Made by a program: the position numbers and the translations under genes. A stretch of 43,209 bases of DNA. Origin: Deltaproteobacteria bacterium. GTDB taxonomy: Bacteria > Myxococcota > Myxococcia > Myxococcales > 40CM-4-68-19. The notes below the pieces were generated by a model that did not search any database, was not told the origin of the DNA, and worked only from the letters and a program-made list of their open reading frames with translations. This document shows, piece after piece, positions 1 to 43,209 of this stretch (the first letter of the stretch is position 1; the number at the start of each line of letters is the position of its first letter). The DNA is taken from assembly GCA_005879505.1 (NCBI GenBank), contig VBKQ01000008.1, positions 1-43,209 of the forward strand, in the 5' to 3' direction.

Positions 1-726
1 GACAGCTGGCAGCGCGCCAAGGACGTGCTCGAGCTGGCGGAGATGTTTCCGCCGCTGCCGGCACCGCCGGTGCGCCCGCCCGCCATCTCGTCCAATTCAT
101 CGGATGCCGCGGCGCAGGCCGGGCCCGGGAACTCTCAGCGGCTCCCCGCGCAAGCGGCGTCCGGGGCGCAGCTGTCCGTTCCTCCCGCCGTGGCAGGCGG
201 CGCGGCGCAGATCGATGAGCCTCGAGCCACGCCGGTCCGTCCCACGCCGCCTCTGGTGCAGCGCGCGCCGATGTTCGAGGCCGCCGGGCGCACGCATGGG
301 CAAGGACCGTTCATGGTCTTCTTCTTCGCGCTGTCCGCCTCTGCAGCCGCCGGCCTGGTACTGTGGATCGTCCACGCCTCCTCGCCGCGGAAGAGCGAAG
401 CTCCGTCCAATGCTGCTCCGCCCGCGGCGATCGGTCTGACCGCTGACCAGGTGCGCCGCAAGCTCGACGAGAACAAGCCCGCGCTGCAGGACTGCGTCGA
501 CGACGCGCTCCGCCGTGACCCGAGCTTGAAGGTAGGCAAGATTCATGTCGCCACGACGATTGCGCCGTCGGGACAGGTGACCGCGGCGAGGATCGACCGG
601 CAGAACGTCGACGAGAGCGCGCTGGGCGCCTGCTTGAAGCGGGCGACGCAGAGGATCGTCTTTCCCCAGTTCTCCGGCGTGGGGTTCGACGTGGACATCC
701 CCATCTCCGTCGGTTCCGGGGAATAG
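1..726 (+). CDS. 5'-truncated gene encoding a Pro/Ala-rich protein with one TM helix and a C-terminal TonB-C-like / AgmX-PglI-type tail domain
   Basis: Frame 1 is open from base 1 to the TAG at 724-726, and GC3 is high. There is a hydrophobic segment FMVFFFALSASAAAGLVLWIV. The last ~90 aa (LQDCVDD..KIHVATTIAPSGQVTAARI..LGACLKRATQRIVFPQF) resemble the myxobacterial tail domain as I remember it. Confidence 0.6.
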   Translation, partial: DSWQRAKDVLELAEMFPPLPAPPVRPPAISSNSSDAAAQAGPGNSQRLPAQAASGAQLSVPPAVAGGAAQIDEPRATPVRPTPPLVQRAPMFEAAGRTHGQGPFMVFFFALSASAAAGLVLWIVHASSPRKSEAPSNAAPPAAIGLTADQVRRKLDENKPALQDCVDDALRRDPSLKVGKIHVATTIAPSGQVTAARIDRQNVDESALGACLKRATQRIVFPQFSGVGFDVDIPISVGSGE

Positions 727-778
727 AAATGCGCGAGAGGCTCGCCCGGCGAGGTCGGTCGTAGCGGCTCCGGCGCTC

Positions 779-2302
779 TTGAGCGCGGACGCGCTCATCG
801 CGCACTTCGAGCAACAGAAGTCACGCGCGCTCGGAAACGCCCGGCGGAGGGACGCCGGCCTGTACTATACGCCTGCGCACCTCGCCGCCCGGGTGGTCGA
901 GATCGCGCTGCGGGAGGGCGGAATCGCCACCGGCCGTGTCCTCGATCCCTGCGCGGGCGCCGGTGCATTTCTCGTCGCGGCGGCGCGCGCCGGCCTGCGG
1001 GACTTGCACGGGTTCGACCTGGACCCCGAGGCGCTGCGCGTGGCCCGGCAGGCCTTGCGCCTGTGCGGCGCGAAAGCCCGGTTGCGCAGGGCGGATGCGC
1101 TGCGCGTGGCACCGCGCCGGCATGCGGACCTGCTCATCTCCAATCCACCCTACGGGCACGTCCGGGAACCGCGTGAGCGGGCGTTCCTCCTCCGCGAGTT
1201 TCCCGCGCTGCGCGGGGGCGAAGTCGATCGGTACTGCGCATTCTTGCTCCGCGCCCTGCAGCTCGTGCGGCCGGGTGGCGCAGCGGCGCTGCTCCTCCCG
1301 GACACCTGGATGTTCCTCGCCCGGGGCGGCGCACTGCGCGAGGCGGTGCTGGCGCAGGCGGAAGTGGCGGCGATCGTCGACCTGGGAAAGCCCTTCGCTT
1401 CGGCGAAGGACACGCGCGTGCAGGCGGTGGTCCTGGTGCGCCGCCCCGCGCTGGTCCGCCCGGCGTACGTGGGAAGGGGCGCCGCCGAGCTTTCGCCCGT
1501 GTCGCGTGAGGAGCTCGCCGCCGCCGCGCGGCGGGGCTGGTTCGTGTACCGCTCCGCAGAAGAGCGCGCGCTCTGCGCCGCGATGGAGTCCATCTCCGTT
1601 CCGCTGGGGTCCGCCTGCCTGGTGGGCTACGGGATGCGCACCGGAGCGAACGCGCGGCACGTGGGCCGGCGCGACCCTGGACCCGGCGAATCCGGACTCG
1701 TCGGCGGGGAGGACGTCGTCCCCTATGCGCTGCGGTGGCGGCCAAAGACGCTCCTCGATCCGGAGCCACTGCTCGCGCTCGTGCGACGGCAGCTGGGCAC
1801 CGCCCGCGTCGCGGTGCAGCGGATCCGCACCAACGCCCAGGTTCCCTGGGCGCGTTGGCTGGAAGCGGCTCCGGTTCCAGCCGATCGCGTGTGCCTCGAT
1901 TCGCTCTCCACCCTCTCGTGCGCTGACGGACGCAGGCTCTGGGCGCTGCTGGCGCTCCTGCAATCGGTTGCGCTGCAGCGATACCACCGGTTGCGCACGA
2001 CGGACGTGAACGTGAAGCCGAGCTCGCTGCGCGAGCTGCCGGTTCCCCGGGTGCTGCTCGAGGATCCAGTGGAGCTTGCCACGCTGGCCCGGCGGCGCGC
2101 GCGCGCCGGTGCGCGGCAGGCACACGCGCTCGACCGGCGGATCGACGCCTGCGTCTACGCGCTCTTCGGGCTTTCCGAGCGGCTCGTGCACTCCGCGGAG
2201 CGGGGCTTCTGGGGGGAGCGGTTTGCGAAAGAAATCCAAGAGCTTGAGCGGTGCATGTCAGACCCCTCCGGCAAGCTTGCGGCCCAGGAGGAAATCGCAT
2301 GA
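779..2302 (+). CDS. Gamma-class N6-adenine DNA methyltransferase (Eco57I/TaqI-like), with no partner endonuclease seen
   Basis: The start is a TTG at 779. The N-terminus has GLYYTPAHLA. Motif I (DPCAGAGAFLVAA) precedes motif IV (LISNPPYG). The C-terminal half looks like a TaqI-type target-recognition domain. GC3 is high. Confidence 0.8.
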   Translation: MSADALIAHFEQQKSRALGNARRRDAGLYYTPAHLAARVVEIALREGGIATGRVLDPCAGAGAFLVAAARAGLRDLHGFDLDPEALRVARQALRLCGAKARLRRADALRVAPRRHADLLISNPPYGHVREPRERAFLLREFPALRGGEVDRYCAFLLRALQLVRPGGAAALLLPDTWMFLARGGALREAVLAQAEVAAIVDLGKPFASAKDTRVQAVVLVRRPALVRPAYVGRGAAELSPVSREELAAAARRGWFVYRSAEERALCAAMESISVPLGSACLVGYGMRTGANARHVGRRDPGPGESGLVGGEDVVPYALRWRPKTLLDPEPLLALVRRQLGTARVAVQRIRTNAQVPWARWLEAAPVPADRVCLDSLSTLSCADGRRLWALLALLQSVALQRYHRLRTTDVNVKPSSLRELPVPRVLLEDPVELATLARRRARAGARQAHALDRRIDACVYALFGLSERLVHSAERGFWGERFAKEIQELERCMSDPSGKLAAQEEIA

Positions 2303-3597
2303 TCGCGCTCCTCGCCGCACTTGCCGTTGCCGCCGTCCTCTCGATCCTGCTCGCCAGCTCGCGCACCCGCGCGAGCGCGCTGCGTCTGTCGCTGGAGGCG
2401 CGCGAGGCGGAGCTGCGCTCCGAGCGGGAGGCGCGCGCCTCCGAATCGGCCGCCCGCGCGGCGGTGCAGGCCCGTCTGGAAGCAAGCGAAGAGAAGCACC
2501 AGCGCCTGCAAGAGACGTTCGCTTCCCTCTCGCGGCAGGCGCTCGACGCGAATACGGCGCACCTGGTGCAACTTGCCGAGCAGGTGGTTCGCCGGGCCCA
2601 GGAGAGCTCGCAGGCGGAGCTGGACCGGCGCGCGCAGGCCGTCGAGGAGATGGTCCGCCCCGTGAAGGAATCGCTGGGCCGTGTGGACGAGAAGATCGGC
2701 AAGTTGGAAAAGGCCGGCGACGTGACTGCGGCGCGGCTCACCGAACAGGTGCGCGCCCTCGCCGTCCAGGAGGAGAAGCTGCGCGGAGAGACCGCGAAGC
2801 TGGCCAGCGCGCTGCGGGCGCCGGCACAGCGCGGCCGCTGGGGCGAGACGCAGCTGCGCCGCACACTGGAGCTCGCGGGCTTGCGCGCCCACGTCGACTT
2901 CGACGAGCAGCCTGTCGCGCAAATGGCCGACGGCGTCTTGCGGCCCGACGTCGCGGTCCGCTTGCCCGGCGGGAAGACGGTCCTCCTCGACGCGAAGGTC
3001 CCGCTCGAGGCATATCTGAAGGCGATCGAGGCGCCGGAAGCCGAGCGGGAGCTACATCTGCAGGGGCATGCCGCGCAGCTGCGCGCGCACGTCGATGCGC
3101 TCTCGCGCAAGCAGTACTGGGAGGCTTTCCCGGGCAGCCCGGAGATGGCGGTGTTGTTCCTCCCTTCCGACGGCCTGCTCTCGGCGGCGCTGGAGGTGGA
3201 TCCGGCGCTGCACGAGGATGCGTTCGCGCGCCGCATCGTCCTGGCCACGCCCGCGACGCTGCTCGCGCTGCTGCTCACCATCGCGCACGTCTGGAAGCAG
3301 GAGTCCATCGCCTCGAACGCGCGCGAGATCGCAAACGAGGGGCGCGAGCTGCACAAGCGAATCGCCGATCTCAGCCGGCACCTCGCCAAGCTCGGGCGCG
3401 CCCTGGAGAGCGCGCTCAAGACGTACAACGGCGCCGTCGGGTCGTTCGACAGCCGCCTCCTGCCGGCCGCGCGCAGGTTCGAAGAGCTGAAGGCGAGCGC
3501 CGTCGACGTGCAGCTCGAGCCCCTCGCCGAGATCGAAGTGCTCCCCAGGCTATCCCGGCCACCCCTCGACGAGTCCCTCCCCGACGACGCGAATTGA
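2299..3597 (+). CDS. rmuC: DNA recombination protein RmuC
   Basis: The ATG at 2299 overlaps the MTase stop (ATGA), and an AGGAGG at 2286-2291 lies 7 nt upstream. The protein has the TM helix MIALLAALAVAAVLSILL, then a coiled-coil, then the RmuC hallmarks RGRWGETQLRRTLELAGL, RPDVAVRLPGGKTVLLDAKVPLEAY and AVLFLPSDG. Confidence 0.85.
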   Translation: MIALLAALAVAAVLSILLASSRTRASALRLSLEAREAELRSEREARASESAARAAVQARLEASEEKHQRLQETFASLSRQALDANTAHLVQLAEQVVRRAQESSQAELDRRAQAVEEMVRPVKESLGRVDEKIGKLEKAGDVTAARLTEQVRALAVQEEKLRGETAKLASALRAPAQRGRWGETQLRRTLELAGLRAHVDFDEQPVAQMADGVLRPDVAVRLPGGKTVLLDAKVPLEAYLKAIEAPEAERELHLQGHAAQLRAHVDALSRKQYWEAFPGSPEMAVLFLPSDGLLSAALEVDPALHEDAFARRIVLATPATLLALLLTIAHVWKQESIASNAREIANEGRELHKRIADLSRHLAKLGRALESALKTYNGAVGSFDSRLLPAARRFEELKASAVDVQLEPLAEIEVLPRLSRPPLDESLPDDAN

Positions 3598-3620
3598 CTC
3601 TCTTTCAGGCTTTCTCCGCC

Positions 3621-3649
3621 TTGACCGTCCCGGGGGTGCAAGATAGCTT
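3621..3649 (+). promoter_or_regulatory. Candidate sigma70-type promoter for pyrH, giving a near-leaderless transcript
   Basis: TTGACC (3621-3626), a 17-nt spacer, then TAGCTT (3644-3649). The -10 element ends 9 nt before the GTG start at 3659, and no SD lies between them. Confidence 0.4.
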
Positions 3650-3658
3650 CCGCGCCCC

Positions 3659-4417
3659 GTGACCGCGTCCACCAGGCCCCCCAGATTCAAGCGCATCCTC
3701 CTGAAGCTGAGCGGCGAGGCGCTAATGGGCGAGGCGAAGTACGGGATCTCTCCGAAGACGCTGGAGCAGATCGCCCAGGAGGTGCGCGACATCGTCAAGA
3801 TGGGCGTCGAGGTCGGCATCGTCATCGGGGGCGGAAACATCTTCCGCGGCGTCTCCGCCAGCACCGAGGGAATGGATCGCGCCAGCGCCGATTACATGGG
3901 CATGCTGGCGACGGTCATCAATGCGCTGGCGCTGCAGGACTCGCTGGAGAAGCTGAGCGTCTTTACGCGTGTGCAGAGCGCGATCGAGATGCAGCAGCTG
4001 GCCGAGCCCTACATCCGCCGGCGCGCGGTCCGGCACCTGGAAAAGGGCCGCGTCGTCATCTTCGCCGCCGGGACCGGCAACCCCTACTTCACCACCGATA
4101 CCGCCGCGAGCCTGCGGGCGATGGAGATCCACGCCGAGGTGATCCTCAAGGCCACCAAGGTGGACGGCATCTACACGGCCGATCCGGTCAAGGATCCGAA
4201 GGCGACGCGCTACAAGACGCTCAGCTACATCGAAGTGCTGCGAAAGAACCTCAAGGTGATGGACTCGACGGCGATCTCGCTCTGCATGGACAACGAGCTT
4301 CCCATCATCGTGTTCGATCTCGGCCAGCGCGGGAACATCATCCGCGTGGTGCAGGGGGAGGACGTGGGTACGCTGGTCGGCTCGCTCAAGCCGCCGCCGC
4401 AGCAGCAGGAGGCATGA
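3659..4417 (+). CDS. pyrH: UMP kinase
   Basis: Contains [24 protein letters not shown] and [16 protein letters not shown]. The start is GTG. Confidence 0.93.
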
Positions 4418-4986
4418 GTCCCATGGGCATGGCAGAGGACGTCCTGGACGACTTGCGCAAGCGCATCAACAAGACGCTGGACGATCTGCGCCGCGAGCTG
4501 GCGAAGGTGCGCACCGGCCGCGCCAATCCCGCGCTCCTCGAGGGCGTGCGCGTCGACTACTACGGGCAGATGTCGCCGCTGAACAACGTCTCCAATGTCA
4601 CCGTCGCCGACCCGCGGCTGATCGTGATCAAGCCTTGGGAGAAGTCGATGATCCCGGTGATCGAGAAGGCCATCAATGCCGCCGGGCTGGGAGTCAACGC
4701 CCAGTCCGATGCGGAGCTGGTCCGGGTGCCGATTCCTCCCCTCACCGAGGAGCGCCGCAGGGAGTTCGTCAAGCTCGTCAAGCACAAGGGCGAGGAGCAC
4801 AAGATCGCCATCCGCAACGAACGTCGCGACGCGAAGGAGATGATCGAGGAGGCGGTCAAGGAAGGGGAGCTGACCGAGGACGACGGCAAGAAGGCGATGG
4901 AGAAGTTGCAGACGGAAGTCGACAACGGCGTGAAGAAGGTGGACGAGGTGATCGCCTCCAAAGAGAAGGACTTGATGCAGGTATGA
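4414..4986 (+). CDS. frr: Ribosome recycling factor
   Basis: Contains [21 protein letters not shown] and [12 protein letters not shown]. The ATG at 4414 overlaps the pyrH stop (ATGA). Alternative in-frame ATGs lie at 4423 and 4429, and the AGGAGG at 4407-4412 is better spaced for 4423. Confidence 0.92.
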
Positions 4987-5528
4987 TCAAGGCCCGGGAG
5001 CGCAAGAAACCGCACCGGCGGCTCCTCGATGCCGCGCGCGAGCACCAGGTCGAATTGGAGGCGGCCGGCCTCCCGCCGCGGGCGATCGAGAGCTACGAGG
5101 TCGCGCTGCGCGGCGCGACCCAGGCGAAAGCAGCCAGCGCCGCTGCGAAGGTGCTGGTCCGCGACATCCAGCGCGAGGTGGAGGAGTTCCAGGCGGCCAT
5201 CCGCAAGGAATTTCCCGCAAATCCTTCGTTCCAGGCCGTGTTCAAGGCGCAGGAGCGCATTCCCGCGGACGGCCGCGAGGTCCTCGCGCTCGGCCGGCAC
5301 GTGGCGCGGGAGGCGCACGGATACGCCCAGAACCTGATCAAGTACGCGATCAACGCCGCCACCGTCAGGCATCTGGTTGCCCTCTGCGACCAGCTGGAAG
5401 GCGAGCTCGGGGGTGCCGATCCCGTGCAACGCGCCAGGACGATCGAGGAGCAGATCGTCGCGGCGGCGCAGAGGGCTTTCGCCGGCCGGCCGGAGCTGGC
5501 CGCATTCGAACTGAAGCCGTCCCCGTAA
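4983..5528 (+). CDS. Hypothetical helical protein, coupled to frr
   Basis: The ATG at 4983 overlaps the frr stop (ATGA). GC3 is high. I recognise no motif ([30 protein letters not shown]...). Confidence 0.55.
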   Translation: MIKARERKKPHRRLLDAAREHQVELEAAGLPPRAIESYEVALRGATQAKAASAAAKVLVRDIQREVEEFQAAIRKEFPANPSFQAVFKAQERIPADGREVLALGRHVAREAHGYAQNLIKYAINAATVRHLVALCDQLEGELGGADPVQRARTIEEQIVAAAQRAFAGRPELAAFELKPSP

Positions 5529-5564
5529 GCTCCGAATCGGGGCGGCCGGCATCACCTTTCATTC

Positions 5565-6932
5565 ATGTCCCTGGACCTCGGCGGTCTCTCAAATCCGGTC
5601 ACCAGCATCGGCGACCTGATCGCCTACGTGAAGGGCGCCGAGCGCCCGCCGGATCGCTGGCTGATCGGCGTAGAGCACGAAAAGATCGGCGTTCGCGGGA
5701 CGCGCTACGAGCCGGTGCCTTATTACGGCCCCGACGGCATCCGGGCCTTGCTCGACGCCATCGCCCGCTCGGCCGGGGGCTCGCAGCACAGGCACAAGGA
5801 AAACGGACAACCGATCGCGCTCCTCTCGAAGGACGCCTCGGTGACTCTGGAGCCGGGGGGCCAGCTGGAGCTGTCCGGGGCCCCGCTGCGCTCCTTCGCC
5901 GACATCCGGGGAGAGATCGAGGCCCACCTGGCGCAGGTGCAGCGGGACTCGCGCGGCATCGCCTGGCTGGCGACTGGCTACCGGCCCTTCGGCACGCGCG
6001 ATCAGGTTCCCTGGATGCCGAAGGGGCGCTACGCGGCGATGAAGTCGTCTCTCGGGAACAAAGGCCGGCTGGCGCTCGACATGATGCTGATGACCGCCAC
6101 CGTGCAGGCGAATCTGGACTGGAGCGATGAAGCCGACCTCGCTTCCAAGGTGCGCGCCGCCACCGCCGTGTCGCCCGTGGTGAGCGCGATGTTCGCGAAC
6201 AGCCCGCTCATCGATGGACGCGACTGCGGCTATCTCGATTTCCGCTACCAGGTCTGGCGCGAGACCGACGCTGCGCGCTGCGGACTGTTGGAGCAGATGC
6301 TGCAGCCCGGCTGGGGTTATCGCCGGTACGTCGAGTGGGCCATCGACGTGCCCATGCTCTTCGTCCGCAACGGAACCGCGTACCAGGACGCGCGCGGGCA
6401 GACATTTCGCGACTGGCTCACCAGCGGGCAGCTGGCCTCAGGCGAAAAGTCCCAGCCCACCCTGTCGCACTGGGTCGATCACCTGAGCACGCTGTTCCCC
6501 GAAGTGCGCGTCAAGCGCGTCCTGGAGCTTCGCGGCGCGGACATGGTGCCGCTGCCCCTGATGATCGCGCTCCCGGCGCTGTGGGTGGGAATCCTCTACG
6601 ACCGCAACGCGAGCGAGGACGCCGCGCAGCTGACCCGCGCCTGGACGTTCTCCGAGTTGCTCCAGTTCCAGGCCGACGTCGCCCGCGTCGCGCTGCGGGC
6701 GAAGGGTCCCGGCGGAGCCACTGCCCTCGATCTCTCGCGCGATCTGCTGGCGATCGCCCGAAGCGGCCTCAAAGGGTGGCAAGAGGTTTCGGGTCTGGAC
6801 GAATCGAGGAACCTCGATCCGCTGTCCGAGATCGTCGACTCCGGCCGCACGTACGCCGAGCGGGCGCTCGAGGCCCATCGGGCCTCGGGGGGAGATCCCG
6901 CCTCGGTGGTAAAGCTCTGGCAGATCGCCTGA
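5565..6932 (+). CDS. gshA: Glutamate--cysteine ligase, plant/alpha-proteobacterial type (GSH1 family)
   Basis: Contains IGVEHEKIGV, TLEPGGQLELSGAP, MLMTATVQANLD and YQVWRETDAARCG, with a length of about 455 aa as in GSH1-type enzymes. Confidence 0.8.
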   Translation: MSLDLGGLSNPVTSIGDLIAYVKGAERPPDRWLIGVEHEKIGVRGTRYEPVPYYGPDGIRALLDAIARSAGGSQHRHKENGQPIALLSKDASVTLEPGGQLELSGAPLRSFADIRGEIEAHLAQVQRDSRGIAWLATGYRPFGTRDQVPWMPKGRYAAMKSSLGNKGRLALDMMLMTATVQANLDWSDEADLASKVRAATAVSPVVSAMFANSPLIDGRDCGYLDFRYQVWRETDAARCGLLEQMLQPGWGYRRYVEWAIDVPMLFVRNGTAYQDARGQTFRDWLTSGQLASGEKSQPTLSHWVDHLSTLFPEVRVKRVLELRGADMVPLPLMIALPALWVGILYDRNASEDAAQLTRAWTFSELLQFQADVARVALRAKGPGGATALDLSRDLLAIARSGLKGWQEVSGLDESRNLDPLSEIVDSGRTYAERALEAHRASGGDPASVVKLWQIA

Positions 6933-6949
6933 TCCCTTCAAGGAGATAC

Positions 6950-7096
6950 TTGTGGGGTCTGACCTGGAACAAGGTGCTGGAGACTGGCGGGGCTGTGGTT
7001 TCCGACGAAGTGAATCTGGAGCTCGATTTCGAATACCTGCCCCGGCCCGCGGAAGCGAAGAAGGAAGCGCAGGCCGAAGTCAAGACGACGAAGTAG
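6950..7096 (+). CDS. Possible small protein of 48 aa (40 aa if it starts at GTG 6974)
   Basis: AAGGAG at 6940-6945 lies just upstream of the TTG at 6950. This frame has high GC3, whereas the overlapping GTG-6952 frame does not. The product is acidic/Lys-rich with no recognisable family. Its 3' end overlaps the convergent DHH gene by 17 nt. Confidence 0.3.
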   Translation: MWGLTWNKVLETGGAVVSDEVNLELDFEYLPRPAEAKKEAQAEVKTTK

Positions 7097-8054
7097 GCTG
7101 GCGGAGCTCGTCGGCGATCGTCGCGGCTGCGGCGCGGGCCTCCTGCAAGCGATCGGGCGGAAGCGAGATCGCCGCCACCGCCGGGTGCCCCCCGCCCCCG
7201 TATCGCTCCGCGATCCGTGCCAGGTTGTGCCGGCGCAGCTGCTGCTTCCATGGATTGGATCCGAGCGAGATCTTGCTCCGGTTCGGCCCCCGCGAGACGG
7301 AGACGGTGTAGAGCGTCGAGGCGTCTGCCGCGTACGCGATGAACTTGTTCACGTTGTCGACGTCCAGGTCGGCGAGGTCGTACGTCGCCACCCCGCGGTC
7401 GAGACGGATGCGCGCGGTCACGAGCCTCACCAGCTCGTGGTGTCGCTCGAGCAGCGGCTGCAGCGGCCCGGTCACCCAGGGCTCGCGCAGCACCGCGGAG
7501 AGCGGGCGTTGCGACAGCTCGCGGATCAGCCGGGGAAGCAACGCGGGATCCTTCGACGCCTCGATCAGCAGCATCAGCTGCATCGGCGGGTCGCCGAGCG
7601 CCACCGCCATCTGTGCGGAGGGAAAGAGCGCTCCATCGATGATCTCGGCCCAATCGATCAGCTCGCGCAGGGGCGAAGGATCCCACCCGAACTTCTCCTC
7701 CGCGATCCGTGCGAGGAAGCGGGTGCAACTCTTCGCCTGCGGGTCCCAGAACTTGCGGCCGCTGCGGTCGGCGCGGAACACCGCCTCGTCGTCGGCGCTC
7801 TCGAAGGCGCTCTGGTGATGATCGAACCACCAGGTGAGCCGCGGGTCGGGGGAGAAGCGGAAGTCCACCACCGCGTTCTCCTCGCCGGAGAAGACGTCCG
7901 CGTCGAAAAGGTGGCCGGCCCGGTGCGCGAGCCCGCGCAAGCCGACGTCGGTCAACCCCGGCTTCAGCTTGTCGCGGTAGAAGCGCAGGAAGGTCGCCGC
8001 GGAGGCGACGCCGTCGAAGCAGTGGTCGTGGTAGCCGATCTGCAGGGCGGGCAT
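7080..8054 (-). CDS. DHH-family phosphoesterase with a DHHA1 domain
   Basis: Contains HDHCFDGVASA near the N-terminus, WWFDHHQS (the DHH motif), and YGGGGHPAVAA (the DHHA1 GGGH motif). Confidence 0.8.
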   Translation of the reverse strand: MPALQIGYHDHCFDGVASAATFLRFYRDKLKPGLTDVGLRGLAHRAGHLFDADVFSGEENAVVDFRFSPDPRLTWWFDHHQSAFESADDEAVFRADRSGRKFWDPQAKSCTRFLARIAEEKFGWDPSPLRELIDWAEIIDGALFPSAQMAVALGDPPMQLMLLIEASKDPALLPRLIRELSQRPLSAVLREPWVTGPLQPLLERHHELVRLVTARIRLDRGVATYDLADLDVDNVNKFIAYAADASTLYTVSVSRGPNRSKISLGSNPWKQQLRRHNLARIAERYGGGGHPAVAAISLPPDRLQEARAAAATIADELRQPTSSS

Positions 8055-8080
8055 CGGGGCGGGAACCTAGAACGCCTCCC

Positions 8081-8110
8081 GTCGGCTTGTACAGTCTCAA
8101 GCATAGCCGC
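8081..8110 (-). promoter_or_regulatory. Conserved intergenic block (copy A) with a TGTACAGTCT core
   Basis: The minus strand reads GCGGCTATGCTTGAGACTGTACAAGCCGAC, which closely matches 20562-20593. It lies between the radical-SAM stop and the DHH start. Confidence 0.4.
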
Positions 8111-8113
8111 ATA

Positions 8114-8132
8114 CCCGCACCTCCGGTGCGGG
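8114..8132 (-). terminator. GC-rich stem-loop just after the radical SAM gene stop (no U-tract)
   Basis: CCCGCAC (8114-8120) pairs with GTGCGGG (8126-8132). It starts 6 nt downstream of the TAG (8138-8140) on the minus strand. Confidence 0.3.
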
Positions 8133-8137
8133 AGCGG

Positions 8138-9667
8138 CTAGATCGTCGGCCAGGCGGCGAGGCTGGGCAGCCGCAAGCGTCCGTCCTGCACGCGCCGCCC
8201 GCGCGCCGGCCGCACGCCACGCTCGCGGAAGGCGCGCTTCCAGGCGGCGAACGATCCGCCTGCCCGCCATGCCTCCAGGGCAGCGAGGCCGGCGTCTTCG
8301 CCGCCCTGCGCCAGCATGTACTCCACCCAGGCCCAGCGTGGGCTGGTAGGGCGCACCTCGGCCCGCCCGCGCAACCTCGCGCGCAGGTACGCTACGCGGC
8401 GCTCCGTCTCCTCGATGGGAACGAACGGCGCGCCATCCATCGGCGTGTTCCGCTTGGCGACGAACGGGGCGCATCCGAAGCTGAGGGGCACGATGCGCGA
8501 GATCTCGCCCGCGAGCTCCGCCAGCTCGTCCAGGTCGCGATCCTCCTCGCCCGGCAGCCCAACCATCAGATAGAGCTTGAGCCGCTGGAACCCGCCCTGG
8601 CGGGCCAGCCCGGCGACGCGAAGGAGTTGCTCCGCGGTGGTGCGCCGGTCGAGCGCTTTTCGCAGCCGCTCGGACGCGCCGTCAGCCGCCGTGGTGAGCG
8701 TCTTTGCCCCGGACTGGGCCAGCAGCGATACGAGCTCGGGCCGCGCACAGAGCCGGTCGGCGCGCAGCGAGGAGATGCCGACCTCGCGCCCGTCTTCGAC
8801 GAGCTTGCGCACCAGCTCGACGACGCGCGGATGATCGGTGACGGCCGCGCCCACCAGGCCCACGCGGCGTGCATCTTCCGGGATCAGGTCGAGTACCCGC
8901 TCCGGATCGACGGTGCGCATGCCACCGTTGGTGGTGCGGCGCATGACGCAATACGTGCACCCGCGGGAGCAGCCGCGCTCGGGCTCGATCAGGAACATCG
9001 AGCGCAGCTCGGTGTGCGGCGTCCGGATCTGCGAGCGGGCCGGTAGCCGATCGTCCTCCGCTCTCACGATGCCCGGCCAGGAGGGGGACAGACCGGGAAG
9101 GTAGAATCCCGGATGCCGGGAGAGTCGCGTCCGCAGCTCGTGGCGGGGGAGGGTGAGGGCGTCGCAGAGCGTGTGGATCAGGTCCTCCGCCTCGCCGAGC
9201 ACGATCAGGTCTGCGAAGGGCGCGAGCGGGACGGGATTGGAGAACGTCAGCGGCCCGCCGCAGACGATCAGAGGGTGTCGCTCGTCCCGGTCCTCGCGCA
9301 GGATGGGGATCCCGGCCAGATCGAGCATGTCGAAGAGGCCGGCGATCTCCAGCTCGTAGCTGACGGAAAAAGCGAGGCAGGAAAAACCGGCGACGGGCTG
9401 CTGCGACTCGTAGGTGCAGATCGGAACGCGCGCCTCGCGCCAGGCCTGTACGTCGTCGGGAAGGAACGCCCGCTCCGCCGAGGCGTCGTCGTGCGCGTGG
9501 ATCTCGCGATAGATGGTCTGGAAGCCGAGCGAGCTCATGCCGACGTGATACGGGCTCGGGTAGCAGAGCGCGACGCGGGTGGCCGCCTGCTTGCGCAGCG
9601 TTCCTTGCTCGTCGGCGAGCCGGGTGCGGACGGGTTCGAGCAGGGGCCAGCGCATCGGACCGGGCAT
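8138..9667 (-). CDS. B12-binding-domain radical SAM protein (TIGR03960-like)
   Basis: Has the CX3CX2C cluster in ERGCSRGCTYCVM. The N-terminal half has RVALCYPSPYHVGMSSLGFQTIY, typical of this family. The start is taken at ATG 9667 (MPGPMRW), with an alternative ATG at 9655. The upstream part of the 580-aa track ORF looks non-coding. Confidence 0.8.
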   Translation of the reverse strand: MPGPMRWPLLEPVRTRLADEQGTLRKQAATRVALCYPSPYHVGMSSLGFQTIYREIHAHDDASAERAFLPDDVQAWREARVPICTYESQQPVAGFSCLAFSVSYELEIAGLFDMLDLAGIPILREDRDERHPLIVCGGPLTFSNPVPLAPFADLIVLGEAEDLIHTLCDALTLPRHELRTRLSRHPGFYLPGLSPSWPGIVRAEDDRLPARSQIRTPHTELRSMFLIEPERGCSRGCTYCVMRRTTNGGMRTVDPERVLDLIPEDARRVGLVGAAVTDHPRVVELVRKLVEDGREVGISSLRADRLCARPELVSLLAQSGAKTLTTAADGASERLRKALDRRTTAEQLLRVAGLARQGGFQRLKLYLMVGLPGEEDRDLDELAELAGEISRIVPLSFGCAPFVAKRNTPMDGAPFVPIEETERRVAYLRARLRGRAEVRPTSPRWAWVEYMLAQGGEDAGLAALEAWRAGGSFAAWKRAFRERGVRPARGRRVQDGRLRLPSLAAWPTI

Positions 9668-9686
9668 TCTAAGGTAGAAGACGGCG

Positions 9687-10745
9687 ATGCGCCCTCTCGC
9701 GCTGCTGCTCTGCGTCCTCGGGTGCGCAGAGTGGCGCATGCCGCCGACGTTTCCGGAGCGGGCTGCCGGGCGCCCGGTCGTGCACGAGCAAGCGCTGCTC
9801 GGGCTGTCGCCGCAGGGCGACGCCGCAGTGGCCGAGCTGGTGGAAGCCGACGGCAGCGAGCCCCACCTCGAATTGCGCATCTTCGCCGGCTTGGCCGGCT
9901 TGGGGACACAATACGCAACTCCTCATGCCAGCGCCGTTGGCACGGCGAGTTGCGTATTGTGTCCCCCGACCCTGCTCGTGGCTTCGATCGACCGGGCGCG
10001 GATCGTGGCGCAGAAGCTGCGATCGGTGGCGGGGCGGCCCCAGCCTGTCTTGGCGGCGATCGTTGCCGTCGAGTGGCCGGAGGCGATGTTGCGCGCGGCG
10101 CAGCTCGGGTATGCACCGCGCCTACCCGCGGAGCCGGAACCTGGGAGCGGGCTCTGGCACATCAGGGGAGCGGCCGGGGCCGGGGCGCTGCCGCTGGCGC
10201 TCCGCGTATCGCCGATGGCGGATCCGCCGGCGCTGCTGCTGCTGCTCTCCGATGGCCTCGGCGGTGACGGGATCGAGCTCGCCCGGGTCCTGATGACCGG
10301 CGACGTCGTGGGGCCGCAGCTCTTCCTCCAGGACGGCGTGGCGTGGCTGCTGGCGGGATCGGTGAGGGCGGACCCGTTGCGGCGTACGGTGGGTCTGCAC
10401 CGGGCAATGCTCGCGCGAGGCGAAGCGCAGCTGCACAACGCGCACGGGCTCGAGGATTACGCCGCTGGGGAGCTGGACGCGGCGCGCCGCGAGTTCGGCC
10501 GCTCCATCGCCGCGGACCCCTCGTATGTCGACGGTCTCTACAACGCGGCGGCGGCGGCCGCGCTCACCGGTCGCGCGGAAGAGGCCGTGGAGCTGCTCGC
10601 GCGCGCAGCGTCCGTCGATCCCGCGCGCGTGCAGGTCCTCGGGCGCAACGACCAGGACTTCAAGTCGCTTCGCCGCCGGCCAGACGTCCGCGCCCTTCTC
10701 GGGCTGAGAAGGCCGCCACCGGAGGGCATTCCTCCGCCACCCTGA
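9687..10745 (+). CDS. Putative lipoprotein with C-terminal TPR repeats, carrying an in-frame palindromic insert
   Basis: Has the signal peptide/lipobox MRPLALLLCVLGC. The C-terminus is TPR-like (YAAGELDAARREFGRSIAADPSYVDGLYNAAAAAALTGRAEEAVELL). GC3 is high on both sides of 9902-9966 in the same frame. Confidence 0.65.
   Translation: MRPLALLLCVLGCAEWRMPPTFPERAAGRPVVHEQALLGLSPQGDAAVAELVEADGSEPHLELRIFAGLAGLGTQYATPHASAVGTASCVLCPPTLLVASIDRARIVAQKLRSVAGRPQPVLAAIVAVEWPEAMLRAAQLGYAPRLPAEPEPGSGLWHIRGAAGAGALPLALRVSPMADPPALLLLLSDGLGGDGIELARVLMTGDVVGPQLFLQDGVAWLLAGSVRADPLRRTVGLHRAMLARGEAQLHNAHGLEDYAAGELDAARREFGRSIAADPSYVDGLYNAAAAAALTGRAEEAVELLARAASVDPARVQVLGRNDQDFKSLRRRPDVRALLGLRRPPPEGIPPPP
9902..9966. 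repeat. 65-bp hairpin element with perfect 20-bp inverted arms
   Basis: The left arm GGGGACACAATACGCAACTC (9902-9921) is the exact reverse complement of the right arm GAGTTGCGTATTGTGTCCCC (9947-9966). The 25-nt loop contains a nested TGCCA/TGGCA pair (9926-9930 and 9938-9942). It is preceded by the tandem 9-bp duplication GCCGGCTTG x2 (9885-9902). Confidence 0.9.
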
Positions 10746-10759
10746 GCGCCTCCCCTGCT

Positions 10760-11638
10760 ATGGTCCCGCCCCCGATGCCACCGCTGCTCCTCATCGCGGC
10801 GCTCCTCGCGCAGGCCGGGCTCTCGGAAGAACGCGCGCGCCAGATCCTCCCGCGCGCCGATCTGCGTGCCCTGACCGATCAGCAGCGCGCGCAGTTCCTC
10901 GAGGTCGCCGGCGATACCTTCGGATACGCCGGCTGCAACGACACGCTGGCGCGCTGCCTCGCCGCGAACGTGACCGACAAGCACGCGCCGCGCATGGCCG
11001 AGCTGGTCAAGGCGCTGCTGCTGGAAGGGTCGTCGACGTCCGCGGTCATCGACATGGTCGAGCGGTACTACGCGGGCTTCGCCAAGGAGAAGCGGCAGAA
11101 GCTGCTCGATCAGGACTGCGCACAGCTCGGCGAGGCGAAGGCGCCGGTCGCCATCGTCGAGTACTCCGACTACCAGTGTCCGCACTGCGCCTCGGCGGCG
11201 AAGCCGCTGAGCGAGACGGTGCGCGCGCTCCCCGGCAAGGTGCGCCTCTGCTTCAAGTACTTCCCGCTTCCCGGACATCCGCGCGCGCCGATCGCGTCGG
11301 CCTGCGCCGAGTACGCGCGGCAGCAGGGCAAGTTCTGGGAGATGAGCGATCTGCTGTTCACGCACCAGGAGGAGCTCGGCGACTCCGAGCTGAAGTCGTT
11401 CGCGCGGCAGCTCGGACTCGACGGCGACGCCATGCTGCGCCAGGCTTATGCGGGGCGATTCGACGCCGTCGTCGACCGGCACAAGAAAGAAGGCGTCGCC
11501 GCCGGCGTGCAGTCGACACCGACGGTGTTCTTCAATGGCCGGCAGTTCACGCTGCCGGTGAAGCTCGATTTTCTCGTCTTCTCCACGCAGGACGAGGACG
11601 AGTGGCAGCGGAACAAAGGCGGCTGGGACAAAGACTGA
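10760..11638 (+). CDS. DsbA-family thiol:disulfide oxidoreductase, secreted
   Basis: Has a signal-like N-terminus (MVPPPMPPLLLIAALLAQA) and the thioredoxin active site YSDYQCPHCA. An alternative ATG lies at 10775. Confidence 0.8.
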   Translation: MVPPPMPPLLLIAALLAQAGLSEERARQILPRADLRALTDQQRAQFLEVAGDTFGYAGCNDTLARCLAANVTDKHAPRMAELVKALLLEGSSTSAVIDMVERYYAGFAKEKRQKLLDQDCAQLGEAKAPVAIVEYSDYQCPHCASAAKPLSETVRALPGKVRLCFKYFPLPGHPRAPIASACAEYARQQGKFWEMSDLLFTHQEELGDSELKSFARQLGLDGDAMLRQAYAGRFDAVVDRHKKEGVAAGVQSTPTVFFNGRQFTLPVKLDFLVFSTQDEDEWQRNKGGWDKD

Positions 11639-11652
11639 GAGCTGTCGTCGAT

Positions 11653-12720
11653 ATGCAGGCGATGCAGATCGCGCAGCGGCCGGTTCCCCTGCTGACGCCG
11701 GAACTGCCGGGCACGTCGGGGCTGGTCCGCGTCGCGGAGGACGACTTCTACGTCGAGGAGCTGCCGCTGTACGAGCCGTCCGGAGCAGGGGAGCACCTCT
11801 ACTTGACGGTGGAGAAGCGGGGCCGCACGACCCCGGAAGTGGCAGCGGAGATCGCGCGCTATCTCGGAGCGCGCGAACGCGACGCAGGGACCGCAGGCCT
11901 CAAGGACAAGCGCGCCGTCAGCGTGCAGCGCATCAGCGTCCTCTCCAAGGCAACCCCGGAGGAGGCGCTCCGGCTGCAGGGGCGAGGATTCCGCGTGCTG
12001 GCCGCCGCCCGGCATGGCAACAAGCTTCGCCCCGGGCACCTGCGCGGCAACCGGTTCCGCATCGTCGTCCGCGGCGTCGTTCCGGAGGGGATCGCGCGCG
12101 CCCGCGCGATCTGCGCGCGCCTGGCGGAGATCGGCGTCGCCAATCTCTTCGGCCCCCAGCGGTTCGGAAAGTACGGCGACAACGCCGAGCTCGGCCGCGC
12201 CATCCTGCTGGGCGAACGCCCGATCCGCGACCGCTTCCTGCGGCGCATCGCGCTCTCGGCGCTGCAGTCGGAGCTGTTCAACCGCTGCCTGGCCGCGCGG
12301 ATCGCCGACGGCCTGTTCGCGACGGCCATCGACGGCGACGTCCTGAAGAAGCGCGCCACCGGGGGGCTGTTCGTCTGCGAGGATCCGCGCGCCGATGCTC
12401 CGCGCGTCTTCTCGGGCGAGCTGGATCCGGCGGGGCCGCTGCCCGGACATTCGCTCTTCGCATCCAGCGGCGAGGCTGCCCGCCGCGAACAGGCGGTGCT
12501 GGCCGAGTCCCACATCGACCCAGGGTCGTTCGCGTCGGCGGGCGAGGAGATGCAGGGCGCGCGCAGACCGTACCGCATCGCGCCAAACGACCTCCGGGTG
12601 GAGCCCGCCGGCGACGACGCGCTGGTCGTCTCATTCGCCTTGCCCAAGGGAAGTTATGCGGTTTCCGTCCTCCGCGAGATCAGCAAAAACGACGTGGAAG
12701 AGGCCGATTCGAGCGCCTGA
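11653..12720 (+). CDS. truD: tRNA pseudouridine(13) synthase TruD
   Basis: Contains FYVEELPLYEPSGAGEHLYLTVEKRG, the catalytic-Asp context GLKDKRAVSVQ, and NLFGPQRFG. Confidence 0.88.
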   Translation: MQAMQIAQRPVPLLTPELPGTSGLVRVAEDDFYVEELPLYEPSGAGEHLYLTVEKRGRTTPEVAAEIARYLGARERDAGTAGLKDKRAVSVQRISVLSKATPEEALRLQGRGFRVLAAARHGNKLRPGHLRGNRFRIVVRGVVPEGIARARAICARLAEIGVANLFGPQRFGKYGDNAELGRAILLGERPIRDRFLRRIALSALQSELFNRCLAARIADGLFATAIDGDVLKKRATGGLFVCEDPRADAPRVFSGELDPAGPLPGHSLFASSGEAARREQAVLAESHIDPGSFASAGEEMQGARRPYRIAPNDLRVEPAGDDALVVSFALPKGSYAVSVLREISKNDVEEADSSA

Positions 12721-12728
12721 ACCAATGT

Positions 12729-12757
12729 TTGACCGCACTGGGAAGTGGCGATAGCAG
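12729..12757 (+). promoter_or_regulatory. Candidate promoter giving a leaderless mRNA for the 12765 gene
   Basis: TTGACC (12729-12734), a 17-nt spacer, then TAGCAG (12752-12757). The ATG at 12765 lies 7 nt after the -10 element. The architecture matches the pyrH candidate. Confidence 0.35.
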
Positions 12758-12764
12758 TTGATCG

Positions 12765-14444
12765 ATGAGAGCCCGGATCTGGATCTTCACGGTTGTGGTT
12801 GCGGTCGCCCTCGCGCTCAACCTGGCCCGGGTCTCGCTGAGCATCGCCCAGACCGGAGAGGACACCATGCGGGCGCGGGTCGCCGCCGCGAGCAACGCCT
12901 TGCGGGGCCAACTCGACCTGCTCGACGCCCGTCTCGCGCCACGCGCCGTCGCCATGATGCCGGACCTGATCGAGGCCGTGCGCGGCGGAGATGGGCAGTC
13001 GGCGGCGCGGCCAGACGAGCGCGCCCTGCGCGCTGCAGGAGCGGTGCTCTCTCCGGAGCCGGACCTGTTCGCGGTCGTGAACTCGCACGGCGCGATCGTG
13101 TCCAGGCGGGCCCGGCCCGTCCAGGTATTGGAGGATCCTGCCCGGCTCCCGCTCTCGCAGGCCGCGAACGGAGGAGTCGCGGTGCCCACGTTCGCGACGT
13201 TCGACGCCGCGGTCTACCGGTTCGCCGCCTCTCGTGTTCCCGGCGGCGCCGCGGCGGCGGTCGTCGGAACGCTCGTCGACGACCGGTTCGCCGCGCAGCT
13301 GAAGAGCCAGGTCGACGCCGACGTGACGCTGATCCAGGCCGGCCACATCCTGGCCAGCTCGCTCCCGCAGGGCGAGGATCGCGCCCGGCTGACGCGGTGG
13401 GTGGCGGCGCCTGGCCCCGGATACGGCGTGCTCCAGATCCGCCTGCCGTTCGTGGGCACCAATCTTTCCGGCGAGCTGCCGCGCGGTGCATCGCATTACG
13501 CCGTGCGCGGAGCCCTGCTGCCGCTCGACGGCGGAGTGCAGGCTGCACTGACGGTGCCTGCCTCGCCCTACCTGGCCTGGCTCGGGCGCTACCAGGCTTT
13601 CTATGCAGCCGGTCTGGCCGTGTTCCTGTTCTTTGGTTTCATCTGGGGACTTGTCGCGCGCACGCCGGCGCCGGTGGTCCAGCAAGTGTTCACGCCGCCT
13701 CCGAAGTTCGAACCGGAGGACGGCGTCGTCAGCCCGCCGCGCCGCGCGCCGCGGATGACTCCGCTGCCCGGGACCGACGCCGCAGAGGCGCGTGCCGCTC
13801 TCGCGCCTGCTCCCGCCGCGGAATCGCTCGATCCGGATCTGCCACCGCGCAGCGACCTCGAGGTCGCCGAAGCGCATCCGGAGCCCGACCCGCAGACTGC
13901 ATCCGAACCGGCGGTGTGGGGGGAACCCATTTCCGCCGAGTCCGTGGCGGCGCCGGATCCGGCGGCGTCCGTGCCGGACTGGGAAATCCCGGCGCCGCCT
14001 GGAGTTGCAGGAAAGGCAGCGGACGCATCCAACGGAGCGCTGCAGCTCGCGGCGAACGAACCGGCAGCAGAGCCCTTTCCCGGCGACGAACCGACCCGCG
14101 TCGAACCGGTGGGCGCGGCCCTGATCGAGAAGCTGCGCGAGCGGGACGAGGAGGTCGCCGCCCAGCACGGAAACGCAGCGGCCGTCACCATGCAGGACTT
14201 CTCCCTTCCAGTTGCGGAAGAGAGCGATCCCGATGAGGAGCACTGGCGCGAGACGTTCGACCGGTTCTGCGAGCTCAAGGCGCAGCTCGGGGAGCCTGCC
14301 GACCGGATCTCGTTCGAGAAATTCGCCGCCAAGCTGAAGAAGAACCGGGCGGATCTGGTGGCGAAGCACAACTGCAAGGGCGTGCGCTTCTCGGTCTACG
14401 AGAAGGAAGGCAAGGCGGCGATCAGGGCGTCGGCGATCCGGTAG
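12765..14444 (+). CDS. Membrane-anchored protein with a Pro/Glu-rich linker and an MXAN_5187-type C-terminal domain
   Basis: Has an N-terminal TM helix (IWIFTVVVAVALALNL) and a second TM helix (FYAAGLAVFLFFGFIWGLV). The C-terminal WRETFDRFCELKAQLGEP..ISFEKFAAKLKKNRADLVAKHNCKGVRFSVYEKEGKAAI matches the myxobacterial domain as I recall it. Confidence 0.7.
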   Translation: MRARIWIFTVVVAVALALNLARVSLSIAQTGEDTMRARVAAASNALRGQLDLLDARLAPRAVAMMPDLIEAVRGGDGQSAARPDERALRAAGAVLSPEPDLFAVVNSHGAIVSRRARPVQVLEDPARLPLSQAANGGVAVPTFATFDAAVYRFAASRVPGGAAAAVVGTLVDDRFAAQLKSQVDADVTLIQAGHILASSLPQGEDRARLTRWVAAPGPGYGVLQIRLPFVGTNLSGELPRGASHYAVRGALLPLDGGVQAALTVPASPYLAWLGRYQAFYAAGLAVFLFFGFIWGLVARTPAPVVQQVFTPPPKFEPEDGVVSPPRRAPRMTPLPGTDAAEARAALAPAPAAESLDPDLPPRSDLEVAEAHPEPDPQTASEPAVWGEPISAESVAAPDPAASVPDWEIPAPPGVAGKAADASNGALQLAANEPAAEPFPGDEPTRVEPVGAALIEKLRERDEEVAAQHGNAAAVTMQDFSLPVAEESDPDEEHWRETFDRFCELKAQLGEPADRISFEKFAAKLKKNRADLVAKHNCKGVRFSVYEKEGKAAIRASAIR

Positions 14445-14453
14445 AGCGAAGGC

Positions 14454-15128
14454 CTACAGGCGGGCGCGGTGGAACTTCTCCAGCTCCGCGTTCGCGCGCG
14501 CGAGTGGTTCCAGCCGCGAGCTGACCGCCTGCAGCGCCGCCGCCGGGATCGCGACATAACCCTCGCCCTCCGCGAGCCCGGTGTAGACGCGATTGCCGGT
14601 GCACCCCAGGCTCACCGCTGGTCTGCGGGAGTCGAGCGCCTGCGGCAACGCCGCGCAGGTCGGCCGCCCCATCGCCGGCGCCTCGGGTGCGACGCCGGCG
14701 GACTGCGCGGCCTCGACGACCACCATCATCTGCGCCGTGGTCCCGCGGACGAGCACCAGATCCGGCGGGCAGGGCATCTTCGCGAGCGGAGCATAGACGG
14801 CGACCAGCAACGGCGCCTTGCGCTGCGGGATCGACTGCACCTCGTCCATCCGGACGTAGCCGAGCTCGACCATGGTCCCGACCAGTCCCATCAGCTCCTG
14901 CCGCTTGGCCTCGCTCATCTGCACGCCGTGCGTATGCGCGCCGATCGGGCAGCCCTGGTGATCGCCGGCGTCCGTCCAGAAGACATCGCCGTCGGCGGCG
15001 CGCTTCCAGTAGCTGCAACTGGCCGGCCCGGCGGCCGCATGCGGCACACCGTCCGGAGGCGAGTCGCGGAAGGCGATGCCCACGGCGGGCAGGGACAACT
15101 GCAGCGTCCGCTGGAAGATGTCGTCCAT
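14454..15128 (-). CDS. DUF169 domain protein
   Basis: Contains GIAFRDS..., SCSYWKRA, DHQGCPIGAHTHG and SLGCTGNRVYTGL, which is the typical DUF169 Cys pattern. Confidence 0.7.
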   Translation of the reverse strand: MDDIFQRTLQLSLPAVGIAFRDSPPDGVPHAAAGPASCSYWKRAADGDVFWTDAGDHQGCPIGAHTHGVQMSEAKRQELMGLVGTMVELGYVRMDEVQSIPQRKAPLLVAVYAPLAKMPCPPDLVLVRGTTAQMMVVVEAAQSAGVAPEAPAMGRPTCAALPQALDSRRPAVSLGCTGNRVYTGLAEGEGYVAIPAAALQAVSSRLEPLARANAELEKFHRARL

Positions 15129-15175
15129 GGCGCTGGACTACACCACTGCGGCACCGGTGGCCACCGCGAAGACCG

Positions 15176-18100
15176 TCAGCGGGGCGTCTGGTACCAGTCC
15201 TCCTGATCCGGCTGCTGCTGGTCCCCGCAGGCCTGGGTCGGCTCGCTGCCCGCCATGAAGACCTCCGCAGCGGCGTACGGATCGCCGCTCCCGCTCAGGC
15301 AGCGGGTGTTCCGGTTGATCTGCACCTGGACGACGCCGGGCGGAGGAGCCGGCCATTCCTCCAGCGGCTGCCCGGCGGTCGCCGCGCGCATCCACTGCAG
15401 CCACATCGGACCCGCCGCGTGCCCGCCGGTCTCGTAGGGGCCGAGCATCTCGTGCGTGTCGAATCCCACCCAGCCGCCCGCGAGCAGCGAGGGCGTGAAT
15501 CCGATGAACCAGGCGTCGCGATGCTCGTTGGCGGTGCCGGTCTTGCCCGCGGCGGGCCGGCCGAGCGCGCTCAGCGAATGCGCGGTTCCGGACGGATCCT
15601 CGATCACGGACCGCATCATGTCGGCGACGATGTACGCGACCTCCGGCTTCATCGTCTCTTCGGGCTTCGGTTCGTCGGAGAGCAGCGTGTTGCCATCGCG
15701 GGAGAGCACCTTGCGGATGAGCACGGGCTCGCCGTGGCGGCCTTCCGATGCGAGCGTTGCAAACGCGTTGATCTGTTCGAGCACGCCGACTTCTCCCGTT
15801 CCCAGCGCCGCCGTGTAGCTCTGCGGGATCTCGCTCGACAGGCCCGCCGCTTTCGCCGCCCCCCGCACCCTGTCCAGGCCGACGTCGAGCAGGAGCTTGA
15901 CCGCCACCGTGTTCTTCGAGGCCGCGAGCGCCTTGCGCAGCGTGATCGGGCCGTCGAACTCGTCCTTCTCGAAGTTTTGCGGCTTCCAGGCCTTGCCCGT
16001 CCAGGGATCGGTGATCACTTCCGGCGAATCGTCGACCCGGGTGATCGGTGTGTACTTGCCGGTGTCGATCGCTGCCGCGTAGAGGAACGGCTTGAACGAA
16101 GACCCCGGCTGCCGTCGGGCCTGCGTGGCGCGGTTGAACGACGAGAGCGCGACGTCGTAGCCGCCCGCCAGCGCGAGCACGCCGCGCGTCTTCAGATCCA
16201 TGGCTACGAAAGCGCCCTCGACTTTTGGCGTCTGCTCGAGCGCCAGCTCCAGCCGCTGCACGCGCGTGCCCGCGGAGGTTCGCTGCGTCTGCAGATGCGC
16301 GACGCGCACCGCGACCACGTCGCCGACGGCGAGCACGTCACCGGGGGCCCTGGGCGGCGGTGTCGCGCGCTCCGGCTTGAAGGGGCGCGCCCAGGCCATG
16401 GTGGAGAAGGGGACGTTGCCCGCGATCCCCGGCGCCAGCTCCACGACCGCATCGGCGCGTCCCACGCTGGTGACCAGCCCAGAATAGATCTCGTTCGGGG
16501 CGAGCGGCCGCGCTTTCGCGGCGCGGGCGAGCACGTCGGGCGGCACGCTGCCCTCCAGCGCGCCGGCCGCGGCGTCGGCGGCGGTGTCGGCGTCCTCCGT
16601 CTCGTCGGCGCGCTTCTTGGGCGGCTTGCTCGCGCTCCGGCGGACGGCCGCGGTGTAGATCCCTTCCAGGTCGAGGACCCAGGCCTGGTCTGGGGTTTGC
16701 GCGATGGAGGAGAGCCGCCGTGCGAGGGCAGTGCGGTACGTGTCGAGACGCTCCGGCCCCAGCCTTACCTCCGGCCCCCGCCAACCCTGCCGTTTGTCGA
16801 TGGCGCGCAGGTTTTCCCGCAGCGCCACCTCCGCCGCGTCTTGCAGCCGCGGATCCATCGCCACTTCCACGGTCATGCCCGCGGTATCGACGGCCGCATC
16901 CCCGAACTGCGCCACGAGCTGGCGGCGCACTTCGTCGACGTACCAGGCGCCGGGCGGCTCCGGCGGAGGCGGAGGAAGCACGATGGGCTTCTCCACCTCC
17001 CGGTCGCGGTCCTCACGCGAGATGAAGCGATTGGCCTGCATGCGATCGAGCACGTAGATCTGCCGCTTCTTCGCGCGATCCGGATGGCGGCGCGGATTGA
17101 TGCGCGACGGGTTCTGGGGCAGTCCCGCGAGCATCGCGGCTTCCCCCAGATCGATGTCCTGCACGTGCTTGTTGAAGTAGTAGAGCGAGGCCTCCTCGAC
17201 GCCGTAGTGCGCTTTGCCGAAATTGATGTGGTTCAGATAGAGGAAGAGGATGTCGTCCTTGGAGAGATTGTGCTCGAGGCGCGACGCCAGCAGGATCTCC
17301 TTCAGCTTGCGCTTCCAGCGCTTCTCCGGGCTGAGGAAGAAGTTCTTCACCACCTGCTGTGTGATGGTGGAAGCGCCGAGGCGCTTGCGGCCGCTCACCG
17401 CGTCGATCAACGCGGCGCGCGCCAGCGCAAAGAAGTTGAAGCCCGGGTGCTTGTAGAAGTCCTTGTCCTCCGCGCTGATCACGGCCTGCACGAGCACGCG
17501 CGGGATCTGGTCCATCTTCACCACCGTGCGGCGTTCCCGGTAGAACTGGCCGACCAGGGTGCCGTCGGCGGCCACCACCTTGCTGGCGACGAACGGGTGG
17601 TAGTCGCGGACGGAATCGAACGTCGGGGTCTCGCGCGAGATGTAGATATATCCGGCGAGCACGGCGAGGATGCCCGCCACGGCCAGCGCCCCAGCCGTCC
17701 AGGCAGCGCGGCGCAGGACGATCTTCCAGCGGGGCGGCCCGGCCGGAACGTGGCCCTGGTAGTCGTCCGCGGGAACCGGGCGGTATGGCTCGACCTCCGG
17801 CTCGGGCTCCGGTTCCGCGGTCTGCACGGGCGCGGTGCGGCCCGGAAGGTCGTCGGGGTCCGGCTCGGGTTGCCTCTCTTGTTTCTCGTCCCACCATGCG
17901 CCGCGGCGCCCCGGCTTTCCTGCCGGCGGCAGCGGCCTTTTCGGCGGCGGCGGCGCGGCGGGCTCATCCACCGGCAGCGAGATCTGAAGGCCCTTCTTCG
18001 GCGCGGCAGGCGCCGTTTCCGCGCGCCGGCTCGGCGGCAGCGGAGCCGATCTGGATCCGACCCGATCGACCCGCACCACCGCTGTCGACCCGGGGCCGTC

Positions 18101-18220
18101 GCCGTCCACGGGAGCCTGCGGTCGCGAGGAGGCGTCATCCTCGCCGTCGATCAGGGTGCCGCCGGAAGCGGCGTCGGGACGCTTGGGAGGAGAAGCCATC
18201 GGATCGCGCGAAGCATGCAA
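15176..18220 (-). CDS. mrcA: Class A penicillin-binding protein (PBP1A-type transglycosylase/transpeptidase) with a long Pro-rich N-terminal extension
   Basis: Glycosyltransferase motifs are [29 protein letters not shown] and RKLKEILLA. Transpeptidase motifs are SSFKP, SKN and KTGT. An alternative start lies at ATG 18199. Confidence 0.9.
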
Positions 18221-18299
18221 CAGCGGGGGCCCCTGCGTCCATGCAAACGAAGACGAGAAACTTGCCCCGGCCGGGGCCTGCCGCCATCCTGCGCCCGCG

Positions 18300-18554
18300 A
18301 TGTGGTGCGTCTATCTGCTGCGCTGTGCCGACGGCACGCTCTACACGGGGATTACCACCGATCTGCAGAAGCGCATGGCCGCGCATGCGCGCGGCTGCGG
18401 TGCCCGCTACACGCGCGGCCGCGCGCCGCTCACGCTCCTGCATGCCGAGCCGGCCCGCAGCCGTTCCGCAGCACTGCGCCGCGAGCACGAGCTGAAGCGC
18501 CTGCGCCGCGGCGCGAAGCTCGCCCTTCTTGACACCCTGAGCGAGCGCGGTTAG
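18300..18554 (+). CDS. GIY-YIG nuclease-superfamily small protein (UPF0213-like)
   Basis: Contains [29 protein letters not shown]...EHELKRL. The ATG is at 18300, within the longer track ORF. Confidence 0.75.
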
Positions 18555-19328
18555 GTGCGGCCGATGCGCCCGATCGTCCTGGTGTGCTTCGCGCTGGCGA
18601 TGGCCGCGTGCCCGGGCCGCGTCCAGTACCCGGAGTGCAAGACGGACGGGGACTGCGCGGAGCACGGACAGGTCTGCATCAACGGCTTCTGCAAGGAGTG
18701 CCGCGACGATTCCAACTGCGCCTCGCACCCCGACCGTCCGGTCTGCCGCGACGCGATCTGCGTGGCGAAGCCCCAATGCGCGAAGAACGAGGACTGCGGA
18801 CCGGGGATGAAGTGCGCTGAGGGCAGGTGCGCCCCGGAGTGCGCCTCCGACGCCGATTGCCCGGGCGGAGCCAGATGCTTGCAGGGCCGCTGCGCCGCGG
18901 AGGAGCGTTGCACGGGAGATGCGGACTGCCCGAAGGGAAAGGCCTGCGTCGACCGCGTCTGCAAGTCCCAGGAAGAAGCGAAGCGGATCGGCGATTGCAG
19001 CCTGAAACCGGTCTACTTCGGTTATGACGACGCTACCCTCTCGCCGGAGGCGCGCAAACTGCTCGATGACGCGTTCCAGTGCCTGCGCCGCGTGCAGTTC
19101 CGCAGGGTGGTGGTCGCCGGGCACACCGACGAGCGCGGCACCACCGAGTACAACCTCGCCCTCGGTGAGCGCCGCGCCGAGGCGGTCCGCCGCTACCTGG
19201 CCCAGCTCGGCGCCGAGCTGGGAAAGCTCAAGGCCATCAGCTATGGGAAGGAACGGCCCGCAAACCCTGGACATGACGAGGCGGCGTGGGCGAAGAACCG
19301 CCGCGCCGAGATCGCGCCGGAGCCCTGA
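18555..19328 (+). CDS. pal: Peptidoglycan-associated lipoprotein (OmpA-like) with N-terminal Cys-rich repeats
   Basis: Has the lipobox LAMAAC and five repeats of the DC..C...C..C type. The OmpA-like part contains VYFGYDDATLSPEA, GHTDERGTTEYNLALGERRA and NRRAEI. The start is GTG 18555 or ATG 18564. Confidence 0.85.
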   Translation: MRPMRPIVLVCFALAMAACPGRVQYPECKTDGDCAEHGQVCINGFCKECRDDSNCASHPDRPVCRDAICVAKPQCAKNEDCGPGMKCAEGRCAPECASDADCPGGARCLQGRCAAEERCTGDADCPKGKACVDRVCKSQEEAKRIGDCSLKPVYFGYDDATLSPEARKLLDDAFQCLRRVQFRRVVVAGHTDERGTTEYNLALGERRAEAVRRYLAQLGAELGKLKAISYGKERPANPGHDEAAWAKNRRAEIAPEP

Positions 19329-20120
19329 ATGAAGAGACTGCTTCTCATCGCGCTCTGCAGCGTTGCCTGCGTCACCACGGCGCAGGAGGGCGAGCAGATG
19401 CGCGCGGACATCGCGGCGCTGCGGACGGATCTGAAGAAGGAGGTGGACGCGACCTCGGCCGACCGCCAGAAGGACCAGCAGCGCGCGAAAGCACTGCAGG
19501 ACGCGCTCGACCAGCTCTCGCGCGCCGCCCGCAAGAGCGGCGCCGACCTCGCCGTGGATGTGGAAAAAGCGCAGAACGACCTCTCGTCGGTGCGCGGCCA
19601 GATCGAGGTACTGCAGCACCGCTTCGACGCGCTGGAGAAGACCTCGCAGGAGAACCAGAAGGCGCTCGACGCGGCGACGCAGTTCATGGCGCAGCGGCAA
19701 AAGGAAGCCGAGCACCCGACGGATCGAGGTCCCCTGTACAACCTCGCCCGCCAGCGGCTCGATCAGGGGCAGGCGGCGAAGGCGCGCGATCTGTTCCAGG
19801 ACTTCATGAACCGCTATCCGAAGGACGAGCTGGCGGCGAACGCGCAGTACTGGCTCGGGGAGACGTACTACGCGGAGAAGAAGTGGAACGACGCCATCGT
19901 CGAGTTCCAGAAGGTGCTCAAGGAGTACAAGGGCTCGGACAAGGTCCCCGACGCGCTGCTGAAGATCGGGATGTCGTTCCAGGCGCAAGGCGATTGCCAG
20001 AACGCGCTGCTGTTCTTCGACGAGGTCGTTCAGGCGCACAAGAGCTCGCCTGCGGCAAAAGCGGCCCACGACCGCTCGGCCGAGTGCAAGCGCAAGAACA
20101 ATCAGAGCCGCAAGCGGTAG
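19329..20120 (+). CDS. ybgF: Tol-Pal system protein YbgF/CpoB
   Basis: Has a signal peptide, then a coiled-coil, then C-terminal TPR containing AQYWLGETYYAEKKWNDAIVEFQKVLKEYKGSDKVPDALLKIG. Confidence 0.85.
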   Translation: MKRLLLIALCSVACVTTAQEGEQMRADIAALRTDLKKEVDATSADRQKDQQRAKALQDALDQLSRAARKSGADLAVDVEKAQNDLSSVRGQIEVLQHRFDALEKTSQENQKALDAATQFMAQRQKEAEHPTDRGPLYNLARQRLDQGQAAKARDLFQDFMNRYPKDELAANAQYWLGETYYAEKKWNDAIVEFQKVLKEYKGSDKVPDALLKIGMSFQAQGDCQNALLFFDEVVQAHKSSPAAKAAHDRSAECKRKNNQSRKR

Positions 20121-20557
20121 CCGCGCAGGAGCCGGTCTTCGACCTTCTCCATCAGCGTGACCAGGTCGCGCCGGCGGAACTTTCCCTGCGCATGCTCCTG
20201 GAATGCCAGCGCGGAATCGACCAGGTAGCGGGTGATGAAGTGCGCCGTCTGCTGCTCGAGCTCGTTTGACAAGAGCCGCCGGTAGTCGTCGCTGCGGCAG
20301 AAGCGGTCGATCAGCTCGTACTCGCGCAGCATCTCCTCGCGCGCCAGCTCGCAGGCGACACGGTATGTATCCAGCTCGGGCCGGCCGAGCCGCGAGAGCA
20401 CGTTGGCGTAGCGCGCCTCCAGCGCGTCGTCGAGCCATTCCTCGATCCGCGGGGGGAAGCGGCGCAGGTCGTCGACGAGCTGGTCGGCCACCTTGTCGAG
20501 GACGTAGTCCCTGAGCTCCTGCGGCTTGCGGTCGAGGATGTGGTCCCAGCGGCTCAT
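20102..20557 (-). CDS. Hypothetical protein
   Basis: GC3 is high and the ATG is at 20557. No family is recognised. Its 3' end overlaps convergent ybgF by 19 nt. Confidence 0.5.
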   Translation of the reverse strand: MSRWDHILDRKPQELRDYVLDKVADQLVDDLRRFPPRIEEWLDDALEARYANVLSRLGRPELDTYRVACELAREEMLREYELIDRFCRSDDYRRLLSNELEQQTAHFITRYLVDSALAFQEHAQGKFRRRDLVTLMEKVEDRLLRGYRLRL

Positions 20558-20561
20558 CGCT

Positions 20562-20593
20562 GTCGGACTGTACAGTCTAAAAGCAGTAGCCGC
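20562..20593 (-). promoter_or_regulatory. Conserved intergenic block (copy B) containing the perfect 12-bp palindrome GACTGTACAGTC
   Basis: The minus strand reads GCGGCTACTGCTTTTAGACTGTACAGTCCGAC. The palindrome is at 20566-20577, 8 nt upstream of the ATG at 20557. Confidence 0.45.
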
Positions 20594-20613
20594 TAAGCCG
20601 CCTTCGGCCGCGG

Positions 20614-22131
20614 CTATGGCGCTCCCGGCAGTCCCGGGCGTGCGTAGACGATGACTTGTGGGACTTCGTCCAGGTAGAGCCCGGTCGCCGGCCGCCGGCT
20701 CCCGAATGCGTTCCAGGTTTCCGGCTCACGGTCGCGGAACTCCCGGTGCCACTGCAGGGCGACGTAATCGGCCTGCGCAGGATTCGGCGCGTACCGGATG
20801 TCTGCGCGCAGCATCCCGGCCAACTGATAGGTCCGGTAGCTCTCGATGTTCACTTCGTGGAAATACACCCGCGCTCCGGGCGGGCAATTGGCGTTCAGCC
20901 AGGGCAGCACGCCGGTCACGTTGTTCGACCAATATTGCCGCTGCATGCCGAGCGTCGCAGCGCCCGGAATGCCGCCCGAGAGCTCGCCGTAGGCGCTGGT
21001 GCCGTAGGGATGGACGTGCGCGATCTGCCAGATCCCCGCGGCGAACGTGGCGATTGCCGCCGACGCGAGCAGCCGCGGCTGCGGCGCGACCCGCGCCATC
21101 AGGGAAGCCGCCTCGGGCGCCAGCAAGGCGACGAAGGCGAGCCAGTGCTTGATGCCACCGAAGATCGGCGTGGTGCGGAGCAGGAAAGGCAGCAGCGCGG
21201 CGCCAGCGAGGCCGAGCTCGAGCAAGCGCTGGGATTCGAGCCGGCGCCGCGCGAAGCCGGCGAGAAGCGAGATCCCGGCGGCAGCGAGGAGCGCCACGGT
21301 CGGCAGCGGCAGCACCATCGCGTCGAGCACCAGCGGGTACTCGGCGGGAAAGGGCGGCGCGCGCAGCACCTGCCCGAAGTACCACCAGGCGTAGTGCACG
21401 TGGTGCGTGTGGAAGGCGATCCAGTCGCGCAGGTGCCGGGAAGGATCGTGCCAGAGCAGCGGCCAGAAGACGAACAGCACGGCGGGCGAGAGCAGGAGCC
21501 ACGGCAACTTGCGCAGGCCCGCCGTCCGCTGATCGCCCGGAAGCAGGAGCGCATGCACGAGCAACACCGGGGGCAGGAACCAGGCGTTGTGCTTGACGGC
21601 GAGCGCGAGGCCGTACGTCGCCGCCAGCCGCGGCCCGGTGCCTCGCAGCCAGGCCACGCCGACGCCCGCCCACATGGCGCAGATGGGGACGTCGAAGCAG
21701 GCGAGGTGGCCGTGGAAGAACGTCCGCTCCGAGCACCAGAAGAGGAGCGGTGCGAGCACGCCGGCGGCGCGAGACCGCGACAGCCCGAGCAGGCAGAGCC
21801 AGTAGCTGAGTAGCCCGGCGAAGGCGAACGCCGGCAGCCGCCATGCGAGCGTGTCCGGCAGGATCCCCAGCCAGGTCGTGAACACCAGGTGCGACGCAGC
21901 GAACAGCAGCTTGGTCAGGCCGGGATGCTCGAAGTTGTACGACCAGTACTGTTCCGTCTGCGCGACGGCCTGTAGCGGGGCATGCAAGAGCAGCCGGAGC
22001 CAGGCCTCGTAGCGCTGCGCGGCCGCGAAGTAATAGCCTTCGTCGCGCACGAAGCCGACCGGCGCCTGGGTCACCGCCATCGCGGCAGCGGTGAGGAATC
22101 CGAGCGTTCGCGCCAGCGCCTTGTCCGTCAT
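20614..22131 (-). CDS. GT-C fold glycosyltransferase (family 39 / ArnT-PMT-like)
   Basis: It is polytopic. It has RDEGYYF in the first loop, FEHPGLTKLL, and many TM helices. The ATG at 22131 overlaps the upstream stop (ATGA). Confidence 0.75.
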   Translation of the reverse strand: MTDKALARTLGFLTAAAMAVTQAPVGFVRDEGYYFAAAQRYEAWLRLLLHAPLQAVAQTEQYWSYNFEHPGLTKLLFAASHLVFTTWLGILPDTLAWRLPAFAFAGLLSYWLCLLGLSRSRAAGVLAPLLFWCSERTFFHGHLACFDVPICAMWAGVGVAWLRGTGPRLAATYGLALAVKHNAWFLPPVLLVHALLLPGDQRTAGLRKLPWLLLSPAVLFVFWPLLWHDPSRHLRDWIAFHTHHVHYAWWYFGQVLRAPPFPAEYPLVLDAMVLPLPTVALLAAAGISLLAGFARRRLESQRLLELGLAGAALLPFLLRTTPIFGGIKHWLAFVALLAPEAASLMARVAPQPRLLASAAIATFAAGIWQIAHVHPYGTSAYGELSGGIPGAATLGMQRQYWSNNVTGVLPWLNANCPPGARVYFHEVNIESYRTYQLAGMLRADIRYAPNPAQADYVALQWHREFRDREPETWNAFGSRRPATGLYLDEVPQVIVYARPGLPGAP

Positions 22132-22898
22132 CGCGAGGTCCAGGCCTGCAGGCAGAACGGGCGGGCCCGATCGGTCGAGGACACGGCGAAGAGGAACTCG
22201 CGCTCGGAAGCGCCGGCCGGGATCGCGACATCGAGACGCTGCCACCCGCTGCCGTCGCGCACCGTGCGCGCGACCTCCAGGGTACCGAGCGGAACGCCGT
22301 CGGCGAACACCTGCACCTCGATCGGCAGCCGATCGGCCTCGTAGGCCCGCTCGCCGATGACGCCCGCGCGCAGGTGAAGGGTCGTGCCCGCAGTGCCCCG
22401 GGCCGCGAGGCGGCCGCCGACCGGAACCTGCACGCAACGGCGCGCGACGTAGTCGACCTCATGCTGCTCGGAGGAGCGGGTGAGGTCGGCCGCGAGCGTA
22501 GCCGCGTGCAGATCCCACGCCTGCAGGGCCAGCGCCCCGAAGCGTTGTTCTTCACCATCGGGGGTGGCGCCACGCGCGCGCAGGGCGGGGCCCGGAGCGC
22601 GGAAGAACGGCGTGCGCGGGAGCGAGAGCAGCCAGAGCCGCCGCACCTCCAGGTAGTCCGCGTGCCCGAGGTCCTCCTCGGCGAGCACCGGCGCCACGTC
22701 GACGAACAGCCGGGCACGTTCCGCCCAGACCGGCCAGATCTGGACCGCGTCGCCCGCTTGCGCCCGCGCGCGCAACGCTCCGGCCGCTTCCGCCCAGTCC
22801 GCGTCGGACGGCAGGCGAAACCCCAACGTCAGATCGAAGAGGAGCGATCCCGCGCCGAGCGCGATCAGCGCGACGAAGACCGCCCTACGAAGAACCAA
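22128..22898 (-). CDS. Hypothetical membrane-anchored protein
   Basis: It has no internal Met. The TTG at 22898 is immediately followed by a TM helix (VFVALIALGAGSLLF). GC3 is high. It overlaps the carG stop by 14 nt and the GT39 start by 4 nt. Confidence 0.5.
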   Translation of the reverse strand: MVLRRAVFVALIALGAGSLLFDLTLGFRLPSDADWAEAAGALRARAQAGDAVQIWPVWAERARLFVDVAPVLAEEDLGHADYLEVRRLWLLSLPRTPFFRAPGPALRARGATPDGEEQRFGALALQAWDLHAATLAADLTRSSEQHEVDYVARRCVQVPVGGRLAARGTAGTTLHLRAGVIGERAYEADRLPIEVQVFADGVPLGTLEVARTVRDGSGWQRLDVAIPAGASEREFLFAVSSTDRARPFCLQAWTSR

Positions 22899-23418
22899 GC
22901 TTGATCTTCCGCTCGCTCTTCTCGCGGTCGAAGAGACAGAGCGCGACTTCCGGGTAGGCGGCGAAGCCTGGCGACCATCCGGGGTGCATGGCGCAGCGCG
23001 GATCGAAGCAATGGTGCAGGTCCCAGAGGTGGCCGACGTAATGCGCCGCCCGCTTCGCGAGCCCGACCTCGAGCGGCACGCCCTTGTCGGCGAGGCCGTG
23101 CGCGGTCGCGAGCGCCTTGCCGCCGCCGTACTGCGCGTACCCATCGACCGGCCCGCGCCCCATCGGACCCGGCGGCGCCGTCAGCGCTTCGGTCGTGAGA
23201 TAGAGGATCTTGTCGTCGGCGTAGAGCGTGACGTCGTCGTCCATCTCGTCGACGACCTTGACGGCGTCGTACGCCGACTGCTCGTCGTCGAGCGCATCCG
23301 CCGGAATCTCGCCTTCCCCTTCGAGCTCGCAGCCCATGCCGTACGCCGCGTGGAGCCGGCGGGTGACGAAATCGATCACGTCGGGCGGGAACTCCGACAG
23401 GGTCACGATCCGGATCAT
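22885..23418 (-). CDS. carG: CarG-like zinc-binding protein (archaemetzincin fold, with the catalytic Glu replaced)
   Basis: Contains HYVGHLWDLHHCFDPRCAM, which fits the archaemetzincin spacing HExxHxxGxxHCxxxxCxM but with E replaced by Y and G replaced by D. The ATG overlaps the carD stop (ATGA at 23415-23418). Confidence 0.7.
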   Translation of the reverse strand: MIRIVTLSEFPPDVIDFVTRRLHAAYGMGCELEGEGEIPADALDDEQSAYDAVKVVDEMDDDVTLYADDKILYLTTEALTAPPGPMGRGPVDGYAQYGGGKALATAHGLADKGVPLEVGLAKRAAHYVGHLWDLHHCFDPRCAMHPGWSPGFAAYPEVALCLFDREKSERKIKLGSS

Positions 23419-24317
23419 CGCTTCCCCTTCGCTTTCGTCTTGCCGGCGGGCTTCCTGGACGCCTTCTTCGCCGCAGCGGATTTTTTCGGGGCAGCCTTCT
23501 TCGGCGGGGCCGCTTTCTTCGGGGGCGCGGGCCTCGCCTTCCTGGCCGCCGCCGGCTTCGCCGCCTTGTGGGGCGGCTTCGACTTCTCCTTCTCCGGCGC
23601 CGGTTTGTGCGGCGCCGCCGGTGCGGCAGGCTGCTTCTCCTCTTCGTCCGACTCGTCGGCCGCCGGCGCGGCCGCTACCACGGCGCCGCCCAACTCCTCG
23701 TCCTCGAAGCCGAGGTCCTCTTCCGTCGCGGGCCGCGCGGGTGAGGGCGGACCGAGGGTCGCCGCAGGCAGCGGCCTTCCCTTGCGCGTCATGCCGGACG
23801 GTGGCCAGAGCGCATAGTCGAGATTGTCCTCGGCCACGTGCAGCGGGATGTTCATCGCCGCCGCGATCTCACCGACTAGCAGGTGGCGCGCATTGTCGTA
23901 CAGCTCGCGCTCCTTCTGCGGCAGCGGCCGCACGCGCGAGAGCGCATGCAACCCCTTGAGGACTTCCACGGTGCCGAACAAGCCGCCGCCGGTCATCCGG
24001 TCCGCGTTCTCGCGGTGGCGCACCTTCCAGTCCAGCTGTGGATCGGTGTTCGGAATCGCCAGCTCGTCGAAGACACGATCGATGGCCGCGACGTCGGCGA
24101 CCTTGCGCAGCCCGATGCCCATCACCTTGCCCTTGGGCACCATCACGGTCGCGCCGTCCTCCTCGCGCGACAACGTCACTACTTCCCAGTTCTGTCCGGC
24201 GATCTGCTTGGTCTCCACGCCCGTGATCCGGCAGATTCCCTGATTCGGATACACGACGCGGTCGCCGATGTGCAGGCTGCCGTCGCCGATGACCGGCTCG
24301 TGACTCTTGGTCGCCAT
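23415..24317 (-). CDS. carD: CarD-type transcription factor: CdnL/TRCF-RID N-domain, an acidic stretch, and a Lys/Ala/Pro-rich H1-like tail
   Basis: Contains GDRVVYPNQGICRITGVE...WEVVTL (CarD_CdnL_TRCF), then EEDLGFEDEE..DESDEEE, then KPAAARKARPAPPKKAAPPKKAAPKKSAAAKKASRKPAGKTKAKGKR. The start is ATG 24317 (MATKSHEP). Confidence 0.85.
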   Translation of the reverse strand: MATKSHEPVIGDGSLHIGDRVVYPNQGICRITGVETKQIAGQNWEVVTLSREEDGATVMVPKGKVMGIGLRKVADVAAIDRVFDELAIPNTDPQLDWKVRHRENADRMTGGGLFGTVEVLKGLHALSRVRPLPQKERELYDNARHLLVGEIAAAMNIPLHVAEDNLDYALWPPSGMTRKGRPLPAATLGPPSPARPATEEDLGFEDEELGGAVVAAAPAADESDEEEKQPAAPAAPHKPAPEKEKSKPPHKAAKPAAARKARPAPPKKAAPPKKAAPKKSAAAKKASRKPAGKTKAKGKR

Positions 24318-24327
24318 CTCCGGTCCC

Positions 24328-24357
24328 TCGCTACCGCACGGCAACACTGTATTGCAA
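24328..24357 (-). promoter_or_regulatory. Weak candidate carD promoter
   Basis: The minus strand reads TTGCAA (24357-24352), an 18-nt spacer, then TAGCGA (24333-24328). It lies 10 nt before the ATG, and the -10 lacks the final T. Confidence 0.2.
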
Positions 24358-24409
24358 GGCGGGCGGAGGTCCTTGCGCCCCCCCGGACCCTTGCACTCCG
24401 ACGCAGGGA

Positions 24410-24428
24410 TGCACAATTGAATTGCGCA
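24410..24428. promoter_or_regulatory. Imperfect 19-bp palindrome, a candidate operator upstream of the acyl-CoA dehydrogenase
   Basis: The sequence is TGCACAATT-G-AATTGCGCA, with 8 of 9 arm positions complementary. It is relatively AT-rich and lies 51 nt upstream of ATG 24479 in the divergent carD/acd region. Confidence 0.35.
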
Positions 24429-24478
24429 GGGCGTCAAAAATGCGACGGTCAACGATGCGCTGCGTTACGGAGGACTGC

Positions 24479-26260
<1,782 letters not shown>

Positions 26261-26283
26261 GCCGCGTCCTGAGACCGATCACG

Positions 26284-26326
26284 TTGTACAGTTCCGCGCA
26301 CTCTCGTGCGCGGGCGCAATGTGCGC
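26284..26326. promoter_or_regulatory. Third TGTACAGT core followed by two tandem GC hairpins
   Basis: TTGTACAGTT lies at 26284-26293. The first hairpin is CGCGCAC-TCTC-GTGCGCG (26295-26312) and the second is GCGCA-ATG-TGCGC (26314-26326). There is no U-tract. Confidence 0.35.
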
Positions 26327-26400
26327 GGTCGCCACCTCCCATCTCCTCCCACCCATGCACAGCTTTCATTCCAAGGGGCTGTCTCGGGCGAGGGGGGCGT

Positions 26401-27216
26401 GTGCGGAACTCGGAGCTGGGGCGTACTGGAGCGGTCCGGCCACTGTGGTCGGAAGCGGACAGTCTGCGCGAGCGGATCGCCGAGGCCGACTCGCTCTACG
26501 GTTTCTTCTCCTTCGATACAGCGCTCTCGCAGCGCGCGTCACACGGACACCTGAGGACCAATCCGGCAGCGAGGGCGGCGCTCATCCGCCTGTGCGCGGC
26601 GACGAGAACGCGCGGGGCCGTGCTCTCTGCGCGCAAGGTGGAGACGATGCAGCGGCGGCTGCGGTTGCACCGCCTCGCTTACGTGGGTGTGCATGGGACG
26701 GACGTGCAGGCCTATGGCTTGCGCATGGTGACCGAGCCGGACCTCGAGCTGGCGGAGAAGGCCGTGCAGAAGCTCCGGCGCGCGTGCTCGCGGCTGCCGA
26801 TCCTTCAGGCGCCGGGCATCGCCGTCGAGGATCGGACCTGGTCGCTGGTGCTTCATCTCAGGCATGCGGAGCCGCAGGCGCGAGTCGCCGCCGCCGAGGA
26901 ATTCGGCAAGCTCGTCGCGGCCGAGGAGCTGGAGCTGCGCCACACCGACGATTCCCTCGAAGCTCTTCCGCCGGGCGCCGCGATGTGGCGCGCGGTCCTC
27001 GGGCTGCTCGCCGGCATGCGCGGCGCGCTCCCGGTCTACGTCGGTGCCGGCGAAGCGAACGAGGAGGCGTTCGAGATCCTGAACCGGAGGAGCGCCATCA
27101 CGGTTCACGTCGGTCCTCCCCCCCGGACCGGCACGAACGCGCGCTGGCTGGTCGCGGATACCGGCGAGGTGATCCGGTTGATCCACTGGCTCGCCGACGC
27201 GCGCAGGCGCACGTAG
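26401..27216 (+). CDS. Trehalose-phosphatase-like (HAD-IIB fold) protein with degenerate catalytic motifs
   Basis: The overall pattern resembles OtsB (HG.., EDR/K.. in AVEDRTWSLVLHLRHA, and VYVGAGEANEEAF in place of GDDxTDE). GTG 26401 is the first usable start and follows a G-rich SD-like run. Confidence 0.5.
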   Translation: MRNSELGRTGAVRPLWSEADSLRERIAEADSLYGFFSFDTALSQRASHGHLRTNPAARAALIRLCAATRTRGAVLSARKVETMQRRLRLHRLAYVGVHGTDVQAYGLRMVTEPDLELAEKAVQKLRRACSRLPILQAPGIAVEDRTWSLVLHLRHAEPQARVAAAEEFGKLVAAEELELRHTDDSLEALPPGAAMWRAVLGLLAGMRGALPVYVGAGEANEEAFEILNRRSAITVHVGPPPRTGTNARWLVADTGEVIRLIHWLADARRRT

Positions 27217-27235
27217 ATCATGCTGCGCATGCTAG

Positions 27236-28972
27236 ATGTCCTGCGTGCGCCTCGATCCGCATAGCTACGCCGACAGCGACCAACCGCAGACGCGCGCCAT
27301 CGACCTGGCGCTGCGCGCCGATTTCCAGCACCGCACGCTCGAGGGCGAGGTCACGCTGCGCTTCGGCGAGCCCGGCGGCGGGGCGATCGACCTCGACACC
27401 AGGGAGCTGCGCATCGAGGCGGTGACGGCGCTCGAGGGCGCGCCATTGCGCTACGAGCTCGCGGCGGGCGATCCGATCCTCGGAGCGCGGCTGCGCGTGA
27501 ACCTGCCGGACGGCGCGCGCGGGTTGCGCATCCGGTACGCCACCTCTCCCACGGCGAGCGCGCTGCAATGGCTCGAGCCGCCGCAGACGGCCGGCAAGGA
27601 GCCCTTCCTCTTCTCGCAATGCCAACCCATCCACGCGCGTTCCCTGGCACCGCTGCAGGACACGCCGCGCATCCGGATCACGGTAGGCCGCGCCCGGTTC
27701 AAGGTGCCTTCGCGGCTGCGAACGCTGATGGCGGCGGCTGCCAAGGGCCGCGAGGATGCCGGCAGCGGCGAGGCGGTGGACGTCTTCGAGATGCCTCAGC
27801 CGATTCCATCCTACCTGCTCGCCTTCGCGGTCGGCGACCTGCAGCAGCGGGAGCTTTCGGCCCGGACCGCCGTCTGGGCGGAGCGCGCCGTCGTGGACGC
27901 GGCGGCATACGAGTTCGCCGGGGCCGAGGAGATGATTCGCGCCGCGGAGCAGCTGTTCGGTCCCTACGAGTGGGACCGCTACGACATCCTGGTGATGCCG
28001 CCGAGCTTTCCCTACGGCGGCATGGAGAACCCGCGGCTCACCTTCGTGACCCCTTCGGTCCTCGCAGGCGACCGGTCGCTGGTGAGCGTGATCGCGCACG
28101 AAGCTGCGCACGCCTGGACGGGCAATCTCGTCACCAACGCGAATGCCAACCACTTCTGGCTGAACGAGGGTTTCACGGTATATGCCGAGCGACGGATCCT
28201 CGAGGCGCTCGAAGGTCGCGAAACGTCAGAGCTGCACGCCGCGGCCGGGCGGCACGACCTTCAGGTAACGTTGGAGCGCTTCGCCAACCGCCCTCAGCTC
28301 ACACACCTGCGCACCGATCTACGCGGGATCGATCCGGACGAAGCGTATTCGTCGGTTCCCTACGAGAAGGGATACCTGCTGCTGCGCAAGCTGGAGGAGA
28401 CGGCGGGACGCCCGGCCTGGGACGTCTTCCTGCGCTCCTACCTCGGGCGATTCCGGTTCCAGAGCATCACCACGGATCAGTTCCTCGGATTCCTCGAGGC
28501 GGAGCTTCCCGGAGTCGCCGCGCAGGCGGGGGCGTTGGAGTACATCGACGGGCCCGGAGTGCCCGAGGGTGCGCCCCAGTCGCGCTCCGCGCGTCTCGAG
28601 CAGCTCCGCCGCGGCGAGGTCGAGCCGCGCAACCCGACCGAGCTGCTCGTCGTCCTCCAGTCGGCGCCGGCCGATCCGGCGAAGTTGCGCGAGCTCGACG
28701 CCAGATGGGGTCTGTCGCAGCGGCGCAGCCTCGAGCTGCGGCACAACTTCGTGCTCCTGCAGATCCGCGCCGGCATGCCCGAAGCAGTGGAGGCAGCCCG
28801 CCGGGTCCTGCTGGAGACCGGCCGCATGCGGTACCTGCGGCCCATCTATACCGCGCTCGCCCGCCGCGATCCGGCGGCGGCGCGGCGCATCTATGGAGAG
28901 GCGCGCGCCGGGTACCACAACATCGCGCGCACCGTCGTCGAATCGATCCTGGACGAGCAGAGCGACAAGTAG
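27236..28972 (+). CDS. M1-family zinc aminopeptidase (leukotriene A4 hydrolase-like)
   Basis: Contains the GGMENP exopeptidase motif and HEAAHAWTGNLVTN..WLNEGFTVYAE (HExxH-X18-E). Confidence 0.9.
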   Translation: MSCVRLDPHSYADSDQPQTRAIDLALRADFQHRTLEGEVTLRFGEPGGGAIDLDTRELRIEAVTALEGAPLRYELAAGDPILGARLRVNLPDGARGLRIRYATSPTASALQWLEPPQTAGKEPFLFSQCQPIHARSLAPLQDTPRIRITVGRARFKVPSRLRTLMAAAAKGREDAGSGEAVDVFEMPQPIPSYLLAFAVGDLQQRELSARTAVWAERAVVDAAAYEFAGAEEMIRAAEQLFGPYEWDRYDILVMPPSFPYGGMENPRLTFVTPSVLAGDRSLVSVIAHEAAHAWTGNLVTNANANHFWLNEGFTVYAERRILEALEGRETSELHAAAGRHDLQVTLERFANRPQLTHLRTDLRGIDPDEAYSSVPYEKGYLLLRKLEETAGRPAWDVFLRSYLGRFRFQSITTDQFLGFLEAELPGVAAQAGALEYIDGPGVPEGAPQSRSARLEQLRRGEVEPRNPTELLVVLQSAPADPAKLRELDARWGLSQRRSLELRHNFVLLQIRAGMPEAVEAARRVLLETGRMRYLRPIYTALARRDPAAARRIYGEARAGYHNIARTVVESILDEQSDK

Positions 28973-29093
28973 GCTCGCTCTTCGAAGTCGTACACTGGAC
29001 TACAGAATGTGGCGTCGCCCACCTAGCCGCAGGGGGTAGGACACCACTGAACCACTAGATATCAGGCTGATTTTTTGTTCAGGCGGAGGTTGC

Positions 29094-29122
29094 TTGACAG
29101 GCCGCTGGACCTGGTCGAGTCT
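29094..29122 (+). promoter_or_regulatory. Candidate dcw (Pmra-like) promoter
   Basis: A perfect TTGACA at 29094-29099, a 17-nt spacer, then a weak GAGTCT at 29117-29122. It sits in the lowest-GC stretch of the window, directly upstream of the MraZ boxes. Confidence 0.45.
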
Positions 29123-29129
29123 GCGCCGG

Positions 29130-29153
29130 GTGGATCGAAGTGGCATGAAGTGG
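29130..29153 (+). promoter_or_regulatory. MraZ operator: three direct GTGG repeats with exact 10-bp phasing
   Basis: GTGGA occurs at 29130, GTGGC at 29140 and GTGGA at 29150 (gGTGGAtcgaaGTGGCatgaaGTGGAatg). This matches the known GTGGG-type triple repeat with 10-bp periodicity that MraZ binds. Confidence 0.6.
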
Positions 29154-29184
29154 AATGCCGCTGCGAGGAGAGGGATCGCGCGCG

Positions 29185-29634
29185 ATGTTTTCCGGCGTCT
29201 TCCAGCACTCCATCGACGCCAAGGGGCGCACCAGCCTCCCCGCGCGCTTTCGCGAGCTGCTCGCCGCCCAGGGCGCGGACAAGCTCTTCATCACGCCAGA
29301 CCTGATCGATCCCTGTCTCGTCGCTTTCGCTCCCTCGGCCTGGCAGCAGCTGGCGGAGAAGGTCGCCGCGAAGTCGATGTTCGATCGGGACATCCGCCTG
29401 CTCTCGCGCGCCTTCATCGCACCCGCCCAGGAATGCCCGGTCGACAAGCTGGGCCGGATCCTCATCCCGCCCAGTCTGCGTGAGCACGTCGGCCTGGTCG
29501 AGGAAATCACCTGGGCGGGCACGGTGGAGCGGATCGAGATCTGGACGCCGCAGGGATGGGCCGAGGTCCAGAAGGCGGCGCGCGCGCAAGAGACGCCGCA
29601 GGACCTGGCGAGGCGGCTGAGCGAGCTTCTGTAG
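29185..29634 (+). CDS. mraZ: Transcriptional regulator MraZ
   Basis: Contains [24 protein letters not shown] and a second [15 protein letters not shown] half-domain. Confidence 0.92.
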
Positions 29635-29651
29635 ACGAGAGGGCATCGACG

Positions 29652-30062
29652 ATGGCGGACAAGTCTTTGCGAAACGGTGCAGTCCTGGCGCTCAAGCCGG
29701 CAGCGGTCCAACGGGTCGCGCGCTGGGAGGAGAGCGTCGCGACGGTGACGGTGCGCGGCGAGCTCGATCGCGAGGCGCTCTGGGCCATCGACTATTCCGT
29801 CGTGCGCGCCGCGGCGGAAGCGGGCCGCATCGTCCTCGATCTGCGCGAGGTCAGCCACCTCGACGGCTCGGCCGTGCCGGAGATCGTCGCGCGCCGGCGG
29901 GAGCTGCTCGCCCGCGGCGGCGATCTGGTGATCGCGGTGCGCAACCCCTACATCGCGAAGATCCTCAAGGCCGCCGGAGGACCCGATCTCGCCTTGGTCC
30001 GCTCGGTGGAGGAGGAGGCCGTCGCGGCTCCGGCCGCGCGGCTGCGTGCCCTGCGCAAATGA
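29652..30062 (+). CDS. STAS-domain protein (anti-sigma-factor-antagonist-like)
   Basis: It is 136 aa. [20 protein letters not shown]...[50 protein letters not shown] fits the SpoIIAA/STAS pattern. Its TGA overlaps the rsmH ATG (ATGA at 30059-30062). Confidence 0.65.
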
Positions 30063-30877
30063 ACGGATTCGCCCACCAGACCGTGCTGCGCCGCGAAACG
30101 GCCTCGCTGCTCGCCGCCGCTCCCGGGAGGGTCATCCTCGACGGGACCCTGGGCGGCGGCGGGCACGCGCAGGCGCTCCTCGACGCTGGCGCGCGGGTGG
30201 TGGGCCTCGATCAGGATCCGGCGGCGATCGCGGCGGCGCGCGCGCGCCTCTCGGGGCGCGACATCGTCGTTGCGCACGGCAACTTCCGCGATGCCCGCGC
30301 GCTGCTCGATCAGCTCGGTGTCTCCGAGGTGGACGGTGCGCTCGTCGATCTGGGCGTCTCCTCGCCCCAGCTCGACGATCCCTCGCGCGGCTTCTCCTTC
30401 CGCGCAGGTGGACCGCTCGACATGAGGATGGATCCGACGCGGGGACGGCCGCTGCGCGAGCTTCTCGACGAGTGGGACGAGAAGGCGCTGGCGCGGATCC
30501 TCGAGTCGCTCGGCGAGGAGCGGTTTGCCCGTCCAATCGCGCGCGCGATCCACAGAGCGTGGGCCGGCGAGGGGATCGCGGACACGCGCGAGCTGGCGGA
30601 GATCATTTCCGCCGCGATCCCGCGCAAGGCCTGGCCGCGCGACATCCATCCGGCGACCCGCTCGTTCCAGGCGTTGCGGATCGCGGTCAACGACGAGCTG
30701 GGAGCGCTGGGCGACTGGCTGGCGCAGCTTCCCCGGCTGGTGGCGCGCGGTGGCCGCGCGGCGGCGATCTCATTTCATTCGCTGACGAAGAAGCCGGTGG
30801 GCGCCGCGGAGGAGGAGATCTCGGCCAACCCGCGGGCCCGGAGCGCGCGGTTGCGCGCCGTGGAGCGGCTCTCATGA
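30059..30877 (+). CDS. rsmH: 16S rRNA (cytosine1402-N4)-methyltransferase RsmH, with an apparent in-frame internal deletion
   Basis: Contains [32 protein letters not shown] and [18 protein letters not shown]. After ISFHSL (to 30784) the near-universal EDRIVK... segment is absent, and the sequence resumes at [23 protein letters not shown]. Confidence 0.85.
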
Positions 30878-31224
30878 GGCATGGGCGCAGCGCCGTCCGG
30901 CGGGGCATCGAGCGCCGGGCCCTGAACGACTTCGCGGCGGTCACGCTCTCGTGCCTCCTGATCGCCGTTGCGATGCTGCTGCACGCGTGGGTCCGCACGC
31001 GCGTGACGGAACGCGGATACGCGCTCGCGCGGCTCTCCGCCGAGTACCGCGAGCTCGCGCGGGAGCACGAAAGGCTCCAGATCGCGGCCGCCGAGCTGAA
31101 GAGCCCGCAGCGGATCGAGGAGCTCGCGCGCACCCGCTTGAACATGGCGCCGCCCCCGGTCGACCGCGTCGTCGTCCTGGTCGGGGGGGCCGTCCGGCCG
31201 TCGGTCCTGACCGCATCGAGGTGA
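30874..31224 (+). CDS. ftsL: Cell division protein FtsL
   Basis: It is a small bitopic protein with one TM helix ([16 protein letters not shown]) followed by a coiled-coil and ...[12 protein letters not shown]. The ATG overlaps the rsmH stop. Confidence 0.8.
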
Positions 31225-31231
31225 ACCGGTC

Positions 31232-33229
31232 GTGAGGCGCTCCTGCGCACCGCAGCGGGACGGCAAGTGGATGCGCCTTCGCGCCTTCCTGCTCGGGGCC
31301 GCCCTGCTCGCGCTGTTCGGAGTCGTGCTCCTGCGCGCCGCTAAAGTGCAACTCCTCGATCGGTCGCGCCTGGCGAGGCTGCAGCGGGACCAGACCCGCA
31401 GGGAGCTGGAGTGGGTGCCCCGCCGGGGAATGATCGTCGATCGGCGCGGAGAACCGCTGGCGGTGACCCAGGATGTCGACTCGGTATTTGCCGATCCTTC
31501 GGCGTTCGAAACGCCACGCGCGCGCCAGATGGCCGCGGCACGGATCGCGGGCGCGCTGCGCCTCGATCGTGCGAGGGTCCTGGAGAAGCTCTCGCAGCCC
31601 GACCGGCGGTTCGTCTGGATCAAGCGGCGCATCGACGAAGCTTCGGCCCAGCGCGTTCGCGGGCTGGCCATCGACGGAATCGAACTGGCCAAGGAACCGA
31701 AGCGCTTTTATCCCCAGCGCGACCTCGCCGGTCACGTGCTCGGATTCGTGGGAGAAGAGAGCGGACAGGAGGGGCTGGAGCGCGAGCTCGATCAGCATTT
31801 GCGGGGGCGGAGCGTGCAGGTCCAGGCGACGCGAGACGCGCGCGGGACCATGGTCCTCGAGCACGGCGCGCCGGACCCCGCCGATCTGACCGGGGCCACG
31901 GTCACGCTTACACTGGATAGCGCGATCCAGCTCGCTGCCGAGAAGGAGCTGGCCAGGGCCGTGAAAGCCTCCGGCGCGATCGGAGGCTGGGCCGTGGTGC
32001 TCGACGTGAACACGGGCGCCGTGCTCGCGCTCGCGGGGAATCCCGCGTTCGACGCGAACAAGCCAGGACGCGACCCGATGATCTGGCGCGATCGCGCGGT
32101 CCAGGACCAGCTCGAGCCCGGCTCGACCATCAAGAGCTTCGTGCTCGCCCGCGCGCTCGAGGAAGGCGTCGTCCAGCCGGACGAGCTCCTCTATTGCGAG
32201 CACGGCGTCTGGATGCATGCGGGCAGGAAAATCCACGACACGCACCCGGTGGACTGGGCGACGCCGGCGGCGATCCTGCGGGAATCCTCCAACATCTGCG
32301 CGGCGAAAATCGGCGAGAAGTTAGGCAGGCAGAGATTGATCGAGGGCCTGCGCGCGTTCGGGTTCGGCGAAAGGACCGGGGTGGGCCTTCCCGGCGAGGC
32401 CCGCGGGGCGCTGGCGGATCCGCGGCGGATGCCGCAGATCGCCCTCTCGACCACGGCGTTCGGTCAGGGGATGAGCGCCACGGCGATGCAGACGGTAGCG
32501 GCGATGGCCGCCATCGCCAACGGGGGCGTGCTGCTGCGGCCTTTCCTCGTGCAGAAGGTCGTTGCCGCCGATGGGACGACGCTGCTCTCCCGCGGGCGAG
32601 AGGAGGTGCGCCGCGTCCTCAAGGAAGACACCGCGCGCGAGCTGACGGCGATGCTGGAGGAGGTGGTGGAGAAGGGCACCGGCACCCGTGCGGGGCTCCT
32701 CGGCCACCGCGTCGCGGGCAAGACGGGGACGGCGCAGAAGGTCGATCCGATCCGGGGCGGCTACAGCGACAAGCGGCTCGCGAGCTTCCTCGGATTCGCG
32801 CCGGCGGACGCGCCCCGGATCGCGATCCTGGTGGTCATCGACGAGCCCGAAGGAAAGGGCGCGGAAGTGGCGGGCGGGACGGTGGCTGCGCCGGCGTGGG
32901 GCGCCATCGCACACGAGGCCCTGCGCCAGCTCGACGTCATGCCCGACCAGGCGAGAGAGACTGCACCCCTCCTGGTATCGTCAGTGGGCTCCGGCGCCGG
33001 GGACGAGGTCGCGCACGAGCCGGCGGCGGAGCCGCCGATCCAGCCGGGGCGGGCGCGCGTTCCGGACGTCTCCGGCCTCGGCGCGCGCTCGGCGATGCGC
33101 CGGCTTGCGCAGTCGTCGCTGGAGCCGGAGCTCCGCGGCAGCGGCCGGGCAGTCGCGCAGTCCCCGCGCGCCGGGGCCATTGTCAAGCGGGGGGCAAGGG
33201 TGAAGGTCACTCTGGCGCCGCCGGGGTAG
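31232..33229 (+). CDS. ftsI: Peptidoglycan D,D-transpeptidase FtsI (class B PBP) with a C-terminal PASTA domain
   Basis: Contains STIKS, SSN and KTGTA. The C-terminal VPDVSGLGARSAMRRLAQSSLEPELRGSGRAVAQSPRAGAIVKRGARVKVTL is PASTA-like. The start is GTG 31232 or ATG 31271. Confidence 0.9.
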   Translation: MRRSCAPQRDGKWMRLRAFLLGAALLALFGVVLLRAAKVQLLDRSRLARLQRDQTRRELEWVPRRGMIVDRRGEPLAVTQDVDSVFADPSAFETPRARQMAAARIAGALRLDRARVLEKLSQPDRRFVWIKRRIDEASAQRVRGLAIDGIELAKEPKRFYPQRDLAGHVLGFVGEESGQEGLERELDQHLRGRSVQVQATRDARGTMVLEHGAPDPADLTGATVTLTLDSAIQLAAEKELARAVKASGAIGGWAVVLDVNTGAVLALAGNPAFDANKPGRDPMIWRDRAVQDQLEPGSTIKSFVLARALEEGVVQPDELLYCEHGVWMHAGRKIHDTHPVDWATPAAILRESSNICAAKIGEKLGRQRLIEGLRAFGFGERTGVGLPGEARGALADPRRMPQIALSTTAFGQGMSATAMQTVAAMAAIANGGVLLRPFLVQKVVAADGTTLLSRGREEVRRVLKEDTARELTAMLEEVVEKGTGTRAGLLGHRVAGKTGTAQKVDPIRGGYSDKRLASFLGFAPADAPRIAILVVIDEPEGKGAEVAGGTVAAPAWGAIAHEALRQLDVMPDQARETAPLLVSSVGSGAGDEVAHEPAAEPPIQPGRARVPDVSGLGARSAMRRLAQSSLEPELRGSGRAVAQSPRAGAIVKRGARVKVTLAPPG

Positions 33230-33246
33230 CCGTCGTATTCGGGAGG

Positions 33247-34788
33247 ATGGAGACGAGTCCGGGGGTTGGAGGAAGCGTGTTGCTGCAGGATCTGTTCGCG
33301 GGCGTGGACGCCGAGGTGCCGGCCGGAGCGGCGCGGGTGGACGTGCGCGCGCTCGCGGTCGACTCGCGGCGGGTGGGGCCCGGCTCGCTGTTCGCCGCGC
33401 TCGCGGGCCTGAACGCCGACGGCACCGACTTCGCGGTCCAGGCCGTGGAGCAGGGCGCGGCGGCGGTGCTCGCGGGCCGCCCGCTACAGCTGAAGGCGCC
33501 GGTCGTGGTCGCCAGCAATCCGCGCCGCGCCTTCTCGCTCGCCGCCGCCCGCTTTCACGGAGAGCCGTCGCGGCGGCTCTCGCTCTTCGGCGTGACGGGT
33601 ACGAACGGCAAGACGACGACGGCGTACCTGATCGAGCAGATCTCCGCGGCCCGCGGAGTGGCGACGGGCTTGATCGGCACGGTCGAGTCGCGCTGGCCGG
33701 GCGGCCGGATGGCGGCCACGCACACCACGCCGGAATCGCACGAGCTGCAGGAGCTGCTGCGGCGGATGGCGGACGCCGGCGCGCAGGTGGTCGCGATCGA
33801 GGTATCGAGCCACGCCCTCAGCCAGGAGCGCGCCGCGGGCTGCGTCTTCTCCGGCGCGGCATTCACCAACCTGACGCGCGATCACCTCGACTATCACGGC
33901 TCGCTCGATGCGTACTTCGACGCGAAAGCGAAGCTGTTTCGCGAGTTGCTTCCCCGCGGGGTCCCGGCGGTGCTCAACTTCGACGACCCACGCGTCGCCG
34001 CGCTGGCGGGCGAGCTGCCGTTCGCGCTCGGGTTCACCGTTCGTGGAGCTGCCGGCGCGGCTCTGTTTGCGGAGCGGGTGCGCAGCGACCTGCGCGGCGT
34101 GCGCTTCCAACTCCGCACGGCCGCGCCGCTCGATGATGCGCTGGCGGAAGTGGAGAGCCCCCTGATCGGGGCGCACAACGTGGAGAACCTGCTCGCCGCC
34201 ATCGGTGTACTGGCCGGCAGCGGCGTTCCCTTGCGCGACGTGGTGCGCGTGATTCCGGAATGCCCCGGCGCGCCCGGACGCCTGGAACGCGTGCCAGATC
34301 GCGCAGGCCGTGTCGTGCTCGTCGACTACGCGCACACCGACGACGCGCTCGCTCGCGTCCTCGATGCCTTGCGCCAGGCCGCCGCGCCGCGCATCGTCTG
34401 CGTATTCGGCTGCGGGGGCGATCGCGACCGCGGCAAACGTCCGCTGATGGGAGAAGCGGCCGGCGCGCGCGCCGATCTGGTCATCGCGACCAGCGACAAT
34501 CCGCGCACCGAGGACCCGCTGGCGATTCTCGCCGCGATCGAGCCCGGCCTCGTGCGCAGCGGCAAGGCCAGGCTCGATCCCCGTCATGCGCGCATGGGCC
34601 TCGACGGATACTGCGTGGTGCCCGATCGGAGCGAGGCCATCGCGCTCGCCTTGCGTTGCGCCCGGCCCGGCGACGCGGTCCTTCTGGCGGGAAAGGGGCA
34701 CGAGGACTACCAGATCGTCGGAACCGAGAAGCGGCCGTTCGACGATCGGCTGGAGGCCCGCCGCGCCCTCGAGGAGATCTCGCGTTGA
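33247..34788 (+). CDS. murE: UDP-MurNAc-L-Ala-D-Glu--2,6-diaminopimelate ligase
   Basis: Contains GVTGTNGKTTT, TNLTRDHLDYHG, DYAHTDDAL and SDNPRTEDP. An alternative GTG start at 33277 lies after GGAGGA. Confidence 0.92.
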   Translation: METSPGVGGSVLLQDLFAGVDAEVPAGAARVDVRALAVDSRRVGPGSLFAALAGLNADGTDFAVQAVEQGAAAVLAGRPLQLKAPVVVASNPRRAFSLAAARFHGEPSRRLSLFGVTGTNGKTTTAYLIEQISAARGVATGLIGTVESRWPGGRMAATHTTPESHELQELLRRMADAGAQVVAIEVSSHALSQERAAGCVFSGAAFTNLTRDHLDYHGSLDAYFDAKAKLFRELLPRGVPAVLNFDDPRVAALAGELPFALGFTVRGAAGAALFAERVRSDLRGVRFQLRTAAPLDDALAEVESPLIGAHNVENLLAAIGVLAGSGVPLRDVVRVIPECPGAPGRLERVPDRAGRVVLVDYAHTDDALARVLDALRQAAAPRIVCVFGCGGDRDRGKRPLMGEAAGARADLVIATSDNPRTEDPLAILAAIEPGLVRSGKARLDPRHARMGLDGYCVVPDRSEAIALALRCARPGDAVLLAGKGHEDYQIVGTEKRPFDDRLEARRALEEISR

Positions 34789-36227
34789 GCGCGCGCTTCA
34801 CGGCCGAGCAGGTCGCCTGGACCGCGGGAGCGCGGATCGCCGTGCCCGGAGGGCCCTTCAAGGGTGTTTTCACGGATTCGCGAACGCCGGTAAAGCGCGG
34901 GCTCTTCGTGGCGCTGCGCGGGCCGACCTTCGACGGCAGCGACTTCGTCGCCCAGGCGGTGCAGGGCGGCGCTGCGGGCGCGCTGGTGCCCTCCGACGCG
35001 ATCGAAAAGGTGAAGCCGCAGGCGGCGCGCGCCGCGCTCTTGACCGTGCCCGACACCGGACGTGCGCTGGGCAATCTCGCCGCCGGGTGGCGACGCCAGC
35101 TGACCGGGCTCGAGCTCGTCTGCATTACCGGGTCCACCGGAAAGACCAGCACGAAGGAGCTGATCGCGGAGGTGCTCGCGGCCGCGGGTCCCACGCTGAA
35201 GACCGAAGGCAACCTCAACAACGAGGTTGGAGTTCCACTCACGTTGCTGCGCCTGTCGGAGCAGCACCGGTACGCCGCCATCGAATGCGGGATGAACCAC
35301 CTCGGCGAGATCGCGCGGCTCGCGCAATGGTCCGATCCGGACGTCGGGCTGGTCACCAACATCACCCCCGTACACCTCGAGGGATGCGGGTCGATCGAGG
35401 GCGTCGCCCACGCCAAGGGCGAGCTCTTCCATGCGCTGCGCGACACCGCCACCGCCGTGGCGAACTCGGACGACGCCCGCGTGCTCGCGCAGGCCAGGCT
35501 GTCGCGGCGCAAGCTGGTGACCTTCGGCGCTGCGTTCGGCAGCGACGTCCGCCTGATCTCCGCCCATCACGGCGGCCCGGGCCTGCGCGTCGAGCTGGAG
35601 TTCGGCGGCGCGCGGAGGATGGCGGAGCTGAAGCTGATCGGCACGCACAATGGCTACAACGCCGCCGCGGCGGCAGCAGTGGGCGTGGCCCTCGGGCTCG
35701 ACGCGGAGATCATCCTCCGCGGGCTCGCGAATGCCACCACACCGGGCCGGCGGATGCGCCCGGTGCGGATGCCCAACGGCGCGCTGCTCATCGACGATTG
35801 CTACAACGCGAATCCCGCCAGCACCAAGGCGGCGCTGCTCACGCTCACCCACCTGGTGCGCGGAAAGGGACGGGCCATCGCCGTCCTCGGCGACATGCTG
35901 GAGCTCGGCCACACCGAGCTCGATCTGCACCGCGACGTCGGGCGATTCGCCGCGGGCGCGGGGCTCTCGCTGCTGGTCTGTTTCGGGGAGCGTGCCAAGG
36001 CGCTCGGCGAAGGAGCGCAGGAGGCGGGGCTGAAGGCGGAGTCCATCGAGTACAGCGCGGATCCCGCGGAAGCCGTGCGCCTGGTGCAGGCGCGGGTCCG
36101 GCCCGAGGACGTGGTGCTGGTCAAGGGATCGCGCGGGATGAAGATGGAGCGCGTGAGCGACGCGCTCGCCGAGGCAACCGGCTCCGCCGGCGAGGGACAG
36201 AAGGCGAATCCGACGGGAGGGACGTGA
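34785..36227 (+). CDS. murF: UDP-MurNAc-tripeptide--D-Ala-D-Ala ligase
   Basis: The TTG at 34785 overlaps the murE stop (TTGA). The protein contains ITGSTGKTSTKE, NLNNEVGVPLTLL and DDCYNANPAS. Confidence 0.9.
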   Translation: MSARFTAEQVAWTAGARIAVPGGPFKGVFTDSRTPVKRGLFVALRGPTFDGSDFVAQAVQGGAAGALVPSDAIEKVKPQAARAALLTVPDTGRALGNLAAGWRRQLTGLELVCITGSTGKTSTKELIAEVLAAAGPTLKTEGNLNNEVGVPLTLLRLSEQHRYAAIECGMNHLGEIARLAQWSDPDVGLVTNITPVHLEGCGSIEGVAHAKGELFHALRDTATAVANSDDARVLAQARLSRRKLVTFGAAFGSDVRLISAHHGGPGLRVELEFGGARRMAELKLIGTHNGYNAAAAAAVGVALGLDAEIILRGLANATTPGRRMRPVRMPNGALLIDDCYNANPASTKAALLTLTHLVRGKGRAIAVLGDMLELGHTELDLHRDVGRFAAGAGLSLLVCFGERAKALGEGAQEAGLKAESIEYSADPAEAVRLVQARVRPEDVVLVKGSRGMKMERVSDALAEATGSAGEGQKANPTGGT

Positions 36228-37342
36228 TGCTCTACAACCTCCTGTTCCCCTTCTCCGACCGCGTCCCGCTCTTCAACGTGCTGCGGTATCCCTCGTTCCG
36301 CATGCTGATGGCGGGGCTGGTCTCGCTGGTGATCGGCCTCTTCCTCGGCCCGAGCTACATCGACGCGCTGCGCAGGCTGCAGCACGGGGCGAGCAACGTG
36401 CGCGAGGACACGCCGGAGGCGCATCAACGGAAGGTCGGAACGCCTTCGATGGGTGGAGGCCTCATCCTCTGGGCGATGCTGGTGGGAACGCTGCTCTTCG
36501 CCGACCTGACGAACCGCATGGTCTGGGCCGCGCTGATCATCACGCTCGGCTTCGGCGCGATCGGATTCGCCGACGATTGGCTCAAGTTCAGCAAGCGCAA
36601 CTCCAAGGGGCTGGCCGGACGCAAGAAGCTGCTCTGGCAGACGATCATCTTCGTGGTGGTGGTGGCCGTCTTCTTCGTCGACTGGAAGCACGGCTCGCTC
36701 TATCTGGACACCCGCCTCGCCATCCCCTTCGTGAAGGTGAAGGCGTTCAATCCCGTCCTGCCCTGGTGGATCTACCTGCCCTTCGCCTTCGTGGTGATCG
36801 TCGGGACATCGAACGCGGTGAACCTGACCGACGGGCTCGACGGCCTCGCCATCGGTCCCACCATCGTCAGCGCGCTGACCTTCATGCTCCTCGCCTATCT
36901 CGCGGGAGCCACCATCCGAGGGCTCAACATCGCCGACTACCTGCTGATCCCGCACATCCCGGGCGCGGCGGAGCTGGCGGTGTTCTGCGCCGCCATGGCC
37001 GGAGCCGGCATCAGTTTCCTCTGGTTCAACACCTATCCGGCGACCGTGTTCATGGGCGACGTGGGATCGCTCGCCCTCGGCGGCGGCCTCGGCGCGCTCG
37101 CGGTGCTGACGAAGAACGAGGTCGACAGCGCCATCATCCACGGAGTCTTCTTCGCCGAGATCGTCTCGGTGATGCTGCAGGTGCTCTGGTTCAAGCGCAC
37201 CGGCCGCCGGATCTTCCGCATGGCTCCCATCCACCACCACTTCGAGCTGCAGGGCTGGACGGAGCCGAAGATCATCGTCCGCTTCTGGATCGTCTCCATC
37301 ATCCTGGCGCTGACCGCGCTGGCGTCGCTGAAGCTGAGATGA
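36227..37342 (+). CDS. mraY: Phospho-N-acetylmuramoyl-pentapeptide transferase
   Basis: Contains KVGTPSMGG, NAVNLTDGLDGLA and APIHHHFE. The ATG shares 1 nt with the murF TGA. Confidence 0.93.
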   Translation: MLYNLLFPFSDRVPLFNVLRYPSFRMLMAGLVSLVIGLFLGPSYIDALRRLQHGASNVREDTPEAHQRKVGTPSMGGGLILWAMLVGTLLFADLTNRMVWAALIITLGFGAIGFADDWLKFSKRNSKGLAGRKKLLWQTIIFVVVVAVFFVDWKHGSLYLDTRLAIPFVKVKAFNPVLPWWIYLPFAFVVIVGTSNAVNLTDGLDGLAIGPTIVSALTFMLLAYLAGATIRGLNIADYLLIPHIPGAAELAVFCAAMAGAGISFLWFNTYPATVFMGDVGSLALGGGLGALAVLTKNEVDSAIIHGVFFAEIVSVMLQVLWFKRTGRRIFRMAPIHHHFELQGWTEPKIIVRFWIVSIILALTALASLKLR

Positions 37343-38473
37343 ACCTCTCCGGACGACACGCCCTCGTGGTGGGCCTGGGCAAGAGCGGCGAGGCCGCCGC
37401 CCGCCTGCTTCGTTCGCGCGGCGCGCAGGTCGTAGCGGCGGACGACAAGGAGCTGCCGTTCGAGGGCGAGCTCAGGCGCGTGGCTCCGGAGTCCTTGCGC
37501 GGGATCGATCTGGTGGTGGCGAGCCCCGGCGTTCCGCTCTCGCTCCCCATCTTCATCGAGGCGCGCTCGCGTCGGATCGAGTTGATCGGGGAGGTGGAGC
37601 TGGCTTCCCGCTTCATCTCCGAGCCGATCTTCGGGATCACGGGCACCAACGGGAAGAGCACCACCACCGCGCTCTGCGGCCACCTCCTCTCCACGGCCGG
37701 ATTGCGCGTCTTCACCGGCGGAAATCTGGGCGACGCCTTGAGCAACCGCGTGCTCGCGGGCGATCGGCTCGACGCCACGGTCTGCGAGCTGTCGAGCTAC
37801 CAGCTCGAGTCGATCGTTTCGCTGCGCTGCGCGGCGGCAACGGTCCTCAACGTCACGCCGGATCACCTCGATCGGTATCCCTCGCTCGACGCCTACGCGG
37901 CGGCGAAGCAGCGCATCTTCGAGAACCAGCGCGCAGGCGACACCGCCGCGATCAACCCACAACCGCGAGAACGCGTTCGCCGCCTGCCTGCTGGCGCGGC
38001 ACCTCGGCGTCGGCTTCGATGCGCTGCAGAAGGGTCTCGACAGCTACCCGGGGCTGCCCCACCGCCTGGAGCCGGTCCGCGTGCTCGACGGGGTGGAGTG
38101 GATCAACGACTCCAAGGCGACGAACGTGGACAGCGTGGAGAAGTCGCTGAGCGCGTTCGAGGGCAACGTCCACATCATCATGGGCGGTCGCGGCAAGGGC
38201 GCACCCTATGCGCCGCTGCGCGAATTGATGCGCGGGCGGGTGAAGACGATCTTCACGATCGGCGAGGACGCCAAGGCGATCGCCTCCGAGCTGTCCGGGG
38301 CGGCGGAGATCGAGCCCTGTGGCGTGCTCGCAACCGCTGTGTTCCAGGCGCGCAAGCGCGCCCGGCGCGGTGACGTGGTGCTGCTCTCGCCCGCCTGCGC
38401 CTCCTACGATCAGTTCCGCAACTTCGAAGACCGGGGCGATCAGTTCAAGGCCCTCGTGCGGGGGCTCTCGTGA
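37339..38473 (+). pseudogene. murD: murD (UDP-MurNAc-L-Ala--D-Glu ligase) disrupted by an internal deletion plus a frameshift near 37956/37958
   Basis: The N-part (frame of 37339) has GLGKSG, GITGTNGKSTT, NVTPDHLDRY and RIFENQRAGDTAAIN. The C-part is in a different frame from 37958 and has HNRENAFAACLLARHLGV, PGLPHRLE, WINDSKATN and SPACASYDQF. The segment normally between ..N(A)DD.. and ..G.HN.. is absent; it is about 55 aa in E. coli MurD as I recall it. Confidence 0.8.
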
Positions 38474-39568
38474 GCGCGTCGGCCGTCGCCGGAGCGCGCG
38501 TGGCCCGCCAGCGGGCAGAGCAGCTGCGGCCGGTGCTGCGCTACGACCCGGTGCTGCTCGCGGCCGTGCTGCTGCTCCTCGCCTTCGGCGTCGTCATGGT
38601 CTACAGCGCGAGCGCGGTCTACGCCGGCGCGCGCCTGGGCGACCCGCTCTGGTTCCTCAAGCGGCAGGCCGCGGCGGCCCTGGTCGGGCTCGTCGCGTTG
38701 CTCGGCGCGATGAGGCTCGGCTACCGCCGCCTGGAGGCGCTCGTCGTTCCCCTGGTGTTCGTCTCGCTCGCGCTGCTCCTCTGCGTGCACGTGCCCGGGC
38801 TCGGTCATAGCGCGGGCGGCGCGACGCGCTGGCTACGGATCGGCCCGCTGACCTGCCAGCCCAGCGAGCTGGCGAAGATCGCGCTGGTACTCTGGCTCGC
38901 GCGCTCGCTGGCGAAGAAGCAGGACCGCATCCGTTTCTTCTCGGTGGGGGTCTTGCCTCATCTCACGGTGCTGGCGATCTTCGCTCTGTTCTTGATGCTC
39001 GAGCCGGACTTCGGAACGACCGCCGTCCTCGGCGGCGTCTCTTTCGCGGAAGTCTCCGTACCGCATCCAGCGCATCCTCGCCTTCCTCGATCCCTGGAAG
39101 GATCCGAGGGGACACGGCTACCAGACCGTGGAATCGCTCCTGGCGTTCGGGGCCGGCGGCTCGTTCGGCGTCGGACTGGGAGAAAGCCACCAGAAGCTGT
39201 TCTTCCTTCCCGCAGCGCACACCGACTTCATCCTCAGCATCGTCGGCGAGGAGCTGGGGTTCGCGGGCGTGGCGGCGGTGCTGGTGCTCTTTGCGGCGGT
39301 CGTCTGGCGCGGGATCCGCGCGGCGTACTGCGCGGCGGACGCCTTCGGATGCTGGGCGGCGCTCGGGTTGACCCTTCTGCTCGGGGTGGAAGCGCTGGTG
39401 AACGCGGGGATGGCGCTCGCGCTGCTTCCCACCAAGGGGATGGCGCTGCCGTTCCTCTCCTACGGGATGTCGTCGGTGATCGCCTCCTGCATCGCGGCCG
39501 GCATCCTGCTCTCCGTCAGCGGCGGCCCCGGTGGCTTCCTCCGCCGGGCCTCGGGAGCACAGCGATGA
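38470..39568 (+). pseudogene. ftsW: ftsW (SEDS peptidoglycan polymerase) disrupted by an internal deletion plus a frameshift near 39046-39050
   Basis: The N-part (frame of 38470) runs to ...QPSELAKIALVLW...EPDFGTTAVLGGVSFA. The C-part is in another frame and reads KSPYRIQRILAFLDPWKDPRGHGYQ...AAHTDFI...LPTKGMALPFLSYG. About one TM segment is missing between them. The frameshift is why the track shows a 742-aa ftsW-murG fusion ORF. Confidence 0.8.
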
Positions 39569-40698
39569 GGCTCCTCGTCGCAGGCGGCGGCACCGGTGGC
39601 CATCTCTTCCCCGGCCTGGCGCTGGGGGAAGAGGTGAAGACCCGCCATCCGCGCAACGACGTGCTGTTCGTCGGATCGGCGCGGGGGATCGAGGCGCGCG
39701 AGGTGCCGAAGGCGGGATATCCGCTGGAGATCATCGACGTCGGTCCGCTCAAGCGGATCGGCCTGCTCGGTTTCCTCATGGGCCTGTTTCGCCTTCCTCG
39801 CGCCTTCTGGCAATCGATGAAGGTCCTGCGGAAGTTCGATCCCGACGTGGTGATCGGCGTCGGCGGCTACTCGAGCGGGCCGGTGCTCCTCGTCGCCTGC
39901 CTGATGCGCAAGCCCACCGCGATCCAGGAGCAGAACGCCCTTCCCGGGTTCACCAACCGTACGCTGGGGCATTTCGTCGACGCCGTGTTCATCGCCTTTC
40001 CGCAGGCGGGGCGCGCGTTTGCCCCCCGCAAGACGCATCTGCTCGGCAACCCGATCCGCCGCGCGTTCCTCGACAACTACCTGCATACCAAGCCGGCGAC
40101 GGACCGGCTGAGCATCTTGGTGACCGGCGGATCTCAAGGAGCCCACCCCCTCAACCTGCGCGTGGCGGAGGCGCTGGAGATCCTCGGCCCGCAGATCGGC
40201 CCCCGCGTCCAGGTCCTGCACCAGACGGGCAGCAAGGACCAGCCGGAGATCGCGGCGCGGTACGAAAAGCTCCAGTCGACGGGCCTGGCCGTCCAGGCCG
40301 TCGCATTCATCGACGACATGGCGCGCGCGTACGCGGGCGCGGACCTCCTGGTCTGCCGGGCGGGGGCCACCACCATCGCGGAGCTGACCGTCTGCAAGAA
40401 GCCGGCGATCCTGGTGCCTTTCCCGTTTGCCGCCGACGACCACCAGACCGTCAACGCGCAGAGCCTGGTCGAGGCGGGGGCCGCGCTGCTGATGCCGGAA
40501 AAGGACCTGACGGCGCAAAAGCTCGCCGACGCCGTCCGGGGGTTGGAAGGCGACCGCTCGAGGCTGCAGCGCATGGCCCGGGCGAGCGGGGTCCTGGGGC
40601 GGCCGGAGGCGGCCCGGGAGATCGCGGACGTCTGCGTTTCACTCTGCAGGGACCGTCTGGTCCGGGAGGGGAGGCACCTGCCGCCGGCACCGAGATGA
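39565..40698 (+). CDS. murG: UDP-GlcNAc--undecaprenyl-PP-MurNAc-pentapeptide GlcNAc transferase
   Basis: Contains MRLLVAGGGTGGHLFPGLAL, GGYSSGP and TGGSQGA. The ATG at 39565 overlaps the stop of the ftsW C-part (ATGA). Confidence 0.92.
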   Translation: MRLLVAGGGTGGHLFPGLALGEEVKTRHPRNDVLFVGSARGIEAREVPKAGYPLEIIDVGPLKRIGLLGFLMGLFRLPRAFWQSMKVLRKFDPDVVIGVGGYSSGPVLLVACLMRKPTAIQEQNALPGFTNRTLGHFVDAVFIAFPQAGRAFAPRKTHLLGNPIRRAFLDNYLHTKPATDRLSILVTGGSQGAHPLNLRVAEALEILGPQIGPRVQVLHQTGSKDQPEIAARYEKLQSTGLAVQAVAFIDDMARAYAGADLLVCRAGATTIAELTVCKKPAILVPFPFAADDHQTVNAQSLVEAGAALLMPEKDLTAQKLADAVRGLEGDRSRLQRMARASGVLGRPEAAREIADVCVSLCRDRLVREGRHLPPAPR

Positions 40699-40717
40699 AT
40701 CCACCCAAGCTCAGCTA

Positions 40718-40747
40718 TTGATTATCGTAGATCGAATCGAGTACATT
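40718..40747 (+). promoter_or_regulatory. Candidate internal promoter upstream of murC
   Basis: TTGATT (40718-40723), an 18-nt spacer, then TACATT (40742-40747). It lies in the only sizeable, AT-richer gap inside the cluster (40699-40775). GAGGAGAGGGG precedes GTG 40776. Confidence 0.4.
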
Positions 40748-40775
40748 CGCGTTACATGAGGAGAGGGGCGCCACC

Positions 40776-42149
40776 GTGTTTCGCAACAAGAAGGTCAAGG
40801 TCCACTTCGTGGGGATCGGAGGGATCGGCATGAGCGGCATCGCCGAGCTCCTGCTGAACCTCGGCTACCGGGTGAGCGGATCGGACCTGAAGGAGAGCGA
40901 CATCACCAAGCGCCTGGCCTCGCTCGGTGGCAGCGTCGTCGCCGGGCACCGCGCCGAGAACGTGGCGGCAGACGTGGACGTGGTGGTGACCTCCAGCGCC
41001 GTCCGCAAGAACAACCCGGAAGTGGTGGCGGCGAAGGACCGCGGCATTCCCGTGATTCCGCGAGCCGAGATGCTCGCGGAGCTGATGCGCCTCAAGGAGG
41101 GAGTCGCCATCGCCGGATCGCACGGCAAGACCACCACCACTTCGCTGATCGCGACCGTGCTGGCACACGCGAAGCTCGACCCGACGGCGGTGGTGGGCGG
41201 CAAGCTCAACGCGCTCGGTTCGAATGCCAAGCTCGGCAAGGGCCAGCTGATGGTGGTGGAGGCGGACGAGAGCGACGGATCCTTCCTCCGGCTGTCGCCG
41301 GCGATCGCGGTGATCACCAACGTCGATCCGGAGCACCTCGATTACTACGGGACGGTCGAGGCGCTGCAGCAGGCCTTCGTCGACTTCGCCGACCGGGTGC
41401 CGTTCTACGGGCTCGCGGTGCTCTGCGTCGACCATCCGGTCGTGCAGCACCTCATCCCGCGCATCGGAAAGCGGCACACCACTTACGGCCTCTCGCCCCA
41501 GGCCGAGTGGCGCGCGGACGACATCCGGCACGCGCCCTTCCAGTCGCGGTTCATGGTCTCGCACAAGGGCAAGCAGGAGGGGGAGGTGACGCTGCGGATG
41601 GTGGGCGCGCACAACGTCCTCAACGCGCTCGCCTGCTGCGCCGTGTCGCACGAGCTGGGGATTCCCTTCAAGGTGACCGCGGAGGCGTTGGGCGATTTCG
41701 CGGGCGTCCAGCGCCGATTCACCGTGCGCGGCGAGGTCAACGGCATCACCGTGGTGGACGATTACGGGCACCACCCCGCGGAGATCCGGGCAACGCTCGC
41801 CGGCGCGCGCGCCAGTTTTCCCCAGCGGCGGATCGTCTGCGCCTTCCAGCCCCACCGGTACACCCGCACCCGCGATCTACTGGGCGAGTTCGCGACCGCC
41901 TTCAACGACGCCGATTCGCTGCTGCTCACCGAAGTGTACGCGGCCAGCGAGGATCCGATCCCCGGTGTCACCGGGGCAAAGCTGCACGAGGCCGTGAAGG
42001 CGTGCGGCCACCGGGACGCGGCCTTTGCAGAGCGCGCCGAGCTGGCGCGCAGGCTTCGCGAGAAGGTGCGCCCGGGGGACCTGGTGATCACCCTCGGCGC
42101 GGGCGACATCACGCACGTCGGCGAAGAGCTGCTGGGGTTGCTCGGGTGA
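40776..42149 (+). CDS. murC: UDP-N-acetylmuramate--L-alanine ligase
   Basis: Contains [36 protein letters not shown] and [10 protein letters not shown]. Confidence 0.93.
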
Positions 42150-43183
42150 CCGGGCTGATCGCCGAACTGCGCCGCGCAGCGCGCGGCGAGGTGATCGAGC
42201 AAGCGCCGCTGGCGCCGCGCACCAGCGTGCGCGTGGGCGGGCCGGCGAAGCTGCTGGTGAGGCCGAGCGATCCGCGCGCGCTGGTCGATCTCCTCGGGGT
42301 CCTCCGAGGCGCCGCCGTTCCCTGGCTCTCGCTGGGCGGGGGAGCGAACACCATCGTCGGCGACCTGGGCGTGAACGGGGCAGTCATCCGTCTCGGTCAG
42401 GACTTCGCGGCGGAAGAAGTGGAAGAAGGCGGCGACCATGTCGTGCTCACGTTGGGCGCCGGCGCTCCCATCGCCCGCTTCCTCTCGCTCGCCAGGGACC
42501 AGCGCGGCATCGGCGTCGCCTGGGTGGCGGGGATCCCGGGCACCGTCGGCGGCCTCGTGGCGATGAATGCCGGCACTCCGGCCGGGTGCATGGCGGATCA
42601 CCTCCTCGCCGCGGAGGTCGCCTCTCCCGATGGGCTGCGCTGGGTCGACGCAGCGGATCTGCATCTCGCTTACCGCCACTGCGAGCTTCCGCCCGGCTCC
42701 ATCCTCACGCGGGCACGCTGCAGGGTCCGGCGCGGTTCGGAAGGCGATCTGATCGAGCAGCAGCGCGTGGCCAAGGCGGACGTCGATCGGCGCCGCGCCA
42801 CGCAGCCGCTCAACCTCCCGAACTCGGGTTCGGTGTTCGTCAACCCGCCGGGCGACTTCGCCGGGCGCCTGATCGAGCAGGCCGGGCTGAAGGGAACCAC
42901 CCTCGGCGGCGCGCAGATCAGCGATCGCCACGCGAATTTCATCGTCAACCTGGGAAGGGCCAAGGCGGCGGACGTGGTCGAGCTGATCGCGCTGGCCCGG
43001 CGGACGGTGCTCGAGCGAACCGGGATCGAGCTGAAGCCCGAAGTGCGGCTGGTCGGCGATTTCGAGCCGCCGCTGCCGTCCGAGCTGCAGCCGCATCGCC
43101 TGAAGCCCCTGCTGCCGGGCGCAGAAGTGCCGGCGGTCGAGATGCCGGATCGGACGAAGTCCTGCCTTCGGGTGCAACCATGA
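42146..43183 (+). CDS. murB: UDP-N-acetylenolpyruvoylglucosamine reductase, with a C-terminal extension of about 45 aa
   Basis: The GTG at 42146 overlaps the murC stop (GTGA). The protein contains [27 protein letters not shown] and [10 protein letters not shown]. Confidence 0.88.
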
Positions 43184-43209
43184 CCTTCAAGGCGTTGCAG
43201 ATGGCACAG
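43180..43209 (+). CDS. First 10 codons of the next dcw gene, identity not determinable
   Basis: The ATG at 43180 overlaps the murB stop (ATGA), and the frame reads [10 protein letters not shown]... to the window end. Confidence 0.35.
   Translation, partial: MTFKALQMAQ

Follow-up and report, generated by a model that had tools for sequence, protein, structure and literature searches.

How does a perfect hairpin come to lie inside a protein-coding gene without closing its reading frame, and where does such a hairpin come from? The question arises in a 43,209-nucleotide stretch of DNA from a Deltaproteobacteria bacterium (VBKQ01000008.1), which we refer to as the window. Here a hairpin lies in frame within the gene of a predicted 352-residue lipoprotein (plus strand, 9687–10745). 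The sequence-only reading had taken it for a foreign or selfish element that resembles REP or MITE repeats, or the palindromic elements of Rickettsia that settle in genes in frame. This view is supported by the orthologues of the gene, by the recurrence of the arms elsewhere, and by the arms that flank Y1 transposase genes. The extent of what was inserted and the part played by a neighboring duplication have to be revised.

The hairpin and its host gene

The left arm of the hairpin, GGGGACACAATACGCAACTC, occupies positions 9902–9921, and the right arm (9947–9966) is its exact reverse complement. The 25-nt spacer between them (9922–9946) contains a nested stem, TGCCA/TGGCA, which is lengthened by G–U and G–C pairs in the RNA fold. 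The sequence and the fold thus confirm the perfect 20-bp arms, the loop and the nested stem that had been described. The left arm is the conserved terminal inverted repeat core of a family of repeats and begins with GGGGACAC, a tag of the GGGGWSAS type. Chance matches to the 20-mer arm are expected at 0.01, and two matches were found in none of 100 shuffles. The RNA fold of the region 9885–9985 has an energy of −62.8 kcal/mol, compared with −36.5 ± 3.4 in dinucleotide shuffles (z = −7.7). The arms are indeed poorer in G+C than their surroundings, at 55% against roughly 70% for the window. Within the 43 kb, the hairpin is the only long, near-perfect, short-range inverted repeat of its kind, and no second copy of the arm was found there, either at up to five mismatches or by nhmmer with a profile built from 163 half-elements. 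At gathering thresholds, Rfam matched neither the window nor the first 12 loci of the family. An AT-richer palindrome, GCTGTCGGACTGTACAGTCTAAAAGC with the center ACTGTACAGT, is present elsewhere in the window at 20559–20584.

Several well-known kinds of hairpin were considered and set aside. The stem is unbulged, there is no array and no T-run, and the center is variable, which removes the attC, CRISPR-repeat, intrinsic-terminator and protelomerase-site readings. An integron attC site is an imperfect hairpin with R and L boxes and extrahelical bases, found in cassette arrays adjoining an integrase. The present stem is perfect and without bulged bases, is a single copy in the window, and stands outside arrays at most loci.

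The host protein has a signal peptide with the lipobox VLGC and a C-terminal TPR region that gives weak matches to TPR families in Pfam. More than 200 homologues, mostly of 329–340 aa, are found in metagenome-assembled genomes (MAGs) labelled Myxococcales. The gene order around the host gene (8138–12720 in the window) is conserved across all orthologous contigs and runs from a divergent radical SAM protein (Radical_SAM_N2 and Radical_SAM) through the lipoprotein/TPR gene and a DsbA/thioredoxin-like gene to TruD. The hairpin lies in frame within the ORF, as had been noticed, and would give the element-derived peptide GTQYATPHASAVGTASCVLCPP on translation. An AlphaFold model of the lipoprotein, based on the protein alignment A1, has a mean pLDDT of 80.9 and a pTM of 0.79. 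The pLDDT falls below 50 only at residues 1–25, the signal peptide, and 73–91, the insert, which the model places between the strands 60–66 and 95–98. In the model, the 20 inserted residues are a floppy loop between two β-strands, which the protein tolerates.

Filled, empty and partly deleted alleles

We aligned the DNA of nine orthologous loci, plus further alleles, and found that the empty alleles lack 60 nt, which in the window begin with CACAAT, end with GTGTCCCC and occupy 9907–9966 or, alternatively, 9908–9967 on the plus strand. The empty allele of L013 reads GCCGGCTTGGGGACGACCCTG. At the junction, the empty form TTGGGGACGACCCTG corresponds to a filled form in which TTGGGGA is followed by the 60 nt and then by CGACCCTG, with a 1-nt ambiguity and no target-site duplication. 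The five nucleotides GGGGA (9902–9906, plus strand) complete the palindrome and belong to the gene itself, being also present in the empty alleles, where TTGGGGA runs directly into CGACC. The palindrome thus spans 65 bp (9902–9966) as originally described, while the inserted length is 60 nt. GGGGA plausibly derives from ancestral Gly–Thr codons (GGN...ACG in the outgroup L018), and we infer that it is a candidate target or cleavage tag.

The insert at 9907–9966 encodes QYATPHASAVGTASCVLCPP, residues 75–94 of the lipoprotein. In the protein alignment this segment is present in the window protein and in P0001, P0002, P0003 and P0010. Half of it is kept in three others, with the left arm only in P0004 and P0009 and the right half only in P0011. 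It is missing from P0005–P0008, which are otherwise 98–99% identical to the window protein, and from every more distant orthologue. The DNA agrees: the 60 nt are missing from the nearest allele that was found (98.7% identical) and from every distant orthologue. Because orthologues that are 98–99% identical and all distant ones are without the 20 codons, the 60-nt element is, on these alignments, a derived insertion in the lipoprotein gene. The comparison of orthologues that had been proposed as a check thus gave a clean presence or absence of 20 codons. The insertion postdates the split from the L018/P0014 lineage and took place in a Myxococcota lineage. The host gene stayed open because 60 is a multiple of three and the arms are free of stops in any frame; all six frames read through, giving GDTIRN, GTQYAT and GHNTQ on one strand and VAYCVP, LRIVSP and CVLCP on the other.

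The junctions are defined by a single filled/empty comparison. Directly 3′ of the palindrome, the next 5 nt read CGACC in the empty alleles and clade A; L015 has GGATC there, and clade B has AATTA. Because these 5 nt differ among sister lineages, the original right junction is uncertain. Both GGATC and AATTA resemble the outer arm of the repeat family. An AT-rich outer arm at positions −7 to −1 (RRAWTYC), partly conserved and carried by most family members, is missing from the window copy, which is therefore not a typical full-length unit.

A neighbor-joining tree of the alleles was computed from 969 ungapped columns with the empty L018 as outgroup. The element or a remnant of it is found in all ingroup alleles except L013 and L020, which are empty and nest beside the window at 1.2–1.3% divergence. 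Filled, partly deleted and empty alleles all occur at 1.2–2.3% pairwise nucleotide divergence. L014 carries an in-frame partial deletion in which the right arm is gone, and L015 an in-frame partial deletion between GCCG repeats in which the left arm is gone. The insert is tolerated in frame and is unstable at this locus. The most parsimonious history would start from a single old insertion, after which L014 and L015 independently underwent an in-frame partial deletion each. For L013 and L020, the window's closest relatives, it would add either a clean loss of the 60 nt or a recombinational replacement.

The element is immediately preceded by a tandem 9-bp duplication, two copies of GCCGGCTTG (plus strand, 9885–9902) that encode AGL-AGL. 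The duplication had been suspected of being an insertion scar. It is present as described, but it occurs only in the window and L019, which are allele backgrounds 5.5% apart, and the element-bearing alleles L017, L016, L119 and L077 are without it. A target-site duplication was also considered and rejected, as the repeat lies upstream only and is missing from other filled alleles. Since it is found in the window and L019 and missing from four other filled alleles, the duplication is a separate slippage event, neither an insertion scar nor a target-site duplication. In the RNA fold it forms its own small hairpin (GCCGGC...GCCGGC; 9885–9899) directly upstream of the element. The slippage at 9885–9902 was possibly promoted by the adjoining hairpin, since the duplication is seen only in element-bearing alleles (two of six).

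A repeat family and its Y1 transposase

We scanned one GTDB genome per species for both arm cores at a variable gap and found 12 hairpin copies in three representative MAGs. Seven are on different contigs of the Myxococcales MAG SMAG_U15199, four in the bacterium LQ108M_Bin_12 and one in a Gammaproteobacteria MAG, and all 12 share the stem GGGGACACAATACGCAAY/RTTGCGTATTGTGTCCCC. The Myxococcales copies have an inner stem, GTGCCAA...TTGGCAY, like that of the window copy, and hypervariable tips. The spacer stem of the window copy is the inner stem of this Myxococcales subfamily (compared with L001, L003, L004 and L009–L012). The Myxococcales copies also carry extra outer arms (...YCGGA(AT/GA)TC), which lengthen the hairpins to about 110–130 nt, and three of the seven SMAG_U15199 copies lie between the stop codons of convergent high-GC3 ORFs. 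Covariation of these outer arms was considered and rejected, as the GAATTC and GAGATC variants combine freely (three copies matched and four mismatched).

A scan for single arms found the 17-mer arm core in at least 120 metagenome stretches, and in most of those listed the partner arm is 30–70 nt away. The search for further copies that had been suggested earlier thus finds the arms in many genomes and metagenomes. Other forms in the metagenomes include solo arms, nested doubles, a three-copy cluster and inverted pairs 520–860 nt apart. Over 74 hairpin copies, arm positions 0–16 are at least about 90% conserved (91% or more), positions −7 to −1 (RRAWTYC) are partly conserved, and the sequence beyond −10 is random. 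The terminal repeat core, which begins GGGGACACAATAC, is near-identical across hairpin-bearing contigs of 50–74% G+C. The arm was not found in a viral contig collection and the full element had no match in plasmids; nothing therefore points to an origin in phages or plasmids. The arm as a literal string gave only unrelated matches in papers.

Some loci show more elaborate arrangements. L091:295–3375 holds a group of three hairpin copies in about 3 kb (at 295, 1529 and 3312), and inspection of the first 3.6 kb found no convincing ORF between them. Nested double hairpins, with the order arm, arm, loop, arm, arm, are present in L116:2415–2524, L134:349–485 and L026:1322–1420, and represent either an element inserted into the loop of another or a palindromic duplication. 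In L089:1–140 the right arm and its flank form a 43-nt tandem duplication; the flank reads TCCCCCGAC, in which the five bases after the palindrome are the same as in the window (GTGTCCCCCGAC). In LQ108M_Bin_12 (L002:5760–5950 and L007:7450–7640), the core hairpin lies within a longer shared palindrome, ...CTCCTCCCGGGAGAAT.AGGGAGACGAGGCC..., of about 190 nt; in L002, part of the left arm is duplicated as well.

The arms are associated with a transposase. In five independent contigs (L085, L035, L141, L142 and L144), single inverted arms flank a Y1/HUH transposase gene. The presence of such a gene elsewhere, which had been proposed as a check, is thus established at other loci; none was found in the 43 kb window. 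In L085 (50% G+C) and L035 (68% G+C), the distant inverted arms enclose ORFs of 219 aa that carry the HUH motif PNH(I/V)HL and the tyrosine motif RY(I/V)E(M/L)NPVRA, and that match Pfam Y1_Tnp at 53 and 42 bits, respectively (cut-off 23). The L085 protein, the only one scanned against NCBIfam, has REP_Tyr_transpos (NF047646) as its best match, at 78.9 bits against a cut-off of 80. The nearest solved structure to the transposase is E. coli TnpA-REP (4ER8). The protein family is very large: about 8000 proteins match at E < 1e-20, and their sources carry the labels of several phyla. Inverted GGGGACA(C/T)(A/G)(A/T)TAC arms also stand on either side of three further homologues, which are 80%, 67% and 63% identical. 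The stretch L144:1–5400 is rich in IS elements, with two Y1 transposase genes flanked by GGGGACA(T/C)GTTAC arms and two DDE transposases, and the Y1 element in this genome looks multi-copy and IS-like rather than single-copy. In L100:2199–2733 and L069:2536–3093, a whole passenger gene lies between two family arms, inner stem GTGCCAA/TTGGCAC included; Pfam assigns the passengers to a GNAT acetyltransferase (L100) and an OsmC-like protein (L069). Here cargo appears, from the sequence, to have taken the position of the transposase.

All hairpin copies were screened against spanning high-GC3 frames, and in-frame copies were found in two genes, the lipoprotein gene and that of an ABC ATPase. The second copy (L003:5796–5876, minus strand; identical to L088:262–342) is a full-length element with outer arms. 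Its site is the linker that joins the two ABC_tran domains of a 538-aa protein, and this copy supports the analogy to Rickettsia palindromic elements that had been drawn for the window copy. Ten ABC ATPase orthologues, down to 72% identity, keep the segment GT(Q/P/R/H)Y(A/E)..(L/F)R(I/M/S)VSP, and more distant ones are without it. In the orthologue L145 the stem is a perfect 23 bp and carries a compensatory C–G to A–T change. The core arms of L003 and L145 match at 34 of 36 nt (94%), and both differences belong to this one compensatory pair. Over the remainder of the gene, identity is 78%; at third positions it is 60%, compared with 92% in the arms (P about 0.01–0.02 for arm against gene conservation). 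At the protein level, the changes of Q/I to P/M and H/S likewise fit compensation. Furthermore, clade B of the lipoprotein gene (L016, L119 and L077) shows an in situ compensatory C–G to T–A change at stem position 18, with the loop as in the window. Intrastrand template switching can give paired changes in palindromes, and concerted evolution with other copies can homogenize repeats. The stems are kept perfect by selection, by intrastrand templated correction or by homogenization with other copies, between which the data do not discriminate.

Origin of the insert and its relation to known systems

We consider it likely that the insert is a non-autonomous palindromic core that was mobilized in trans by a Y1 transposase of the RAYT/TIRYT type. 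The hairpin has the terminal repeat GGGGACACAATACGCAA(C/T) in two copies, inverted with respect to each other, around a short variable spacer. As single inverted arms, the same repeat flanks the IS200-like Y1 (HUH) tyrosine transposase gene, and the short form would relate to this gene as REPINs or BIMEs relate to RAYT. The 60 nt lie in the lipoprotein gene directly 3′ of the pre-existing GGGGA, with no duplication of the target. By analogy with IS200/IS605 and TnpA-REP, the transposase would act in trans on the single-stranded hairpin, making its left-hand cut 3′ of GGGGA and its right-hand cut 3′ of TCCCC. The cleaved ends would then be joined by strand transfer into the GGGGA target, TTGGGGACGACC. 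Insertion and excision may both be seamless, as in the peel-and-paste transposition of IS200/IS605, and seamless joining would also give precise excision.

The main rival to insertion by a transposase is a templated repair patch, in which a stalled or broken 3′ end (...TTGGGGA) annealed by microhomology to a family element at another place in the genome, copied its core across the hairpin and returned, leaving a truncated 60-nt copy. This would fit a window copy that is core-only, without the outer arms of most family copies, and a left junction with 5–6 nt of identity between target and element (GGGGA(C)). Ordinary deletion and repair are also clearly active at the site, as seen in L014 and L015. 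However, the microhomology at the right junction is at most 1 nt, and the clean absence of the insert in nested alleles is easier to explain by seamless excision. The full-length in-frame copy in L003, outer arms included, further argues that family members enter genes whole. We regard the repair patch as unlikely and prefer the transposase. We are more doubtful of a stronger form of the transposase model, in which the core hairpin is an active substrate that is inserted and removed seamlessly 3′ of GGGGA, its TCCCC tail pairs with the tag, and in-frame copies are reversible. If this were true, the 3′ TCCCC tail would choose the insertion site by pairing with the target tag. The surface lipoprotein would be polymorphic, on or off, through reversible loop insertions, and an active process would maintain the perfect stems. 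This would account for both the nested empty alleles and the compensatory changes.

A different reading makes the selfish origin secondary and holds that the hairpin was kept for the host, as an RNase III or translation-pausing site in the mRNA, or as a site for protein binding or DNA topology. The compensatory changes, C–G to T–A in the lipoprotein clade B and C–G to A–T in the ABC ATPase, point in this direction, as do arms that evolve more slowly than the host gene. Against such an exaptation, the element is dispensable: the closest alleles are empty, and two lineages broke the stem by in-frame deletions. The paired changes can be mechanical, through intrastrand template switching, and with no T run in the sequence the hairpin is not an intrinsic terminator. 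We give a host function very little weight. The chance that the hairpin is a fold-back chimera of sequencing or assembly, or an ancestral gene segment that is palindromic by accident, is negligible. The window is a single assembly, and an artefact has this general possibility alone in its favor. The same insert, with sequence variants, is found in at least six independent assemblies (ENA, NCBI and JGI), the arms recur at unrelated loci, and distant orthologues are empty.

Transposition by a Y1 enzyme, the reading we prefer, invites comparison with several known systems. REP sequences, BIMEs and REPINs with their RAYT (TnpA-REP) were reportedly described by Nunvar in 2010, Bertels and Rainey in 2011, and Ton-Hoang and Messing in 2012, the last with the structure 4ER8. 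REPs are short palindromic repeats in many copies, often between convergent genes, and their inverted doublets form long hairpins with a less conserved tip; the cognate RAYT is a typically low-copy Y1 transposase gene flanked by REPs. The canonical REP unit is an imperfect palindrome of 20–40 nt with a GTAG or CGTC tag at one end, and is usually species-specific. The present family likewise has multicopy palindromes, sites between convergent genes, a variable hairpin tip, a Y1 gene between repeats, and 4ER8 as the nearest structure. However, its single arm, GGGGACACAATACGCAAC, lacks self-complementarity, and the tag is GGGG, neither GTAG nor CGTC. Its core is near-identical across contigs of widely different G+C, unlike the usual species-specific REPs, and the L085 transposase falls 1 bit below the NCBIfam RAYT cut-off. 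A literature search that combined RAYT or REPIN with myxobacteria gave nothing relevant among the papers listed.

The palindromic elements of Rickettsia (RPEs), reportedly described by Ogata et al. in 2000, are to our knowledge about 100–150 bp long, occur in frame in dozens of Rickettsia genes, and have no known transposase. Like them, the present element is a palindromic selfish repeat that lies in frame in functional genes, is translated as an extra surface segment and is retained over evolution, and its in-frame insertions (lipoprotein and ABC ATPase) are missing from orthologues. The host phylum is a different one and the sequence is probably unrelated, and two in-frame genes were found here as against dozens. 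The ends of IS200/IS605 elements are asymmetric; each has its own subterminal hairpin, and terminal inverted repeats are lacking. With these elements and their palindrome-associated derivatives (PATEs), the family shares a Y1 HUH transposase and the lack of a target-site duplication. It may also share insertion directly 3′ of a short specific sequence, seen here at one site, 3′ of GGGGA; seamless excision of this type would explain the clean empty alleles. It differs in that its ends are inverted repeats that pair into one long hairpin. DDE-derived MITEs are likewise short, non-coding elements with terminal inverted repeats and possible in-frame fusions, but the present element lacks a target-site duplication, and its associated enzyme is of the Y1/HUH type instead of DDE.

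The closest match is provided by TIRtrons, which encode TIRYTs (TIR-associated tyrosine transposases; Di Nocera, De Gregorio and Rocco 2013, BMC Genomics 14:522, PMC3733652). In the parts of that paper drawn on here, TIRtrons share the TIR motif GGGGWSAS, which the arm start GGGGACAC fits, and TIR repeats occur as singles, dimers and clusters. In both cases, a Y1/HUH gene is flanked by the same inverted repeats as are found dispersed, and the arms themselves are not palindromic; away from the gene, the repeats of the present family occur as hairpin dimers, solo arms, nested doubles and a three-copy cluster. The same parts of the paper list intragenic copies for GTAG and CGTC REPs and not for TIR repeats, and their description of TIRtrons and TIRYTs leaves Myxococcota unmentioned (PMC3733652). 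In-frame intragenic REPs and RPEs are documented there, as far as those parts go, and in a 2024 review (PMC10969869). To the extent of this description, the element is a GGGGWSAS-type TIR dimer of Y1 TIRYT transposases that lies in frame in the manner of intragenic REPs and RPEs. The sequence-only reading was not aware of such elements in myxobacterial genes; the kind itself has been described, as TIRYT repeats and intragenic REPs, and Myxococcota go without mention in the portion of PMC3733652 considered here.

The phenomenon is thus already known, and the window copy is a well-documented example of it, not a new kind of element. It offers a clean natural case of a selfish palindrome that invades a gene, persists there as a disordered loop and is afterwards cut down or lost. 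It ties an otherwise anonymous hairpin to a specific and very widespread family of Y1 transposases, and the filled/empty junction yields a concrete guess at the position where the enzyme cuts. For the annotation of Myxococcota proteins, the peptide signature GTQYATP...CVLCP or ...LRIVSP can serve as a flag for such insertions.

Follow-up and report, generated by a model that had tools for sequence, protein, structure and literature searches.

We have analyzed a 43,209-nt stretch of DNA, referred to here as the window, corresponding to positions 1 to 43,209 of contig VBKQ01000008.1 in assembly GCA_005879505.1, a Deltaproteobacteria bacterium placed in the Myxococcales. The G+C content of the window is 69.7%, and its + strand encodes a cluster of cell-division and cell-wall (dcw) genes. 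Upstream, the genes follow in the order CarD, acyl-CoA dehydrogenase, trehalose phosphatase, peptidase M1, mraZ, STAS and rsmH, the same context as observed at the intact loci of relatives (L180, L182). The small STAS-domain gene (29650-30062), which is anti-sigma-factor-antagonist-like, lies between mraZ and rsmH inside the dcw cluster and is kept at this position in all relatives of the clade (L083 2231-2650). Exact protein matches to MraY (TMB14949.1), FtsI (TMB14946.1) and MurB (TMB14951.1) are present in one deposited MAG contig, whose length of 43,209 nt is that of the window, as are matches to two altered products described below. No exact match was found among gene positions for either MraY or the frameshifted murD open reading frame and, among the matches listed from GTDB representative genomes, the best match to MraY is only 65% identical.

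The murD gene, coding for UDP-N-acetylmuramoyl-L-alanine--D-glutamate ligase, is broken in this record. Translation from the ATG at 37339 yields the MurD N-terminus, MNLSGRHALVVGLGKSG...AAKQRIFENQRAGDTAAIN, followed by Arg/Pro-rich nonsense, while the frame one base forward, from 37958, reads HNRENAFAACLLARHLGV...PGLPHRLE...WINDSKATN...LVRGLS* to a stop at 38473 which overlaps the GTG start of ftsW at 38470. The 5' part (37339..37957, + strand) comprises 206 in-frame codons ending ...DTAAIN plus the C at 37957, which in intact murD alleles opens the following codon (CAG, Gln). At the junction (37957..37958, + strand; ...ATCAACC / CACAACC...) 128 nt found in every relative are absent, and the 3' part (37958..38473, + strand), HNRENAF...LVRGLS*, continues in the +1 frame. 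The gene consequently measures 1135 nt in the window compared with 1263 nt when intact. The sequence-only reading of this DNA had described an internal deletion of about 55 codons together with a frame change at ATCAAC-C-CACAAC, the authentic frame resuming at 37958 and running to a normal C-terminus that overlaps the ftsW start. The break, the resumed frame and the overlap are all seen in the translation, and the deletion itself is also borne out by the profile comparisons given below, but its size was overestimated, as DNA alignment with the closest relatives gives a missing piece of exactly 128 nt, one base short of 43 codons. The prediction that the missing length must be congruent to 2 mod 3 was correct for this value. 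At the protein level, 43 residues are absent between AAIN and HNRENAF, aligning as QADPRVRAMKTN.GVRRQ.FD.REPLRIEGT.L.LRAPTLRGS in the closest proteins, which originate from soil Myxococcota MAGs and metagenomes and in which MurD is about 420 aa long.

Both murD fragments are unambiguous MurD sequence, ∼92% identical in aligned residues to the 420-aa soil Myxococcota MurD, and differ from known MurD in that 43 central-domain residues are gone and the C-terminal domain is out of frame. Against TIGR01087, the NCBIfam MurD profile, the N part aligns with positions 2-214 and the C part with positions 272-440. The two parts are therefore not contiguous, profile positions 215-271 being absent. The fragments score 191.1 and 195 bits, both below the cut-off of 211.95, and no single continuous protein spans the profile above this curated cut-off. 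Pfam similarly assigns MurD-like_N and a truncated Mur_ligase_M (positions 1-122 of 200) to the N part and Mur_ligase_C, in a different frame from these two domains, to the C part. As recorded, murD cannot give rise to a functional ligase.

A second unexplained frame switch was found within ftsW in a plot of third-position G+C. The ftsW 5' part (38470..39048, + strand) consists of 193 codons ending ...LEPDFGTTAVLGGVSFA and covers positions 4-164 only of the FTSW_RODA_SPOVE profile. The junction (39048..39049, + strand) lacks 83 nt, shows a microhomology of 1 nt (G) and brings a +1 frame shift, and the 3' part, SPYRIQRILAFLDPW...GAQR* (39050..39568, + strand), follows in the +1 frame with a switch in GC3 phase. 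The length of ftsW is 1099 nt in the window in comparison with 1182 nt for the intact gene, and FtsW of the relatives is 393 aa long. From the ftsW start, a 742-aa open frame (38470..40698, + strand) runs through the FtsW N part, an out-of-frame read-through and MurG. This FtsW/MurG chimera was deposited under the name 'MurG' (TMB14950.1), the true murG occupying 39565-40698 and coding for 377 aa. TMB14950.1 and the MurB entry, TMB14951.1, bear consecutive accession numbers, so the deposited annotation may give MurC another start or no protein entry at all; the exact MurC of the window (40776-42149) is recorded from ENA contigs only.

The third lesion lies in rsmH (30059..30877, + strand), which codes for 272 aa here in comparison with 308 aa in all relatives. 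An in-frame loss of 108 nt, equal to 36 codons, is located at 30782/30783, where the microhomology amounts to 2 nt (CT), and the segment lost is the conserved EDRMVK...C.CP...C.C stretch. The deletion was not found in six relatives that are 95-98% identical to the window (L180, L181, L183-L186), and the shortened RsmH was deposited as TMB14944.1.

The junctions were compared with respect to length, placement and occurrence elsewhere. The lesions in rsmH, murD and ftsW measure 108, 128 and 83 nt and show microhomologies of 2, 0 and 1 nt, respectively, and two of the three break the reading frame, the outcome that random placement gives. As expected of mis-joins, several like lesions are present on one contig, regardless of reading frame or repeats. 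An exact search of metagenome contigs returned no match to the murD junction, the frameshifted murD product was absent from the protein collections searched by exact look-up, and the same type of look-up found the 272-aa RsmH and the 742-aa fused frame only from this contig. Hairpin-driven deletion was considered and rejected, as the deleted segments fold no better than expected (z-scores -0.6, -0.7 and -1.4). No repeat suggesting a biological deletion mechanism was detected in the deleted segments, and extreme base composition was likewise rejected, their GC being 0.70-0.76. Strain diversity in the deleted segments is ∼1.7 times that of the surrounding gene, a value derived from four sequences and suggestive at most. 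The three lesions span 8.3 kb of the 43-kb contig; by our own calculation, three random events would fall this close together in ∼10% of cases, and the clustering is not compelling.

Intact alleles of the interrupted genes are present in sister assemblies. Ten ENA contigs, assembled from sister samples and bearing names of the form CRIT18-1_SAMN089028xx, carry the exact MurC of the window. One of these scaffolds, L171, matches the window at 99.34% identity over 30987-37957 and at 99.38% over 39048-42414. Relative to the window, it has just two indels, murD being longer by 128 nt and ftsW by 83 nt. The indel pattern of L170 and L172 is the same, and all three scaffolds encode a MurD of 420 aa, an FtsW of 393 aa and a MurC identical to that of the window. 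The missing sequence is thus present in independent assemblies of the same population, between flanks that are collinear and near-identical, as is expected if the window contains mis-joins. The sequence-only reading had held murE, murF, mraY, murG, murC and murB to be intact, and the absence of indels with respect to L171 and the exact protein matches agree with this. Its implication of an organism with a dead, essential murD is unsupported, as near-identical independent scaffolds encode full-length MurD; L170, L171 and L172 provide, in effect, other sequencing in which murD is uninterrupted. That reading also overlooked the like lesions at ftsW and rsmH on the same contig, and the repetition of the murD lesion in these genes points to the construction of the contig rather than to selection acting on this gene.

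Comparison with L171 revealed no sign of decay in what is left of murD and ftsW: extra stops, small indels and an excess of non-synonymous change were not found. Over ∼2,100 nt around the murD junction, a single position separates the window from L171, and the 206 codons preceding this junction have the same nucleotide sequence as the intact L171 murD. The murD 3' part differs by 12 synonymous and 4 non-synonymous codons, and the ftsW remains by 4 synonymous and 2 non-synonymous differences. Neither the relaxed selection nor the reproducible lesion expected of a genuine pseudogene is therefore observed, the remains being conserved as above and no other contig or protein record having any of the junctions. 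A chimera of strains at the junctions was rejected, as the window remains ∼100% identical to L171 on either side of the murD junction. The sole divergent patch, 300 nt at 38137-38436 in the murD 3' part, lies away from both the murD and the ftsW junctions. It differs from L171 and L172 at 19 positions and from L170 at 23, most of the changes being synonymous, and the surrounding 2 kb is nearly identical; the patch could be a small strain recombination patch or a piece assembled from another strain.

Because intact alleles occur in near-identical independent assemblies, the lesions are unique and decay is absent, the lesions in murD, ftsW and rsmH are most likely three local mis-joins in the assembly. 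At each site, two adjacent assembled pieces would have been joined end to end, with the loss of ∼80-130 nt present in the real population. Between two contigs, a short stretch lacking coverage may have been reduced to zero length, either by the scaffolder, through a mis-estimated or negative gap, or by a repair step. Contigs may be trimmed or abutted by the IDBA scaffolder if it estimates a gap of zero or less. The outcome would be what looks like a deletion, its end points placed at random and its effect on the reading frame equally so.

Sister scaffolds carry runs of Ns within the same cluster. These are observed in murF of L170 (83 Ns at 3888-3970 and 10 at 4445-4454), in murB of L173 (100 Ns at 3204-3303, which stand for 403 real bases) and in ftsI and murF of L185 (100 Ns each at 2899-2998 and 6596-6695). 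The presence of such runs in ftsI, murF and murB indicates that the cluster repeatedly failed to assemble cleanly. We take the accession series of the record to be that of a soil study published by Diamond and colleagues in 2019. From this series, the naming of the record and its near-identity to the CRIT18-1_SAMN089028xx scaffolds, the source is probably the Angelo grassland soil study (Diamond et al. 2019, PMC6784897), although no accession common to the contig and this study was found. In that study, reads were trimmed to 200 nt, scaffolds were assembled per sample with IDBA-UD (k 30 to 200), and scaffolding errors were corrected after binning by a procedure described earlier (PMC6784897). 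The Banfield-lab procedure, ra2.py, detects errors as regions of zero coverage and re-assembles the local reads with Velvet; otherwise, Ns are inserted or the scaffold is broken (PMC5079060). All three lesion lengths (83, 108 and 128 nt) are below the 200-nt reads of the probable source study. The lesions resemble the scaffolding and gap-closure errors of short-read metagenomes assembled with IDBA-UD in being short, below read length and located where assembled pieces meet, and also in their random end points, their absence from independent assemblies and the N gaps in the sister cluster. They differ from the scaffolding errors targeted by ra2.py in that the window joins contain no Ns and survived the repair step, an N-free direct join not being what this procedure should leave (PMC5079060).

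Other origins of the lesions were weighed against assembly mis-joins. Real, recent deletions of 128 nt in murD, 83 nt in ftsW and 108 nt in rsmH, arising for example through end-joining repair in cells not yet purged or surviving in another manner, are improbable. The junctions are present in the deposited record and their 0-2 nt of microhomology is compatible with non-homologous end joining, which myxobacteria possess, but neither the junctions nor their protein products occur in any other assembly and the identity of the flanks to intact sister-sample alleles reaches 100%, indicating that any lineage with real deletions would be extremely young. In favour of real deletions, the lesions affect one gene cluster of related function (30.8-39.1 kb). 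Against them, real deletions would require that murD and ftsW, both normally essential, were frameshifted simultaneously in a lineage not otherwise distinguishable from intact strains, and that three independent deletions of similar size occurred in one haplotype of an otherwise undamaged contig, which is itself improbable. That a soil Myxococcota strain truly carries the murD and ftsW frameshifts and the rsmH deletion, having recently become wall-deficient or division-defective and persisting, for example, in an L-form-like or cross-fed state, is very unlikely. Were the deletions true, this would be a free-living bacterium having just lost two essential envelope genes, and the evidence is against this. 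Wall-reduced or host-dependent bacteria carry genuine frameshifted pseudogenes of cell-wall genes, which are similar to the present case in that murD and ftsW are interrupted and no full-length protein is encoded; unlike these, the window is without accompanying decay, its neighbouring mur genes are intact, its flanks are identical to functional alleles and its lesions occur in no relative.

It is scarcely conceivable that the contig holds a decaying, redundant second dcw cluster, with intact murD and ftsW elsewhere in the genome, and nothing in favour of this was found. The upstream context shared with the intact loci of L180 and L182 indicates that the window represents the canonical dcw locus and, in addition, the other cluster genes are intact and the murD and ftsW remains show no relaxed selection. 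There is also only a slim chance that the joins derive, not from scaffolding, but from molecules that are real yet artificial (chimeric or jumped library fragments, for instance) or from a low-coverage consensus. Such molecules would also yield random end points without microhomology, but each of the three would have to win the consensus. This origin leads to the same conclusion as assembly mis-joins, namely that the lesions are not biology.

The broken murD is thus most likely an ordinary assembly artefact that has produced misleading annotations. The record serves as a caution, as three silent mis-joins would account for a murD without a matching protein among those searched, the shortened RsmH, TMB14944.1, and the chimera, TMB14950.1. 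Artefacts of this type can be mistaken for lost cell-wall synthesis, raise pseudogene counts in MAGs and seed databases with false fusions.

The remainder of the contig was also compared with relatives. Over 3653-11647, the window is 99.8% identical to L190 with only one 1-nt difference, at 8056, which was rejected as a lesion, being upstream of a conserved start codon. A stretch of ∼470 nt missing at 6950 with respect to L106 and L092 was likewise rejected, as it is also missing in the 99.8%-identical L190 and represents natural variation. Between 9.8 and 30 kb, comparison with L090, L091, L100, L106, L182 and L180 showed nothing beyond natural variation, in the form of whole genes present or absent and of in-frame length differences. 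Sites of whole-gene gain or loss among close relatives correspond to window positions 14454-15137, 18555-19328 and 28964-28992. A DUF169 gene found in the window, and in part in L106, is missing from L090, L091 and L092. L092 also lacks an OmpA-family gene, and a formamidase (FmdA_AmdA) gene found in L083-L086 is absent from the window. An extra 45-51 nt at 20561-20612 was rejected as a lesion, being intergenic. This segment, absent from all relatives compared (L182, L090, L106 and L092), lies between two minus-strand genes and is relatively AT-rich, containing the near-palindrome GGACTGTACAGTCT with a TAGCCGC...GCGGCTA stem. At the left end of the contig, a gene for an Eco57I-type N6-adenine DNA methylase (779-2302) adjoins an RmuC-family gene (2251-3597).

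What the first reader, a model, noticed from the sequence alone, without database searches (positions are those of the whole stretch)
39030..39065. ftsW is broken by loss of about one TM segment plus a frameshift, creating a false 742-aa ftsW-murG fusion ORF
The frame from 38470 is authentic FtsW up to EPDFGTTAVLGGVSFA (about 39046). The authentic continuation, KSPYRIQRILAFLDPWKDPRGHGYQ...HTDFI...LPTKGMALPFLSYG, lies in a different frame (shifted forward by one base) from about 39050. Compared with E. coli FtsW as I recall it, about 27 residues (MLFLAGAKLW...LLILAE) are missing. GTCTC occurs on both sides of the junction (39037-39041 and 39052-39056). This has the same signature as the murD lesion: a deletion whose length is congruent to 2 mod 3.
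Basis: partly seen in the sequence, partly recalled or inferred. Interest (0 to 1): 0.7.

Follow-up and report, generated by a model that had tools for sequence, protein, structure and literature searches.

The report
Assembly gap breaks ftsW gene
The cell-division gene ftsW in this soil-bacterium contig really does lack 83 bases and is frameshifted, but ten other assemblies of the same population carry the gene intact, so the break is almost certainly a metagenome-assembly error and not biology.

Summary
ftsW reads in one frame from 38470 to 39048 and continues one base forward from 39050 to 39568. Exactly 83 bp (27 codons plus 2 nt, residues 194-221) are missing at 39048|39049. The out-of-frame read-through merges with murG and gives a spurious 742-aa ORF.

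The cause is very probably technical.
- Ten contigs from ten other assemblies of the same soil population (97-99.9% identical) hold both flanks with the 83 bp between them. None holds the junction.
- One of them (L107) is the same haplotype as the window and is intact.
- All 80 species-level relatives keep the 28 residues in one frame.
- The window has three private clean losses: 108 bp in rsmH, 128 bp in murD and 83 bp in ftsW. It has no small indels against its best reference, and the breakpoints have 0-2 bp of microhomology.
- The window has no N runs. Sister scaffolds carry N-gaps at about the same rate (1 per 9.6 kb), and those gaps hide 84-403 bp.
- Differences downstream of the lesions remain mostly synonymous.

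The window is a whole GenBank MAG contig, probably an IDBA-UD scaffold that went through automated error correction. The GTCTC pair is chance.

Verdict: a local mis-assembly or collapsed scaffold gap, of low interest.

The parts
38470..39048 (+). ftsW N-terminal part (codons 1-193). It starts at GTG 38470, overlapping the murD stop, and ends exactly at a codon boundary (…SFA).
   Evidence: It is 99% identical to the intact 393-aa FtsW P0121. There are two private non-synonymous changes, at 38966 (M166T) and 38989 (L174F).
39048..39049 (+). Junction. 83 bp present in all sister contigs are absent here (CTGCTGTTCACCGCCGGC…GGTCCTGATCTG). They encode residues 194-221, which cover the end of predicted TM6, the loop and all of TM7.
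39050..39568 (+). ftsW C-terminal part (residues 222-393 plus stop), in the +1 frame relative to the N-part. It contains the large extracellular loop with HTDF (D280) and TM8-10.
   Evidence: It is 100% identical in protein to P0121, with 4 synonymous differences from L002.
38470..40698 (+). Spurious 742-aa ORF: FtsW N-part, then out-of-frame read-through of the C-part (no stop codon, 70% GC), then MurG in frame.
   Evidence: This product is not on record in the gene-position index, and no identical fusion appeared in a protein search with the fusion as query.
39565..40698 (+). murG (377 aa), intact. Its ATG overlaps the ftsW stop (ATGA).
37339..38473 (+). murD, with a private 128-bp loss at 37957|37958 (frameshift). 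The intact gene encodes 420 aa.
30059..30877 (+). rsmH, with a private in-frame 108-bp loss at 30783|30784. This removes 36 aa starting within the SFHSLEDR motif.
   Evidence: The 272-aa product is deposited as TMB14944.1.

Best explanation
The organism has an ordinary, intact ftsW. This gene encodes a SEDS-family peptidoglycan glycosyltransferase of 393 aa that works with FtsI in the divisome, and it sits between murD and murG in the dcw cluster.

The 83-bp hole at 39048|39049 is a defect of the deposited contig. The window is a complete 43,209-bp metagenome-assembled contig. At three places (rsmH 30783, murD 37957, ftsW 39048), a stretch of 83-128 bp that the assembler could not resolve in a strain-mixed, 70% GC population was dropped, and the two ends were abutted. 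This could have happened through a wrong scaffold join, an automated 'scaffolding error' repair, or removal of an N-gap.

Because 83 is 2 mod 3, the N-terminal frame slides into the murG frame. At this GC content it meets no stop codon, which produces the false 742-aa ORF.

Shown: the exact lesion, that it is private to this contig, and that the same haplotype exists intact elsewhere. Inferred: which step of the pipeline produced it.
For: (1) Ten contigs from ten different assemblies or samples hold both flanks with exactly 83 bp (ftsW) and 128 bp (murD) between them. None holds either junction 24-mer. Two of two contigs are intact at rsmH.

(2) L107 differs from the window at only 6 of 2,496 aligned bases, so it is the same haplotype, yet it is intact at both sites. 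Three of the six mismatches cluster 59-82 bp left of the ftsW junction.

(3) The 90%-identity clusters have 88 FtsW members and 68 MurD members. All listed members that span the site keep the segment (393 aa and 420 aa).

(4) All 80 GTDB species-level relatives have the 28 residues in one frame, 78 of them without any gap. P. aeruginosa FtsW (8bh1) aligns without gaps across the segment.

(5) The window has three private clean losses of 108, 128 and 83 bp and no other indel against L002 over 11.4 kb. Breakpoint microhomology is 0-2 bp.

(6) Sister scaffolds carry 9 N-gaps in 86.6 kb (1 per 9.6 kb), hiding 84-403 bp. The window has 0 N and 3 lesions in 43 kb, so the rate and length scale match.

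(7) Other assemblies have their own private frameshifting losses: L088 lacks 17 bp in ftsI, which gives a 1166-aa ftsI-murE call, and L096 lacks 58 bp.

(8) Downstream of the lesions, differences from relatives stay mostly synonymous: ftsW C-part 4 synonymous to 0 non-synonymous, murD C-part 12 to 4, compared with intact murG at 10 to 2.

(9) The window equals a whole GenBank MAG contig (TMB14944.1 and TMB14946.1, contig length 43209). Sister MAG and sample names point to the Angelo meadow soil study, which used IDBA-UD scaffolds followed by automated correction of scaffolding errors (PMC6784897). Such correction fixes errors or replaces them with Ns (PMC5220378). Local assembly errors are described as prominent in IDBA-UD assemblies (PMC7111523).
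Against: - No reads were available, so lack of read support across the junction has not been shown.
- The three lesions lie within 8.3 kb of one functionally coherent cluster, and none was found in the other roughly 24.6 kb (7,995 bp against L100 plus 16.6 kb of 14183-30783) that could be compared. This is not statistically unusual (about 0.16 for the span of three random events), but a biological reading could also point to it.
- A de Bruijn assembler should not create a junction with no k-mer support, so an extra step (scaffold join, repair or N removal) has to be assumed.
- The link between this contig and the cited study is inferred from accession ranges and sample names. It was not read from the record.
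Confidence: 0.85

Rival explanations
1. The deletions are real. One strain of this soil Myxococcota population recently lost 83 bp of ftsW, 128 bp of murD and 108 bp of rsmH, so ftsW and murD are fresh pseudogenes. The lineage would be a defective dead end, or one that gets by with another SEDS protein or without normal wall synthesis.
For: The lesions are in the deposited sequence; the 272-aa RsmH is in GenBank. They cluster in one functional gene cluster. Two private non-synonymous changes lie just upstream of the ftsW junction. Natural length polymorphisms do exist in this population, for example a 33-bp in-frame loss flanked by a 6-bp repeat in L089.
Against: - The junction is in 0 of 10 other assemblies, and the same haplotype is intact in L107.
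- Three repeat-free deletions of about 100 bp with no small indels, at only about 0.7% nucleotide divergence, is not a natural mutation spectrum.
- murD and ftsW are normally essential, and no second SEDS gene is in the window.
- There is no relaxation of selection downstream.
- Other assemblies show analogous private lesions in other essential genes, which points to a technical process.
Confidence: 0.08
2. The gene is functional as written. Either a programmed +1 frameshift at the junction gives a shortened FtsW, or the two pieces are made and work as a split protein.
For: Both pieces are individually well conserved. A GTG-initiated 146-aa ORF (39128-39568) exists in the C-part frame.
Against: - Even if the two parts were rejoined in frame, the product would lack the end of TM6 and all of TM7. 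Both hydrophobic peaks vanish, so the catalytic loop and TM8-10 would be inverted in the membrane.
- No relative at any distance has this architecture: 80 of 80 are single-frame with the segment.
- The 146-aa ORF starts inside the extracellular loop.
- The twin lesion in murD would need the same special pleading.
Confidence: 0.01
3. The sister contigs carry an insertion, and the window shows the ancestral state.
For: None beyond the bare indel.
Against: The 28 residues are present and conserved in all 80 species-level relatives and in P. aeruginosa FtsW. Without them the frame is broken.
Confidence: 0

Closest known systems
Local assembly errors and scaffolding-gap artefacts in metagenome-assembled genomes (Chen et al. 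2020, Genome Res, PMC7111523)
   Same: The lesion is private to one assembly. It sits in a strain-heterogeneous population. There are several per contig, on the length scale of reads or scaffold gaps. They yield truncated or fused gene calls in public databases. The likely source pipeline used an IDBA-UD scaffolder plus automated repair.
   Different: The described errors are usually unsupported sequence, N-gaps or wrong repeat numbers. Here the result is a clean abutment with no Ns, and the exact generating step is not identified.
FtsW, a SEDS-family peptidoglycan glycosyltransferase (Pfam PF01098; P. aeruginosa FtsW structures 8bh1 and 25hr)
   Same: The two halves match PF01098 (E 1e-37 and 5e-57). 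The intact sister protein matches solved FtsW at E 1e-68. The gene lies in the murD-ftsW-murG context.
   Different: In the record the gene is split over two frames and lacks residues 194-221. The real gene is almost certainly an ordinary full-length member.
Frameshifted pseudogenes of cell-wall genes in reduced or wall-less bacteria
   Same: An out-of-frame internal deletion in ftsW and murD.
   Different: There is no population support, no further decay and no relaxed selection. The neighbouring mur and fts genes are intact, and the same haplotype exists intact.

Membership tests
FtsW/SEDS (PF01098) | Significant match to the FTSW_RODA_SPOVE profile | tested here: met
   130 bits for the N-part (profile 4-163) and 194 bits for the C-part (profile 194-351), against a cut-off of 26.4.
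FtsW/SEDS (PF01098) | One continuous reading frame covering all ten transmembrane segments and the catalytic loop | tested here: not met
   the window has two frames, and residues 194-221 (end of TM6 and all of TM7) are absent. The feature is met in sister contigs of the same population.
FtsW/SEDS (PF01098) | Homology to experimentally solved FtsW rather than RodA | tested here: met
   FtsW 25hr and 8bh1 at E 8e-69 and 1e-68, versus RodA at 1e-47 (query was the intact sister protein P0121).
FtsW/SEDS (PF01098) | dcw-cluster position between murD and murG, with ftsI upstream | tested here: met
Genuine pseudogene (real deletion in the organism) | The same junction seen in independent sequence data from the population | tested here: not met
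   0 of 10 contigs hold it; the junction DNA is absent from genome contigs, the window's fusion ORF, 146-aa ORF and MurG product are not on record, and no identical fusion protein was found.
Genuine pseudogene (real deletion in the organism) | Read-level support across the junction in the source sample | not testable with these tools
   No reads are available.
Genuine pseudogene (real deletion in the organism) | Relaxed selection or further decay downstream of the lesion | tested here: inconclusive
   4 synonymous to 0 non-synonymous (ftsW C-part) and 12 to 4 (murD C-part), similar to intact neighbours. The counts are small, and a very recent event could not be excluded by this test alone.
Local mis-assembly / collapsed scaffold gap | Lesion private to one assembly while the same haplotype is intact in another | tested here: met
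   L107 has 6 mismatches in 2,496 bp and is intact at both sites.
Local mis-assembly / collapsed scaffold gap | Several lesions per contig at the rate and size of scaffold gaps, with no mutational signature | tested here: met
   three losses of 83-128 bp with 0-2 bp microhomology. Sister scaffolds have 1 N-gap per 9.6 kb, hiding 84-403 bp.
Local mis-assembly / collapsed scaffold gap | No perfectly matching read spans the junction | not testable with these tools
   This needs the raw reads (BioProject PRJNA449266, if the inferred source is right).

The most novel reading that the evidence does not exclude
The three deletions are real and recent. A strain of an uncultured soil Myxococcota species reached an abundance high enough to assemble while lacking functional MurD, FtsW and full-length RsmH. 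That would imply division and wall synthesis by another route, or a cheater or dependent life style.
Probability: 0.06. Interest if true: 0.45.

Novelty: not a real feature. Interest (0 to 1): 0.07.

Why it matters
The main value is as a caution. The deposited MAG contig carries at least three silent sequence losses in conserved genes. They break two essential genes (murD and ftsW), shorten a third protein that was deposited as if normal (RsmH, 272 aa instead of 308) and create a fake 742-aa 'FtsW-MurG fusion' ORF. Anyone who mines such contigs for pseudogenes, gene fusions or loss of cell-wall genes would be misled. If the lesions were real, they would be a striking loss of essential division genes, but the evidence points strongly the other way.

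Tried and rejected
1. I first thought the 1,091-bp piece between the murD and ftsW junctions was a separately assembled contig from another strain, making the scaffold chimeric. The reason was that the window switches from the L002 haplotype to the L007 haplotype at 38161-38371. I rejected this as an argument because L107 carries the same mosaic haplotype in one intact contig.

2. I considered replication slippage between the GTCTC copies or other repeats. Microhomology at the breakpoints is 1 bp (ftsW), 0 bp (murD) and 2 bp (rsmH), the GTCTC copies are out of register, and such pairs occur at 21% of random positions.

3. I tried to find the window's own junction or products elsewhere. The junction pattern is absent from genome contigs. 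The 742-aa fusion, the 146-aa ORF, MurG and the 272-aa RsmH are not in the gene-position index. A protein search with the fusion returned no identical fusion. Its candidate list was swamped by low-complexity words and did not even list the known 99% relatives, so that search was not informative.

4. I looked for a second SEDS gene in the window with tblastn and found none. The rest of the genome is not available.

5. I checked for unusual GC content or hypervariability in the lost segments as a cause of contig breaks. They are 71-75% GC against 70% overall and nearly invariant among relatives, so this gave no explanation.

6. The clustering of the three lesions within 8.3 kb is not significant for three events.

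Full report
**What is in the sequence.** The window is 43,209 bp, 69.7% GC, with no N. Its last 14 kb is a standard dcw cluster: mraZ, a STAS-domain gene, rsmH, ftsL-like, ftsI, murE, murF, mraY, murD, ftsW, murG, murC, murB.

The frame opened by GTG 38470 encodes FtsW up to ...EPDFGTTAVLGGVSFA, whose last codon is 39046-39048. After that it becomes Arg/Gly/Pro-rich nonsense. The frame one base forward encodes KSPYRIQRILAFLDPWKDPRGHGYQ...AAHTDFI...LPTKGMALPFLSYG... from 39050 to TGA at 39566-39568.

Pfam PF01098 matches the first piece at profile positions 4-163 (E 1e-37) and the second at 194-351 (E 5e-57). About 30 profile positions are therefore missing between them.

The 742-aa ORF 38470..40698 is real as an ORF. 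The shifted N-terminal frame happens to be the murG frame (ftsW and murG overlap by ATGA), and the 172 out-of-frame codons contain no stop.

**Exact size and position of the lesion.** A look-up of the window's MurC found six metagenome contigs that are 98-99.5% identical. In those that span the region, ftsW is a 393-aa gene and murD a 420-aa gene.

BLAST and direct inspection show that the window lacks exactly 83 bp at 39048|39049 and exactly 128 bp at 37957|37958 in murD. Both lengths are 2 mod 3. The best reference, L002 (99.3% identical), shows no other indel over 11.4 kb.

The missing FtsW residues are 194-221, LLFTAGARLSHLLAVAGAAAPVLAVLIW.

A hydropathy scan of the intact protein places these residues over the end of one hydrophobic helix (181-199) and all of the next (202-220). 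Both peaks disappear if the halves are joined. In the ten-helix SEDS topology, which I take from my knowledge of the RodA and FtsW structures, these are TM6 and TM7, just before the large extracellular loop. That loop carries the conserved HTDF aspartate (D280 here), which lies downstream of the frameshift.

P. aeruginosa FtsW (8bh1, 25hr; E about 1e-68) aligns across this segment without a gap.

**The GTCTC detail.** GTCTC is present at both stated positions. In the intact sequence, however, the two copies lie 12 nt before the left breakpoint and 3 nt after the right one, and both survive. True breakpoint microhomology is 1 bp for ftsW and 0 bp for murD. In addition, 21% of random positions in the window share some 5-mer within 15 nt on each side. 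The pair is a coincidence.

**Is the lesion in the population?** I collected every contig I could reach that covers the site. These are ENA re-assemblies named CRIT18-1_SAMN089028xx, two k141 MEGAHIT-style contigs and one JGI contig.

Ten contigs from ten different assemblies or samples contain both 24-nt flanks of the ftsW junction with the 83 bp between them, and both flanks of the murD junction with 128 bp between them. None contains either junction.

The 90%-identity protein clusters hold 88 FtsW and 68 MurD members. All listed members that span the sites are full length.

The most telling contig is L107 (SAMN08902861 scaffold_82120). It differs from the window at only 6 of 2,496 aligned bases, so it is the same haplotype, yet it is intact at both sites. 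Three of the six mismatches (38966, 38979, 38989) sit together 59-82 bp left of the ftsW junction. Two of these are private to the window and non-synonymous (M166T, L174F).

At greater distance, all 80 species-level relatives fetched from GTDB genomes (Myxococcota soil MAGs; best 81% aa identity) encode the 28 residues in a single frame, 78 of them with no gap at all. The segment is ancestral and conserved.

**The lesion is one of a set.** Comparison of the rest of the window with further sister contigs turned up a third private loss. It is 108 bp (in frame, 36 aa, starting inside the conserved SFHSLEDR motif) in rsmH at 30783|30784, with 2 bp of microhomology.

The contig thus has three clean losses of 83-128 bp within 8.3 kb. 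I found no private loss of this kind in the other roughly 24.6 kb that could be compared.

Sister assemblies have defects of their own:
- L088 lacks 17 bp of ftsI, which produces a 1166-aa 'ftsI-murE' gene call.
- L096 lacks 58 bp of an acyl-CoA dehydrogenase gene.
- The CRIT18-1 scaffolds carry 9 N-gaps in 86.6 kb, or 1 per 9.6 kb. Where the mapping is clear, these gaps hide 84-403 bp.

The window has no N at all and one lesion per about 14 kb, on the same length scale. This population is evidently hard to assemble. The window's lesions look like the same gaps with the Ns gone, or like joins made across them.

**Selection.** Downstream of the frameshifts, where a real pseudogene would be free to drift, the differences from relatives remain mostly synonymous. 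The counts are 4 to 0 against L002 for the ftsW C-part and 12 to 4 for the murD C-part, compared with 10 to 2 in intact murG. The numbers are small, but they give no sign of decay.

**Where the window comes from.** An exact look-up shows that the window's FtsI is TMB14946.1 and its 36-aa-deleted RsmH (272 aa) is TMB14944.1. Both are labelled 'MAG... [Deltaproteobacteria bacterium]' on a contig of 43,209 bp, which is the window's own length. The lesions are therefore in the GenBank record and were not introduced later.

The window's MurG and the MurD C-terminal fragment are not in the protein collection. That fits annotation of these genes as pseudogenes, which is my inference.

Related MAG contigs are named 14_0927_12_20cm_scaffold_..., and the re-assembled samples are SAMN089028xx. 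This matches the Angelo meadow soil study (PMC6784897, BioProject PRJNA449266). [quoted passage not shown]

That laboratory's correction script 'corrected or replaced with Ns' local scaffolding errors (PMC5220378). Chen et al. [quoted passage not shown] The link between this particular contig and that study is inferred. I did not read it from the record.

**Explanation and rivals.** The best explanation (about 0.85) is that the organism's ftsW is intact and ordinary, and that the 83-bp hole is a local mis-assembly or collapsed scaffold gap in the MAG contig, as are the murD and rsmH holes.

The main rival (about 0.08) is that the deletions are real and recent in one strain. Against it:
- The junction is absent from all other assemblies.
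- The same haplotype exists intact.
- Three repeat-free deletions of about 100 bp and no small indels at about 0.7% divergence is an unnatural spectrum.
- Both genes are normally essential.
- Analogous private lesions occur in other assemblies.

A recoding or split-gene reading (about 0.01) fails because TM7 would still be missing and no relative has such an architecture. The reading that the window is ancestral and the relatives carry an insertion is refuted by conservation.

Only read mapping or PCR can close the question. The exact test is given under decisive next steps.

**Comparison with what is known, and verdict.** Functionally the locus is a normal FtsW (SEDS, PF01098) gene. As written in the record, it fails the single-frame and ten-helix criterion only because of the lesion.

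The phenomenon itself belongs to the known class of local assembly errors in metagenome-assembled genomes. It is not a new biological feature. I score interest at 0.07.

The practical value is as a warning about pseudogene, gene-loss and gene-fusion calls from this contig and probably from the rest of this MAG.

Noticed in passing
window 37957|37958 (murD) and 30783|30784 (rsmH): There are two further clean losses that no sister contig shares. One is 128 bp (frameshift) in murD. The other is 108 bp (in frame, 36 aa starting within the SFHSLEDR motif) in rsmH. The shortened RsmH is deposited as a normal protein (TMB14944.1).
   Followed up: yes
window 29652-30062: A STAS-domain gene (anti-sigma-factor-antagonist type, 136 aa) sits between mraZ and rsmH inside the dcw cluster, in the window and in all sister contigs. 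This is an unusual passenger for that position.
   Followed up: no
window 11669-13757: This block is only 78% identical to sister scaffold L094, while the flanks are 96-99% identical. It covers a TruD gene and a roughly 560-aa protein with no Pfam hit. It could be a divergent allele, a recombination block or a strain-variable locus.
   Followed up: no
L088 around locus position 6100 (window 32691-32707); L096 at window 24990-25047: Other public assemblies of the same population have their own private frameshifting losses. L088 lacks 17 bp in ftsI, giving a 1166-aa ftsI-murE gene call. L096 lacks 58 bp in an acyl-CoA dehydrogenase gene. This suggests the population is systematically mis-assembled.
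   Followed up: partly
window 8056: The window has one extra G relative to L100, near the 5' end of the minus-strand gene 7080-8111. This changes its N-terminus (324-329 aa against 343 aa). Only one reference covers the site.
   Followed up: no
window 17795-17803 and 23288-23320: There are length polymorphisms among assemblies. One is about 30 bp in the class A PBP gene. The other is a 33-bp in-frame indel flanked by a 6-bp direct repeat (TCGAGC) and looks like a genuine slippage variant.
   Followed up: partly
proteins P0003, P0004, P0005, P0009, P0010, P0065, P0094, P0120: The protein database holds many two-domain FtsW+MurG proteins of 620-950 aa from other organisms. Some, at about 770 aa, could be true in-frame fusions arising through the ATGA overlap. 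Others may be the same kind of artefact as here.
   Followed up: no
window 38161-38371: A haplotype block in the murD 3' part matches L007 (17 differences from L002), while the flanks match L002. The same mosaic is present in L107, so it is a real recombinant haplotype and not an assembly chimera.
   Followed up: yes
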